Shown: positions 1-64,000 of the stretch, one piece after another | Layout: every line of letters starts with the position of its first letter | Position numbering within the stretch: position 1 is the stretch's first letter | Origin: Felis catus | Taxonomy: Eukaryota | Assembly: GCF_018350175.1 (NCBI RefSeq) | Contig: NC_058368.1 | Span: 87,298,001-87,362,000, forward strand | Direction: 5' to 3' | Length of the DNA stretch: 64,000 nucleotides | Position numbers and translations under genes: made by a program | The notes under the pieces: model-generated | Told to the model about the DNA's origin: nothing | The model's input: the letters and a program-made list of their open reading frames with translations, nothing else | The model's database searches: none

Positions 1-67
1 GTGAGAAGCAAAGAAATTCTCAATAGTTATAATTAATAAGTTCACATTTTAAAAAGCAAAATAACTA

Positions 68-225
68 GGGGCTCCTGGGTGGCTCTGTAGGTTAACCATC
101 CGACTTTGGCTCAGGTCATGATCTCGCCGCTCGTGGGTTCAAGCCCCGCATTGGGTTCTGTGCTGGCAGCTCAGCTTGGAGCCTGCTTTGGATTCTGTGT
201 CTCCTTCTCTCTCTGACCCTCCCCT

Positions 226-273
<48 letters not shown>

Positions 274-305
274 AAAAATAAATAAACACTAAAAAAAATA
301 TTTTT
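68..305 (+). mobile_element. CanSINE (SINEC_Fc-like, tRNA-derived)
   Basis: GGGGCTCCTGGGTGGCTC head, (CT)n, AATAAA/A-rich tail; 14-bp TSD AAGCAAAATAACTA at 54-67 and 306-319. Confidence 0.95.
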
Positions 306-1373
306 AAGCAAAATAACTAAAAGTAGAAAGGGCATTGTTATGTGACAACTCTGCATTATAACCTATCCTAGTAAAAGTTTGCAGTATAAAATAAAAATCA
401 GATAGTGTGGAAGTACAAACATATTTGTGAGAGGAATGTATTGGAGTAATGTGGCACTTGGACTTTTTAAACTGCAGTACACTGTAACTTCCTGTGTGGC
501 CTATTTGGGGAATAGCTACAAATTGCTGAAGGGTAAAACAATCATGATAGCATGGGCATGATAAAGGAATTGAGGGGAAAAGCTAACCTCAAAACTGAGT
601 ATTGGTGAGCTGAGTTTGGAAAATGCTAAGTTTAAGATATTGGTGGAACATTCCAGAAAAAAATCTCCTATAAGAGGTAGGGATTTGAGAGGGAAATGAA
701 ATTATGCATTTTGAAAATTCATAGTCTACAGAAAAGAGATGACACCATTTAGAAAGAATCTGGGGGAACACAGAGGAAAAATTTAAAGATGAGATAAAAA
801 AAAGAAGGAAAAGATGAAACAAGGGAGAAAAAGATGACAGAATAAGAGGAAAATAAAACTAGTGAAAACTAGGAAGACAAGAGCTAGATGAAAAACAAAG
901 GGAGCCAAGTTACACAAAACAAACTACCTGTTGATGGCCTCTTTCCCAAAGAAAGAGTCTACACTGTTACATAGCTGTAATAGCCCTCCAACTTCTATCC
1001 TGTCTATCCAAGCATCCAAGTACCCTTAACTTAACTGGACTGAAAGGAAACAGTATGTAGTAATTCCTTTAAAAATTTTCTGAGAGAAATGTGCCACTTT
1101 CAAAGGATTGAAATCCCCATTCTTGATGACATGATAGCACTGTGTTTTATGAAGGAGCTAGGAGAGAGAAACAAGGATGCAGGAAAGAAGAGACAGACAG
1201 ACAGACCTACACCCACAGAATGAGAGAGAGACTAAGAGAGGACAAGGGAAAAGAGAGGAGAGAGAAGAGAAAGGAAGAGAGAAGGAAGGAGAGTAAGTAT
1301 AGACATAATTGTAGACTAAATATGATAACAGTACCTAACACTTATATAGACCTTATCATGTGATAAATAAGTT

Positions 1374-1625
1374 TGATGATGATGATGATGATGATGATAG
1401 AGATGATAGATAGATATTGGGTTGATAGATAATGGTAGATATATACATAGATGATGAATGGATATACATTATAGAGAGGTTATAAATAGATGATAAATAG
1501 ATGATAGATTAGATAGATAGATGATAGATAGATATAGATAGATAGATGATAGATAGCAGATGATTAGATAGATAATAGAGAGATGATAGATAGATAGATA
1601 GATAGGTAGATGATAGATATAGACA
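1374..1625. repeat. Compound (GAT)n/(GATA)n microsatellite
   Basis: Direct reading of tandem GAT and GATA units. Confidence 0.9.
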
Positions 1626-1689
1626 GAACTTAGTTATATAAAAATTATTTTAAGATATTTAAATAACCATATAAGTTAAGTTAAGGACT

Positions 1690-1810
1690 ATTTTTATTCT
1701 CACTTTTTAAATAAGGAAACTAAAATGTGTAGAGGTTAAGTGACTTGACCAAGTCCACAAGTGATTGAGATTCAACTTCAGCACTCACTGCACTTAACCA
1801 CTACACCATA
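1690..1810 (-). mobile_element. MIR fragment
   Basis: ...TAAGGAAACTAAAATGTGTAGAGGTTAAGTGACTTGACCAAGTCCACA resembles the MIR core in antisense. Confidence 0.6.
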
Positions 1811-2223
1811 CAACAACAGAGTTGAGGAGAAAGAAAGTTAACCTAAGTGGGCTGAAAAAAAAAATCATATAGTGCTTCTGTTAATTTTTTTTGAATACTT
1901 CAAAAGGATTTAAAGGATTCAAAAGATTGCATTCCACTTCTATGACCTGAGAGAAGTATGTCATAAAGACTTGGGTTGACTGAGCTCAATGAAGAGTTTC
2001 TCAGCATATCTAGGATATTCCAAATCTAATCCTACTTTAGTAGCAGGTGTGAAGGCAGTATTTAAATAGAATCAGCCCAATCTTTTGAGAAATTCTCATA
2101 ACAATTATGAAGATTATCCCACCAACATAGTTGAAGGTTTCAAGATGTTTATTGAAACATAAAAGTCATGCTTAATCTCTAAACTGTGTCTCTCTCCTTC
2201 TAGCCATACATAAGGTGGGTTCC

Positions 2224-3156
2224 ATGGAAGGAGAAAATATGAGTTTCCCTAGAACTATTGTGTTGTTGGGCTTCTCAGATTATCCATGGCTAGAAATGCC
2301 CCTCTTTGGAGTGGTCCTGGTCTCTTACATCCTCACCCTGATAGGGAACAGCTCCATCATCTTTCTTTCCACGGTGGAGCCCAGAGTCCAGATCCCCATG
2401 TATTTCTTCCTGGGCAATCTCTCTGTACTGGACGTTTGTGTCACCTGCGCCATTGTGCCCCAGCTGCTGGTGAACCTCTGGGGACCAGAGAAGACAATTC
2501 TTTCTTGGGGCTGCATCACCCAGGCCTACATCTTCCACTGGACAGGATGCACTGAATGTGCTCTGCTGGCAGTAATGGCTTTTGATCGCTATGTGGCTAT
2601 CTGTCAGCCCCTCTGGTACACTCTTATCATGAGGCCCTGGGTGTGTGTGCAACTGGCAACTGCTGCCTGGTCCAGTGGCCTGGCAAATTCAATACTCCAA
2701 ACTACGCTTACTCTCCAGCTCCACCACTGCAGTCACCACACACTTGACCACTTCTGTGAAGTACCTGTTCTGATCAAGCTGGCCTATGGTGATACCACTG
2801 CTAATGAGCTGTCTCTGGCCATTGGAGCCATCTCTTTTGCACTGATGTCTCCTCTGCTTGTGCTAATCTCCTACACATTAATTGTCAAGGCTGTGTTGAA
2901 GTTACCTTCAGCTGACAAAAGGTACAAGGCACTCATCACATGCAGCTCCCACTTGGTGGTTGTCATCATGTACTTTGGACCAGCCATCTGCATGTACATC
3001 CAACCCCCTGAAAATAGCACCCAGGCCAAGTTTATGTCCTTCTTCTACTGTGTTGTCACCCCACTGCTCAACCCACTCATCTACACTCGGAGAAACAAGG
3101 ATGTGAAGAGAGTGTGGAAAAGGATTCTACAACCTCAGAGTGAGGTAAAATCCTAA
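2224..3156 (+). CDS. Olfactory receptor, class II family 2 (OR2B11-like paralogue), 310 aa, open frame but degenerate motifs
   Basis: ATG at 2224 just after a splice acceptor (TCTCTCTCCTTCTAG, AG 2202-2203); N-glycosylation site NMS; motifs GN, PMYFFL, MAFDRYVAIC, SY, TCSSH, PLLNPLIY; TAA at 3154-3156. Confidence 0.9.
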   Translation: MEGENMSFPRTIVLLGFSDYPWLEMPLFGVVLVSYILTLIGNSSIIFLSTVEPRVQIPMYFFLGNLSVLDVCVTCAIVPQLLVNLWGPEKTILSWGCITQAYIFHWTGCTECALLAVMAFDRYVAICQPLWYTLIMRPWVCVQLATAAWSSGLANSILQTTLTLQLHHCSHHTLDHFCEVPVLIKLAYGDTTANELSLAIGAISFALMSPLLVLISYTLIVKAVLKLPSADKRYKALITCSSHLVVVIMYFGPAICMYIQPPENSTQAKFMSFFYCVVTPLLNPLIYTRRNKDVKRVWKRILQPQSEVKS

Positions 3157-3474
3157 GAAGGATAGACGTCATAAAAAAGCCAGATAGTCTCTGCCTGTCT
3201 CCTGGGCCAACCCCATGCGCAACTCAGTAAATACTGGCAGGTCTGTTTCCAAATGAGTGTCCATGAGCTCCAAGGAAAGAGTTCCCATCTGTCAACATCA
3301 ACCAGCCTGATGTCTGGAGAAACTCTTCCAATTAGAAAGTGCTCTGTTCTGAAATCTCAAGTACAGCAATGCTACTCCTTTTTAACACTTCCTAAATGTC
3401 TTGTTCTCAGTGGAAAGAATGAGTCTGCATATCTGTAGGAGGGTAAGTAACACCATCTTTTCAAATAGCTTTCT

Positions 3475-3683
3475 TTCTCTTAATGCTTATTTGTTTTGAG
3501 AGAGAATATGTGTGAGTGAGCGAGGAAGAGGTAGAGAGAGGGGGAGAGAGAGAGAATCCCAAGCAGGCTCCATGCTGTCAGCACAAAGTCTGACTCAGGG
3601 CTCTACCTCACAAACCATGAGAGCGTGAACTGAGCTGAAATCAAGAGTCAGATGCTTAACCAGCTCAGCCACCCAGGCGCCTC
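3475..3683 (-). mobile_element. CanSINE
   Basis: Ends ...CAGCCACCCAGGCGCCTC; imperfect TSD TCAAATAGCTTTCT / TCAAATCACTTTCT. Confidence 0.9.
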
Positions 3684-3814
3684 TCAAATCACTTTCTATA
3701 ACAGCTCCCCTTTACTAGATAGCATACAAGAAAATTTGGTGGAAAACTTTCATACAGATCCCAACAAGAGTTTTAAATAATACTTCATTGGATTCATTAC
3801 ATCTCATTCACAAA

Positions 3815-3827
3815 CCTATGTTTATTT

Positions 3828-3876
<49 letters not shown>

Positions 3877-4045
3877 TGTGTGCATGCCTGAGCAGATCAG
3901 GGGCAGAGAGAGAGAGAATACCAAGCACATTCTGAGCTGTTAGCACAGAGCCCAATATAGGGCTCGAACTCACAATTTGTGAGTTCATGACCTGAGCCGA
4001 AATCAAGACTTAGAGGCTTAACCCACTGAGCTACCCAGGTACCCC
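3815..4045 (-). mobile_element. CanSINE
   Basis: TTTATTT, (GA)n, ...CTGAGCTACCCAGGTACCCC. Confidence 0.9.
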
Positions 4046-4199
4046 ATCATATGCAAATTATTATGATCTCTCCAGTCTCTGAGTGTCTCAGTTGCTCTCT
4101 CCTTTCTCAAACACCTTATCACCCTAAAATTTATCATATTCTTACCTCAGCAATGCCCTCACCATCTGTATTCAATTATTCATTAATAAAACAATTTCA

Positions 4200-4318
4200 G
4201 GGGCACTTGGCTGGCTCAGTTGGTGGAGCATCTGGCTGTAAATCTCAGGGTTGTGAGTTCCAGCCTTATGCTTGGTGTAGAGATTATTTAAAAATAAAAT
4301 CCTTAAAAGAAATAAAAT
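4200..4318 (+). mobile_element. Short CanSINE variant lacking the (CT)n region
   Basis: GGGGCACTTGGCTGGCTCAGTTGG head, A-rich tail, TSD AAAA(C/T)AATTTCA. Confidence 0.8.
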
Positions 4319-6584
4319 AAAATAATTTCAACCTCCCCATAACACATTTCTTTCACTTATCTCAATTAATTCATGACAAATATGAATCAATATGCCTTTA
4401 TATTTCTTATACATGTATGAACCAACTCCATTTGTTTAATTTCACTATTTCACTATATGCTTTGGAAGGTTAGAGACAACCTTCTTTGAAGTTATATAGA
4501 AAAGAAAATTTTTCCATCAAATCTGATTCAAATGAACTGATGAAGTTCTGAACAGGGTACCATCCTAGACTGTCTTCTGTGACCTGGGGAAGTTCAGAGA
4601 AAGTTAAGTGTTTCAAAGATGCTTCCCCATAAGCAAAGCTTTTGTTTCCATTTCCAAAATGTTGGGTTGAGAAGTTAGTTTCTGCTCAAATACATAAAAC
4701 AAAGAAGGCATATTGGAAAGGAGGGACTTAAATTTAGTTTAGGAAATATCTATTTTCAAATAACATGGAAAAAGATTAAAGTAGCAGTATTAAACTGTTT
4801 CAAGTCTGTTAGTTAACTGGAATCCATGCTTCTTTATTACAAAAGATCAAAAGTAGGCATCACTAGACAAAAAAGAAGTTGTCTATGGCTTTGGTAGATG
4901 TCTAAAACAAACTCTATAGGGGACATTATGTACTTTGGATCGGTAGTGAGGATCATTTTGTACTTAACTCTTAGTCCAAATTTTTGTTCAAACCTGGCTC
5001 TGTTTAGATGTATCTTGGACATTTAGAGCCTAATATTTATTGATCAATATACAATAGAAGAAGGTCTCTAACCTTCCAAAGCATATAGTGAAGCTCACTT
5101 TCCACACACACACACACACACACAGACACATCCCAAAATTCTGAAATGTGACAAGTTCCATTTGTTATAACTTTTTATACTTATCTTTCTGGGGAAAAGT
5201 TATGAAAAAATATCAGTAAAATCAGTCATCAGTAAATTAATTTCCTGTCACAGTTTAGTTTTTGATATTAACCCTAACTTTTTTTTTCTGAGAAAAGGAT
5301 AAAATATTCATGTTAATCATCAAGGAACCTCAAAAACTTTCAGGAGAAAATGAACAATAGCTTTCAGAGGATACTCAGGAGGCCCCTGACAAAAATGGAG
5401 GTTTATTTCTGAAAAAAGGAATTTTTGTACCACACTTAGTATTGATTTACAATGGGAAATATCAAAGAGTAAAAGCAACTGGCTGTTCAGAGAACTGGAA
5501 GAAGATTATTGGGAATACACTTACACCTTGAATATAAACCAGAAACTCATATATGAATGGTATGCAACACATTTTTCCTTTAATTTTTATTTTTAATTAA
5601 CTTATTTAAAATCACATTAGTTAACATACAATGTAGTAGTGGCTTAAAGAGTAAAACCCAGGGATCCTGGGAAGATGGTGGTGTAGGAGGATGCTGGGCT
5701 CACCCTGCGTCCTGCTGATCACTTAGATTCCACCTACACCTGCCTAAATAACCCAGAAAACCGCCAGAAGACTAGCAGAATGGAGTCTCCAGAACCAAGC
5801 GCAGACAAGAGGCCCACGGAAGAGGGTAGGAAGGATAGCGAGGCGGTGCGCGCTCCACGGACTGACAGGAGGGAGCTGGGGTGGAGAGGCATCCAGCCGG
5901 CAAAGCAGAGCCCCCAAGTCTGGCTTGCAAAAGCAGAGGCGCCAGATGGAGTGTGTTCGGACAGCAAGTGGGACTTGACATCTGGAAGGTTATAAGCTAA
6001 CAGCTCGGCTCGGAGAGCGGGAAGCCTGGAGGACAACAGGAGGGAGAGTTGTTTAGCCCTGGACCACAGAGCTGAGCTTGGTGGGGAACAAAGGCGCTCG
6101 CCAGCACCATCTCCCTCACCCATCCCGCAGCCAAAATCCCAAAGGGAACCGGTTCCTGACGGGGAACTTGGTTGCACCACGCAAACACCCAACGCTGTTC
6201 TTCTGTGGATCCATCCAACTAGCGGGTCTGACTCCCTCCCGGTGCTGTAGGGGCCCTCCCAAAGCAGATCTCCAAAGGAAAAGTGAGCTGAGCCTGCCCT
6301 TCCTGCCCCTGTGCACCTTGCTGATCCACCCCAGCTAATACACCAGTTCCCCAACACCACAAGCCAGGCAATGTGCAAGTAGCCCAGAAGGGACATGCTA
6401 CCCCACAGTGAATCCTGCCCCTAGGAGAGGGAAGAGAAAGCCCACACCAGTCTGACTGTGGCCCCAGCGGTGGGCTGGGGGCAGACATAGGGTCTGACTG
6501 CGGCCCCACCCACCAACTCAAGTTATTCAAGACAGCACAGGGAAAGTGCCTTGCAGTTCTGCACCACTCCAGGGACTATCGAAA

Positions 6585-7474
6585 ATGACGAAACGGAAGA
6601 ATTCCCCTCAGAAAAGTGTCCAGGAAATAAAAACAGCTAACGAACTGATCAAAAATGATTTACACAATATAACAGAAAGTGAATTTAGAATAATAGTCAT
6701 AAAATTAATCGCTGGGCTTGAAAACAGTATAGAGGACAGCAGAGAATCTATTGCTACAGAGATCAAGGGACTAAGGAACAGCCAGGAGGAGTTAAAAAAT
6801 ACTATAAATGAGCTGCAAAATAAAATGGAGACAACCACGGGACGGATTGAAGAGGCAGAGGAGAGAATAGGTGAACGACAAGATAAATTATGGAAAAAGA
6901 AGAAGATGAGAAAAAGAGAGATAAAAAAATCCAGGAGTATGAGGGGAAAAGTAGAGAACTAAGTGATGCACTAAAAAGAAATAATCTACGCATAATTGAT
7001 ATTCCAAGGAGGAAGAGAGAGGGAAAGGTGCTGAAGGTGTACTTGAAGAAATAATAGCTGGGAACTTCCCTGATCTGGGGAAGGAAAAAGGCATTGAAAT
7101 CCAAGAGGCACAGAGAACTCCCTTCAGACGTAACTTGAATCGATCTTCTGCACGACGTATCATAGTGACACTGGCAAAATACAAGGATAAAGAGAGAATT
7201 CTGAAAGCAGCTAGAGAGAAACATGCTCTAACATATAAAGGGAGATCTATAAGACTCGTGACGGATCTCTCTATTGAAACTTGGCAGGTCAGAAAGGAAT
7301 GGCATGAGATCTTCAATGTGCTGAACAAAAAAATATGCAGCCGAGAATCCTTTATCCAGAAAGTCTGTCATTTAGAATAGAAGGAGAAATAAAGGTTTCC
7401 CACACAAACAAAAAATGAAGGAATTCATCACCACTAAACCAGCCCTACAAGAGATCTGAAGAGGGATCCTGTGA
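6585..7474 (+). pseudogene. L1 ORF1p, frameshifted
   Basis: MTKRKNSPQK... coiled-coil start; pieces in different frames (6546-6962, 7135-7380). Confidence 0.9.
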
Positions 7475-7524
7475 GACAAAGTACCAGATACATCACTACA
7501 AGCATGAAACCTACGGACATCACA

Positions 7525-10500
7525 ATGACTCTAAACCCATATCTTTCTATAATAACACTGAATATAAATGGACTAAATGAGCTAACCAAAAGACATAGGG
7601 TACCAGAATGGATAAAAAAAACAAGACTCATCTATTTGCTGTCTACAAGAGACTCATTTTAGACGTGAGGAAACTTTCAGATTGAGAGTGAGGGGATGGA
7701 GAACTATTTGTCATGCTACTGGAAGTCAAAAGAGAGCTAGAGTAGCCATACTTATATCAGACAAACTAGACTTTAAATTAAAGGCTGTAACAAGAGATGA
7801 AAAGGCCATTATATAATAATCACAGGGTCTATCCATCAGGAAGAGTAAACAATTATAAATGTCTATGTGCTGAATACAGGAGCCCCCAAATATATAAAAC
7901 AATTACTCACAAACATAAGCAACCTTATTGATAAGAATGTGGTAATTGCAGGGGACTTTAACACTCCAATTACAGAAATGGATAGATCATCTAGACACAC
8001 GGTCAATAAAGAAACAAGGGCCCTGAATGATACATTGGATCAGTTGGACTTGACAGATATATTTAGAACTGTGCATCCCAAAGCACCAGAATACACTTTC
8101 TTCTCTAGTGCAAAAGGAACATTCTCCAAGACAGATCACATACTGGGTCACAAAACAGCCCTTCATAAGTATACAAGAATTGAGATCATACCATGCATAC
8201 TTTCAGACCACAATGCTATGAAGCTTGAAATCAACCACAGGAAAAAGTCTGGAAAACCTCCAAAAGCATGGAGGTTAAAGAACACCCTACTAAAGAATGA
8301 ATGGGTCAACCAAGCAATTAGAGAGGAAACAAACGAAAATGAAACTACAACGATCCAAACGCTTTGGGATGCAGCAAAGGCAGTCCTGAGAGGAAAATAC
8401 ATTGCAATCCAGGCCTATCTCAAGAAATGAGAACAATCCCAAATACAAAATCTAACAGCACACCTAAAGGAAATAGAAGCAGAACAGCAAAGACAGCCTA
8501 AACCCACCAGAAGAAGAGAAATAAAAAAGATCAGAGCAGAAGTAAACAATATAGAATCTAAAGAAACTGTAGAGCAGATCAACGAAACCAAGAGTTGGTT
8601 TTTTGAAAAAATAAACAAAATTGACAAACCTCTAGCCAGGCTTCTCAAAAAGAAAAGGGAGATGACCCAAATAGATAAAATCATGAATGAAAATGGAATT
8701 ATTACAACCAATCCTTCAGAGATATTAGCAATTATCAGGGAATACTATGAAAAATTATATGCCAACTAACTGGACAACCTGGAAGCAATGGACCACTTCC
8801 TAAACACCCACACGCTTCCAAAACTCAATCAGGAGGAAATAGAAAGCTTGAACAGACCCATAACCAGCGAAGAAATTGAATCAGTTATCAAAAAATGTCC
8901 CAACAAATAAGAGTCCAGGACCAGATGGCTTCCCAGGGGAGTTCTACCAGACGTTTAAAGCAGAGATAATACCTATCCTTCTCAAGCTACTCCAAAAAAT
9001 AGAAAGGGAAGGAAAACTTCCAGACTCATTCTATGAAGCCAGTATTACTTTGATTCCTAAACCAGACAGAGACCCAGAAAAAAAGAGAGCTACAGGCCAA
9101 TATCCCTGATGAATATGGATGCAAAAATTCTCCATAAGATACTAGCAAATCGAATTCAACAGCATATACAAAGAATTATTCACCATGATCAAGTGGGATT
9201 TATTCCTGGGATGCAGGGCTGGTTCAACATTTGCAAACCAATCAATGTGACACATCACATTAATAAAAGAAAAGATAAGAACCATATGATCCTGTCAATC
9301 GATGCAGAAAAAGCCTTTGACAAAATTCAGCACCCTTTCCTAATAAAAACCCTCAAGAAAGTCGGGATAGAAGGAACATACTTAAAGATCATCAAAGCCA
9401 TTTATGAAAAGCCCACAGCTAACATCATCCTCCATGGGGAAAAACTGAGAGCTTTTTCCCTGAGATCAGGAACACGGCAGGGATGTCCACTCTCACCGCT
9501 GTTGTTTAACATAGTGTTGGAAGTTCTAGCATCAGCCATCAGACAACAAAAGGAAATCAAAGGCATCCACATTGGCAAAGACGAAGTCAAGCTTTCACTT
9601 TTTGCAGATGACATGATATTATACATGGAAAATCCGACAGACTCCACCAAAAGTCTGCTAGAACTGATACATGAATTTAGCAAAGTTGCAGGATACAAAA
9701 TCAATGAACAGAAATCAGTTACATTCTTATACACTAATAATGAAGCAACAGAAAGACAAATAAAGAAACTGACCCCATTCACAATTGCACCAAGAAGCAT
9801 AAAATACCTAGGAATAAATCTAACCAAAGATGTAAAGGATCTGTATGCTGAAAACTATAGAAAGCTTATGAAGGAAATTGAAGAAGATATAAAGAAATGG
9901 AAAAACATTCCATGCTCATGGATTGGAAGAATAAACAATGTCAAAATGTCAATACTACCCAAAGCTATCTACACATTCAATGCAATCCCAATCAAAATTG
10001 CACCAGCATTCTTCTTGAAACTAGAACAAGGAATCCTAAAATTCACATGGAACCACAAAAGGCCCCGAATAGCCAAAGTAATTTTGAAGAAGACCAAAGC
10101 AGGAGGCATTACAATCCCAGACTTGAGCCTCTACTACAAAGCTGTCATCATCAAGACAGCATGATATTGGCACAAAAACAGACACATAGGCCAATGGAAT
10201 AGAATAGAAACCCCAGAACTAGACCCACAAACGTATGGCCAACTCATCTTTGACAAAGCAGGAAAGAACATCCAATGGAAAAAAGACAGCCTCTTTAACA
10301 AATGGTGCTGGGAGAACTGGACAGCAACATGCAGAAGGTTGAAACTAGACCACTTTCTCACAAAAATAAACTCAAAATGGATAAAGGACCTGAATGTGAG
10401 ACAGGAAACCATCAAAACCCTAGAGGAGAAAGCAGGAAAAGACCTCTCTGACTTCAGCTGCAGCAATTTCTTACTTGACACATCCCCAAAGGCAAGGGAA

Positions 10501-11319
10501 TTAAAAGCAAAAATGAACTACTGGGACCTCATGAAGATAAAAACCTTCTGCACAGCAAAGGAAACAACCAACAAAACTAAAAGGCAGCCAACGGAATGGG
10601 AAAAGATATTTGCAAATGACCTATCGGACAAAAGGCTAGTATCCAAAATCTATAAAGAGCTCACCAAACTCCACACCCAAAAAACAAATAACCCAGTGAA
10701 GAAATGGGCAGAAAGCATGAATAGACACTTTTCTAAAGAAGACATCCGGATGGCCAACAGGCACATGAAAAGATGCTCAACGTCGCTCCTCATCAGGGAA
10801 TTACAAATCAAAACCACACTCAGATATCACCTCACGCCAGTCAGAGTGGCCAAAATGAACAAATCAGGAGACTATAGATGCTGGAGAGGATGTGGAGAAA
10901 TGGGAACCCTCTTGCACTGTTGGTGGGAATGCAAACTGGTGCAGCCGCTCTGGAAAACAGTGTGGAGGTCCCTCAAAAAATTAAAAATAGGTCTACCCTA
11001 TGACCCAGCAATAGCACTGCTAGGAATTTACCCAAGGGATACAGGAGTACAGATGCAGAGGGGCACTTGTCCCCCAATGTTTGTAGCAGCACTTTCAACA
11101 ATAGCCAAATTATGGAAAGAGCCTAAATTTCCATCAACTGATGAATGGATAAAGAAATTGTGGTTTATATACACAATGGAGTACTACGTGGGAATGAGAA
11201 AGAATGAAATATGGCTTTTTGTAGCAACGTGGATGGAACTGGAGAGTGTGATGCTAAGTGAAATAAGCCATACAGAGAAAGACAGATACCGTATGTTTTC
11301 ATTCTTATGTGGATCCTGA
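7525..11319 (+). pseudogene. L1 ORF2p (endonuclease, reverse transcriptase, C-terminal domain), disrupted
   Basis: MTLNPYLSIITLN start; GDFN and SDH endonuclease motifs; QGCPLSP and FADD RT motifs; HCWWEC; split by stops and frameshifts. Confidence 0.95.
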
Positions 11320-11573
11320 GAAACTTAACAGAAACCCATGGGGGAGGGGACGGAAAAAAATAGGTTAGAGTGGAAGACAGCCAAAGCATAAGAGACTCTT
11401 AAAAGCTGAGAACAAACTGAGGGTTGATGGGGGGTGGGAGGGAGGGGAGGGTGGGTGATGGGTATTTAAGAGGTCACCTTTTGGGATGAGCACTGGGTGT
11501 TGTATGGAAACCAATTTGACAATAAACTTCATATATTGGGAAAAAAAAAAAAAAACAAGAGTAAAACCCAGTG

Positions 11574-11782
11574 GTGGCGCCTGGGTGGCTCAGTAAGTTA
11601 AGCATCCGACTTCGGATCGGGTCACGATCTCATGGTCCGTGGGTTCAAACCCTGCGTCGGGCTCTGTGCTGACAGCTCAGAGCCTGGAGCCTGCTTCTGT
11701 CTCTCCCTCTCCCTCTTCCTTTCCCCTCCCCCACTTACAGTTTGCCTCTCCTCAAAAAAATAAACATTAAAAAATGAAAATA
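11574..11782 (+). mobile_element. CanSINE sharing its target site with L1 copy 1
   Basis: GTGGCGCCTGGGTGGCTCAG head; flanked by AAGAGTAAAACCCAGTG and AAGAATAAAACCCAGCA. Confidence 0.93.
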
Positions 11783-12142
11783 AAGAATAAAACCCAGCAA
11801 TTCATCACTTACATATAACACCCAGTGCTCATCCCAACAAGGGCCCTCCTTAATGTCCATTGTTCATTTAGCCCATCTCCCCAACCACCTCCTTTCCAGA
11901 AACATTCAGTTTGTTCTCTGTTTAAGAGTCTCTTATGCCTCCATCTCTCTTCTTATCTTATTTTTGCTTCCCTTTCCCTACATTCATCTGTTGTGTTTCT
12001 TAAATTCCACATATGAGTGAAAACATATGATATCTGTCTTCCTCTGACTGACTTATTTCATTTAACATAGTACACTCTATTCCACCCACATTGATGCAAT
12101 TGGCAAGATTTCATTATTTTTTATTTCCAAGTAGTATTCCAT

Positions 12143-12145
12143 TGT

Positions 12146-12185
<40 letters not shown>

Positions 12186-12220
12186 ACACACACACACACA
12201 CACACACATATACATATATA
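12143..12220. repeat. (TG)n-(CA)n self-complementary microsatellite inside old L1
   Basis: Direct reading. Confidence 0.9.
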
Positions 12221-14245
12221 CCACCTCTTCTTTATACATTCTTTATTTGATGGACATTTGGGCTCATTCCACAAATTGGCTATTGTTGATAGAGCTGCTA
12301 TAAACATTGGGGTGCATGTGCCCCTCCAAATCGGAATTTTTGTAGCCTTTAAATAAATAATTAATATTTCAATTGCTGGCTTAGGTAGTTCTATTTTTAA
12401 TTTTTTGAGGAACCTCCATACTGTTTTCCAGCGTGGCTACACCAGTTTGCATTCCCACCAACAGGACAAAGGGATTTCCCTTTCTCTCCATCATCACCAA
12501 TATTTGTTTTTTCCTGTGTTGTTAATTTTAGCCATTCTGAGTGGTGTGAAGTGATATCTCATTGGGTTTTTATTTGTATTTCCCTGATGATGAGTGATGT
12601 TGAGCATCTTTTCATGTATCTTTTTGCCATCCAGATGTCTTCTTTGGAAAAGTGTCTATTCATGCCTTCTGTGTATTTCTTCACGGAATTATTTGTTTTT
12701 TTGGGTGTTGAGTTTGATGTCTTATATATTTTGGAAAATAACCCTTTATCTGAGATGTCATTTGCAAATACCTTCTCCCATCCCCTCTGTGACTTCTAGT
12801 TTTGTTGATTGTTTCCTTCACTGTACAGATTTTATTTTGACGAGGTCCCAATTGTTCATTTTGTTTTTATTTCTCTTGCCTCCAGAGACACATCTAGTAA
12901 GAAGTTGCTATAGACTAAGTCAAAGAGGTTGCTGCGTGTTTTCTCCTGTAAGATTTTGATGGTTTTCTATCTCACATTTAAGTCGTTCATCATTTTGAAT
13001 TTATTTTTGTGTATGGTCTAAGAAAGGGGTCCAGTTTCATTCTTCTGCATGTCACTGTCCAATTTTGTCAACACCATTTGCTAAAGAGACTTTTTTTCCC
13101 TTTGACACTCTTTCCTGCTCTGTCAAATATTAGTCGGCCATACATTTGTGGGTCCATTTCTGGTTCTCTATTCTGTTCCATTGATGTATATGTCTGTTTT
13201 TGTGCCAGTACCATACTGTCTTGATGATTATAGCTTTGTAATACACCTTAAAATCTGGAATTGTGATGCCTCCAGGCTTGATTTTCTTTTTCAACATTAC
13301 TTTAGCTATTCAGGGTCTTTTCTGGTTCCATACAAATTTTAAGATTGTTTCTTCTAGTTCTGTGAAGAATTCTGGTGTTATTTTAAAGATTTCATTGAAT
13401 GTGTAGATTGTTTTAGGTAGTATCAACATTTTAACAATATTTGTTCCTCCAATCCATGATCATGGAATGTTTTTTTTCCTTTTTTGTGTGTCTTCTTAAG
13501 GTTCTTTCATAATCATTCTATAGTTTTCAGCATACAGGTACTTTACCTCCTTGGTTATGTTTATTCCTAGATGTCTTATAGGTGTCTTATGGGTTTTGGT
13601 GCTATTGTAAATGAAATCAATTCCTTGATTTCTCTTTCTGCTGCTTCACTGGTGTTTAGAAATACAACCAATTTCTATATGTTAATTTTATATCCTGCTA
13701 CTTTGCTGAATTCATGTATTAGTTATAGCAGTTTTTTGATAGAGCCTTTTGGGAATTTTATATTGGGCATCACATCATCTGTGAAAAGTGAAAGTTTGAC
13801 TTGTTCTTTAACAATTTGTATGCCTTTTATTTACTTTTATTGTCTGATTGCTGAAGCTAGGACTTCCAACAAAATGTTCAACAACAGTAGTGAGAGTGGA
13901 CATCCCTGTAATGTTCTTGATCATAGGGGAAAAGCTCTCAGTTTTTCCTCATTGAGGATAATATTGAGATGTTGAGGTACATTCCTTCTATCCCTGCTCT
14001 TTAAGGCTTTTTATCATAAAGATAAAAGTGCTTTTTCTGCATCTATTGAAGGGTAACATGGTTCTTATCCTTTCTTTGATTCTTCTGGTGTATCACATTG
14101 ATTGATTTGTGAATATTAAGTCGCTCCTGAAGCCCCCGAATAAATCCCACTTTAAATTTACTGTTGAATTCAATTTTCCAGTATTCTGTTGAAAATTTTG
14201 CCTTCATAAGAGAAAAAAAAGATGGAGAAAAAAAGAGAAGAAAAT

Positions 14246-14440
14246 GGGGCGCCTGGGTGGCTCAGTCAGTTGAGCGTCTGACTTCAGCTCATGTCATGAT
14301 CTCACAGTTCATGAGTTCAAGCCCCACACTGAGCTCTCTGCTATCAGTACAGATCCCACCTCAGATCCTTTGTCCCCCTCTTTCTATGCCCCTCACTCAC
14401 TCATGCTCTCTCTCTCTCTCTCTCTCAAAAACGAATAAAA
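14246..14440 (+). mobile_element. CanSINE directly fused to an L1 3' fragment
   Basis: GGGGCGCCTGGGTGGCTCAG head, (CT)n, truncated tail running into L1 sequence. Confidence 0.9.
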
Positions 14441-14566
14441 CAAAACTGGCACATCACTGTGGAAAACAATATGGAGTTTCCTCAAAAAAATTAAAAATAG
14501 AACGGCCTTATGACCAAGCAATTGCACTAGTAGATATTTATCAAAAGGATACAGGAGTGCTATTTT

Positions 14567-15029
14567 TTTAATATGAAATTTATTATGAAATTGGTTTCCA
14601 TACAACACCCAGTGTTCATCCCAACAGGAGCCCTCCTCAATGCCCATCACTCACTTTCCCCTCCCTCCCACCCCCCTTCAACCCTCAGTTTGTTCTCAGT
14701 TTTTAAGAGTCTCTTATAGTTTGCTACCTTCCCTCTCTGTAACTTTTTTTTCCCTTCCCCTCCCCCATGGGTTTCTGTTAAGTTTCTCAGGATCCACATA
14801 AAAGTGAAAACATATGGTATCTGTCTTTCTCTGTATGACTTATTTCACTTAACATAACACTCTCCAGTTCCATCCACGTTGCTACAAAAGGCCATATTTC
14901 ATTCTTTCTCATTGCCACGTAGTATTCCATTGTGTATATAAACCACAATTTCTTTATCCATTCATCAGTTGATGGACATTTAGGCTCTTTCCATAATTTG
15001 GCTATTGTTGAAACTTCTGCTATAAACAT
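14567..15029 (-). mobile_element. 5'-truncated young L1 (~460 bp)
   Basis: ORF2 C-terminus ...FSLLCGS and young 3'UTR; perfect 17-bp TSD TACAGGAGTGCTATTTT at 14550-14566 and 15030-15046. Confidence 0.95.
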
Positions 15030-15210
15030 TACAGGAGTGCTATTTTGAAGGGGTACATGCACGTGAATGTTTATAGCAGCACTATCAGCAATAGCCAAAA
15101 TATAGAAAGAGCTCAAATGTCCATCAACTGATGAATGGATAAAGAAATTATCCACACACACACACACACCCAATGGAATATTACTCAGTGATCAAAAAGG
15201 ATGAAATCTC

Positions 15211-15376
15211 GGGCCACCTGGGTGGAGCAGTCAGTTGAGCATCCGACTTCAGCTCAAGTCATGATCTCACAGTTCATGGGTTCAATACCTGCGTAGGGCT
15301 CTCTCCTGACAGCTCAGAGCCTGGAACCTGCTTTGGGTTCTGTGTCTCCCTCTCTCTGTACCTCTCCCCTGCTTGT

Positions 15377-15421
<45 letters not shown>

Positions 15422-15445
15422 GATAAACATTAATTTAAAAAAAAT
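15211..15445 (+). mobile_element. CanSINE
   Basis: GGGCCACCTGGGTGG head, (CT)n, A tail; interrupts the L1 at ...TGAAATCT|TGCCATTTGC. Confidence 0.9.
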
Positions 15446-17444
15446 AAAATCTTGCCATTTGCAAGTACTTGTATGGAACTATAGGGATTATGCTAAGCAA
15501 AGTTATTTAGTCAGTGAAAGGCAAATATCATATGACTTCACTCATATGTGGAATTTAAGATACAAAACATATTAGCATAAGGGAAGGGAAGCAAAAATAA
15601 TTTAAAAACAGGAAGGGGGCAAACCATAAGAGACACTTAAATACAGAGAACAAACTGAGGGTTGCTAGAGCAGTTTGGGTGGGGGGATTGGTGAAATGGG
15701 CAAGGAGCATTAAGGAGGACCCTTGTTGGGATAATCACCAAGTGTTATATGTAAATGAAGAATCACTAAATTCTATTCCTGAAATCATTATTATACTATA
15801 TGTTAAGTAACTTGGATTTGAATTTTAAAAAATAATTTAAGTAGAATAAAATCTTATAAAATAAAAAAAATGAATAATACATTTTAAAACAAAGAGAGGA
15901 AAAAAGTTTTATCTGTTGGTACCTAGGGGGTGATAGCTATGATGGTCTGAAAGAGAGCCTGGCTGTGTAGGCTCTGAGTCAGTCTTGCTCTAGTAAATAA
16001 GTAGCTGCCAGGCAAGGTTTGGTGTAAGCGGGTCCTACCTTCACTGGGGGATCCTGTGCCGCTCTCTGTGATCCCACTGTATTGGTGTTGGGGGATAAAA
16101 TGTACCACCCCAATTTCTCATCATGGACCATGGATCTCATCCCCCACTCTTCAGGCATCCCTCACAGAATACTAAGAGTGTCAGCTTGCCCTGAGCCACA
16201 ACTCTCCTGTGCTTTCTCCTTGACACACACAGCTAGGATTCAAAACCCAAGGTCTTAAAGATTGACACAGTGCAGATCAGCTCCCCTTCTCTGGGATAGG
16301 CCCTCTCTACCCTGTGGGTGAAAGGCCTTTTCTTAGCACCTGCATGGTCTTTTGTCTTTGGGGAGGCAATAAACCCTCTTCCAAAAGTATTCCTAGAAGA
16401 GGATTGTTCTCTCCCAGTTCATCCTGAAGATTTCTACATCACACAATGCACTCCCTCCTTCTTCCCGGGAGTGCACTCTTCAACTTAGCTCTGGAGAAAG
16501 TCACACACTTCCAGAACCTCCGAGTTTGGACTCCACCACTGTTTGCAAAAACTGGGGCACCCAGTACTTCTTTCTACCCAGTTTGTGGTCCAGAGAGGTT
16601 TTCCTCTTGTGCTAACTCAATGCCTCACTATCTCAACCCCTGTTTTCTTTCTCTCCCCTTTGTCTCTCCACAGAAGGGGTTACCTCCCCTCCACAGGTCT
16701 GTCACTTTCTCTCCCACAGCTCACATCTGCACACCTCACTCCTGCCAAGCTGTCTTCCTCCAACTGTGGAGATTCTTCTGCCACTCTGCAGATCAGCTTC
16801 CTGGGTGTTCTGAGTAATATGACCTCAATACAGCTGTCTTTGAGCCCAGGATACCCTGACTTCTCTGCCATCTTAACTCCCCTCTATGCAACACTTTTTA
16901 AAAACCCACAAGAGATGTGCTCTTATAGAAAAAAAAAGAATCAGGAAAGGTAACAGAAGATTAGAGTATAATCCTTATGCCCATGAGCTAATGCTTTCTC
17001 TGCCCTTGCAAAGTCTCCCTGGAATGTCAAACATCCTTAGTCCAGGAGGAATCAGCAGAGCCTCAGTTGATATCACCACCTTCTGTAAGAGTCTTATTCA
17101 TTCACCTACATCCATCTCCACCGTAACAGCATTTCTGTTGTATAATGAGAGTTCAGGATTCTGCACTTAGACTCATTAGATGCATTTCTTTGGCTGCTAC
17201 TCTTATAAAAAAGCCTATGATTCTTTTCTTAGCTTTCTTTGCTTACTCTCTAGGTAAAAAGGTTTCTACCAGGCACTTTGCTTGGTCTTGATAATGAAAA
17301 TTTGCTTATAAATCATAGTTAAAATAGATTACATCTTCCCATAACTCATCTCAGATGTTAGACAACTTTTCTAGAATGACTTTCAGAGGATGAGGTTGTC
17401 TTCACATTATCTGAAAAGTCTTAGAGTGATTTACCATGGCTTCC

Positions 17445-17798
17445 TGCTATGGTCTAAATGTTTATGTCCTCCCAAAATTTATATGTTGAAACTCTAACCC
17501 CAAATATTATGGCACTGAGAGATAGGGCTTTTGGGAGGTAATTCAGTCGTGAGAATGGAGCCCTCATGGTGGGGTTAGTACTCTTATAAGAAGAGACACG
17601 AGAGAGGCTATATATCTCTCTCTGTCAATATCTCTCAATGTTGTTGCTGTGTGAGCATACAGTGAGAAGGCGGCCATCAGTTATCCTGGCCAGAAACTTG
17701 ATCTTGGACTCCCCAGCCTCTAGAGCCATGAGAAACAAATGATTGTGAAGCTACCCAGTCTACAGTATTTGTATTTGTTGCCCAAGCAGACTAAGACA
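17445..17798 (+). mobile_element. Solo MaLR LTR (MLT1A-like)
   Basis: Starts TGCTATGGTCTAAATGTTTATGTCCTCCCAAAA, ends GACTAAGACA (TG...CA); near-perfect 5-bp TSD CTTCC/CTCCC. Confidence 0.85.
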
Positions 17799-18287
17799 CT
17801 CCCTATACAAACACTATAACAGCCTGTCTCCCATGTGGCTGGGACACAGTCTGGTATATCCTGAGATATGAAAGGCCCAGAGGATCAGTCTAACACCAGA
17901 GTAGGGAGATATATATCTCCCATCCAGGATAAAAGGAAGTTTCAGGAGGTAAAACATGAAGTCTTACAATAAACCAGTGGGAACTGAGCAGTGCCTCAGA
18001 CTATACTGTGACACCACATTGCAAGAAAGAAATGAGAAGATAGACATGTGTAACAAGTCACTTGGTGTCTCAGTGACCAGCAGAAACTAATGTGATCTGC
18101 AATGATCTTCATTTTGATATGTTTATATGTTTATGCATTTTTTTAAGAAAATATCTTATTTGGGTGTGTGAAATCTTTACAGAAGTGCCTGCCCTCTAGG
18201 AAATTACTGCCTCATACTGTACATACTTAGAGGCTAGAAAACCCCCAAATAATATTAATAAAGTCAGCCTCCACAGCAATCCCAAAA

Positions 18288-18775
18288 TTATTTTATTTTA
18301 TTTTATTTTTAATATGAAATTTATTGGGGCGCCTGGGTGGCTCAGTCGGTTAAGCGGCCGACTTCGGCTAGGGTCATGATTTCGCAGTCCATGAGTTTGA
18401 GCCCCGTGTCGGGCTCTGTGATGACAGCTCAGAGCCTGGAGCCTGTTTCAGATTCTGTGTCTCCCTCTCTCTGACCCTCCCCCATTCATGCTCTGTCTCT
18501 CTCTGTCTCAAAAATAAATAAACGTTAAAAAAATTTTAAAAAACCCAGAAATTTATTGTCAAATTGGTTTCCGTGCAGCACCCAGTGCTCATCCCAACAG
18601 GTGCCCTCCTCAATGCCCATCACACACTTTCCCCTCCCTCAGTTTATTCTCAGTTTTTAAGAGTCTCTTATGGTTTGGCTCCCTCTGTCTCTAACCATTT
18701 TTTTTTCCTTCCCCGCCCCCATGGTCTTCTGTTAAGTTTCTTGGGATCCACATAAGAGTGAAAACATATATATAT
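18288..18775 (-). mobile_element. Short 5'-truncated young L1 3' end, split by a SINE
   Basis: T-rich tail + AATATGAAATTTATTG...TCAAATTGGTTTCC...GGATCCACATAAGAGTGAAAACATA. Confidence 0.88.
18326..18547 (+). mobile_element. Young CanSINE
   Basis: Near-consensus head; TSD GAAATTTATT at 18316-18325 and 18548-18557. Confidence 0.95.
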
Positions 18776-18975
18776 ATTTTTTATTTTTTAAGTTTATTTT
18801 TAGAGAGAGAAATAGTGAGTGGGGGATGGGCAGAGGGGAGGAGAGAGAGACAATACCAAGCAGGTTCCACACTGTCAATGCAGAGTCCAATGTGGGGCGG
18901 CTGAACTCATGAACCGTGAGATCATGACCTGAGCCGAAGTCGTATTCTTAAACGACTGAGGCCCCCCGGCGCCCC
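18776..18975 (-). mobile_element. CanSINE
   Basis: T tail, (GA)n, GAGATCATGACCTGAGCCGAAGTC, ...GGCGCCCC. Confidence 0.9.
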
Positions 18976-19969
18976 ATAAACACAATTTTAAACATGTAAG
19001 ATGGGTATAAAATTTGCCAAAGGTAATTGAGTTTATTCTTAAAGGGGAAAAAAAAGGATCTCTGTTACTGTTACTGCTGTTGCACAAAGTCTAAATCACT
19101 ATTGATTGAAGCCTAGCAGCTGTGGAGTTCAGTCCAGCCATAAAGACTAAATCCACTGCAGATGTAAATGTTGTGTGTTTCAGTCCTCCACCACCTTGCA
19201 TTGTGGGCAGCACATGTCTGTGCATTGTCTGAAAGCCTTCCGTAGACACTGCAGCTAAATGATTGTCTGATTGCTTTTGCATTTAACACACTAGCATGAA
19301 GATTTTTACATCTAAATGCGAGTTGACAGACAATTTCAGCTAGCCGCATATTGTATGTGTGAGGTGCATAAAGACTTTTCAATCATTCATTTCCACTTAT
19401 CAACTAAAATTTTGTTTAGTATGTGAATGTTTTTGAAATGTATAGCAATAGGATGTTGCACTGGGGGCAATTCATCATGCAATATAATAAAATTAATTTT
19501 TACCTTCCCCCTCCCCCACAAAAGAAAGAGTCTCACTATATGCACAACACACACGAATAGGTTTCCAAAGCTTTTCTGGCAGAGTGATACTTTTGAAAGA
19601 GTACCTGAAAAGCACACATCCTATCCTGTTTTCTTCTTGAGTGTTTCTCGCACTTTCCCATAGTGTACTCATAAAAGCAGAGAGAAGTGAATGATGGGAA
19701 ACTTACCATAATATACAGCAGTGCACCAAAGCATGCAAATGAATTGAAGTCTTGGGTTTCATTACAAAATTTTGTCTATGTTTTTCTATCTATTATGCCA
19801 GTTTATCATAATGGAAACATGCTTTCATTTAATTATCAGTTGAATTATTTAAGTATTTTCTCCTAAAACATCTAATACTATTGACGCTTCTGGGAAATTC
19901 ACCATGTTCATCTTGTGGTTTTACAGAACTGTGATACTGAAAATTCTACGGGTCCTCAGTAGAGGACCT

Positions 19970-20390
19970 ACCTGCCTGCCATACCATCCCCATATTTAGT
20001 GGCTTATATTAACAACCATTTTATTATACGTGACTATTTTGTGGGTTAGGACCTTGAGCAGAGCTCAGTTAGGAGATTATTCTGCTCTATGTTGTGTCTA
20101 CTGAGGTCACTAGGTGGGAAAGTCTGGTCAGGTGGGTCTAGGATAGATAGCTCCACTTAGGTGTGGAGAACTGGCTGGAAGCCTGACAGAGGTAGAGCTG
20201 TAGACGACAGCATCCATCCACAGTCTCCTTAACATGGCTATCTTAGGATAGTTAGCCTTCTCACCTGGTGACTTACAGACACAGAAAGAATGTTAATTAG
20301 CTGGAAGCTGCTGGATTTCTTATCATCTTGCCTTAGAAGATCTAAAATATCACTTTTGCTCATTCTAATAGTCTTCATATATCACTGCAC
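19970..20390 (-). mobile_element. Degraded MaLR (MLT1-type) LTR
   Basis: TTAGTGGCTTA...ACAACCATTTTATTA...TGTGGGTTAGGA... pattern typical of antisense old MLT1 LTRs; ends not resolved. Confidence 0.45.
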
Positions 20391-20404
20391 GGAAGAGAAA
20401 ATAT

Positions 20405-20598
20405 TTTTAAAATTTTTAATGTTTATTTCTTTTTGAGAGAGAGAGGCAGTGTGCTAGTGGGTGAAGGGCAGAAAGAGAGGGAAACACAGAATCTGAAGCA
20501 GGCTCCAGGTTCTGAGCCATCAGCACGAAGCCCAATGCAGAGCTTGAACTTATGAACTGCGAGATCATGACCTGAGCCAAAGTTGGACACTCAACTGA
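20405..20598 (-). mobile_element. CanSINE
   Basis: Antisense SINE body; imperfect TSD AGAAAATA(T/C)TTT. Confidence 0.9.
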
Positions 20599-20860
20599 CT
20601 GAGCCCCCCGGGCACCCCAGAAATAGAAAATACTTTGAGATATCTTTAATCTAGCACCTCTGTTTTGAGAAAAACAGTCCTCAGTCCTCTCAAATGTGTT
20701 CTAAAATGAGGTTGGGTTGTGACATAGCTGTGTGTATGAATTGACCCTCTTCAGGGTCATGTCACATTGCTTTCACTGAATTGTGTCTGGACCTGTTCCA
20801 TTAGGCAAAGTTAGAAGAGAAAGCTCTTATATATTATTATACATGCTCATGAAGTTAGTT

Positions 20861-21536
20861 CTTTTTATTTTTTTTTACTTTTATTTTTTATTTTTTAAAA
20901 TTCACATCCAAATTAGCATATAGTGAAACAATGATTTCAGGAGTAGATTCCTTAATCTACTCTACTCTAATCTAATCTAATCTACATGTGTAATGTCCCA
21001 TTTAGCCCATCTCCCCTCCCACACCCCCTCCAGTAACCCTCTGTTTGTTCTCCATATTTATGAGTCTCTTATGTTTTGTCACCCTCCCTGTTTTTATATT
21101 ATTTTTGTTTCCCTTCCCTTATGTTCATCTGTTTTGTCTCTTAAAGTCCTCATATGAGTGAAGTCGTATGATTTTTGTCTTTCTCTGACTGACTAACTTC
21201 ACTTAGCATAATACCCTCCAGTTCCATCCACGTAGTTGCAAATGGCAAGATTTCATTCTTTTTGATTGCCGAGTAATATTCCATTGTATATATATACCAC
21301 TTCTTCTTTATCCATTCATCCATTGATGGACATGTGGGCTCTTTCCATACTTTGGCTATTGTTGACAGTGCTGCTATAAACATGGGGGTGCATGTGTCCC
21401 TTCAAAACAGCACACCTGTATCCCTGGTATAAATGTCTACTAGTGCAACTGCTGGGTCGTAGGGTAGTTCTATTTTTAGTTTTTTGAGGAACCTCCATAC
21501 TGTTTTCCAGAGTGGCTGCACCAGCTTGCATTCCCA
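20861..21536 (-). mobile_element. 5'-truncated L1 3' end
   Basis: ORF2 C-terminus [11 protein letters not shown]...; TSD ATGAAGTTAGTT at 20849-20860 and 21537-21548. Confidence 0.92.
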
Positions 21537-21744
21537 ATGAAGTTAGTTTTAAAGGGCTTTTAGCTGTTACCCAGTGGCTGCTCTATGGCAACCCAGGGAA
21601 AAATTTCTTTGTGTTTTGGAAATAGGAATAGTCATGGTTCTTTCACAATTCTGAAATCAAATGCTGTAGCTCTGTGATTTATATTTTCTTATTGCCTTTA
21701 CTCTCAGAAAGACTTCAATTTCCCTTTTGTCCTAATTGTCATAC

Positions 21745-21801
21745 ATTTATTATCATTATTATTATTATTAATTATTATTATTATTATTATTATTATTTAT
21801 T
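21745..21801. repeat. (ATT)n microsatellite
   Basis: Direct reading. Confidence 0.9.
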
Positions 21802-21929
21802 GTCTCTGCTAGGTTATATTAGTATCTGGCATGCTTATGGCAAGGAGGTAAAAATGAGTACATTAAATGTAATAAATACAAAAGGTGACAAAAATGCAAA
21901 TATAGAGTCCTAGTATCATGACTCTATTC

Positions 21930-22145
21930 TGCTAAAGGAGGCAGACAATATGGACTTTAGTGCTGGTCTCAGTTCCTAGAGTGGCCATGACCAAGTTATT
22001 GCAACCTCTCCAATAGTCCAGTTCTTATACGACAATGGAAAGTTATAAAAGAGCTCACATCATGGGAGTATATTAAATAAGATGGCATACACAAATACAC
22101 TTAATCTAGTACCTACATCTTGGAAGGCTTCTACAAATGTTACTT
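21930..22145 (+). mobile_element. MIR (degraded)
   Basis: GGCCATGACCAAGTTA...AACCTCTC...ATTAAATAAGAT...ACACTTA...AAATGTTA matches the MIR layout. Confidence 0.55.
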
Positions 22146-22859
22146 GTTACAATGACCTTGAACTTGTTAGTTAAAATTTCATTGTCCCTAACTTTGATTG
22201 TATACATATCTTGTATTCTCAAGTCCAGCATTGGCTTTTTAGATAAGATATTATGCTATTTGACTCTAATATAGAGTCTTACACGTTCAAAATAAATATG
22301 CTTGCTTTCAGCCAATAGAGTGGAAAACTTTCTATAGAAGAAAACCTGAACTGTAGAAAAAACAACAACAAACACATCACGTAAGTCACAGGAAGAAGAA
22401 AGCAATCCCCTTAATTTTGGGAATTTTTTTTAAATTTACATAAAATTTATGGAGATTTAAGTATATGGAGACAAACAAAATTATTATAAGTAATATAAGA
22501 TTACATTTTAGGTTCATATTATGCACACTTAGGAGTAATGAAAAAGGAAGAGGGAAGATCAGAAAGAAACAAGTGGGAGGGAAAAAAGGGAGCAAGTATT
22601 AGGAAAGTAGAAATTAAGTAATTTGACAAAAACTTACTGCACACCAATTGTGTTTAAATGATTCCTAAAAGTATATGGTGTCTTAGAACTAAAGACTATT
22701 GGGAGACGTGCGATTTTAGGCACCATGACCACACAGAAGGCAAAATGCTTTGACAGAGGACTTGAGGGGCTCCCAAATGTCTCTAAAAATTTAACTCTGG
22801 CTGTGTACTTCTCAATCACACAATACATTTTCCAGGGTTTCTGTAACCAATGGACATTG

Positions 22860-23828
22860 TCACATCTCAGAGCCTAATCTGCAGAGCCTCCAGATCCTTG
22901 ACAGGAGCTTTCTCAGGGCTCCCTTTACATCCTTGTTCCTCAGAGTGTAGATAAAAGGATTGAGGGTGGGGGTGATTATGGAATAGAAGAGGGAGATAAA
23001 CTTGCCCTGTTCTTGGGAGTAGCTGGAAGAGGGTTGCAGGTACATGTAGATGGCTGGCAGGTAGAAGAGGGACACCACCACCAGGTGGGAGGAACAGGTC
23101 CCAAAGGCTTTGTGCCTTCCCCTGGAGGATTGGATCCTGAGCACTGTTCGGGCAATGAAGCCATAGGAGAAAAGGATGAGAGCTAGGGGAACCAGCACAA
23201 AGAAGGCTACCAGCACAGCCAGTGTGGTATCATTCATGGCTGTGTCAGCACATGACAACTTAATCATGGCTGGCACCTCACAGAAGAAGTTGTTCAGCAC
23301 CTGCCGCCCACAGAAAGGCAGCTGCACTGTCAGCACTACCTGAACAAGGGAGTTGCCAAAGCCACTGAGCCAGGCCACAGCCACGAGCTGTTGACAGAGA
23401 GGACGATGCATGATAACGGCATACCGGAGAGGCTCACAGATGGCCACATAGCGGTCCAGCGCCATAGCAGCCAAGACAATGCACTCAGTGCATCCCAACC
23501 AGTGGAAAATTGCATACTGCATTGTGCAGCCACCATAGCTGATGGTCTTACTGGAGCTCCCCATGTTGACCAGCATCTGAGGGACTGTGGTGGTGGTATA
23601 GCAGAGGTCGAGGAAGGATAGGTGCCCGAGAAAGATGTACATGGGGCTGTGGAGCTGAGAATCCAGTCGAGACACCAGGATGATAGCAATGTTCCCCAAC
23701 ATGGCCAGAATGTAGGACACCAGGAGGACCACAAAAAGAGGGAGCTCCAGCCATGGCCTGTCAGAAACACCTAGAAGGATGAAGTCTTTAGGGGGTTCCC
23801 GCAGAATGCTGTGGTTATGACCTCTCAT
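22860..23828 (-). CDS. OR2B11: Olfactory receptor 2B11 orthologue, intact, 322 aa
   Basis: MRGHNHS...FILLGVSDRPWLELPLFVVLL...LHSPMYIFL...YAIFHWLGCTECIVLAAMALDRYVAIC...QLPFCGRQVLNNFFCEVP...KAFGTCSSH...PTLNPFIYTLRNKD closely matches human OR2B11 as recalled; all canonical OR motifs intact; splice acceptor CAG at 23852-23850 just upstream of the ATG. Confidence 0.9.
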   Translation of the reverse strand: MRGHNHSILREPPKDFILLGVSDRPWLELPLFVVLLVSYILAMLGNIAIILVSRLDSQLHSPMYIFLGHLSFLDLCYTTTTVPQMLVNMGSSSKTISYGGCTMQYAIFHWLGCTECIVLAAMALDRYVAICEPLRYAVIMHRPLCQQLVAVAWLSGFGNSLVQVVLTVQLPFCGRQVLNNFFCEVPAMIKLSCADTAMNDTTLAVLVAFFVLVPLALILFSYGFIARTVLRIQSSRGRHKAFGTCSSHLVVVSLFYLPAIYMYLQPSSSYSQEQGKFISLFYSIITPTLNPFIYTLRNKDVKGALRKLLSRIWRLCRLGSEM

Positions 23829-24034
23829 GTTGAGGCATGTTTTTGGTGCCTGTGATGAGTCAAGAAAGTCAAAGTGAATAAAACCTGAGAGCATGAGATA
23901 ACTGTCTTCCTCATGCTTGTGCCTGAGCTTTCCTACAGACGTTGCATCCTGTCATCTCCATAGAGACACTGAGACATGGGGAAGTTGGGATCAGGAGGCA
24001 CAGCACATGCACATGGGTTTTGCTCTGCCTCCTA

Positions 24035-24175
24035 TGCTCTGTGACCTTGATTATGCCATTTAATCTTTCTGAACTTTGATTTCTGCATCTGCGATGCAGG
24101 GAGAAAATACTTCCCTCAAATGCAAAGTTTTGGAGATGATAGATCAACATGATGTTTGTGAATGTACACCATAAA
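24035..24175 (+). mobile_element. MIR fragment
   Basis: TGTGACCTTGA...TTAATCTTTCTGAACTTTGATTTCTGCATCTG core. Confidence 0.6.
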
Positions 24176-24367
24176 TGACAATTTTCTTCCAATTTGGTCA
24201 AAGTCTGTCATATCTCCCATAACTATCAGAATGTTTGACCTCTCTCTGCAAACTCACTGACAGGCAATTGACTTCTTTCTTAGGTTTTCTTCCTTTGCCC
24301 TTTGGAAGTGTTGGTAGGAGGGAGGTGAGAAGTGGCATAAAGCAAGATAGGAACACACTTGACTCAC

Positions 24368-24478
24368 CTACTAAGGCTTGCATCTGTCTCTGTTCATCAT
24401 GAACAGGTGCTCTTTGGCTTTCTGCACATGCTGGTCTCTCTCCCATGGTCACCCACACATAGACAGCACTATCACTCA
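24368..24478 (-). other. Candidate 5'UTR exon of OR2B11
   Basis: Minus-strand donor TAG|GTGAGT at 24368; possible acceptor T9-ACTGCAAAG after a T/G-rich tract; inference only. Confidence 0.4.
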
Positions 24479-25158
24479 CTTTGCAGTAAAAAAAAACCCT
24501 CAAAACAAGCAAAACACAACACAACACAACACAACATAAAAACAAACAGAAAAAAATCACATACCAAGATCCTTCGAGACCCTGGAGTGAAGGAGTTAAG
24601 TCACTGCAGGGGTTGACTTGGTCCAGGCACCTAATAAGACCCCAGAGCATAGGGAGAAAGATATTGCACCCTGTCAGGAACATAGCCCCTGGAGTTGGCT
24701 ACTGAAGGTTCTGATTGTCTCCAGAGCCAACACTTATTGGGCAGTTTGAGTGACGTTTGGATCTCCCTGTACAACCTCTTTACCAAGCAGCTATTTCCTC
24801 TCCTCGTTGGAGCACACAGTTGATTTGATGTCTGGATTATGTATCTTTTAGAAAGCAACTGGATTTCCACCTGCTGATGCATGGGGCCTTTCCACTGAGC
24901 TTCATCAGCCCCAACCTCCTACACTCTTTGTAGGACTGTGCACTTTCCGGGATGCAGGGTGGTATAGTCCAGGATGAGACTGAAAAGAAGTTAAATCCTG
25001 TGTGTGAGTAATTTATGAAAGATTCATTTTTAGTCCCTTATTTGATACTTTATGCATAGACTATAATATTCATGGAGATCTATTCAGTGGTGCTGCAATA
25101 AACAAGTGCCCCCCTTCCCCTCCAAGTCTTGCATTCTTAAGAACCCTGGTATTACTTT

Positions 25159-25260
25159 GGGGCACCTGGGTGGCTCAGTCAGTTAAGCACTTGACTTTGG
25201 CTCAGGTCATGATCTCATGGTTCATGAGTTTGAGTCCCACACTGGGTGATCATGAGCCCC

Positions 25261-25308
<48 letters not shown>

Positions 25309-25358
25309 TCCTTACTTGTACTCTCTCTCTCAAAAACAAAACAAAACAAAACAAACAC
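25159..25358 (+). mobile_element. CanSINE with internal deletion and (CAAAA)n tail
   Basis: TSD CCCTGGTATTACTT at 25144-25157 and 25359-25372. Confidence 0.92.
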
Positions 25359-25739
25359 CCCTGGTATTACTTGAAAACAACTCAAATTCTAGGATTTAAA
25401 TGTTCTTGTGGAGCACCCAATTATTACACTTCTTCCCACTATTCTGTCGAAAGTACTTCTAAGGTGAATCTTACACAATGCAGTTATTTTATCTCTAATG
25501 GAAGCTCAGAGCACCATTTTTGATTTAGTTGGCTGGGCAGGGGAAAATCAGGCTATCCCACCTTTTAAGATGAAAAGTGATCACACCATCTCCCTTTCTT
25601 CGATTTCTCATTCCAAGGTTTATTCTCAGAGTCTACACTGGACAAGAATGGGAAAAGTTATAAGGATGGTGAGGACAGATATAAAAGGATGGAAGAACCA
25701 AAGAAGATGGATGGGTAGGTATAGGTCATAGTTAGTAAT

Positions 25740-25880
25740 TAATGCAAATTATTGGGCACTCACTATGAGCCAGGTGCTGTGATAACAACTTTATGTGATT
25801 ATCTTACTTAGTGCTTTAACGGTTCGGTAAGGGAGATGTTTTTACCGCCATTTTGCTGTTGAACAGAGTGGCTTGGGGAA
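25740..25880 (-). mobile_element. MIR fragment
   Basis: TTATTGGGCACTCACTATGAGCCAGGTGCTGTG is the antisense MIR/L2-like 3' end. Confidence 0.6.
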
Positions 25881-26447
25881 GATGACTGGTCTACTTTACA
25901 TTACCTAAATAGCAGCAAGTGATAAAGCCAAGATTGAAAGCTAAGCTCTTGCTCATAATCATTATTCTCTTTGCTTTAAAAAAAAAAGCCGCTGGTGACC
26001 TGGAAAGCAGCAACAGTATCCATGCACATGACTGAGATGAAGAGAATGACAGAAACAGAAGAGTAATGTCATCCAAGGGAAAGTGGTGAGGGGACTGAAG
26101 AGGAGGCGCTTCCTCTAACTTCTGGTTCAGTGCACCAGGCACCCATGGGCACACACACAGCTGGTGTCCCGCAAAGCTAGACATCAGCCCAACCTGACCC
26201 TTCTCTGAATTTGATGGCTTGTGGTCCAGCCCTTTCCACTTAGAACTCTGCTTTGGATCCAGTCTCTGGACCCCCTTGACCTCCTTCTATCTTCCTATCA
26301 CCCTTATAGAGGTGTTCTCCAAGGCACTGCCTCGCTTCCCTGGATAAACACAATAATTTCCACATCTGTCACAATTACCCTCAGAGTCCTTCCAGATCTG
26401 TGTCTCTAGCTGTCACTTCTTCACTGATATCTAATCTCCCTTTTGAC

Positions 26448-26660
26448 ATTTTTTTTGAAGTTGATATATTTATTTTGAGAGAGAGATAGAGAACGCGCAG
26501 GAGAGTGTCAGAGAGAGAAGGAGAGAGGGAGAATCCCAAGCAGTCTCCATGCTGTCAGCACAGAGCTTGACACAGGGCCTAATCTCATGAACTGTGAGAT
26601 CATGACCTGGGCCAAAATCAAGAGCCAGATGTTCAACCAACTGAGCCACCCGGATGCCCC
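26448..26660 (-). mobile_element. CanSINE
   Basis: Antisense body ending GAGCCACCCGGATGCCCC; flanked by CCTTT(C)TGACATT. Confidence 0.9.
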
Positions 26661-27283
26661 TCCTTTCTGACATTGTCAACTGGTGCATCCCAAACTTAAC
26701 CTGTCAGTTGTTCCTATAACTTCAGTCCAGCACCTTCATTCTCATTCCTGATTGCCTCTGCATCAGTTACCCTCAGAGTGTTCAGATTATTTCTGTTAAT
26801 GTTCCTCATTGTCTACATTTTATCCACGGCATTCTTATTGACTTTACTAGTCTAAGGTTATAGTACAAGCTATCTGCATCCTTGCCACTGCCATCCTTGG
26901 CCAGGATGACCATCTGGACCCCACTTAGAGCCTGATAATTGTCTTCCCATAGGCAATTTCTTCCTTATCCAGCCCAGTACTCCACTTACAAGGGAACCTT
27001 CTTTCTAAGACACAGTTCTTAAAAGCAAATATATCTTTAAGTGTTTCAATTACCTAAAAACTAAACAACCGTCTTCTTAAACAGTTGTGTGGTAAGAGTA
27101 GGGATTATATTCTTCTTTCACTCAATCCTCTGCAGTTTCTTCTGATCACTGTCACATCCCTATCTGTTAGCAGCTGCCCTGAGATATTTCAGTCACAGGA
27201 CTTACCCGATACCTACTGGTAGGCCAGGGAGATTTTTGAACACAATGATAAAACCCTGTGATCTGTATCATTCTGTGTATGAT

Positions 27284-27450
27284 ATATAATCCTCATTATG
27301 CATATATACCTATGTCTGTGTATATACATGCATGTATATAATACATAATCCTCATTGTGTATCTATATCTATACCTATATCTGTGTATATACATGTATGT
27401 GTATATACATACATACATACATACATATATCTTGTTTTCATGTATATATT
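27284..27450. repeat. ~58-bp tandem duplication decaying into TA/TACA repeats
   Basis: ATAATCCTCATT...ATACCTAT(G/A)TCTGTGTATATACATG occurs twice in tandem. Confidence 0.8.
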
Positions 27451-29589
27451 ATCATAATGCCTGGTGCTGGCTGTGGACTTCCCCTTGGAAATGAACAGAA
27501 CATATTATCTACAACAAACAGAAAAGAAAATCTGGAAATAAGCTTAAGAGGTGGGATAAGAAGGACTAGACCATGGGGTTTTATTGCCTATTAGTCCAAG
27601 AGATCCCTTTCTTCAATCTAACATTCAGCCTAAACTTTCCACCACCCAGATAACCAGGTGAAGGACCTATTTAACTGTCCAGGTCATAATCAGGATTAAA
27701 CTGCAAGATATTGAGTCTTGGGTTAAGGCTTAATGATGGACAACATTTCTCTTCACTGATACTAGCAGGTGCTCTTTCATCACACACACCAAAAGTACTT
27801 TTCTCAGGGTTTGTCTATGTTTCTGGTTCTTTCCCAATGACATGCTTATTTCTTGGGTAGAAGGTCAATTAGAATAAAATCAAGAAGGGAACTGGCCCAG
27901 TGAGGAAGAGTCTAAACGCATAACTTCAGCCTGCCCTCTTCAGATTTGCTCTGCTATCATCCACCAGCCCCTTGCATATAATCAGTGGCCAGGTGTACCC
28001 ACAGGCTTGCTCATCCTGTCTAGACCTTTGCTTATTGTGGGTCCTCCTACCAGGAATGCTGTCTCACATCACATAGTACAATTCAGCTTCTGCCTCTTTC
28101 CAAAACCATCTTCACTGATTACTCACTGGATCATCTGTAAGCTCCCATGTACAAAGGGGTTTGAGGGGCATTGATAACCATATCCACATGAGGGGGCTGA
28201 GGTATAACTTTTTAAAATGCTTTAGTTCTAGAGATTAGACAAGTATTTCACAACAAGAAGTAAAAGTAGATGGGAGATAACTCAGCAATGAGTGAGCACC
28301 CATCACCTCTCAATCTGTATACCAAGAACTATGTGTGCCATTTCATATGCTCCTTCAATAATGATGGGAAAACTGAGAAATCTACAAAGGTTAGGAACAT
28401 CCTTTTCACTCAGGTCAGCACAACACTATGACTTCATGTAGAAAGATATTTAAGCCCCCTGTTGCTAGTTTATATGGAAGGAAGTTACCTCCCTCTAGAC
28501 CCTCAAGATGTCTTAACCCTGGATGCATGATACCTGCTTTCAAAGTATCAACAGTCCTGTTTCATATCGTGACTTTTTGTTAAACACCCCTCTTGCACAC
28601 ACCTGCTTCCCCACCCACATTCCACTGCCTATTTTTGTTCTTTAACTATTTCAATTTGCTGCTAAAATTCACCTCAAAGCTTTCTTTCTCTGGGGGCTGG
28701 TAATATTTGGCTTTCTCACTCTATTCCTCTCTGTATAAGGCCATGCTTGGCTTAATATTGTTTTTGTGACCATAACTCAGCTTTGTCAAAAATATTGAAC
28801 AGCAGTAGAAATGAGCCTCAGGACCCTCATCACTGTGAACAACATTCACGCTTCTGATGAGTACTGGACAACTGGTATACCTACAGGCAGGAGCAGCCTG
28901 TTCTGTTCCTGACTGTCTTTTCTAGCTTGAAGTACACCATTTTACATATGCTGCTTAATGTGTGGCCGCTACTCACTGACTCACCTGTCCTCCATCTCAT
29001 GTCCCCTTGGTCTCCAACATAGACCAGCATTCATGCTGAAGACTAATCACTCATATCCATGGTTCTCTGGCTTCTACAGAGGGCTTGGTTAAGGACATGA
29101 GGCTTTATTAGCTTCTGGTGGTCTTGTCTGAAGAGGAACATTTATGGATGAAGTCATTGGAAAAGCTTTTTGTATTTCAGAAAGACAAAACGTGTTTTCT
29201 CTTATAAGGCTGCTGGGACTTTGCCCTTTCTTGAGTTTTACCCTCTGAGCAAGTGTGGAGAGATTATTCTCAGTCCAGAAGAAGAGTCTGCTCACTGGGG
29301 AAACTCAGTGCTTTCTGGTCTTTATCCAAGTAACAAATGAGATCAGCAGATATGCTCTAGCCATGGTCCCTTGGCCACAGAAGAGCTAGCTTATACGTTT
29401 ATGTGGCAGAGGTTACTTCCGAAGAGAAGTTTCTTAGGTGACAAGCCATCCCCGTGTCCTGCTCCCCACTCTTTTCAAAATTACCATCAGGATAAACTTA
29501 ACCTCATTCTTTCCATTTATTTCTATAAGGACTCTTTTCTTTATCCCAAGACACTTAGAGTAAAACCTTGCCCTCCTCTGCTGAGAAGT

Positions 29590-29820
29590 TATCCCTGATG
29601 TTTTGTTTAATTAGTGTCTGAGGGGTTAGCTGGTAATTGATGTATTTTGCGAGCATGAAATACTCGCAATTAAGGGTAAATCTTCGAATACCAGAAGACC
29701 AGAGGAAATAGACCAATAATGGGAAATGAGGACTCTGGATTTTTAACTCCGTAGGGAAGGTGGGTATTGCCATAAAGTCAGAGTGGAAGAGTAACTTGTA
29801 TAGCATGTAATTCAATTAGA
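29590..29820 (-). promoter_or_regulatory. Candidate OR2B11 promoter (homeodomain TAAT cluster plus O/E-like site)
   Basis: TTAATTAG, TAATTGA, CAATTA, TAATGG, TAATTCAATTAG and TCCGTAGGGA in unique sequence, upstream of a perfect minus-strand donor CAG|GTGAGT at 28985. Confidence 0.45.
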
Positions 29821-30035
29821 GTGTGGGCACTGCAGACTTCAGCACCAAGGTCAGCCACTCACTGTGTGTCTTTGGACAGATTACATATCTTCTCTGGGCA
29901 ACATTCATGAGATCAGAAAAGTATAGGAAGCAATAGTACTGGCCTTCACACTCTGTTACAAGTGTAACATGAGTTGTCTTTTGTTTGTTTTTGTTTTGTT
30001 AAGCACTCAGGATAGTGAACGGCATAGGGTAATAA
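29815..30035 (+). mobile_element. MIR (degraded)
   Basis: GCCACTCACTGTGTGTCTTTGGACAGATTAC...TCTCTGGGC...AAGCACTCAGGATAGTG. Confidence 0.55.
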
Positions 30036-30719
30036 CTTTGATTTTTTTCTGACTACTACATATGGCTCAGCCACCTATTCCATTCATCACATGGAAGGGA
30101 TGGCCAGAAAGCCTGTTGGTAGATGATCAGCATGAAGTGGTGCACGTGTTAATTCACGTTAATTTATTCATGTGAATAAAAGCTAATGCTAGAACCCATC
30201 ATGGATAATGACACCTTAAGGCAGTCATTTCTCCTCTGTAGATTTTGACTTGATCATCTTTGGGTAGTTCTAGATGTTGGAGTGGGAATATGATGAGATC
30301 ATGGCAGTGGTTTCATTTTTATGTTCTAGGAGTTTTAGGAAGCATTTTGTCTAACATTATAGGGAGAGGAACCCTGACTCAAAGGAAGACAAGGGACATT
30401 GTGCTTGGGGGATGAAGTGGGAAAATTCTCTGACAACATTGCTCTGCTGTGTTCTCTACCTGAAAGAGCAGGATGTGAGATGTGGAATGTCTTGGGAATT
30501 GTCTTGATGTCCAGTTGGTATAACTTCCAGAAATGCTGAGGCTTAAACGTCTGTGAATTTGGGGAAGAAAAAGAGATGGACTAGACAGTTTTATGCCATA
30601 AAGTGCGGCAATCATGTAGATAGAAACTCTCGTGACTGAGATGAAAACAGGGTCCCTTTAGCATTATGTTGATCATCACCTTCCTTACCTCCTTTCAGAT
30701 ATCTTGGCTTCCGCTTATT

Positions 30720-31110
30720 GCCCACAGTCCCTGTCACTCCAGGAGGCAAGATGCCCTGTGAAGGAATTGAATTTTCCAGTTTCCCTGATAGGGGAAGACA
30801 ATAAGATGAATGAGATGCTGGGAAAGCTGGCAGAAGATACTTGTCCATCTTTCTTCATTTTCATACATGCAGTGTAGACTTGATGGCTGGAGGCTTAGCA
30901 GTCATGGGTGACCTTGAAGCAAACTTGAAGGTGAGGGCTTTACACTAAGAATTATGGAGCATTGAAAGGAGTCAGAGCACCTGATCATCATGGATGTGCA
31001 TTACCTGTTGACCCCCCGGTTTCCTGATGTGAGAGTGATAACCTTCAATCTTGTTTACAGCACTGATTTGGGTTTTATATTTTAAGAGGCTGAAAGTAAC
31101 CCTGACAGAT
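30720..31110 (+). mobile_element. Degraded ERVL/MaLR-type LTR (LTR16/MLT1-like)
   Basis: 3' end pattern CTTGTTTACAGCACTGATTTGGGTTTT...GCTGAAAGTAACCCTGACAGAT. Confidence 0.4.
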
Positions 31111-31140
31111 CATTCAAGAAGATTTCCTAAAATTTCGTTA

Positions 31141-31677
31141 TTTTTTTTAAATAATAATTTTCTTTACATCCAAATTAGTTAACATATAGTATAATAATAA
31201 TTTCCTGTGTAGAATTTAGTGATTCATCACTTATATATGACACCTAGTGTTAATCACTACAAGTGCCCTCCTCAATGCCCGTCACCCATTGAACCCATCC
31301 ACCCACCAGCTCCCCCCCAGCAGCCATCAGTTTGTTCTCTGTATTTAGAAGTCTCTGATGGTTTGCCTACCTCTCTTTTTCCCCCTTTCTCCTATGTTCG
31401 TCTGTTTTGTTTGTTGTATTCCACATATGAGTGATATCATATGATATTTGTCTTTGTCTGCCTGACTTATTTTGCTTAGCAGAATACACTCTAGTTCCAA
31501 TCACATTGTTGCAAATGGCAAGATTTCATTCTTTTTCATCATCAAGTAGTATTCCATTGTGTGTGTGTGTGTATATATATATACATATATATATATGTAT
31601 ATGTATATATATATGTATATATATGTATATATATATACACACACACACACAATGGAATACTACTTGATGATGAAAAA

Positions 31678-31722
<45 letters not shown>

Positions 31723-31915
31723 ACATCTTTATCCATTCATCAGTCGATGGACATTGGGGCTCTCTCCATACTTTGGCTACTGTTGATAGTGCTGCTATAA
31801 ACACTGGTGTGCATGTGCACCTTTGAAACAGAATTTTTGTACCCTTTGGCTAAATTTCAAATAGTGCAATTTCTGGTTCATAGGGTAGTTTTATTTTTAA
31901 TTTTTTAGAAATTCA
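31141..31915 (-). mobile_element. Old L1 3' end containing a fold-back palindrome
   Basis: T tail, old-type 3'UTR, ORF2 C-terminus in antisense. Confidence 0.88.
31528..31681. repeat. Perfect inverted repeat, 66-bp arms, 22-nt loop
   Basis: 31528-31593 is the exact reverse complement of 31616-31681. Confidence 0.93.
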
Positions 31916-31921
31916 ATTTTT

Positions 31922-32140
31922 GGGAGCGACTGGGTGGTTCAGTTGGTTAAGCATCTGACTTTGGCTCAGGTCATGATCTTGTAGTTCTTGAGTTCGAGCC
32001 ATGCATTGGGCTCTGTTCTGACAGCTTGGAGCCTGGAGCTTGCTTTGGATTCTGTGTCTCCCTCCCTCTCTTTGCCCCTCTCCTGCTCACGTTTACTCTC
32101 TCTTTCTCAAAAAATAAACATGAAAATTTATTTTACAAAA
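31922..32140 (+). mobile_element. CanSINE
   Basis: GGGAGCGACTGGGTGGTTCAG head, CT-rich region, AATAAAC tail. Confidence 0.9.
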
Positions 32141-32148
32141 AGAAATTT

Positions 32149-32344
32149 ATTTTTTTAAGTTTATGTATTTATTTTTCAGAGAGTGTGAGTGGGGGAGGCG
32201 CAGAGAAAGAGAGGGCCAGAAGATCTGAAGTGGGCTTTGCAATGACAGCAAAGACCTTGAGGTGAGGTTTGAACACATGAACTGTGAGATCATGACCTGA
32301 GCCTAAGCCAGATGCTTAACCAACTGAGCCACCGAGGAGCCCAC
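32149..32344 (-). mobile_element. CanSINE, tail-to-tail with the previous one
   Basis: Antisense body ending GAGCCACCGAGGAGCCC. Confidence 0.88.
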
Positions 32345-32351
32345 TATTTTT

Positions 32352-35300
32352 ATTTTTTTAATATAAAATTTATTGCCAAATTGGTTTCCATACAACACCC
32401 AGTGCTCATCCCAACAGGTGCCCTCCCCAACACCCAACACCCACCCTCCCCTCTCTCCCACCCCCCATTAAACCTCAGTTTGTCTCAGTTTTTAAGAGTC
32501 TCTTATGTTTGGCTCCCTCCCTCTCTAACTTTTTCTTTTTTTCCTTCCCCTCCCCCATGGTCTTCTGTCAAGTTTCTCAAGATCCATATAGGAGTGAAAA
32601 CATATGGTATCTGTCTTTCTCTGTATGACTTATACACTTATAACACCCTCCACTTCCATGCATGTTCCTACAAAAGGCCATACTTCATTCTTTCTCATTG
32701 CCACGTAGCATTCCATTGTGTATATAAACCACAATTTCTTTATCCATTTGTCAGTTGATGGACATAAAGGCTCTTTCCATAACTTGGCTATTGTTGAGAG
32801 TGCTGCTATAAACATTGGGGTACAAATGCCCCTATGAATCAGCACTCCTGTATCCCTTGGGTAAATTCCTAGCAGTGCTACTGCTGGGTCATAGGGTAGG
32901 TCTATTTTTAATTTTTTGAGGAACTCCACACTGGTTTCCAGAGCAGCTGCACCAGTTTGCATTCCCACCAACAGTGCAAGAGGGTTCCTGTTTCTCCACA
33001 TCGTCTCCAGCATCTATAGTCTCCTGATTTGTTCATTTTAGCCACTCTGAGTGGCATGAGGTGGTATGTGAGTGTGGTTTTGGTTTATATTTCCCTGATG
33101 AGGAACGACGTTGAGCATCTTTTCATGTGCCTGTGGCCATCTGGATGTCTTCTTTACAGAAGGGTCTATTCATGTTTTCTGCCCATTTTTTCACTGGATT
33201 ATTTGTTTTTCAGGTGTGGAGTTTGGTGAGCTCTTTATAGATTTTGGATGCTAGCCCTTTGTCTGATATGTCATTTGCAAATATCTTTTGCCATTCCGTC
33301 CATTGCCTTTTAGTTTCACTGATTGTTTCCTTTGCAGTGCAGAAGCTTTTTATCTTCATGAGGTCCCAATCATTCACTTTTGCTTTTAATTCCCTTGCCT
33401 TTGGGGATGTGTCAAGTAAGAAATTGCTGCGGCTGAGGTCAGAGAGGTCTTTTCCTGCTTTCTCCTCTAGGGTTTTAATGGTTTCCTGTCTCACATTCAG
33501 GTCCTTTATCCATTTTGAGTTTGCTTTTGTGAATGGTGTAAGAAAGTGGTCTAGTTTCATCCTTCTGCATGTTCAGTTCTCCCAGCACCATTTGTTAAAG
33601 AGACTGTCTTTTTTCCATTGGATGTTCTTTCCTGCTTTGTCAAACATTATTTGGTCATACTTGTGTGGGTCTAGTTCTGGGGTTTCTATTCTATTCCATT
33701 GGTCTATGTGTCTGTTTTTGTGCCAATACCATGCTGTCTTGGTGATTACAGCTTTGTAGTAGAGGCTAAAGTCTGGAATTGTGATGCCTCCTGCTTTGGT
33801 CTTCTTCTTCAAAATTGCCTTGGCTAATCAAGGCCTTTTGTGGTTCCATACAAATTTTAGGATTGCTTGTTCTAGCTTTTAGAAGAATGCTGGTGCAATT
33901 TTGATTGGGATTGCATTGAATATATAGATAGCTTTGGGTAGTATTGACATTTTGACAATACTTATTCTTCCAATCCATGAGCACAGGAAGTTTTTCCATT
34001 TCTTTGTATCTTCTTCAGTTTCCTTCCTAAGCTTTCTATAGTTTTCAGCATACAGATCTTTTACATCTTTGGTTAGGCTTATTCCTAGGTATTTTATGCT
34101 TCTTGGTGCAATTGTGAATGGAATCAGTTTGTTTATTTCTTTTTGTTGCTTCATTATCAGTGTATAAAGGTACAACCAATTTCTGCACACTAATTTGGTA
34201 CCCTGCGACTTTGCTGAGTTCATGTATCAGTTCTAGCAGACTTATGGTGGAGTCTGTTGGGTTTTCCGTGTCGAGTAATATGTCCTCTGCGAAAAGTGAA
34301 AGTTTTACTTCATCTTTGGCAATTTTCATATCTTTGATTTCCTTTTGTTGTCTGATTGCTGGTGCTAGCACTTCCAACACTATGTTAAACAACAGCGGTG
34401 AGAGTGGACATCCCTGTCGTGTTCCTGATCTCAGGGAGAAAGCTCTCAGTTTTTCCCCATGGAGGATGATATTAGCTGTGGGCTTTTCATAAATGGTTTT
34501 TATGATGTTTATTTTGTTCCTTCTATCCCGACTTTCTCGAGGGTTTTTATTAAGAAAGCATGCAGAATTTTGTCAAATGCTTTTTCTGCATCGCTTGACA
34601 GGATCATATGGTTCTTATCTTTTCTTTTATTAATGTCATGTTCATTGATTTGCAAATGTTGCAAATGTTGAACCAGCACTGCAGCCCAGGAATGAATCCC
34701 ACTTGATCATGGTGAATAATTCTTGTTATATGCTGTTGAATTCAATTCGCTGGTATCTTATGGAGAATTTTTGCATCCATAGTCATCAGGGATAATAGCC
34801 TGTAGTTCTCTTTTTTTACTGAGTCTCTGTCTCATTTAGGAGTCAAAGTAATGCTGGCTTCATAGAATGAGTCCGGAAGTTTTCCTTCCCTTTCTATTTT
34901 TTGGAAAAGCTTGAGAAGGATAGGTATTATCTCTGCTATAAATGTCTGGTAGAATTCCCCAGGGAAGCCGTCTGGTCCTGGACTCTTATTTGTTGGGAGA
35001 TTTTTGATAACTGATTCCATTTCTTTGCTGGTTATGGGTCTGTTCAAGATTTCTATTTCTTCTTGTTTGAGTTTTAGAAGTGTATGGGTGGTTAGGAATG
35101 TGTCCGTTTCTTCCAGGTTGTCCAGTTTTTGGCATATAATTTTTCATAGTATTCCCTGATAATTGTTTGTATTTCTGAGGGATTGGTTGTAATAATTCCA
35201 TTTTCCTTCATGATTTTATCTATTTGGGTCATCTCCCCTTTCTTTTTGAGAAGCCTGGCTAGAAGTTTATCAATTTTGTTTATTTTTTCAAAAAACCAAC

Positions 35301-38265
35301 TCTTGGTTTCATTGATCTGCTCTACAGCTTTTTTAGATTCTATATTGTTTACTTCTGCTCTGATCTTTATTATTTCTCTTCTTATGCTGGGTTTGGGGTA
35401 TCTTTGCTGTTCTGCTTGTACTTCCTTTAGGTGTGCTGTTAGATTTTGTATTTGGGATTTTTCTTATTTCTGTAGATAGGCCTGGATTGCAATGTATTTT
35501 CCTCTCAGGACTGCCTTCGCTGCATCCCACAGCATTTGGATTGTTGTATTTTCATCTTCATTTGTTTCCATATACATATATTTTTAATTTCTTCTCTAAT
35601 TGCCTGGTTGACCCATTCATTCTCTAGTAGGGTGTTCTTTAGCCTCCATGCCTTTGGAGGTTTTCAAGACTTTTTCCTGTGGTTGATTTCAAGATTCATA
35701 GCATTGTGGTCTGAAAGTGAGCATGGTATGATCTCAACTCTTGCATACTTATGAAGGGCTGTTTTGTGACCCAGTATGTGATCTCTCTTGGAGAAGGTTC
35801 CATGTGCACTCGAGAAGAAAGTATATTCTGTTGCTTTGGGATGCAGAGTTCTAAATATTTCTGTCAACTCCGTCTGATCCAATGTATCATTCAGGGCCCT
35901 TGTTTCTTTATTGATCCTGTGTCTAGATGATCTATCCATTGTTGTAAGTGGGGTATTAAAGTCCCCTGCAATTACCGCATTCTTATCAATAAGGTTGCTC
36001 ATGTTTGTGATTGTTTTATATATTTGGGAGCTCCCGTGTTCGGCATATAGACATTTATAATTGGTAGCTCTTCCTGATGGTTAGACCCTGTAATTATTCT
36101 ATAATGCCCTTCTCCATCTCTTGTTACAACCTTTAATTTAAAATCTAGTTTGTCTGATATAACTATGGCACTCCAGCTCTCTTTTGACTTCCAGTAGCAT
36201 GATAAATAGTTCTCCATCCCCTCACTCTCAATCTGAAGGTGTCTCTTGTAGACAGCAAATAGACGGGTCTTTTTTTATCCATTCTGACACCCTAAGTCTT
36301 TTGGTTGGAGCATTTAGCCCATTTACATTCAATGTTATTATTGAAAGATATGGGTTTAAAGTCATTGTGATGTCTGTAGGTTTCATGCTTGTAGTGATGT
36401 CTCTGGTACTTTGTGGTCCTTGCAATATTTCACTCACAGAATCCCCCCTTAGGATCTCTTGTAGGGCTGGTTTAGTGGTGATGAATTCCTTCAGTTTTTG
36501 TTTGTTTGGGAAGACCTTTATCTGTCCTTCTATTCTGAATGACAGACTTGCTGGATAAAAGATTCTTGGCTGTATATTTTTTCTGTTCATCTTATTGGAG
36601 ATTTCCTGCCATTCCTTTCTGGCCTGCCAAGTTTCAGTAGATAGGTCTGCCAGTAGTCATATGGGTCTCCCTTTATAAGTTAGAGCCTGTTCATCCCTAG
36701 CTGCTTTCAGATTTTTCTCTTTATCCCTGTAGTTTGCCAGTTTCACTATGATATGTCATGCAGAAGATCGATTCAAGTTACATCTGAAGGGAGTTCTCTG
36801 TGCCTCTTGCATTTCAATGCCGGTTTCTTTCCTCTGATCAGGGATGTTCCCAGCTATGATTTGTTCACATACACCTTCAGCCACTTTCTCTCTCTCTTAC
36901 TCTTCTGGAATTCCTATCATAAGGATATGGTTCTGTTTGATTGCATCACTTAGTTCTCTAATTCTCCCTTCATACTCCTGGATTTTTTTATCTCTCTTTT
37001 TCTCAGCATCTTCTTTTTCCATAATTTTATCTTCTAATTCACCTATCCTCTCCTCTGCCTCTTCAATCCAAGCTGTGATGGCCTCCATTTTATTTTGCAG
37101 CTCATTTATAGCATTTTTTAGCTCCTCATGACTATTTCTTAGTCCCTTGATCTCTGTAGCAATAGATTCTCTGCTGTCCTCTATCCTTTATTCAAGCTCA
37201 GCAATTAATTTTATGACTATTATTCTAAACTCTTGTTCCGTTATATTGCTTAAATCGTTTTTGATCAATTCGTTAGCTGTTGCTACTTCCTGAAATTTCT
37301 TTTGAGGTGAGTTCTTCCATTTCATCATTTTGGGTAGTCTCTGGGGTGGCGCCGAACTTCAGGGAACTTCCCCTGTGCTGTTTGGAGTAACTTGTGTTGG
37401 TGGGCAGAACCGCAGTCACACCTGATGTCTGTCCCCAGCCCACCACTGGGGCCACAGTCAGACTGGTGTGTACCTTATCTTCCCCTCTCCCAGGGGCAGG
37501 ACTCACTGTGTAGTGGTGTGGCCCCTGTCCAGGCTACTTGCACACAGCCAGGCTTGTGGTGCTGCTTTGCTGGGATCTGTCGTATTAACTGGGGTAGATC
37601 TGCAAGGTGCACAGGGCTGGGAGGGGCGGGCTTAGCTCACTTTGCTGTGGGTGGTCCCCTGCAGGAGGGGCCCTGTGGCTCCAGGAGGGAGGCAGACCTG
37701 TCAGAGGGATGGATCCACAGAAGCACAGCGTTGGGTGTTTGTGCGGTGCAAGCAAGTTTGGTGATGGGAACTGGTTCCCTTTGGGATTACAGCTGGGGGG
37801 ATGGGAGAAGGAGATGGTGCTTGCCAGTGCCTTTGTTCCCTGCTGAGCTGAGCTCTGTCTTCCCGAGGCTCAACAACTCTCCCTTCCGGTGTCCACTCAC
37901 CCTCTGGCTCTCCAAGCAGAGCTGTTGACTTTTAACATTCCAGATGTTAAGTCCCGCTGGCTGTCAGAATTCACAGAGTCCGGCCCCTCCACTTTTGCAA
38001 GCCAGACTTCAGGGGCTCTGCCTTGCTGGGGGGGGGGGGGGGCTGCCCCTCCACCACCCCAGCTCCCTCCCGCCAGTCCGTGTAGCATGCACCACCTCCT
38101 TGCCCTTCCTACCGTCTTCTGTGAGCCTCGTGTCTATTCTTGGCTCTGGAGAGTCCGTTCTGCTAGTCTTCTGGTGGTTTTCTGGGTTACTTAAGCAGGT
38201 GTGGGTGGAATCTAAGTGATCAGAAGGACGAGGTGAGCCCAGCGCCCTCCTTTGCCACCATCTTC
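32352..38265 (-). mobile_element. Full-length young L1 (copy 2), inactivated
   Basis: 5' end GGAAGATGG at 38265; ORF1 ATG ~37328; ORF2 ~36365-32577 broken by stops/frameshifts, RT motif FADD changed to FAED; 3'UTR and tail. Confidence 0.95.
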
Positions 38266-39107
38266 CAATTTCTATGTTTAATTTTTTGAGGAACTTCCAT
38301 ATTGTTTTCCAGAGTGTCTGTACCAATTTACATGCCCACCAGCAGTGTTTTCCTTTTTTCACCTCCTTGCCCACATCTGTCGTTTCTGGAGTTGTTAATT
38401 TTAGCCATTCTGACTGTTGTGAGCTGGTATCTCACTATGGTTTTGATTTGTATTTCCTTAGTGATGAGTGATGTTGAGCATCTTTTCACATGTCTGTTAG
38501 CCATCAGTGTGTCTTCTTTCAAAAGTGTTTGTTCATATCTTTTGTCCATTTCCTAACTGGATTATTTGTTTTTTTGAGTGTTGAGTTTGATAAATTTTTT
38601 ATAGATTTTGGATACTAACTCTTTATCTAATATGTCATTTTCAAATATCTCCTCCCATTCTGTCAGTTGCCGGTTAGTTTTGTTGATTGTCTCCTTTGCT
38701 GTGCAGAAACTGTTTATCTTGATTAGGTCCCAGTGGTTCACTCTTACTTTTGTTTCCCTTCCCTTCTGAGACATTTCAAGAAGTTGCTGTGGCCAAGGTC
38801 AAAGAAGTTGCTACCTGTTTTCTCCTGTAGGATTTTGATGGTTTTCTGCCTCATATTTAGGTCTTTCATCCATTTTGAATGTATTTTTATGTATTGTATA
38901 AGAAAGTAGCCCAGGTTCATTCTTCTGCTGGTCACTGTCCAGTTTTCCTACAACCTAGCAATTGTGCTACTAAGTATTTATCCAAAGAATACAAACATTC
39001 TGATTCGAAGGGGCACATGCATTATAGCAGTGCTATCAACAGTAGCCAAATTATGGAAAGGTCCAAATGCCCAAATGCCCCTTTTATCCCAAATGGATAA
39101 AGAAGAT

Positions 39108-39157
<50 letters not shown>

Positions 39158-39206
39158 ACATATCTATCTATATCTATATATACATTCCTTGGTATTGAAA
39201 ATGGTG

Positions 39207-39249
<43 letters not shown>

Positions 39250-39663
39250 TACACTACTTGGTGGTGAAAAAGAATGAAATCTTGCCATTTGCAACAACAT
39301 GGATGGGACCAGAGGGTATTATGTCAAGTGAAATAAATCAGTCAAAGAAATACAGATATTATTTCACTTGTATGTGGAATTAAAGAAGCAAAACAGATGA
39401 GCATAGGTGAAGGGAAGGAAAAATAAGATAAAATCAAAGAGGGAGACAAACCATAAGAGACTCTTAACTGTATAGAACAAATTGAGGATTGTTGGAGGGG
39501 AAGGGAGTGGAGGAATGGGCTAAATGAATGATGGGTATTAAAGAGTGCATTTGTTGTGATGAGTACTGGGTGCTGTATATAGGTTATGAATAATGGGCTT
39601 CTACACCAAAAGGCAAGACTACACTGTATGTTAACTGAGTTGAATTTCAATTAAAAAAAAAAA
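38266..39663 (+). mobile_element. Old L1 with probable 5' inversion (antisense 38266-38948, sense 38949-39663)
   Basis: Orientation switch at ~38949; the outer end of the antisense part (AAATTAAACATAGAA) is contiguous in L1 with the start of the sense part (TACAACCTAGCAATT). Confidence 0.7.
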
Positions 39664-40236
39664 ATTTGAGCCTCCATGGTGTTACTAGAGTGATACAGAA
39701 AAACCGACACTAATTATCACATGACTATAGAAATACAATTGTGAGAAGTATTTGAAAAGAAGGAAAAGAGCAAAAAGAATAGTTCAAACAGGACCTAAGC
39801 CTAAGCGGGAGAGGTGGTGGGCAGAATGGAATTTTGTTGCCCTTCAGTACCTTGAACCTGCTCCAAAGAATGGCAATACCCCCACACGGTATCCGTGTCA
39901 TACAATTCATTGATTGATATGATTTCTGAAGTGTTACCTGCCCACTTTCCAGGATTTACAGGCAAGATATTTGTTCTGGAATAAACACAAGATTATTAGA
40001 TTATAATTCAGTACTTTCTATGATTTGGTTTCTTTGGAATCTAATCAATTAAAAGAAAAAATAAGCAAATCTGATGTGTCTCAATAATAGCCACACAAGT
40101 AATAAGTCATCAGATACTATATGTGGATTAATATCCAATTTCAGGTTATTTTATGCCAATAACTTGGACATGAATAAGTGCCTATGCTGTCATTTCTGCA
40201 AGGTGGTATACATGCATAAAGAAGTGTTTAGCTGTT

Positions 40237-43200
40237 TTGTTTTGCTTTGTTTTTCAATAAATGAAATTTATTGTCAAATTGGTTTCCATACAACACCCAG
40301 TGCTCATCCCAAAAGGTGCTTTCCTCAATACCCATCACCCACCCTCCCCTCCCTCCCACTCCCCATCAGCCCTCAGTTTGTTTTCAGTTTTTAAGAGTCT
40401 CTTATGCTTTGGCTCTCTCCCACTCTAATCCCTTTTTTTTTCCTTCACCTCCCCCATGGGTTTCTGTTAAGTTTCTCAGGATCCACATAAGAGTAAAAAC
40501 ATATGGCATCTGTCTTTCTCTGTATGGCTTATTTCACTTAGCATCACACTCTCCAGTTCCATCCAAGTTGCTGCAAAGGGCCATATTTCATTCTTTCTCA
40601 TTGCCACGTAGTACTCCATTGTGTATATAAACCACAATTTCTTTATCCATTCATCAGCTGATGGACATTAAGGCCCTTTCCATAACTTGGCTATTGTTGA
40701 GAGTGCTGCTATAAACATTGGGGGACAAGTGCCCCTATGCATCAATACTCCTGTATCCCTTGAGTAAATTCCTAGCAGTGATATTGCTGGGTCATAGGGT
40801 AGACCTATTTTTAATTTTTTGAGGAACCTCCACACTGTTTTCCAGAGTGGCTGCACCAGTTTGCATTCCCACCAACAGGGCAAGAGGGTTCCCAATTCTC
40901 CACATCCTCTCCAGAATCTATAGTCTCCTGATTTGTTCATTTTGGCCACTCTGACTAGCGTGCGGTGATATCTGAGTGTGGTTTTGATTTGTATTTCCCT
41001 GATGAGGAGCAACATTGAGCATCTTTTCATGTGCCTGTTGGCTATCTGGATGTCTTCTTTACAGAGGGTCTATTCATGTTTTCTGCCCATTTCTTCACTG
41101 GGTTATTTGTTTTTCAGGTGGGCAGTTCGGTGAGCTCTTTATACATTTTGGATACTAGCCCTTTGTCTGATATGTCATTTGCAAATATCTTTTCCGATTC
41201 TGTTAGTTGCCTTTCAGTTTTGTTGGTTGTTTCTTTTGGAGTGCAGAAGCTTTTTATCTTCATGAGGTCCCAATAGTTCATTTTTGCTTTTAATTCCCTT
41301 GCCTTTGAGGATGTGTCAAGTAAGAAATTGCTACGGCTGAAGTCAGAGAGGTTTTTTCCTGCTTTCTCCTCTAGGGTTTTGATGGTTTCCTGTCTCACAT
41401 TCAGGTCCTTTATCCATTTTGAGTTTATTTTTCTGAATAGTGTCAGAAAGTGGTCTAGTTTCAACCTTCTGCATGTTGCTGTCCAGTTCTCCCAGCACCA
41501 TTTGTTAAAGAGACTGTCTTTTTTCCATTGGATGTTCTTTCCTGCTTTGTCAAAGATGAGTTGGCCATACGTTTGTGGCTCTAGTTCTGGGGTTTCTATT
41601 CTATTCCGTTGGTCTATGTGTCTGTTTTTGTGCCAATACCATGCTGTCTTGATGATTACAGCTTTGGAGTAGAGACTAAGGTCTGAGATTGTGATGCCTC
41701 CTGTTTTGGTCTTCTTCAAAATTACTTTGGCTATTCGGGGCTTTTTGTGGTTCCATACAAATTTTAGGATTGCTTGTTCTAGCTTTTAGAAGAATGCTGG
41801 TGCAATTTTGATTGGGATTGCATTGAATGTGTAGATACTTTTGGGTAGTATTGACATTTTGACAATACTTATTCTTCCAATCCACGAGCACGAAATGTTT
41901 TTCCATTTCTTTATATCTTCTTTAATTTCCTTCATAAGCTTTCTATAGTTTTCAGCATACAGATCTTTTACATCTTTGGTTAGATTTATTCCTAGGTATT
42001 TTATGCTTCTTGGTACAATTGTAAATGGGGTCAGTTTCTTTATTTGTCTTTCTGTTGCTTCATTATTAGTGTATAAGAATGCAACTGATTTCTGTACATT
42101 GATTTTGTATCATGCGACTTTGCTGAATTCATGTATCAGTTCTAGCAGACTTTGGTGGAGTCTATCAGATTTTCCATGTATAATATCATGTCATCTGCAA
42201 CAAGTGAAAGCTTAACTTCATCTTTGCCAAGTTTGATGCCTTTGATTTCCTTTTGTTGTCTGATGGCTGATGCTAGAACTTCCAACACTATGTTAAACAA
42301 CAGCGGTGAGAGTGGGCATCCCTGTCCTGTTCCTGATCTCAGGGAAAAAGTTCTCAGGTTTTCCCCATTGAGGATTATATTAGCTGTGTGTTTTTCATAA
42401 ATTGCTTTTATTAAGTTTAAGTATTTTCCTTCTATCCCGAGTTTCTCAAGGGGTTTTAAGAAAGGATGCTAATATTTGTCAAATGCCTTTTCTGCATCGA
42501 TTGACAGGATCATATGGTTCTTATTTTTTTCTCTTATTAATGTGATGTACCACGTTGATTGATTTGCGAATGTTGAACCAGCCCTGCATCCCAGGAATGA
42601 ATCCCACTTGATCAAGGTGAATAATTCTTTTTATAAGCTGTTGAATTCGATTTGCTAGTATCTTATTGAGAATTTTTGCATCCATATTCATCAGGGATAT
42701 TGGCCTGTAGTTCTCTTTTTTACTGGGTCTCTGTCTGGTTTAGGAATCAAAGTAATACTGGCTTCATAGAATGAGTCTGGAAGTTTTCCTTCCCTTTCTA
42801 TTTTTTGGAACAGCTTGAGAAGGATAGGTATTATCTCTCCTTTAAACATCTGGTAGGACTCCCCTGGGAAGCCATCTGGTCCTGGACTCATTTGTTGGGA
42901 CATTTTTGATGACTGATTCAATTTCTTTGCTGGTTATGGGTCTGTAAAAGTTTCCTATTTCTTCCTGATTGAGTTTTGGAAGTGTGTGGGTGGTTAGGAA
43001 TGTGTCCATTTCTTCCAGGATGTCCAGTTTGTTGGCATATAATTTTTCATAGTATTCCCTGATAATTGTTTGTATTTCTGAGGGACTGGTTGTAATAACT
43101 CCAATTTCATTCATGATTTTATCTATTTGGATCATCTCCCTTTTCTTTTTGAGAAGCCTGGCTAGAGGTTTATCCATTTTGGTTGTTTTTTTTTTTTTTT

Positions 43201-46145
43201 TTTCAAAAAACCAACTCTTGGTTTCGTTGATCTGCTCTACAGTTTTTTTTAGATTCTATATTGTTTATTTCTGCTCTGATCTTTATTATTCTCTTCTTCT
43301 GCTGGGTTTAGGCTGTCTTTGCAGTTCTGCTGCTATTTCCATTAGATGTGTTGTTAGATTTTGTATTTGGGATTTTTCTTGTTTCTTGAGATAGGCCTGG
43401 ATTGCAATGTATTTTCCTCTCAGGACTGCCTTCACTGCATCCCAAAGCGTTTGGATTGTTGTATTTTCATTTTCGTTTGTTTCCATATATTTTTTAATTT
43501 CTCTCTACTTGCCTGGTTGACCCACTCATCCTTTAGTAGGGTGTTCTTTAACCTCCATGCTTTTGGAGGTTTTCAAGACTTTTTCCTGTGGTTGATTTCA
43601 AACTTCATAGCATTGTGGTCTGAAAGTATGCATGGTATGATTTCAATTTCTGTATACCTCTGAAGGGCTGTTTTGTGACCCAGAATGTGATCTATCTTGG
43701 AACTTCCATGTGCACTCTAGAAGAAAGTATATTCTGTTGCTTTGGGATGCAGATTTCTAAATATATCTGTCAAGTCCATCTGATCCCATGTATCATTCAG
43801 GGCCCTTGTTTCTTTATTGACCGTGTGTCTAAATGATCTATCCATTTCTGTACGTGGGGTGTTAAAGTCCCCTGCAATTACCACATTCTTATCAATAAGG
43901 TTGCTTATGTTTGTGATTAATTGTTTTATATATTTGGGGGCTCCTGTATTCAGCGCATAGACATTTATAATTGTTCGCTCTTCTTGATGGATAGACCCTG
44001 TGATTATTCTATAATGTCCTTCTTCATCTCATGTTACAGCCTTTAATTTAAAGTCTAGTTTGTCTGATCGAAGTATGGCTACTCCAGCTCTCTTTTGACT
44101 TCCAGTAGCATGATAAATAGTTCTCCATCCCCTCACTCTCAATCTGAAGGTGTCCTCAGGTCTAAAATGAGTCTCTTGTAGACAGCAAATAGATGGGTCT
44201 TGTTTTTTTATCCATTCTGATACCCTATGTTTTTTGGGTGGTGCATTTAGTCCATTACGTTCAGAGTTATTATAGAAAGATATGGGTTTAGAGTCATTTT
44301 GATGTCTGTTGGTTTCATGCTTGTAGCAATGTCTCTGGTACTTTGTCTCACAGGATCCCCTAGGATCTCTTGTAGGACTGGTTTAGTGGTGACGAATTCC
44401 TTCAGTTTTTGTTTGTTTGGGAAGACCTTCATCTCTCCTTCTATTCTAAATGACAGACTTGCTGGATAAGGATTCTCAGCTGCATATTTTTTTGTTCATC
44501 ACATTGAAGATCTCCTGCCCTTCCTTTCTGGCCTGCTAAGTTTCAGTAGAGAGATCTGTCACAAGTCTTATAGGTCTCCTTTATATGTTAGAGCATGTTT
44601 ATCCCTCGCTGCTTTCAGAATTGTCTCTTTATCCTTGTATTTTGCCAGTGTCACTATGATATGTCGTGCAGAAGATCGATTCAAGTTACGTCTGATGGGA
44701 GTTTTCTGTACTTCTTGGATTTCAATGCCTTTTTCCTTCCCCAGATCAGGGAAGTTCCCAGCTATGATTTCTTCAAGTATACCTTCAGCACCTTTCCCTC
44801 TCTTCCTCCTCTGGAATACCAATTATGCACATATTATTGCATTTTATCACATCACTTAGTTCTCTAATTCTCCCCTCATACTCCTGGATTTTTTTATCTC
44901 TCTTTTTCTCAGCTTCCTCTTTTTTCATAATTTTATCTTCTAGTTCACCTATTCTCTCCTCTGCCTCTTTAATCGGAGCTGTGGTCGTTTCCATTTTATT
45001 TTGCAGCTCATTGATAGCATTTTTTAGCTCCTCCTGACTGTTCCTTAGTCCCTGTATCTCTGTAGCAAGAGATTCTCTGCTGTCCTCTATATTGTTTTCA
45101 AGCCCAGTGATTAATTTTATGACTATTATTCTAAATTCACCTTCTGTTATATTGTTTAAATCCTTTTTGATCAGTTCGTTAGCTGTTGTTATTTCCTGGA
45201 GATTCTTTTGAGGAGAATTCTTCTGTTTTGTCATTTTGGAAAGAACTGCAGGGCACTTACCCTGTGCTGTCTTGAATAATTTGCATTGGTGGGTGGGGCT
45301 GCAGTCAGACCTGATGTCTGCCCCCAGCCCACCGCTGGGGCCACAGTCAGACTGGTGTGTATCTTCTCTTCCCCTTCTAGGGGCGGGTTTCACTGTGGGG
45401 TGGTGTGGCCTCTCTGGGCTACTTGCACACTGCCAGGCTTGTGGTGCTGGGGATCTGGCATATTAGCTGGGGTGGATCAGTAAGATGCATGGGGGTAAGA
45501 GGGGCAGGCTCAGCTCGCTTATCCTTCAGTGATCCGCTTCAGGAGGGGCCCTGGGGCTCCAGGAGGAAGTCAGACCCATCGCCAGAGGGACGGATCCATA
45601 GAAGCACAGCGTCGGGTGTTTGCGGGGTGCAAGCAAGTTCCCTGGGAGAAACTGGTTCCTTTTGGGATTTTGGCTGGGGGATGGGTGAGGGAGATGGTGC
45701 TGGTGAGTGCCTTTGTTCCCCACTGAGCTGAGCTCTGTCGTCCAGGGCTCAACAACTCTCCCTCTCATTGTCCTCCAGCCTTCCCACTCTCCAAGCAGAG
45801 CTGTTAACTTATAACCTTCCAGATGTTAAGTCCCGCTCGCTGGCCAAACACACTCCATCTGGCCCCTCCACTTTTGCAAGCCAGACTCGGGGTCTCTGCT
45901 TGGCTGGCGGACTGCGCCTCCACCCCGGCTCCCTCCCCCCAGTCCATGTAGTGCACACCGCCTCTCCACCCTTCCTACCCTCTTCCGTGGGCCTCTTCTC
46001 TGTGCTTGGCTCCAGAGAATCCATTCTGCTAGTCTTCTGGCGGTTTTCTGGGTTATTCAGGCAGGTGTAGGTGGAATCTAAGTGATCAGCAGGATGCGGT
46101 GAGCCCAGCGTCCTCCTATGCTGCCATCTTCCCCTCCATCTGGGC
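40237..46145 (-). mobile_element. Full-length young L1 (copy 3), inactivated
   Basis: GGGGAAGATGG 5' end ~46134; ORF1 ATG 45234; ORF2 44297-40476 disrupted; TSD TGTTTA(G/A)CTGTT at 40225-40236 and 46146-46157. Confidence 0.95.
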
Positions 46146-46464
46146 TGTTTAACTGTTAATGAAAGAAAAAAATGAAGGATTGCTTCAGAGGGAAAAGCGT
46201 CTCAAAAATTAAATTTGATTTATAAGGTCATTTTCAGGTTACCCAAACAGGAAAAACCAAATGGGGAAAAAATTAGAGTTTTATAACATAAGATTTGAGA
46301 ATGAAGAAATATAAGCTAAAGAAATTTAAAGACTCAAGATTTTTAAAAGGACAAAAAGAGAGTAAGAGGCTAGTATAAAATCAAATAATGCTCTTTAAGA
46401 GAGATATATTGTGCCAGACAGATTGTGATGACAGATTTTCATTTATGTTTGTGAAACACTATAT

Positions 46465-46650
46465 TTTTTTATTTTTTAAATTTATTTTATTTTCTTTAAA
46501 TGTTTATTTTTGAGAGAGAGAAAGAGAAAGTATACAAGCAGGGGCAGGAGAAGAGAAAGAGGGAGACAGAGGATCTAAAACAGGCTCTGGTGACAGCAGG
46601 GCTCAAACCCATGAACTGTGAGATCATGACCTGAGCCAAAGTCAAACGCC
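46465..46650 (-). mobile_element. 5'-truncated CanSINE
   Basis: T tail, (GA)n, GAGATCATGACCTGAGCCAAAGTC; head missing. Confidence 0.85.
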
Positions 46651-46984
46651 ACACACCACAAGGAAGATTTGCTCATCGAGTAGCTGTTATCTTCCAGATA
46701 ATGTTGTTTTCACAGTTCCTACGATTAGGACCACAAAGCTTCCATCCTGTCTCATCCCTCATTCTAAAGTTAAATGATTAAAATTCCCAAAGGCTGCATG
46801 AGTATTCCAAAGAAACTGAACAACCATGTTTGAGAGATACTGAGGGAGGTATGCTTCAACTTTCCAATGTTTTTTCCCCCAAAAGGCATCTGAGAGCTCA
46901 GAAGCCAAGTTAGGACTTTGAGAACAAAAATGATTTTGTCTGTCAGCTACTTCCTATAAACACATCCAGTGGGAAGTATGCCAG

Positions 46985-47385
46985 TCACTTTGTGGGACTG
47001 AAGGACAGAGGACTTTCTCCACCTAGTTTCTCTGTTTCATCTGTGTCTCTAAGCTTCCTCAACAAGGCTGCTTCACCCTGGCTGCAGCGACTGACTTCCA
47101 TTTCCACACCTGCAGAACCAGCCTTTTCTACCCCTTAAGGACAGCACCAGCCACCCAGAACAGCGCTCCCTTCCCAGAGGCTAGGACTCAGCTCCCCAGG
47201 GGCCTCCTCCAAACATCCAAGTTCTAATAAAGCCAACTACCTGTTTGCTGCAGTCACTGTCCCCATGAAAGCTTTGTGTTGTTTTTCTCTTTTCAGAGAG
47301 CCAATCCCTAACATTTTTATGTTAAATTCCTTCCATTAAAACAACAGTATAGTTTCTGTCACATGGCTGTGTTCTTACTGATATA
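46985..47385 (+). mobile_element. Possible degraded ERVL LTR (LTR33-like)
   Basis: Terminal pattern TTAAATTCC...GTTTCTGTC...TTACTGATATA; weak. Confidence 0.3.
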
Positions 47386-48261
47386 CCTGTATGTTTTTTA
47401 GTGTTAATATCACTGCTCTGAATTATCAAAAGGTACGACTCTTACCTGAACTCTTTAATTAGAATATGTAACATAGTTTCAGGTGCAGAAAGATGCTTAA
47501 TAAAAATGAGTTCACAGTAACACAGACATTCTTGGACCTGAGGAATCAATAATAAAACAGTAAAACTGTGGATTGCAAGTATCTTATTCTGTGAGTGTTC
47601 CAGAAGATGAGCAAACATTGCTAATAAATTTTAACTTGATAAACAAAGGATGTCTTGCAATACAAACAGTACATGACACGGAATGTCACAGGATCACAAC
47701 GGAGCCAGTGGTTCTTGAAATTCGCTTTGATATACAAGTGCTTTGGATGACAAGCATGTTTCCAGAGCGAATTATGCATGCAAGCCAAGGTTTTACTGTA
47801 ATTCCTAAAATGAGGCTTGCGTGTCTGTTAAGGTAATTCCTGATACAGCTAAGCAACACATCATGAAGTTGAAAACAGGTACCTTCTGCCCATTTATGGT
47901 CACAGAACTAAGTTTTCTATCCTGGGAGGTAGGGTTCCAGGGACTCCATTCCAAAGTAAGTCCTCTAATCCACAGAGAATGCTATCCAGTAGAATGGAAA
48001 CTGAAATTGGGCCTTTAACCCATGACCCTATTTCTGACACTTACCCCTCAAAGATGATGGAAGAAGAAAGAGAAGAAAATAGACTTCACTCTATTCTAGG
48101 CCTGCTCTAAATGCAACAGTAACCCTTTTAAATCTCAAAGTAGCAAAATGAGACAGATATAATTATTATCTGCATTTTTATATATAATGGAAATTTGAGT
48201 GACTTACTCATGGTAACACAGTGAGTGAAGCATTTGGGACCCTACATACTTGCTGGCCAAT

Positions 48262-49028
48262 TGTTCACCCCTAATAATGTGTTCAATAATCCAGCCCAAT
48301 GTTGACACTAACTCTGGAGTTACCACAGAGCCTGTAGGTGTAAGGGTCTCAGTCCCACAAGACATCCCCCCACTTCAGATGCCAGCTGAGAGTCTCAGAG
48401 GCCACCCACAATTTTTGCATGATTTAGCTGTAAATTCTGGCTTTCCCACAACCCATCCTTAGGTTTGATGATTTGCTAAAAGAACTCACACAACCCACAG
48501 AAAAGTGTTATGCTTATGAGTACCATTTTTTTATAAAGGATACAACTCAGAAACAGCCAAACGGGAGAGATGCATAGAGCAAGGTTCAGCTTCAGGATGG
48601 AGGATGCAGACCCTCCATGTCCCATCCCTAAGGAGCAGGTGCATCACCTTCCCAGCACATCATGTGGGGACCTCTGCCAAGACTCAGTGTCCTGAGTCTG
48701 ATGGGGAGTTGATCACATAGGCATGATTGATTAATTCACTGACTTGTGACTGGCTCTCCTCCAGCCCCTCACCCCTCTTCAGAGGTAGGGGATAAGGCAG
48801 AAAGTTTGGTCTAATCACATGCTTATCTTTCTGGTAGGGACAGCCCCCCCCCCCCTTAAAACTACACAAGGACCCACAGTAAGTTACATTAGCATAAACC
48901 CAGGTATGGTTGAAAGGGGTTTTTAATGAACAACAAAAGACACTCTTCTCACTCAGGAAATCTGAAACGTTTTTGAAGTTCTGTGCCAAACACTAGAGAT
49001 AAAGACTAAATATTTTTATTATACCACA
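48262..49028 (-). mobile_element. MER21-like ERVL LTR
   Basis: GGTTTGATGATTTGCTAAAAGAACTCACA...TTATAAAGGATACAACTCAG...GAGATGCATAGAGCAAGG...ATTATACCACA (minus-strand start TGTGGTAT). Confidence 0.7.
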
Positions 49029-49620
49029 GACCCTGACTACAGAAGGCTCCTCTTACACATTACAAGGTCTTGAAATAAAGAGGACCAGAAGGTATGAAAG
49101 GAATGAGAGGGGGCAAATCCAACCACAGGGAAATAAAGAGCATCCCTTTGGGACCCAACCTATACCTGCCTAGAGCATGAGAGCTACACCTGGGACAAAC
49201 TAGCACAGGTGCCAAAAACAGAGGGGAGGAGGAGACAGTCATCCATCCGTGGACTTCCAGGCCATGAGGCTCCAGTGAGTAGCATGTCACAATGTTCCTA
49301 CTGAAGAAAATGTCAACACCTGAGCTGAGAGGCTTGGAGTAAATCCTAGGAGCTCAAAGGTCTCCAAGAAATAAATCTCTCACCCCTTTAGGCAGGGATT
49401 CACATCTGTCTGTGGCTGGACTCCAACAATCCAGAAGACTCAAGGGCCTTGGTTGTTTCCATCCTGATGCTCAGCTCCCACTGGGCACGGACTGGCAAGA
49501 AATCTGTAATCCATGCTTTCTCCAGAGGTCCTGGCAGACCTGAGGTCTCAAGTGCCCACCTCATGCTCAGGAGGTTTACACTCTGTGGCCACTCTGTTGC
49601 TCCAATTAGAAAGGTAAATA

Positions 49621-49823
49621 GGGGGCGTCTGGGGGGGGGGGCGGGGCTCAGTCAGCTGAGCATCCGACTTTAGCTCAAGTCATGACCTCATGGTTTGTGA
49701 GTTCGACCCTCATGTCAGGCTCTAGACTGACAGTTCAGAACATGGAGCCTGCTTCAGATTCTGTGTCTCCATCTCTCTCTGCCTCTCTCTCTGTCTCAAA
49801 AATGAATAAACATTAAAAAAAAA
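49621..49823 (+). mobile_element. CanSINE with poly-G expansion in the head
   Basis: TSD AAAGGT(A/G)AAT; G run at 49631-49641. Confidence 0.9.
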
Positions 49824-49975
49824 TAAAGGTGAATGGAATTTGCAGAGAGGGAGGCTGAGGATACATATTGGGGCTGCCAACTTCCTAGATTTCCTCCCCT
49901 CCTCCCCCAGCTCCACCTGCCTGGGCTCTTCATGCCAGACTTGCAAGGCACCACCCTCTCCTCTCTTGAGATTAT

Positions 49976-50072
49976 ATTTTTTTAAGTAAGCTCTACGCCC
50001 AACATGGGGCTTGAACTCATGTCTCCAAGATCAAGAGTTGGATGCTCTCCTGACCAAACAGACAGGAACCCC
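49976..50072 (-). mobile_element. Short CanSINE variant
   Basis: TTTTAAGTAAGCTCTACGCCCAACATGGGGCTTGAACTC...; TSD AGATTATA. Confidence 0.75.
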
Positions 50073-50208
50073 TAGATTATAATTTTTAATGGTGAAAAAA
50101 AAGAAAGTAGCGTTTCTTAAAAAAAAATAATAATAAAATGATACAATCAACTCCCACACTGACACTTTGTGCTGTTCTTAATTATTAGCAATTTTTTGCA
50201 GTTGTCAG

Positions 50209-50433
50209 ATTTTTTTTTAATTTTTTAAAAGTTTTTATTTATTTTGAAGGAGACAGAGAGAGCATGTGGGGGGGGGGGTGGTACAGAGAGACAGGAAGAC
50301 ACAGAATTCAAAGCAGGCTCCAGGCTCTAAGCTGTCAGAACAGAGCCCGATGCAGGGCTTGAACTCACGAACCATGAGATCATGACCTGAGCTGAAGTCG
50401 GATGCTTAACTGACTGAGCCACACAGGCACCCC
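50209..50433 (-). mobile_element. CanSINE
   Basis: Antisense body ending GAGCCACACAGGCACCCC. Confidence 0.92.
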
Positions 50434-50477
50434 AGAATTCTTTTTTAATTTTCAGAAATACATTAGCTGTATTGCTT

Positions 50478-50929
50478 TGTTTCAATTTTTTATTTAAATT
50501 CCATTTAGTTAACATACAGTGTATTATTATTTGCAGGAATAGAATTTAGTGATTCATCACTTACATATAACACCCAGTGCTCGTCCCAACCTGTGCCCTC
50601 CTTAAGGTCCTCCATTCTTTTAGCCCATCCCCTGGCCACCTACCCTTCAGCAATCCTCAGTTTACTCTGCATTTAAGAGTCTCTTACAGTTTGTTTTTTT
50701 TTTTATTAAATTTTTTTTTCAACGTTTATTTATTTTTGGGACAGAGAGAGACAGAGCATGAACGGGGGAGGGGCAGAGAGAGAGGGAGACACAGAATTGG
50801 AAACAGGCTCCAGGCTCTGAGCCATCAGCCCAGAGCCCGATGCGGGGCTTGAACTCACGGACCGTGAGATCGTGACCTGGCTGAAGTCGGACGCTTAACC
50901 GACTGCGCCACCCAGTCTCTTACAGTTTG
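50478..50929 (-). mobile_element. Old L1 3' end fragment split by a SINE
   Basis: TTAGTTAACATACAGTG...GATTCATCACTTACATATAACACCCAGTGCTC. Confidence 0.85.
50694..50913 (-). mobile_element. Very young CanSINE (GGCGCAGTCGG / CAGCCAGG / GGGCTGATGG type)
   Basis: CpG-rich, long T tail, perfect 16-bp TSD AGTCTCTTACAGTTTG at 50678-50693 and 50914-50929; first ~9 nt missing. Confidence 0.95.
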
Positions 50930-51359
50930 AAGAAGTAGTGTTTTATAGAAGAACTGGAAGAAAAATGGAGCAAGCTACCACCATCACTGCTGACATGTAG
51001 ATTCTAGGAAGGTGAACTTCTATTAGAGTAAGAGGCAGGAGAGCCAGGCCGGGTGTGGCCAGTGAGACCCACTCTCAGTGCAGGCACTGGACGCATGGAG
51101 TGCTCAGCTTCACTCTGGGACCAAACCACCGCATGTCTGAGCATAATAACTGTGGGAACAGGTCTAGTTGGACAGCCCTGACTTTATACAAACTCCTAGT
51201 CTCTTTTACCCTTACCTGCTCTTCCTACACTTAATGATAATTCTACTTCCTATCGCCCAGGCAATGAGGTTACTTTCTTGACCTTCTATTTGGTTTATTG
51301 GTTTATTCACACCCATTCACCAGGGTATTTCTATTTTTGCACCAATATCACCACGGTAT

Positions 51360-51870
51360 TTTTTCTGGTTTTCTTGAGAGTAACTGACATATAACATTCA
51401 TTGTATAACTTTAAGGTATATAACATAACAATTTGATATATGTATATATTTCAAAATGATTACAATAAGAATAATTAATAAGCAACACCACACATATTTA
51501 TAATTTTTCCTTATGATGAGGACTTTTAAGATCTACTCTTAGGGGCGCCTGGGTGGCTCAGTCGGTTAAGCGGCCGACTTCGGCTCAGGTCATGATCTCA
51601 CGGTCTGTGAGTTCGAGCCCCGTGTCGGCTCTGTGCTGACAGCTCAGAGCCTGGAGCCTGTTTCAGATTCTGTGTCTCCCTCTCTCTGACCCTACCCCGT
51701 TCATGCTCTGTCTCTCTCTGTCTCAAAAATAAATAAATGTTAAAAAAAATCTACTCTTAACCACTTTCATATATGCAATATAGTATCATTAACTGTAGTC
51801 CCCATATTGTATATTACATCCCTCAAACTGATTTATCTATACGTTCAAGTTTGCACCTTGTGATCACTAC
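51360..51870 (-). mobile_element. Ancient L1M-type 3' end split by a SINE
   Basis: TAACTGACATATAACATT...TTTAAGATCTACTCTTA...CATTAACTGTAGTC...TACATCCC. Confidence 0.7.
51542..51749 (+). mobile_element. Young CanSINE
   Basis: Near-consensus; TSD ATCTACTCTTA on both sides. Confidence 0.95.
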
Positions 51871-51959
51871 CTTTTAATGGGTATGGCCTCATAAAAGTTG
51901 TAACATCTGGCATGGAAAATCTCCTTGGGTGTTTTTCCCCTTTAAAAGTGTCTCTACTT

Positions 51960-52168
51960 GGGGGCGACTGGGTGGTTCCGTAGGTTAGGCATCCAACTTC
52001 AGCTCAGGTCATGATCTTGTGATTCATGAGTTTGAGCCCCACCTCAAGCTCTCTGCTGCCAGCTCAGAGCCGGGATCCAGCTTTGGATTCTGTGTCTCCC
52101 TTACCTCTTCCCCTCCCCTGCTTGCACTCTGTCCCTATCTCAAAAAATAAATAAACATTAAAAAAATG
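51960..52168 (+). mobile_element. CanSINE
   Basis: TSD AAAGTGTCTCTAC on both sides. Confidence 0.93.
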
Positions 52169-52226
52169 TTAAAGTGTCTCTACCTGAATCCTTTCACATG
52201 TATATGTATTTCAAAACATCAAGTTG

Positions 52227-55200
52227 TAAAAGGGAACCAGTTCACATCATGGAACTTGCTTGCACCGTGCAAACACCCAATACTGTGCTTCTGTGGATCC
52301 ATCCCTCCAATGGGTCTGCCTCCCTCCCAGTGCTGAAGGGCACCTCCCATAATGCACCACTCAAAGCAGAGAGCTGAGCCTGCCTCTCCCACCCTGTGCA
52401 CCTTGCAGACCCACCCTGGCTAACATGCCAGATCCCATCAAAGCAGCACCACAAGAGTGGCAGTCTGCAAGTAGCCCAGACAGGGTCCAACCACCCCACA
52501 GTGAGTCCTGCCCCTGGGAGAGGGAAAGATAAGGTACACACCAGTCTGACGGTGGCCCCAGCAGTGGGCTGGGGAGAGACATCAGGTCTGACTGCGGCCC
52601 CACTCCCCGGCACAAGTTACTCCAGACAGCATGGGGGAAGAGCCTTGCAGTTCCCTGCCACTCCAGGGACTACCAAAATAAAGAAACGGAAGAATTCTCC
52701 TCAAAAGAAACTCCAGGAAGTAGCGACAGCTAATGAACTGATCGAAACAATTTAACCAATGTAAAAGAAAATGAATTTAAAATAATAGTCATCAAATTAA
52801 TCACTAGCTTTGAAAAAAGTATAGAGGGCAGCAGAGAATCTATTACTACAGAGATCAAGGGACTAAGAAACAGTCAGGAGGAGCTAAAATATGCTACAAA
52901 TGAGCTGCAAAATAAAAAGGAGGCAACCACAGCTTGGATTGAAGAGGCAGAAGAGAGTATAGGTGAATTAGAAGATAAAATTATGGAAAAAGAAGAAGCT
53001 GAGAAAAAGAGAGATAAAAAAAAATCCAGGAGTATGAGGGGAGAATTAGAGAACTAAGTGACAATATTAAACGAAATAATATACACATAATTGGGATTCC
53101 AGAGGAGGAAGAAGGAGGGAAAGGTGCTGAAGGTGTACTTGAAGAAATCATAGCTGAGAACTTCCCTGATCTGGGGAAGGAAAAAGGCATTGAAATCCAA
53201 GAAGTACAGAGAACTCCCTTCAGACATAACTTGAATCGATCTTCTGCATGACATGTCACAGTGAAACTGGCAAAATAAAAGGATAAAGAGAAAATTCAGA
53301 GAGCCGCTAGAGATAAGCATGCTCTAACATATAAAGGCAGACCGATAAGACTAGTGACAGATCTATCTACTGAAACTTGGCAGGCCAGAAAGGAATGGCA
53401 GGAAATCTTCAATGTGATGAACAGAAAAAAAATATGCAACCAAGGTCCTTTATCCAGCAAGTCTGTCATTCAGAATAGAAGGACAGATAAAGGTCTTCCC
53501 AAACAAACAAAAACTGAAGAAATTCATCACCACTAAACCAGCCCTACAAGAGATCCTAAGGGGGATCCTGTGAGACAAAGTACAAGAGACATCAATGCAA
53601 GTATGAAACCTACAGACATCACAAGGACTCTAAACCCATATCTTTCTATAATAACATTGAATGTAAATGGGTTAAATGTTCCAACCAAAAGACATAGGGT
53701 ATCCGAGTAGATAAAAAAACAAACCCATCTATTTGCTGTCTACAAGACACTCATTTTAGAACTGAGGAAACCTTCAGATTCAAAGTGAGGTAATGGAGAA
53801 CTATCTGTCATGCTACTGAAAGTCAAAAGAAAGCTGGAGTAGCCATAGTTATATCAGACAAACTAGACTTTAAATTAAAGGTTGTAACAAGAGATGAAGA
53901 AGGGCATTATAGAATAATCACAGGGTCTAGCCATCAGGAAGAGCTAACAATTATAACCGTCTATGTGCCAAACACAGGAGCCCCCAAATATATAAAACAA
54001 TTAATCACAAACATGAGTGACCTTATTGATAAGAATGCGGTAATTGCAGGGGACTTTAATACCCCACTTACAACAATGGATAGATCATCTAGAAACACGG
54101 TCAATAAAGAAACAAGGGCCCTGAATGATACATTGGATCAGATGGAGTTGACAGACATATTTAGAACTCTGCATCCCAAAGCAACAGAATATACTTTCTT
54201 CTCAAGTGCACATGGAACCTTCTCCAGGATAGATCACATACTGGGTCACAAAACAGCCCTTCATAAGTATGCAAGAATTGAGATCATACCATGCACACAT
54301 TCAGACCAAAATGCTATGAGCTTGAAAAATAACCACAGGAAAAAGTCTGGAAAACCTCCAAAAGCATGGAGGTTAAAGAACACCCTACTAAAGAATGAGT
54401 GGGTCAACCAGGCAATTAGAGAAGAAATTAAGAAATATATGGAAACAAATGAAAATAAAAATACAACAATCCAAATGCTGTGGGATGCAGCGAAGGTAGT
54501 CCTGAGAGGAAAATACATTGCAATCCAAGCCTATCTCAAGAAACAAGAAAAATCCCAAATACAAAATCTAACAGCACACCTAAAGGAAATAAAAGCAGAA
54601 CAGGAAAGACACCTCAAATACACCAGAAGAAGAGAAATAATTAAGATCAGAGCAGAAGTAAACACTATAGAATCTAAAAAAATTGTAGAGCAGATCAACG
54701 AAACCAAGAGTTGTTTTTTAGAAAAAATAAACAAAATGGATAACCCTCTAGCCAGGCTTCTCAAAAATAAAAGGGGGATGACCCAAATAGATAAAATCAT
54801 GAATGAAAATGGAATTACTGCAACCAATCCCTCAGAGATACAAACAATTATCAGGGGATACTATAAAAAATTATATGCCAACAAACTGGACATCCTGGAA
54901 GAAACAGACACATTCTGAAACACCCGCACACTCCCAAAACTCAATCAGGAGTAAATAGAAAGCTTGAACAGACCCATAACTAGCATAGAAATTGAATCAC
55001 TTATCAAAAATGTCCCAACAAATAAGAGTCCAGTATCAGATGGCTTCCCAGGGGAATTCTACAAGACATTTAAAGCAGAAATAATACTTATCCTTCTCAA
55101 GCTATTCCAAAAAATAGAGGGGAAGGAATACTTTCAGATGCATTCTATGAAGCCAGCATCACCTTGGTTCTCAAACCAGACAGAGACCCAGTAAAAAAAG

Positions 55201-57732
55201 AGAACTAAAGGCCAATATCCCTGATGAATATACATGCAAAATTCTCAATAAGATACTAGCAAATGAAATTCAACAACATATAAAAAGTATTATTCACCAT
55301 GATCAAATGGGATTCATTCCTGGGATACAGGGCTGCCTTAAAATTTCCAAATCAATCAATGTGATACATCACATTAATAAAAGAAAGGATAAGAACCATA
55401 TGATCCTGTCAATTGATGCAGACAAAGCATTTGACAAAATTCAGCATCTTTCCTTAATAAAACCCCTCGAGAAAGTCGGGATAGTTAAACTTAATAAAAG
55501 CCATTTATGAAAAGCCCACAGCTAACATCATCCTCAATGGGGAAAAACTGAGAGCTTTTTCCCTGAGATCAGGAACACGACAGGGATGCCCACTCTCATT
55601 GCTGTTGTTTAACATAGTGTTGGAAGTCCTAGCATCAGCAATCAGAAAACAAAAGGAAATCAAAGGCATCAAAATTGGCAAAGATGAAGTCAAGCTTTCA
55701 CTTTTTGCAGGTGACATGATACTACACATGGAAAATCCGATAGACTCCACCAAAAGTCTGCTAGAACTGATACATGAATTCAGCAAAGTTGCAGGATACA
55801 AAATTAACGTACAGAAATCAGCTGCATTCTTATACACTAACAATGAAGCAACAGAAAGACAAATAAAGAAACTGACCCCATTCACAATTGCACCAAGAAG
55901 CATAAAATACCTAGGAATAAATCTAACCAAAGATGTAAAAGATCTGTATGCTGAAAACTATAGAAAGCTTATGAAGGTAATTAAAGAAGATATAAAGAAA
56001 TGGAAAGACATTCCATGCTCATGGATTGGAAGAATAAGTATTGTCAAAATGTCAATACTACCCAAAGCTATCTACACATTCAATGCAATCCCAATCAAAA
56101 TTGCACCAGCATTCTTCTCGAACCTAGAACAAGCAATCCTAAAATTTGTATGGACCCACAAAAGGCCCTGAATAGCCAAAGCAATTTTGAAAAAGAAGAC
56201 CAAAGCAGGAGGCATCACAATCCCAGACTTCAGCCTCTACTCCAAAGCTGTAATCACCAAGACAGCATGGTATTGGCACAAAAACAGACACATAGACCAA
56301 TGGAATAGAATAGAAACCCCAGAACTAGACCCACAAAAGGATTGCCAACTAATCTTTGACAAAGCAGGAAAGAATATCCAATGGAAAAAAGACAGTCTCT
56401 TTAACAAATGGTGCTGGGAGAAGTGGACAGCAACATGTAGAAGGATGAAACTAGACCACTTTCTTACACCATTCACAAAAACAAACTCAAAATGGATAAA
56501 GGACATGAATGTGAGACAGGAAACCATCAGAACCCTAGAGGAAAAAGCAGTAAAAAACCTATCTGACCTCAGCCGCAGCAATTTCTTACGTGACACATCC
56601 CCAAAGGCAAGGGAATTAAAAGCAAAAATGAACTATTGGGACCTCATGAAGATAAAAAGCTTCTGCACTCCAAAAGAAACAATCAACAAAACTGAAAGGC
56701 AACTAACAGAATCAGAAAAGATATTTGCAAATGACATATCAGACAAAGGGCTAGTATCCAAAATCTGTAAAGAGCTCACCAAACTCCACACCTGAAAAAC
56801 AAATAATCCAGCGAAGAAATGGACAGAATACATGAATAGACCCTTCTGTAAAGAAGATATCCAGATGGGCAACAGGCACATGAAAACATGCTCAATGTTG
56901 CTCCTCATCAGGGAATTACAAATCAAAACCACACTCAGATATCACCTCACGCCAGTCAGAGTCCCCAAATTAACCAATCAGGAGACTATAGATGCTGGCG
57001 AGGATCTGGAGAATTGGGAACCTTCTTGCACCTTTGGCGGGAATGCAAATTGGTGCAGCCGCTCTGGAAAACAGTGTGGAGGTTCCTCAAAAAATTAAAA
57101 ATAGATCTACCCTATGACCCAGCAATAGCACTGCTAGGAATTTACCCAAGGTATACAGGAGTGCTGAAGCATAGGGGCACTTGTCCCCCAATGTTTATAG
57201 CAGCACTCTCAACAATAGCTAAATTATAAAAAAAGCCTAAATGTCCATCAACTGACCAATGGATAAAGAAATTGTGGTTTATATACACAATGGAATACTA
57301 AGTGGCAATGAGAAAGAATGAAATATGGCCTCTTGTAGCAACGTGGAGGAAACTGGAGAGTGTTATGCTAAGTGAAATAAGTCATACAGAGAAAGACAGA
57401 TACCATATGTTTTCACTCTTATGTGGATCCTGAGAAACTTAACAGAAGTCCATGGGGGACGGGAAGGGAAAAAAAAGAGGTTAGAGTGGGAGAGAGCCAA
57501 AGCATAAGAGACTCTTAAAAACTGAAAACAAACTGAGGGTTGATGGGGGGTGGGAGGGAGGGGAGGGTGGGTGATGGGTATTGAAGAGGGCATCTTTTTG
57601 GATGAGCACTGGGTGTTGTATGGAAACCAATTTGACAATAAATTTCATATATTAATAAGTAAATAAATAAATAAAACAGAGTCACTAGGTAAAAAAATAA
57701 AAAAATAATAAAATAATAATAAATAAATAAAA
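52227..57732 (+). mobile_element. Near-full-length young L1 (copy 4), truncated in the 5'UTR, inactivated
   Basis: Starts mid-5'UTR (AAAGGGAACCAG); ORF1 start ATG>ATA (52678), ORF2 start ATG>AGG (53624); RT FADD>FAGD; ORF2 end 57433; bipartite A-rich tail; no clear TSD. Confidence 0.95.
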
Positions 57733-58134
57733 GGCAAAGTGATATTCTCAATTGCTAACGGACCTGAGATAAAACTTATAAAATACTTTTATCTTTTAAG
57801 AACACAGTGTTGCCCCACTAGCATAATGTGGTTTTTGGTTGTTATCCTTTTTTTTTTTTTTTTGTCTTTGTGCTAATAAGGAGAAGATTGTAAAAACCCA
57901 AGGATTAATTTGCTCGCCTTAATGATTTCAAGTCTTTCATTTTCTCCTCACCTTTAGGAAAAACAATTAAGTAACTGATTAATTTAAAAAATCTATATAT
58001 TTCAGTTTTCATGTGACCTTAAGAACACACATAAAACCATGACAGTGACTATTGCAGGGACATACTACATATACAACTTAGTATTACAAATTTTCTTCTA
58101 TAAGCACATAAAAAATTTAGAATAAATAACCTAT

Positions 58135-58337
58135 GGGGAGCCTGAGTGACTCAGTCAGTTAAGCATCTGACTCTTGGTTTAGGCTCAGGTCATGATCTCA
58201 TGGTTCATGGGACTGAGACCCACATTGGGCTCTGCACTGACAGTGCAGAACTTGCATGGAGTTCTCTCCCTCTATCTCTCTGCCCCTCCCCCACTCTGTC
58301 TTTCTCAAAAATACATGAATAAACATTAAAAAATAAA
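58135..58337 (+). mobile_element. CanSINE
   Basis: GGGGAGCCTGAGTGACTCAG head; imperfect TSD AGAATA..TAAC.TAT. Confidence 0.9.
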
Positions 58338-58631
58338 GAATAGGTAACATATTTAAAAAAATCCTTTCCTCTGGACCTCAAAGTCTTTTCTGAGCATCTT
58401 TGTCTCTTGTCCATGAGGAAAAAAACCCACTGCATTCTGAATCCAAACAGCTCATCAGAGGAAAGCATGAGAATGGGAACCAGACTGAGCAGAAGACTTC
58501 AAAGACCAATAGAATTTGTTGAGCCTTCCATTGACAGAATTAGATTATGAACAAAAAAAGTCTAATTTTGGCAGATTGAAAGACAGGAGAGAAATCCTTC
58601 GTGGTGTGCCCCCGTGGGTCCACCATCTCTA

Positions 58632-58651
58632 ATGGCTCAGAGCAGTTGCAG
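58632..58651 (+). CDS. Candidate upstream coding mini-exon A (MAQSSC+AG) of the OR at 63859-64000
   Basis: ATG 58632, open to a perfect donor CAG|GTAAGT at 58651/58652, phase 2, matching the phase of the acceptor at 63858. Confidence 0.35.
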
Positions 58652-58875
58652 GTAAGTGCTGAGGTGACTGAGAACTCACCACAGAAGACATTCAGATGAA
58701 AGGCTAATTTCCATCTGAGATGAGGTCCCAGTGGCCTTATTAGTCTTAGCAAGCTGAGTCTTTCTGGGATAGGCAGGACATTTCCAGGGCACTGGTTGCT
58801 GTGATCTCTCCATGATTCTGTGCACCAAGATGTTAATAAAAGCAGGTCTTTAAATCTAAGCCCCTTTCAACAACT

Positions 58876-58889
58876 ATGGTATTCTGGAG
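58876..58889 (+). CDS. Candidate upstream coding mini-exon B (MVFW+AG) of the OR at 63859-64000
   Basis: Strong Kozak ACTATGG, donor GAG|GTAAGT at 58889/58890, phase 2. Confidence 0.4.
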
Positions 58890-60829
58890 GTAAGTCATTT
58901 ACCCCACTGATCAAGTCGTGATCAAGCCTGGACTGAAATACCATACCATAAAATCCTATGAAAAAAGGCAGTGGGAACCTCACGGATGTCTTTGGGAATG
59001 GCTATGACTGAGAGGCTGAAAGGGAAAGGAATATATTCCAAGCACAAACTCAAAAGAGACTGAGATTAGTGTGTGTGTTCTCCCTAGTCAATCTCTGGAT
59101 TTTCAGAAACTTCAGAAATCCACATCTTCAGTTAAGGGTAGTGTATTTTGGTATTTGCATTGAGTTTCCAATGCCAGGCACTCGCCACAGTGGCTCAACA
59201 TCTAGCTGAGCCATTTGTAAGAGAATATAGATAACTGTCACATGAGAATGAAAATGGAATTAGGCATGAAATTAGATAAATACAACTGAAAAAGTAAGAT
59301 TCATTTATTTCATTATTAATAGTTAATATCAATTTAATTAATATACTAATTTAATTAATATATTAATGATTTTAAATATTAGTAGCAAAAACAGAAAAAA
59401 ACTTCAGCAGGAATGCATTGGTGATACAAAATGAAAATTGTTGACAATTCAAGTATTTAGGTGCAGATGGGGAGAGAAATGTTAACTGTATTAAATGATT
59501 ATGTAGCAGCCAAAAGAATATTTTCCTAAATTCCAAGTTGCTGGTGTAAAACTAATTTCTGTAAAACCTTGCAGGTAGCAGACGCAATGATGTTCGGATC
59601 ATCAGAATTGCTGGAGGCAGTGGGGGGAATGTGGGAGCCAATGTATGTGCATGTGGACAGGCCCGATGAGGTCAGCAAAGGAAAACCAGGGAACTGTCAG
59701 AAATTAGAGAACAACCAAAGATCTCTGTGCAGGGTGCAATGGGGGACCTAGTTTTATCATGAATCCATAATATCCAACACAGAAACACTTCTTAGTCCCC
59801 CAGAATGTGCACAAAGTCCAGGTGACACATTGTTCTTTCCTCAGTGGGTACTCCTTTTGTTGTTACTCTGCTCTGTTTTAGATTTGTCTGGCTTGCCCAA
59901 ATGTATACCTAGATTCTCCAGTGTTCATCACCATCTGTAACCACAACTTTCTTTAGGCTCTGACTGGTGTTTTACCTGAATTATCAAGACTGGACAGGTA
60001 AAACAGATGGGTCAGGAAAGGCAAGTGTAGGAACCAGTTTCCTGAGGAGGAACCACAGAGCCATTGCCTTGGGGTATTGGCAGAGTTGAGGTCCAGAGCA
60101 CAGACTGTGGGACCACACAGTGCTGGTTGCATAGGAAGGACTTGCAATGAATGGAGAGAGTGTCTGTAGCCTACTCTAACACAGCTTGCACAAACAACAT
60201 CAGTAGCATAAATTCCAGTAGTGATAATATCTCATATGAGCAGAGATTGTCACACAGGGTCACAGAACACCAAAGGAAGTGACATAGTCAGCAGTGTTTT
60301 ATAAGCAGTTTGAAAATGTCCCTGGGACACTTTTGATATTTAATCACACAAGAAGTCGAGATGTGTAGACATGTATTATTAGGAAAAACCACAGCCAACT
60401 TATGGAGTGAGGGCCAAATGAGACAAATATGTATGCTAAATTAATATGCTTTAAGTTCAACTGGTCTAGGCTTTTCCAGGTGTGGGAAGAGAGCTGCTAA
60501 GTGGCTGTTTGTTTCCACCCTCTGTCACAAAAAGGAGAACACTGAGCATGCAACGTCATAAAATATATCATTAGCTCTCAAATGTATGGTGGTTTCATCA
60601 GTGATCAATGAAAATATCACTTAATGACACATTAGATGTCAAATTCTGCTCTAGAAAAAGGCAGATGTGACTCAGGATAAGTACAGAAGTCGACTTTTTT
60701 TTTTTCCAGAGAGAAAACATAAATTTCAACCTAAAACAACTTAAGCAGAAACTCAACTTGATTCTAAAAACAAAAGGGTAGAAAAATCAAACGATGCTAG
60801 TGTCAAAAGAATAACAGAGATAGGTGGGT

Positions 60830-61185
60830 TTTTGTCCAGTTTATTAAGATATAATTGATATAAATCACAGTATAAATTTTAACTGTACAGCATAATGGTT
60901 TGACTTACATATATTATGAAATCTTTATGTCCCTTACTGAGATAGATACAATTAAAAGCAAAAAAAGAAAAAGAAAAAAAAAAGTTTTCCTTTTGATGAG
61001 AACCCTTAGGGTCTACTCTCTTAGCAAAGTTCATATACATTATAGAGCAGTGTTATCTATAGGCATCATTTATATATTACATCCTTTACTTATTTTATAA
61101 CTGGAAGTGGGTAACTTTTGACCACCTTCCTGCAGTTCACCTTACCCCCTACCACAAACCTGTTGTAATTACAAATCTGATCCCT
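60830..61185 (-). mobile_element. Ancient L1M-type 3' end
   Basis: TTTATTAAGATATAATTGA...GAGAACCCTTAGGGTCTACTCTCTTAGCAA...ATAACTGGAAGT. Confidence 0.7.
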
Positions 61186-61411
61186 CCCCCCCCCCCCGAT
61201 TCTGCTTTTAATTAATTCTGAAACAGAGTGTCATAGAAATCTGAACACTAAAATTACGCTAGATTTTTTGTGTGTATTATGCACAAGATTATTTTGAGTT
61301 CTAATTTCCTCATTTACATGGGGGTGTAACGATAAAGCTCAAGAACTAGATTTTAAGGAAATTCATTTCCAGCTCTAGTTCTCCACTCCAAATAACATGA
61401 TTTCAATACTG

Positions 61412-61637
61412 ATTTTTATCTTTTTTAAATTTTCTTAATGTTTATTTATTTTTGACAGAGAGAGACAGAGCATGAGTTCGGGAGGGGCAGAGAGAGAGGG
61501 AGACACAGAATCTGAAACAGGCTCCAGGCTCAGAGCTGTCAGCACAGAGCCTGATGCGGGGTTCCAACTCATGGACAGTGAGATCATGACCTGAGCCAAA
61601 GTCAGACACTCAACCAACTGAGCCAACCAGGAGCCCC
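61412..61637 (-). mobile_element. CanSINE
   Basis: Antisense body ending CCAGGAGCCCC; TSD TCAATACTG. Confidence 0.92.
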
Positions 61638-61767
61638 TCAATACTGCTTTTTAAAAAATAAAAGTGCATATTTAAAAAAACTTCCTTTTCAAATTTAAAT
61701 CTTGTACTTTGAACAGTATATCATTAAGGCAATCATTTCCTTTAACATGAAATGACATATCCTACAT

Positions 61768-62790
61768 TCGTAGGGTAATTCTGTTTTTAATTTGGGGGGA
61801 AACCTCCGTACTATTTTCCAGAGTGGCTGCACCAGTCTGCATTCCACCAACAGTGCAAAACGTTTCCCCTTTCTCTGCACCCTCACTACCATTTATAGTT
61901 TCCTGAGTTGTTAATTTGAGCCATTCTGACAGCGGTGAGATGGTATCTCATTGTGGTTTTGATTTCTGTTTCCCTGACGGTGAGTGATGTTGAGCATCTT
62001 TTTATGTCTCTATTAGCCATCTCTATGTATTCTTTGGAAAAGTGTCTATTCATGTCTTTTGTCCCTTTCTTCACTGGATTATTTGTTTTTTAGGTGTTGA
62101 GTTTGATAAGTTCTTTATAGATTAAGGATATTAACCCGTTATCTAATATTTCATTTGCAAATATCTTTTCCCATTCTGTCAGTTGCCTTTTAGTTTTGTT
62201 GATTGTTTATTTTGCTGTATTGCAACATTATTTATAATAGCCAACATATTGGAGAAATCCAAATGTCCATTGATAAGTGAATGGGTAAGAAAGATGTTAT
62301 ACAATAGAATATCATCCCGTCATCTTAAAAAGATGAGATAGTGCCATTTGTGACAACATGGATGGACCTAGAGTGTGTTATGCTAAGTGAAATAAGTCAG
62401 ACTGAGAAAGACAAATACCAATGATTTCATTCATGTATGGAATATAAAAAGAAAAAAAAGAAAAAATAAACAAAAAGCAGAATCAGATATATAGGTACAC
62501 AGAACAAACTAACGCTAAAAGGGATGCTAAAAGGGAAGAGGGTGGGAGGATAGGTAAAATGGGTAAAAGAGAGTGGAAAATACAGGCTTCCAGTTATGGA
62601 ATGAAGAAGTCATGAACATAAAAGGCACAGCACAGGGAACATAGTCAATGATATTGTAATAGTGATGTATGGAGACAGATAGTGGTTACAATTGTTCTGA
62701 GCATTGCATAATGTATAAACCTGTTGAATTATTCTGTTGTACACCTGACACTAATGTGACTATACTCAACAATGTCAATGATACTCAGAC
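61768..62790 (+). mobile_element. Old L1 3' end with 5' inversion (antisense 61768-62218, sense 62219-62790)
   Basis: Orientation switch at ~62219; the two parts are nearly adjacent in the L1 ORF2 C-terminal region. Confidence 0.7.
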
Positions 62791-62809
62791 TTTTTAAGGA
62801 GTTTTCATC

Positions 62810-63402
62810 ATTAACAGATACTGAATTTTTTCAAGTATTTATTCCACATTTATTAAAATAATAATATACTTTTTTTTTCTTTTATTGTATTTATGTTGTA
62901 TGTATTAATTGAGTTGCATATATTGAACCATCCTTGCATCCCAAGGATAAGTCCCACATTGATCGTGGGGCATGATGCTTTCAATGGGCTGCTGAATTCA
63001 GTGTGCTAGCATTTTACTGAGAATGTTTGCACCTATATTCATCACGGATATTGGTCTGCAGTTTTCTTTTCTGCTGGTGTCCTTATCTGGATTTTGTATT
63101 AAGGTAATACTGCCCTTTTTAAATGAGTTTGGCAGTGTTCCTTCCTCTGATTTTTTTGGAAGAGTTTGAGGTTTGGTGTTATTTCTTTTAAATATTTGGT
63201 AAAATTCACCAGTGAAGACATCTGGTCCTAGGCTTTTCTTTATTGGGAGATTTTTTTTATTACTGATTCAGTCTGTATAATAGTAATTGATCTATTCAGA
63301 TTTTCTATGTCTTCCTGATTCAGTTTTGGTAGTTTGTATGTTTCTCAAATTTTTCTCCATTATATCTAGGCTGTGCAGTTTGTTGCCATAAGTTGTTCAT
63401 AG
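62810..63402 (-). mobile_element. Ancient L1 ORF2 fragment
   Basis: TTGAACCATCCTTGCATCCC...TCTGGTCCTAGGCTTTTC...TTGTTCATAG antisense ORF2 sequence. Confidence 0.85.
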
Positions 63403-63418
63403 TGGCAAAGGTTAGTTT

Positions 63419-63618
63419 TATTTTTTTAAGTTGATTTATTTATTTTGAGAGAGAGCATGAGCAGAGGACAGGCAGAGGGAGAAGGAAAGAGAAAGAATCC
63501 CAAGAAGGCTCCATGCTCAGTGCAGAGCCCTACACAGGGCTCAATCTCCTGAAACTGTGAGATCATGACCTAAGTCAAAATCAACAGACACTTAACCGAC
63601 TGAACCACTCAGGCACAC
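63419..63618 (-). mobile_element. CanSINE
   Basis: TSD TGGCAA(A/G)GGTTAGTTT at 63403-63418 and 63619-63634. Confidence 0.92.
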
Positions 63619-63858
63619 TGGCAAGGGTTAGTTTAAAAGAATGACCTACCACAATCTCATGTTCTAGGAGTTTGCTAGAATCATCCACCTTTGAAGAAAT
63701 TAACAGATGAAAATGTCCAAAAAGGGACAGAGATGAAAGAACAGCCAGTAAAAGTTTACAGAAAATATTAATAGAGAAAGGGTGATGTTCTAAAATCAAA
63801 TATCATCTTTCTCTACCTCTTTTAGGTGGTGTTCTAACTGATGTGTTGTTCCTTGTAG

Positions 63859-64000
63859 ATTCAGGTGGGCGCTGGATAGACATGCTAATGGCACTGTCCC
63901 AGATGGCTTCATTCTCTTGGGCTTCTCGGATAACCCTAGGCTAGAAATGACCCTATTTATGGCGGTTTCTGTCTTTTACACAGTCACACTAGTGGGCAAC
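63859..64000 (+). CDS. 5' part of an olfactory receptor coding exon (OR2W-like), cut off by the window end; no ATG before the N-glycosylation site
   Basis: Hand translation from 63872: LDRHANGTVPDGFILLGFSDNPRLEMTLFMAVSVFYTVTLVGN (NGT site, FILLGFS, TM1 GN); branch point CTAAC and acceptor TTGTTCCTTGTAG ending at 63858; absent from the ORF track. Confidence 0.85.

Follow-up and report, generated by a model that had tools for sequence, protein, structure and literature searches.

We conclude with good confidence that the olfactory receptor (OR) exon at the right edge of the 64,000-nt window (the whole stretch of cat DNA that was analysed) belongs to an intact felid OR2H10 gene, in which the start codon is ATG 58876, located in an exon 5 kb upstream and predicted to be spliced to the acceptor AG at 63858 or 63864. 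The predicted product is a receptor of 324 or 322 residues that includes the N-glycosylation site. The features of the locus are as follows.

58632..58657, + strand: first upstream ATG (58632) with donor 1 (GTAAGT 58652-58657, following exon end 58651), top score with a splice-donor matrix
58876..58889, + strand: coding end of the upstream exon (ATG, three codons and 2 nt, phase 2), likely true start
58890..58895, + strand: donor 2, GTAAGT, second-best of 901 GT sites in 44000-63850 (same matrix)
58890..63858, + strand: predicted intron of 4,969 nt, from donor 58889 to the first acceptor
63803..63825, + strand: third acceptor (AG 63824-63825) with the best pyrimidine tract
63834..63864, + strand: branch-point-like CTAAC (63834-63838) and tandem in-phase acceptors (AG 63857-63858 and 63863-63864)
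63859..64000, + strand: start of the OR2H10 coding exon; the frame runs past the window to window-equivalent 64819
63876..63884, + strand: putative relic of an in-exon start, ATA GAC ATG, shifted by one base from the reading frame (I-D-M where the ancestor would have had M-D-M)
63882..63944, + strand: out-of-frame 20-codon ORF from a relic ATG, ending 2 nt short of ATG 63947
63887..63895, + strand: N-glycosylation sequon NGT, residue 10 in the frame from the acceptor
63947..63949, + strand: TM1-initial ATG from which the 290-aa database models begin, unlikely to be the true start

By tree and sequence, dog and cattle OR2H10 (NP_001375734.1 and NP_001376917.1; Olender et al. 2020, PMC7160942) are one-to-one orthologues of this felid gene, with body identities of 87% and 83%, respectively. 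The tree of 49 rows, with support of 97/92 for the laurasiatherian clade and 100/99 for the orthogroup as a whole, agrees with the species tree and places the window sequence next to the felid, meerkat and hyena rows; in its own genome, the OR exon and the upstream region each matched only themselves. Read from the cat sequence, the frame stays open for 319 codons after the acceptor and closes with TGA at window-equivalent 64817-64819, in line with the roughly 310 open codons that a sequence-only reading of this DNA had named as a check. Spliced in silico, this gives an intact ORF of 322-324 aa, above the 300-aa mark and with an N-terminal sequon. The exon product scored 172 bits against Pfam 7tm_4 (cut-off 27) and contains all OR motifs (LHxPMY, MAxDRYxAxCxPLxY, CxSH and PxLNPxIYxLRN), and a simple hydropathy profile gave five peaks above threshold. 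An AlphaFold model from a 28-row alignment showed seven long helices at a mean pLDDT of 53, which is uninformative.

All features on which the sequence-only reading was built (ATGs, donors, TGA, AGs, the CTG and a first in-frame ATG after NGT) were found in place. The first in-frame ATG, 63947, yields 290 aa, and no ATG inside the exon opens a product longer than 300 aa. That the protein is this 290-aa form, as cat, dog and cattle database records have it, is extremely improbable, even though 41 of 88 laurasiatherian records begin at the TM1 Met, among them those curated as dog and cattle OR2H10. Such a receptor has no N-terminal glycosylation site, and in M71 losing the equivalent site abolishes axon guidance in vivo (PMC4626089). 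Judged from the alignment, the start at 63947 is unlikely because conservation of the 27 residues preceding it is close to that of the body in carnivores (85-100%, body 82-98%) and artiodactyls (78-83%, body 83-86%), and because four of the 24 laurasiatherian rows (meerkat, hyena and two Prionailurus) have R or I in place of this Met. In eulipotyphlans the same segment is 63-70% identical (body 81-88%). The out-of-frame ORF, ending just before ATG 63947, argues against the short form as well.

Alternatively, the near-cognate CTG at 63872 might initiate and give a receptor of normal length without an upstream coding exon. Its context is good (G at -3 and +4), Leu occupies this position in most laurasiatherian rows, and such a start would account for the conservation from 63872 on. 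We nevertheless regard this as very improbable: three out-of-frame ATGs just downstream (63882, 63888 and 63903, overlooked by the sequence-only reading) would catch leaky ribosomes, two mole rows have Pro in place of Leu, and the N-terminus that recurs in three orders, described below, would be left unexplained.

Upstream, the exact 8-mer AGGTAAGT occurs in the surrounding 223 kb three times on the plus strand and once on the minus strand, close to the compositional expectation of 4.3 per strand, which corresponds to 0.12 per 6 kb. Two of the three plus-strand copies lie 238 nt apart and 5 kb before the OR exon, and these two donors outscore every other GT site over the preceding 20 kb. Each is preceded by a phase-2 ATG, and with the two acceptors the products are open at 326/324 aa (58651) and 324/322 aa (58889). 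A phase-2 ATG lies within 7 codons at 11% of random positions, so that a single donor accompanied by one is not strong evidence taken alone. The Kozak context is strong for ATG 58876 (A at -3, G at +4) and weaker for ATG 58632 (C at -3).

Outside support distinguishes the two donors. An N-terminus of the form MV[SF]W or M[SP]W, in a register matching the window exon, was found at the level of predicted proteins in 10 of the 88 laurasiatherian records, covering nine taxa in three orders (meerkat, hyena, deer, two Bos, Bactrian camel and three shrew species, one of them in two versions), whereas 30 records carry other, mutually unrelated N-termini. Among them, XP_029797597.1 (meerkat), XP_077632065.1 (hyena), DAA27613.1 (cattle) and XP_020759411.1 (deer) are 324 aa long with the upstream-exon N-terminus predicted for cat. 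These four are predictions only, some later withdrawn for 290-aa models; the later deer and camel versions dropped the upstream start for models of 290/292 aa. All 10 supporting records are automated models, possibly derived from one seed model. From these models we infer that the 58889 exon is used across carnivores, artiodactyls and shrews. No N-terminus like that of the 58651 product, which would make a second conserved start resembling class 2 of Barnes 2020, was present among all the proteins compared, a weak test since these are gene models. Thus, by sequence comparison, the outside support is for 58889 only; the proposal of a start from an upstream exon holds up for this donor, and the proposed second N-terminus via 58651 does not gain from it.

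It is rather improbable that both donors are used with two coding first exons, making the 58651 product a real isoform. The top score of donor 58651 and its open product fit such a layout, as does an O/E-like motif at 58610 that might mark a promoter (not enriched, reached in 17% of shuffles), and the absence of such an N-terminus among the proteins compared, the weaker Kozak context and the chance rate of phase-2 ATGs speak against it. More likely, the donor 1 region is the end of a 5' UTR exon or an alternative first exon; a coding role is unsupported. O/E and homeodomain consensus motifs showed no enrichment in 58350-58889 except for bare TAAT, one of three patterns tried (7 versus 2.8 expected, 1% of 300 shuffles), which was given no weight. 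Unrelated upstream exons proposed by other felid models at 30883 plus 59575-59641, or at 24952 plus 25620, are ab initio, none recurs across orders, and they were rejected.

The predicted intron begins in sequence that is single-copy within the 223-kb region (58340-61400) and continues through SINE and old LINE-1-like pieces (61400-63620). At sequence level, the junction is canonical GT-AG with an in-frame upstream ATG within the N-terminal domain. Both registers of the tandem acceptor are used in orthologue models, the first in ruminants, meerkat and hyena and the second in camel and shrews. The third acceptor, overlooked by the sequence-only reading, has identical phase and the better pyrimidine tract (14/15 versus 10/15) but is non-productive: it takes in the in-frame TGA 63839-63841 upstream of the OR exon and yields a peptide of 9-11 aa; that the strongest acceptor is of this kind counts against the split-start reading.

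Simple start loss in a young pseudogene, with the upstream ATG and donor there by chance, has next to no probability and is largely refuted by conservation, since the frame remains intact, at 81-98% identity, across three orders that have all lost the in-exon start. A pseudogenized horse copy, two prematurely ending sea-lion records and the absence of RNA would fit decay; the RNA data, however, are no real test: of four runs examined out of 24, with none labelled olfactory, two raw runs (1-2% of each read, tissue unspecified) gave no reads on 58340-59280 and the other two gave 0 and 1 non-informative contigs. No intact orthologue was found in horse, bat or pangolin. A degenerate mini-exon pattern matched metagenome contigs 20 times, and none of the 20 was homologous beyond the pattern.

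As to origin, each of the 25 outgroup rows places a Met within the exon, 2 or 4 residues ahead of the glycosylated Asn, and 12 of them read M-D-M. When the cat exon is shifted by one base, the relic I-D-M appears at this site. In the shifted reading, the 4 residues before Asn differ from the M-D-M codons by 0-3 mismatches in all 23 assessable laurasiatherian rows (0 in the 7 artiodactyl rows) versus 5-7 in all 22 assessable outgroup rows. At most 1 mismatch occurs in just 1 of 316 4-mers of this protein; over 6 ORs, 5 such matches were found, 2 of them being the orthologous sites themselves. A 1-nt deletion common to the sampled laurasiatherians is the best-fitting account of the out-of-frame ATA-GAC-ATG in these alignments. 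It costs 1 substitution in the window DNA and 0-1 in artiodactyls, versus 3 and 3-4, respectively, for an ATG-to-CTG change plus a 3-nt insertion. Together with the in-exon M-D-M starts of outgroups, this disfavours the earlier suggestion that CTG 63872 is a decayed ATG; by sequence it is probably not the old start. One row picked as outgroup, P0093, is a chimeric model with a neighbour's N-terminus and an OR2H10 body.

Given the deletion and the relic start, the likely event is the rescue of a frameshifted start by the upstream ATG and not the gain of an intron. The ancestral placental gene would have started in the exon at M-D-M; in the laurasiatherian stem a single base just after the second ATG would have been deleted. 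This would have taken the two old ATGs out of frame and brought the ATG of the upstream exon into it, turning an existing 5' UTR intron into a coding intron. In carnivores the first relic ATG would later have mutated to the present ATA. Because the strong upstream ATG would be the first that scanning ribosomes reach, they would pass over the out-of-frame relic ATGs. That the M-D-M start was lost by this deletion, bringing the upstream ATG in frame, is probable; for the wider, datable claim of a split OR born by frameshift rescue at the root of Laurasiatheria and kept in carnivores, artiodactyls and shrews, the chances appear slightly better than even.

A different origin, unlikely though to be taken seriously, is that the placental or boreoeutherian ancestor already had the upstream ATG in frame, as an N-terminally extended isoform, and that an ATG-to-CTG change at 63872 together with a 3-nt net insertion removed the in-exon start. 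The lemur row W-V-L-D-M-D-N fits it, being one substitution from M-D-M-D-N with W-V in frame before, whereas the deletion origin needs a separate 4-nt deletion there; moreover, Barnes 2020 (PMC7055050) describes genes that have a single-exon as well as a split isoform. Against it stand its higher substitution cost and the out-of-frame ATA-GAC-ATG, which it leaves as coincidence.

A split start is a known but uncommon OR layout (Barnes et al. 2020, PMC7055050). Like class 1 of that survey (e.g. Olfr1174-ps/OR5D3P, Olfr94/OR2I1P and Olfr735/OR4Q3), cat OR2H10 has no usable in-exon ATG and a predicted start in the adjacent upstream exon, and its predicted intron lies in the extracellular N-terminus, following codon 4 (mostly codons 1-16 in the listed cases). 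The intron length falls inside the reported range of 550-22,628 nt, with a product of 322-324 aa. Unlike the class 1 cases, which had RNA support (the benchmark being at least 3 junction-spanning reads in olfactory mucosa), the split is predicted here from sequence. OR2H10 is absent from the Barnes 2020 list, the Olender 2020 tables (PMC7160942) contain no human or mouse gene of this name, and in the open-access literature we found no published account of its split start or of the meerkat, hyena, cattle and deer models.

The sequence-only reading had expected pipelines to call such a gene start-less or a pseudogene; instead, dog and cattle OR2H10 are listed as intact single-exon proteins of 290 aa from the TM1 Met, and some automated models (meerkat, hyena) already carry the split start. 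The cat, dog and cattle entries are thereby probably 32-34 residues short and miss the glycosylated N-terminus, cloning from them would likely give a non-trafficking receptor, and ATG-first repertoire pipelines would mis-handle OR2H10 across the whole superorder. In the only curated survey found, split ORs are treated as intron insertions. OR2H10 appears to keep a readable trace of another route, a frameshift with a recruited 5' UTR exon; if so, split ORs can arise from upstream-ORF capture instead, with the dead start still legible in another frame, and the route taken by the other 54 known split loci becomes testable through out-of-frame relic starts.

The OR at the right edge of the window carries all the sequence features listed by the sequence-only reading, and, as that reading had required, its frame stays open: 319 codons follow from 63860 before a TGA at 64817-64819 in the adjoining downstream DNA (window numbering continued beyond 64000). 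The product of this exon contains the full set of OR motifs and scores 172 bits against Pfam 7tm_4. The window belongs to a felid genome of 2.4 Gb. Protein searches and cluster listings found orthologues throughout placentals, named OR2H10 in the dog and cattle records. A tree of 49 rows, one per species or paralogue chosen from a larger fetched set and with long N-termini trimmed, agrees with the accepted branching of Xenarthra, Afrotheria, Euarchonta and Laurasiatheria, the last-named clade having support of 97/92. In the accessible part of the Olender 2020 supplements, the name OR2H10 is given to dog and cow only, both intact with 290 aa, and the sole other close sequence is the horse pseudogene OR2H22P (PMC7160942). 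This horse copy contains frameshifts, and two sea-lion protein records (P0002, P0133) end directly after TM7; these copies represent independent decay of OR2H10 in some lineages.

Two donor 8-mers (58651 and 58889) lie 238 nt apart, 5 kb upstream of the OR exon, and have the highest and second-highest scores of 901 upstream GT sites under a donor matrix. The 8-mer itself is not above chance, with three plus-strand and one minus-strand occurrences in 223 kb (4.3 expected per strand). In silico splicing to the tandem acceptors (AG 63857-63858 and 63863-63864) yielded products of 324 or 322 aa with ATG 58876 as the start, and of 326 or 324 aa with ATG 58632. The pyrimidine tract is best at a third acceptor, 63825, but splicing there would include the TGA at 63839. 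Four sequencing runs, none labelled olfactory, yielded nothing usable on the upstream exons, and a search among metagenome contigs turned up no orthologous DNA. The junction from 58889 to the OR exon is thus far a predicted one. Similar stretches at 63781-63797 (ggtgatgttctaa) and 63826-63842 (ggtggtgttctaa), each upstream of one acceptor region, hint at a short local duplication as source of the extra acceptor.

N-termini were compared among 88 laurasiatherian records, of which 7 are partial and a few are chimeras or fragments. The TM1 Met (ATG 63947) is the start in 41 of them, 30 have other, unrelated N-termini, and 10 open with MV[SF]W or M[SP]W, the next residue being R or S. These 10, from meerkat, hyena, deer, cattle, a Bos hybrid, Bactrian camel and three shrews (one twice, in two versions), are in register with window 58876-58889, some using the first tandem acceptor and others the second. 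They are automated models that may share a seed, the shrew ones being known from predicted proteins, and later deer and camel versions have returned to 290/292 aa. Even so, such a model requires that its own genome contain the exon. No N-terminus resembling the 58651 product occurred among the 88 records. Of the two alternative N-termini suggested earlier, the one from the 58889 exon found support and the 58651 one did not: OR2H10 probably has one N-terminal exon, not two, and quite probably starts in the exon ending at 58889. The dog gene model P0061 takes its N-terminus from an old LINE-1-like piece at 62965-63063, within the intron, so that the insertion is older than the cat-dog split; this piece misleads gene predictors. 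Four further models (P0079, P0083, P0093 and P0095, from lynx, wolverine, reindeer and goat) are chimeras joining neighbouring ORs of the cluster.

Translation from the TM1 Met, as those 41 records have it, is unlikely, because in carnivores the 27 residues upstream are conserved like the body and in artiodactyls nearly as well, because 4 of 24 rows have R or I instead of the Met, and because an out-of-frame ORF of 20 codons stops 2 nt short of it. In eulipotyphlans conservation of the upstream segment is lower (63-70% vs 81-88% for the body). The 290-aa form also lacks the glycosylation site, which, according to the accessible part of one study, matters in vivo for an OR (PMC4626089).

The more interesting part of the finding is a relic of the former start codon, still readable out of frame. 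Each of the 25 rows from outside Laurasiatheria carries an in-exon Met 2 or 4 residues ahead of the glycosylated Asn, reading M-D-M in 12, and the +1 frame of window 63876-63884 reads I-D-M. When the four residues before the Asn are read with a shift of one base, they differ from M-D-M codons by 0-3 mismatches in all 23 assessable laurasiatherian rows (0 in 7/7 assessable artiodactyl rows) vs 5-7 in 22/22 assessable outgroup rows; an equally good shifted fit occurs at 1 of 316 positions of the OR2H10 protein, the relic site itself. The relic suggests that OR2H10 became split through a frameshift that recruited a 5' UTR exon. In the laurasiatherian stem, a single deletion would have silenced the in-exon start and put the upstream-exon ATG, pre-existing or arisen soon after, in frame. 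The sequence-only reading had instead placed the lost start at CTG 63872; on the window DNA, ATG-to-CTG decay with a 3-nt insertion costs three substitutions and the 1-nt deletion one, although the lemur row would need one substitution under the former and a separate 4-nt deletion under the latter. Apart from the deletion model, a mole paralogue (P0090) may have regained a single-exon start, as a Met lies in frame six residues ahead of its glycosylated Asn, likely from GTG to ATG.

Judged from sequence, OR2H10 is likely a real and functional split OR. Barnes et al. 2020 list 13 split ORs in human and 41 in mouse, described as intron insertions, and OR2H10 is not among them (PMC7055050). It has the sequence characters of their class 1, with conservation seen through predicted proteins. 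A search of the open-access literature found no paper on the OR2H10 start.

The neighbouring genes were as follows.
22860-23951, minus strand: OR with an intact frame, sharing 56% identity with OR2H10, which looks OR2B11-like
2224-3156, plus strand: open OR frame (~310 aa) on a long branch of the tree
122441-124357 (window-equivalent, beyond the window), minus strand: long exon 58 kb downstream of OR2H10, presumably NLRP3-like, its sequence being of the PYD-linker/NACHT type

The OR at 22860-23951 and the NLRP3-like gene, ~100 kb apart, share one strand, whereas human OR2B11 adjoins NLRP3 in opposite orientation; a local inversion or extra genes are possible. Some conserved motifs of the OR at 2224-3156 are atypical (one position is missing before CEVP, and RRN stands in place of LRN); this OR is possibly relaxed or a young pseudogene.
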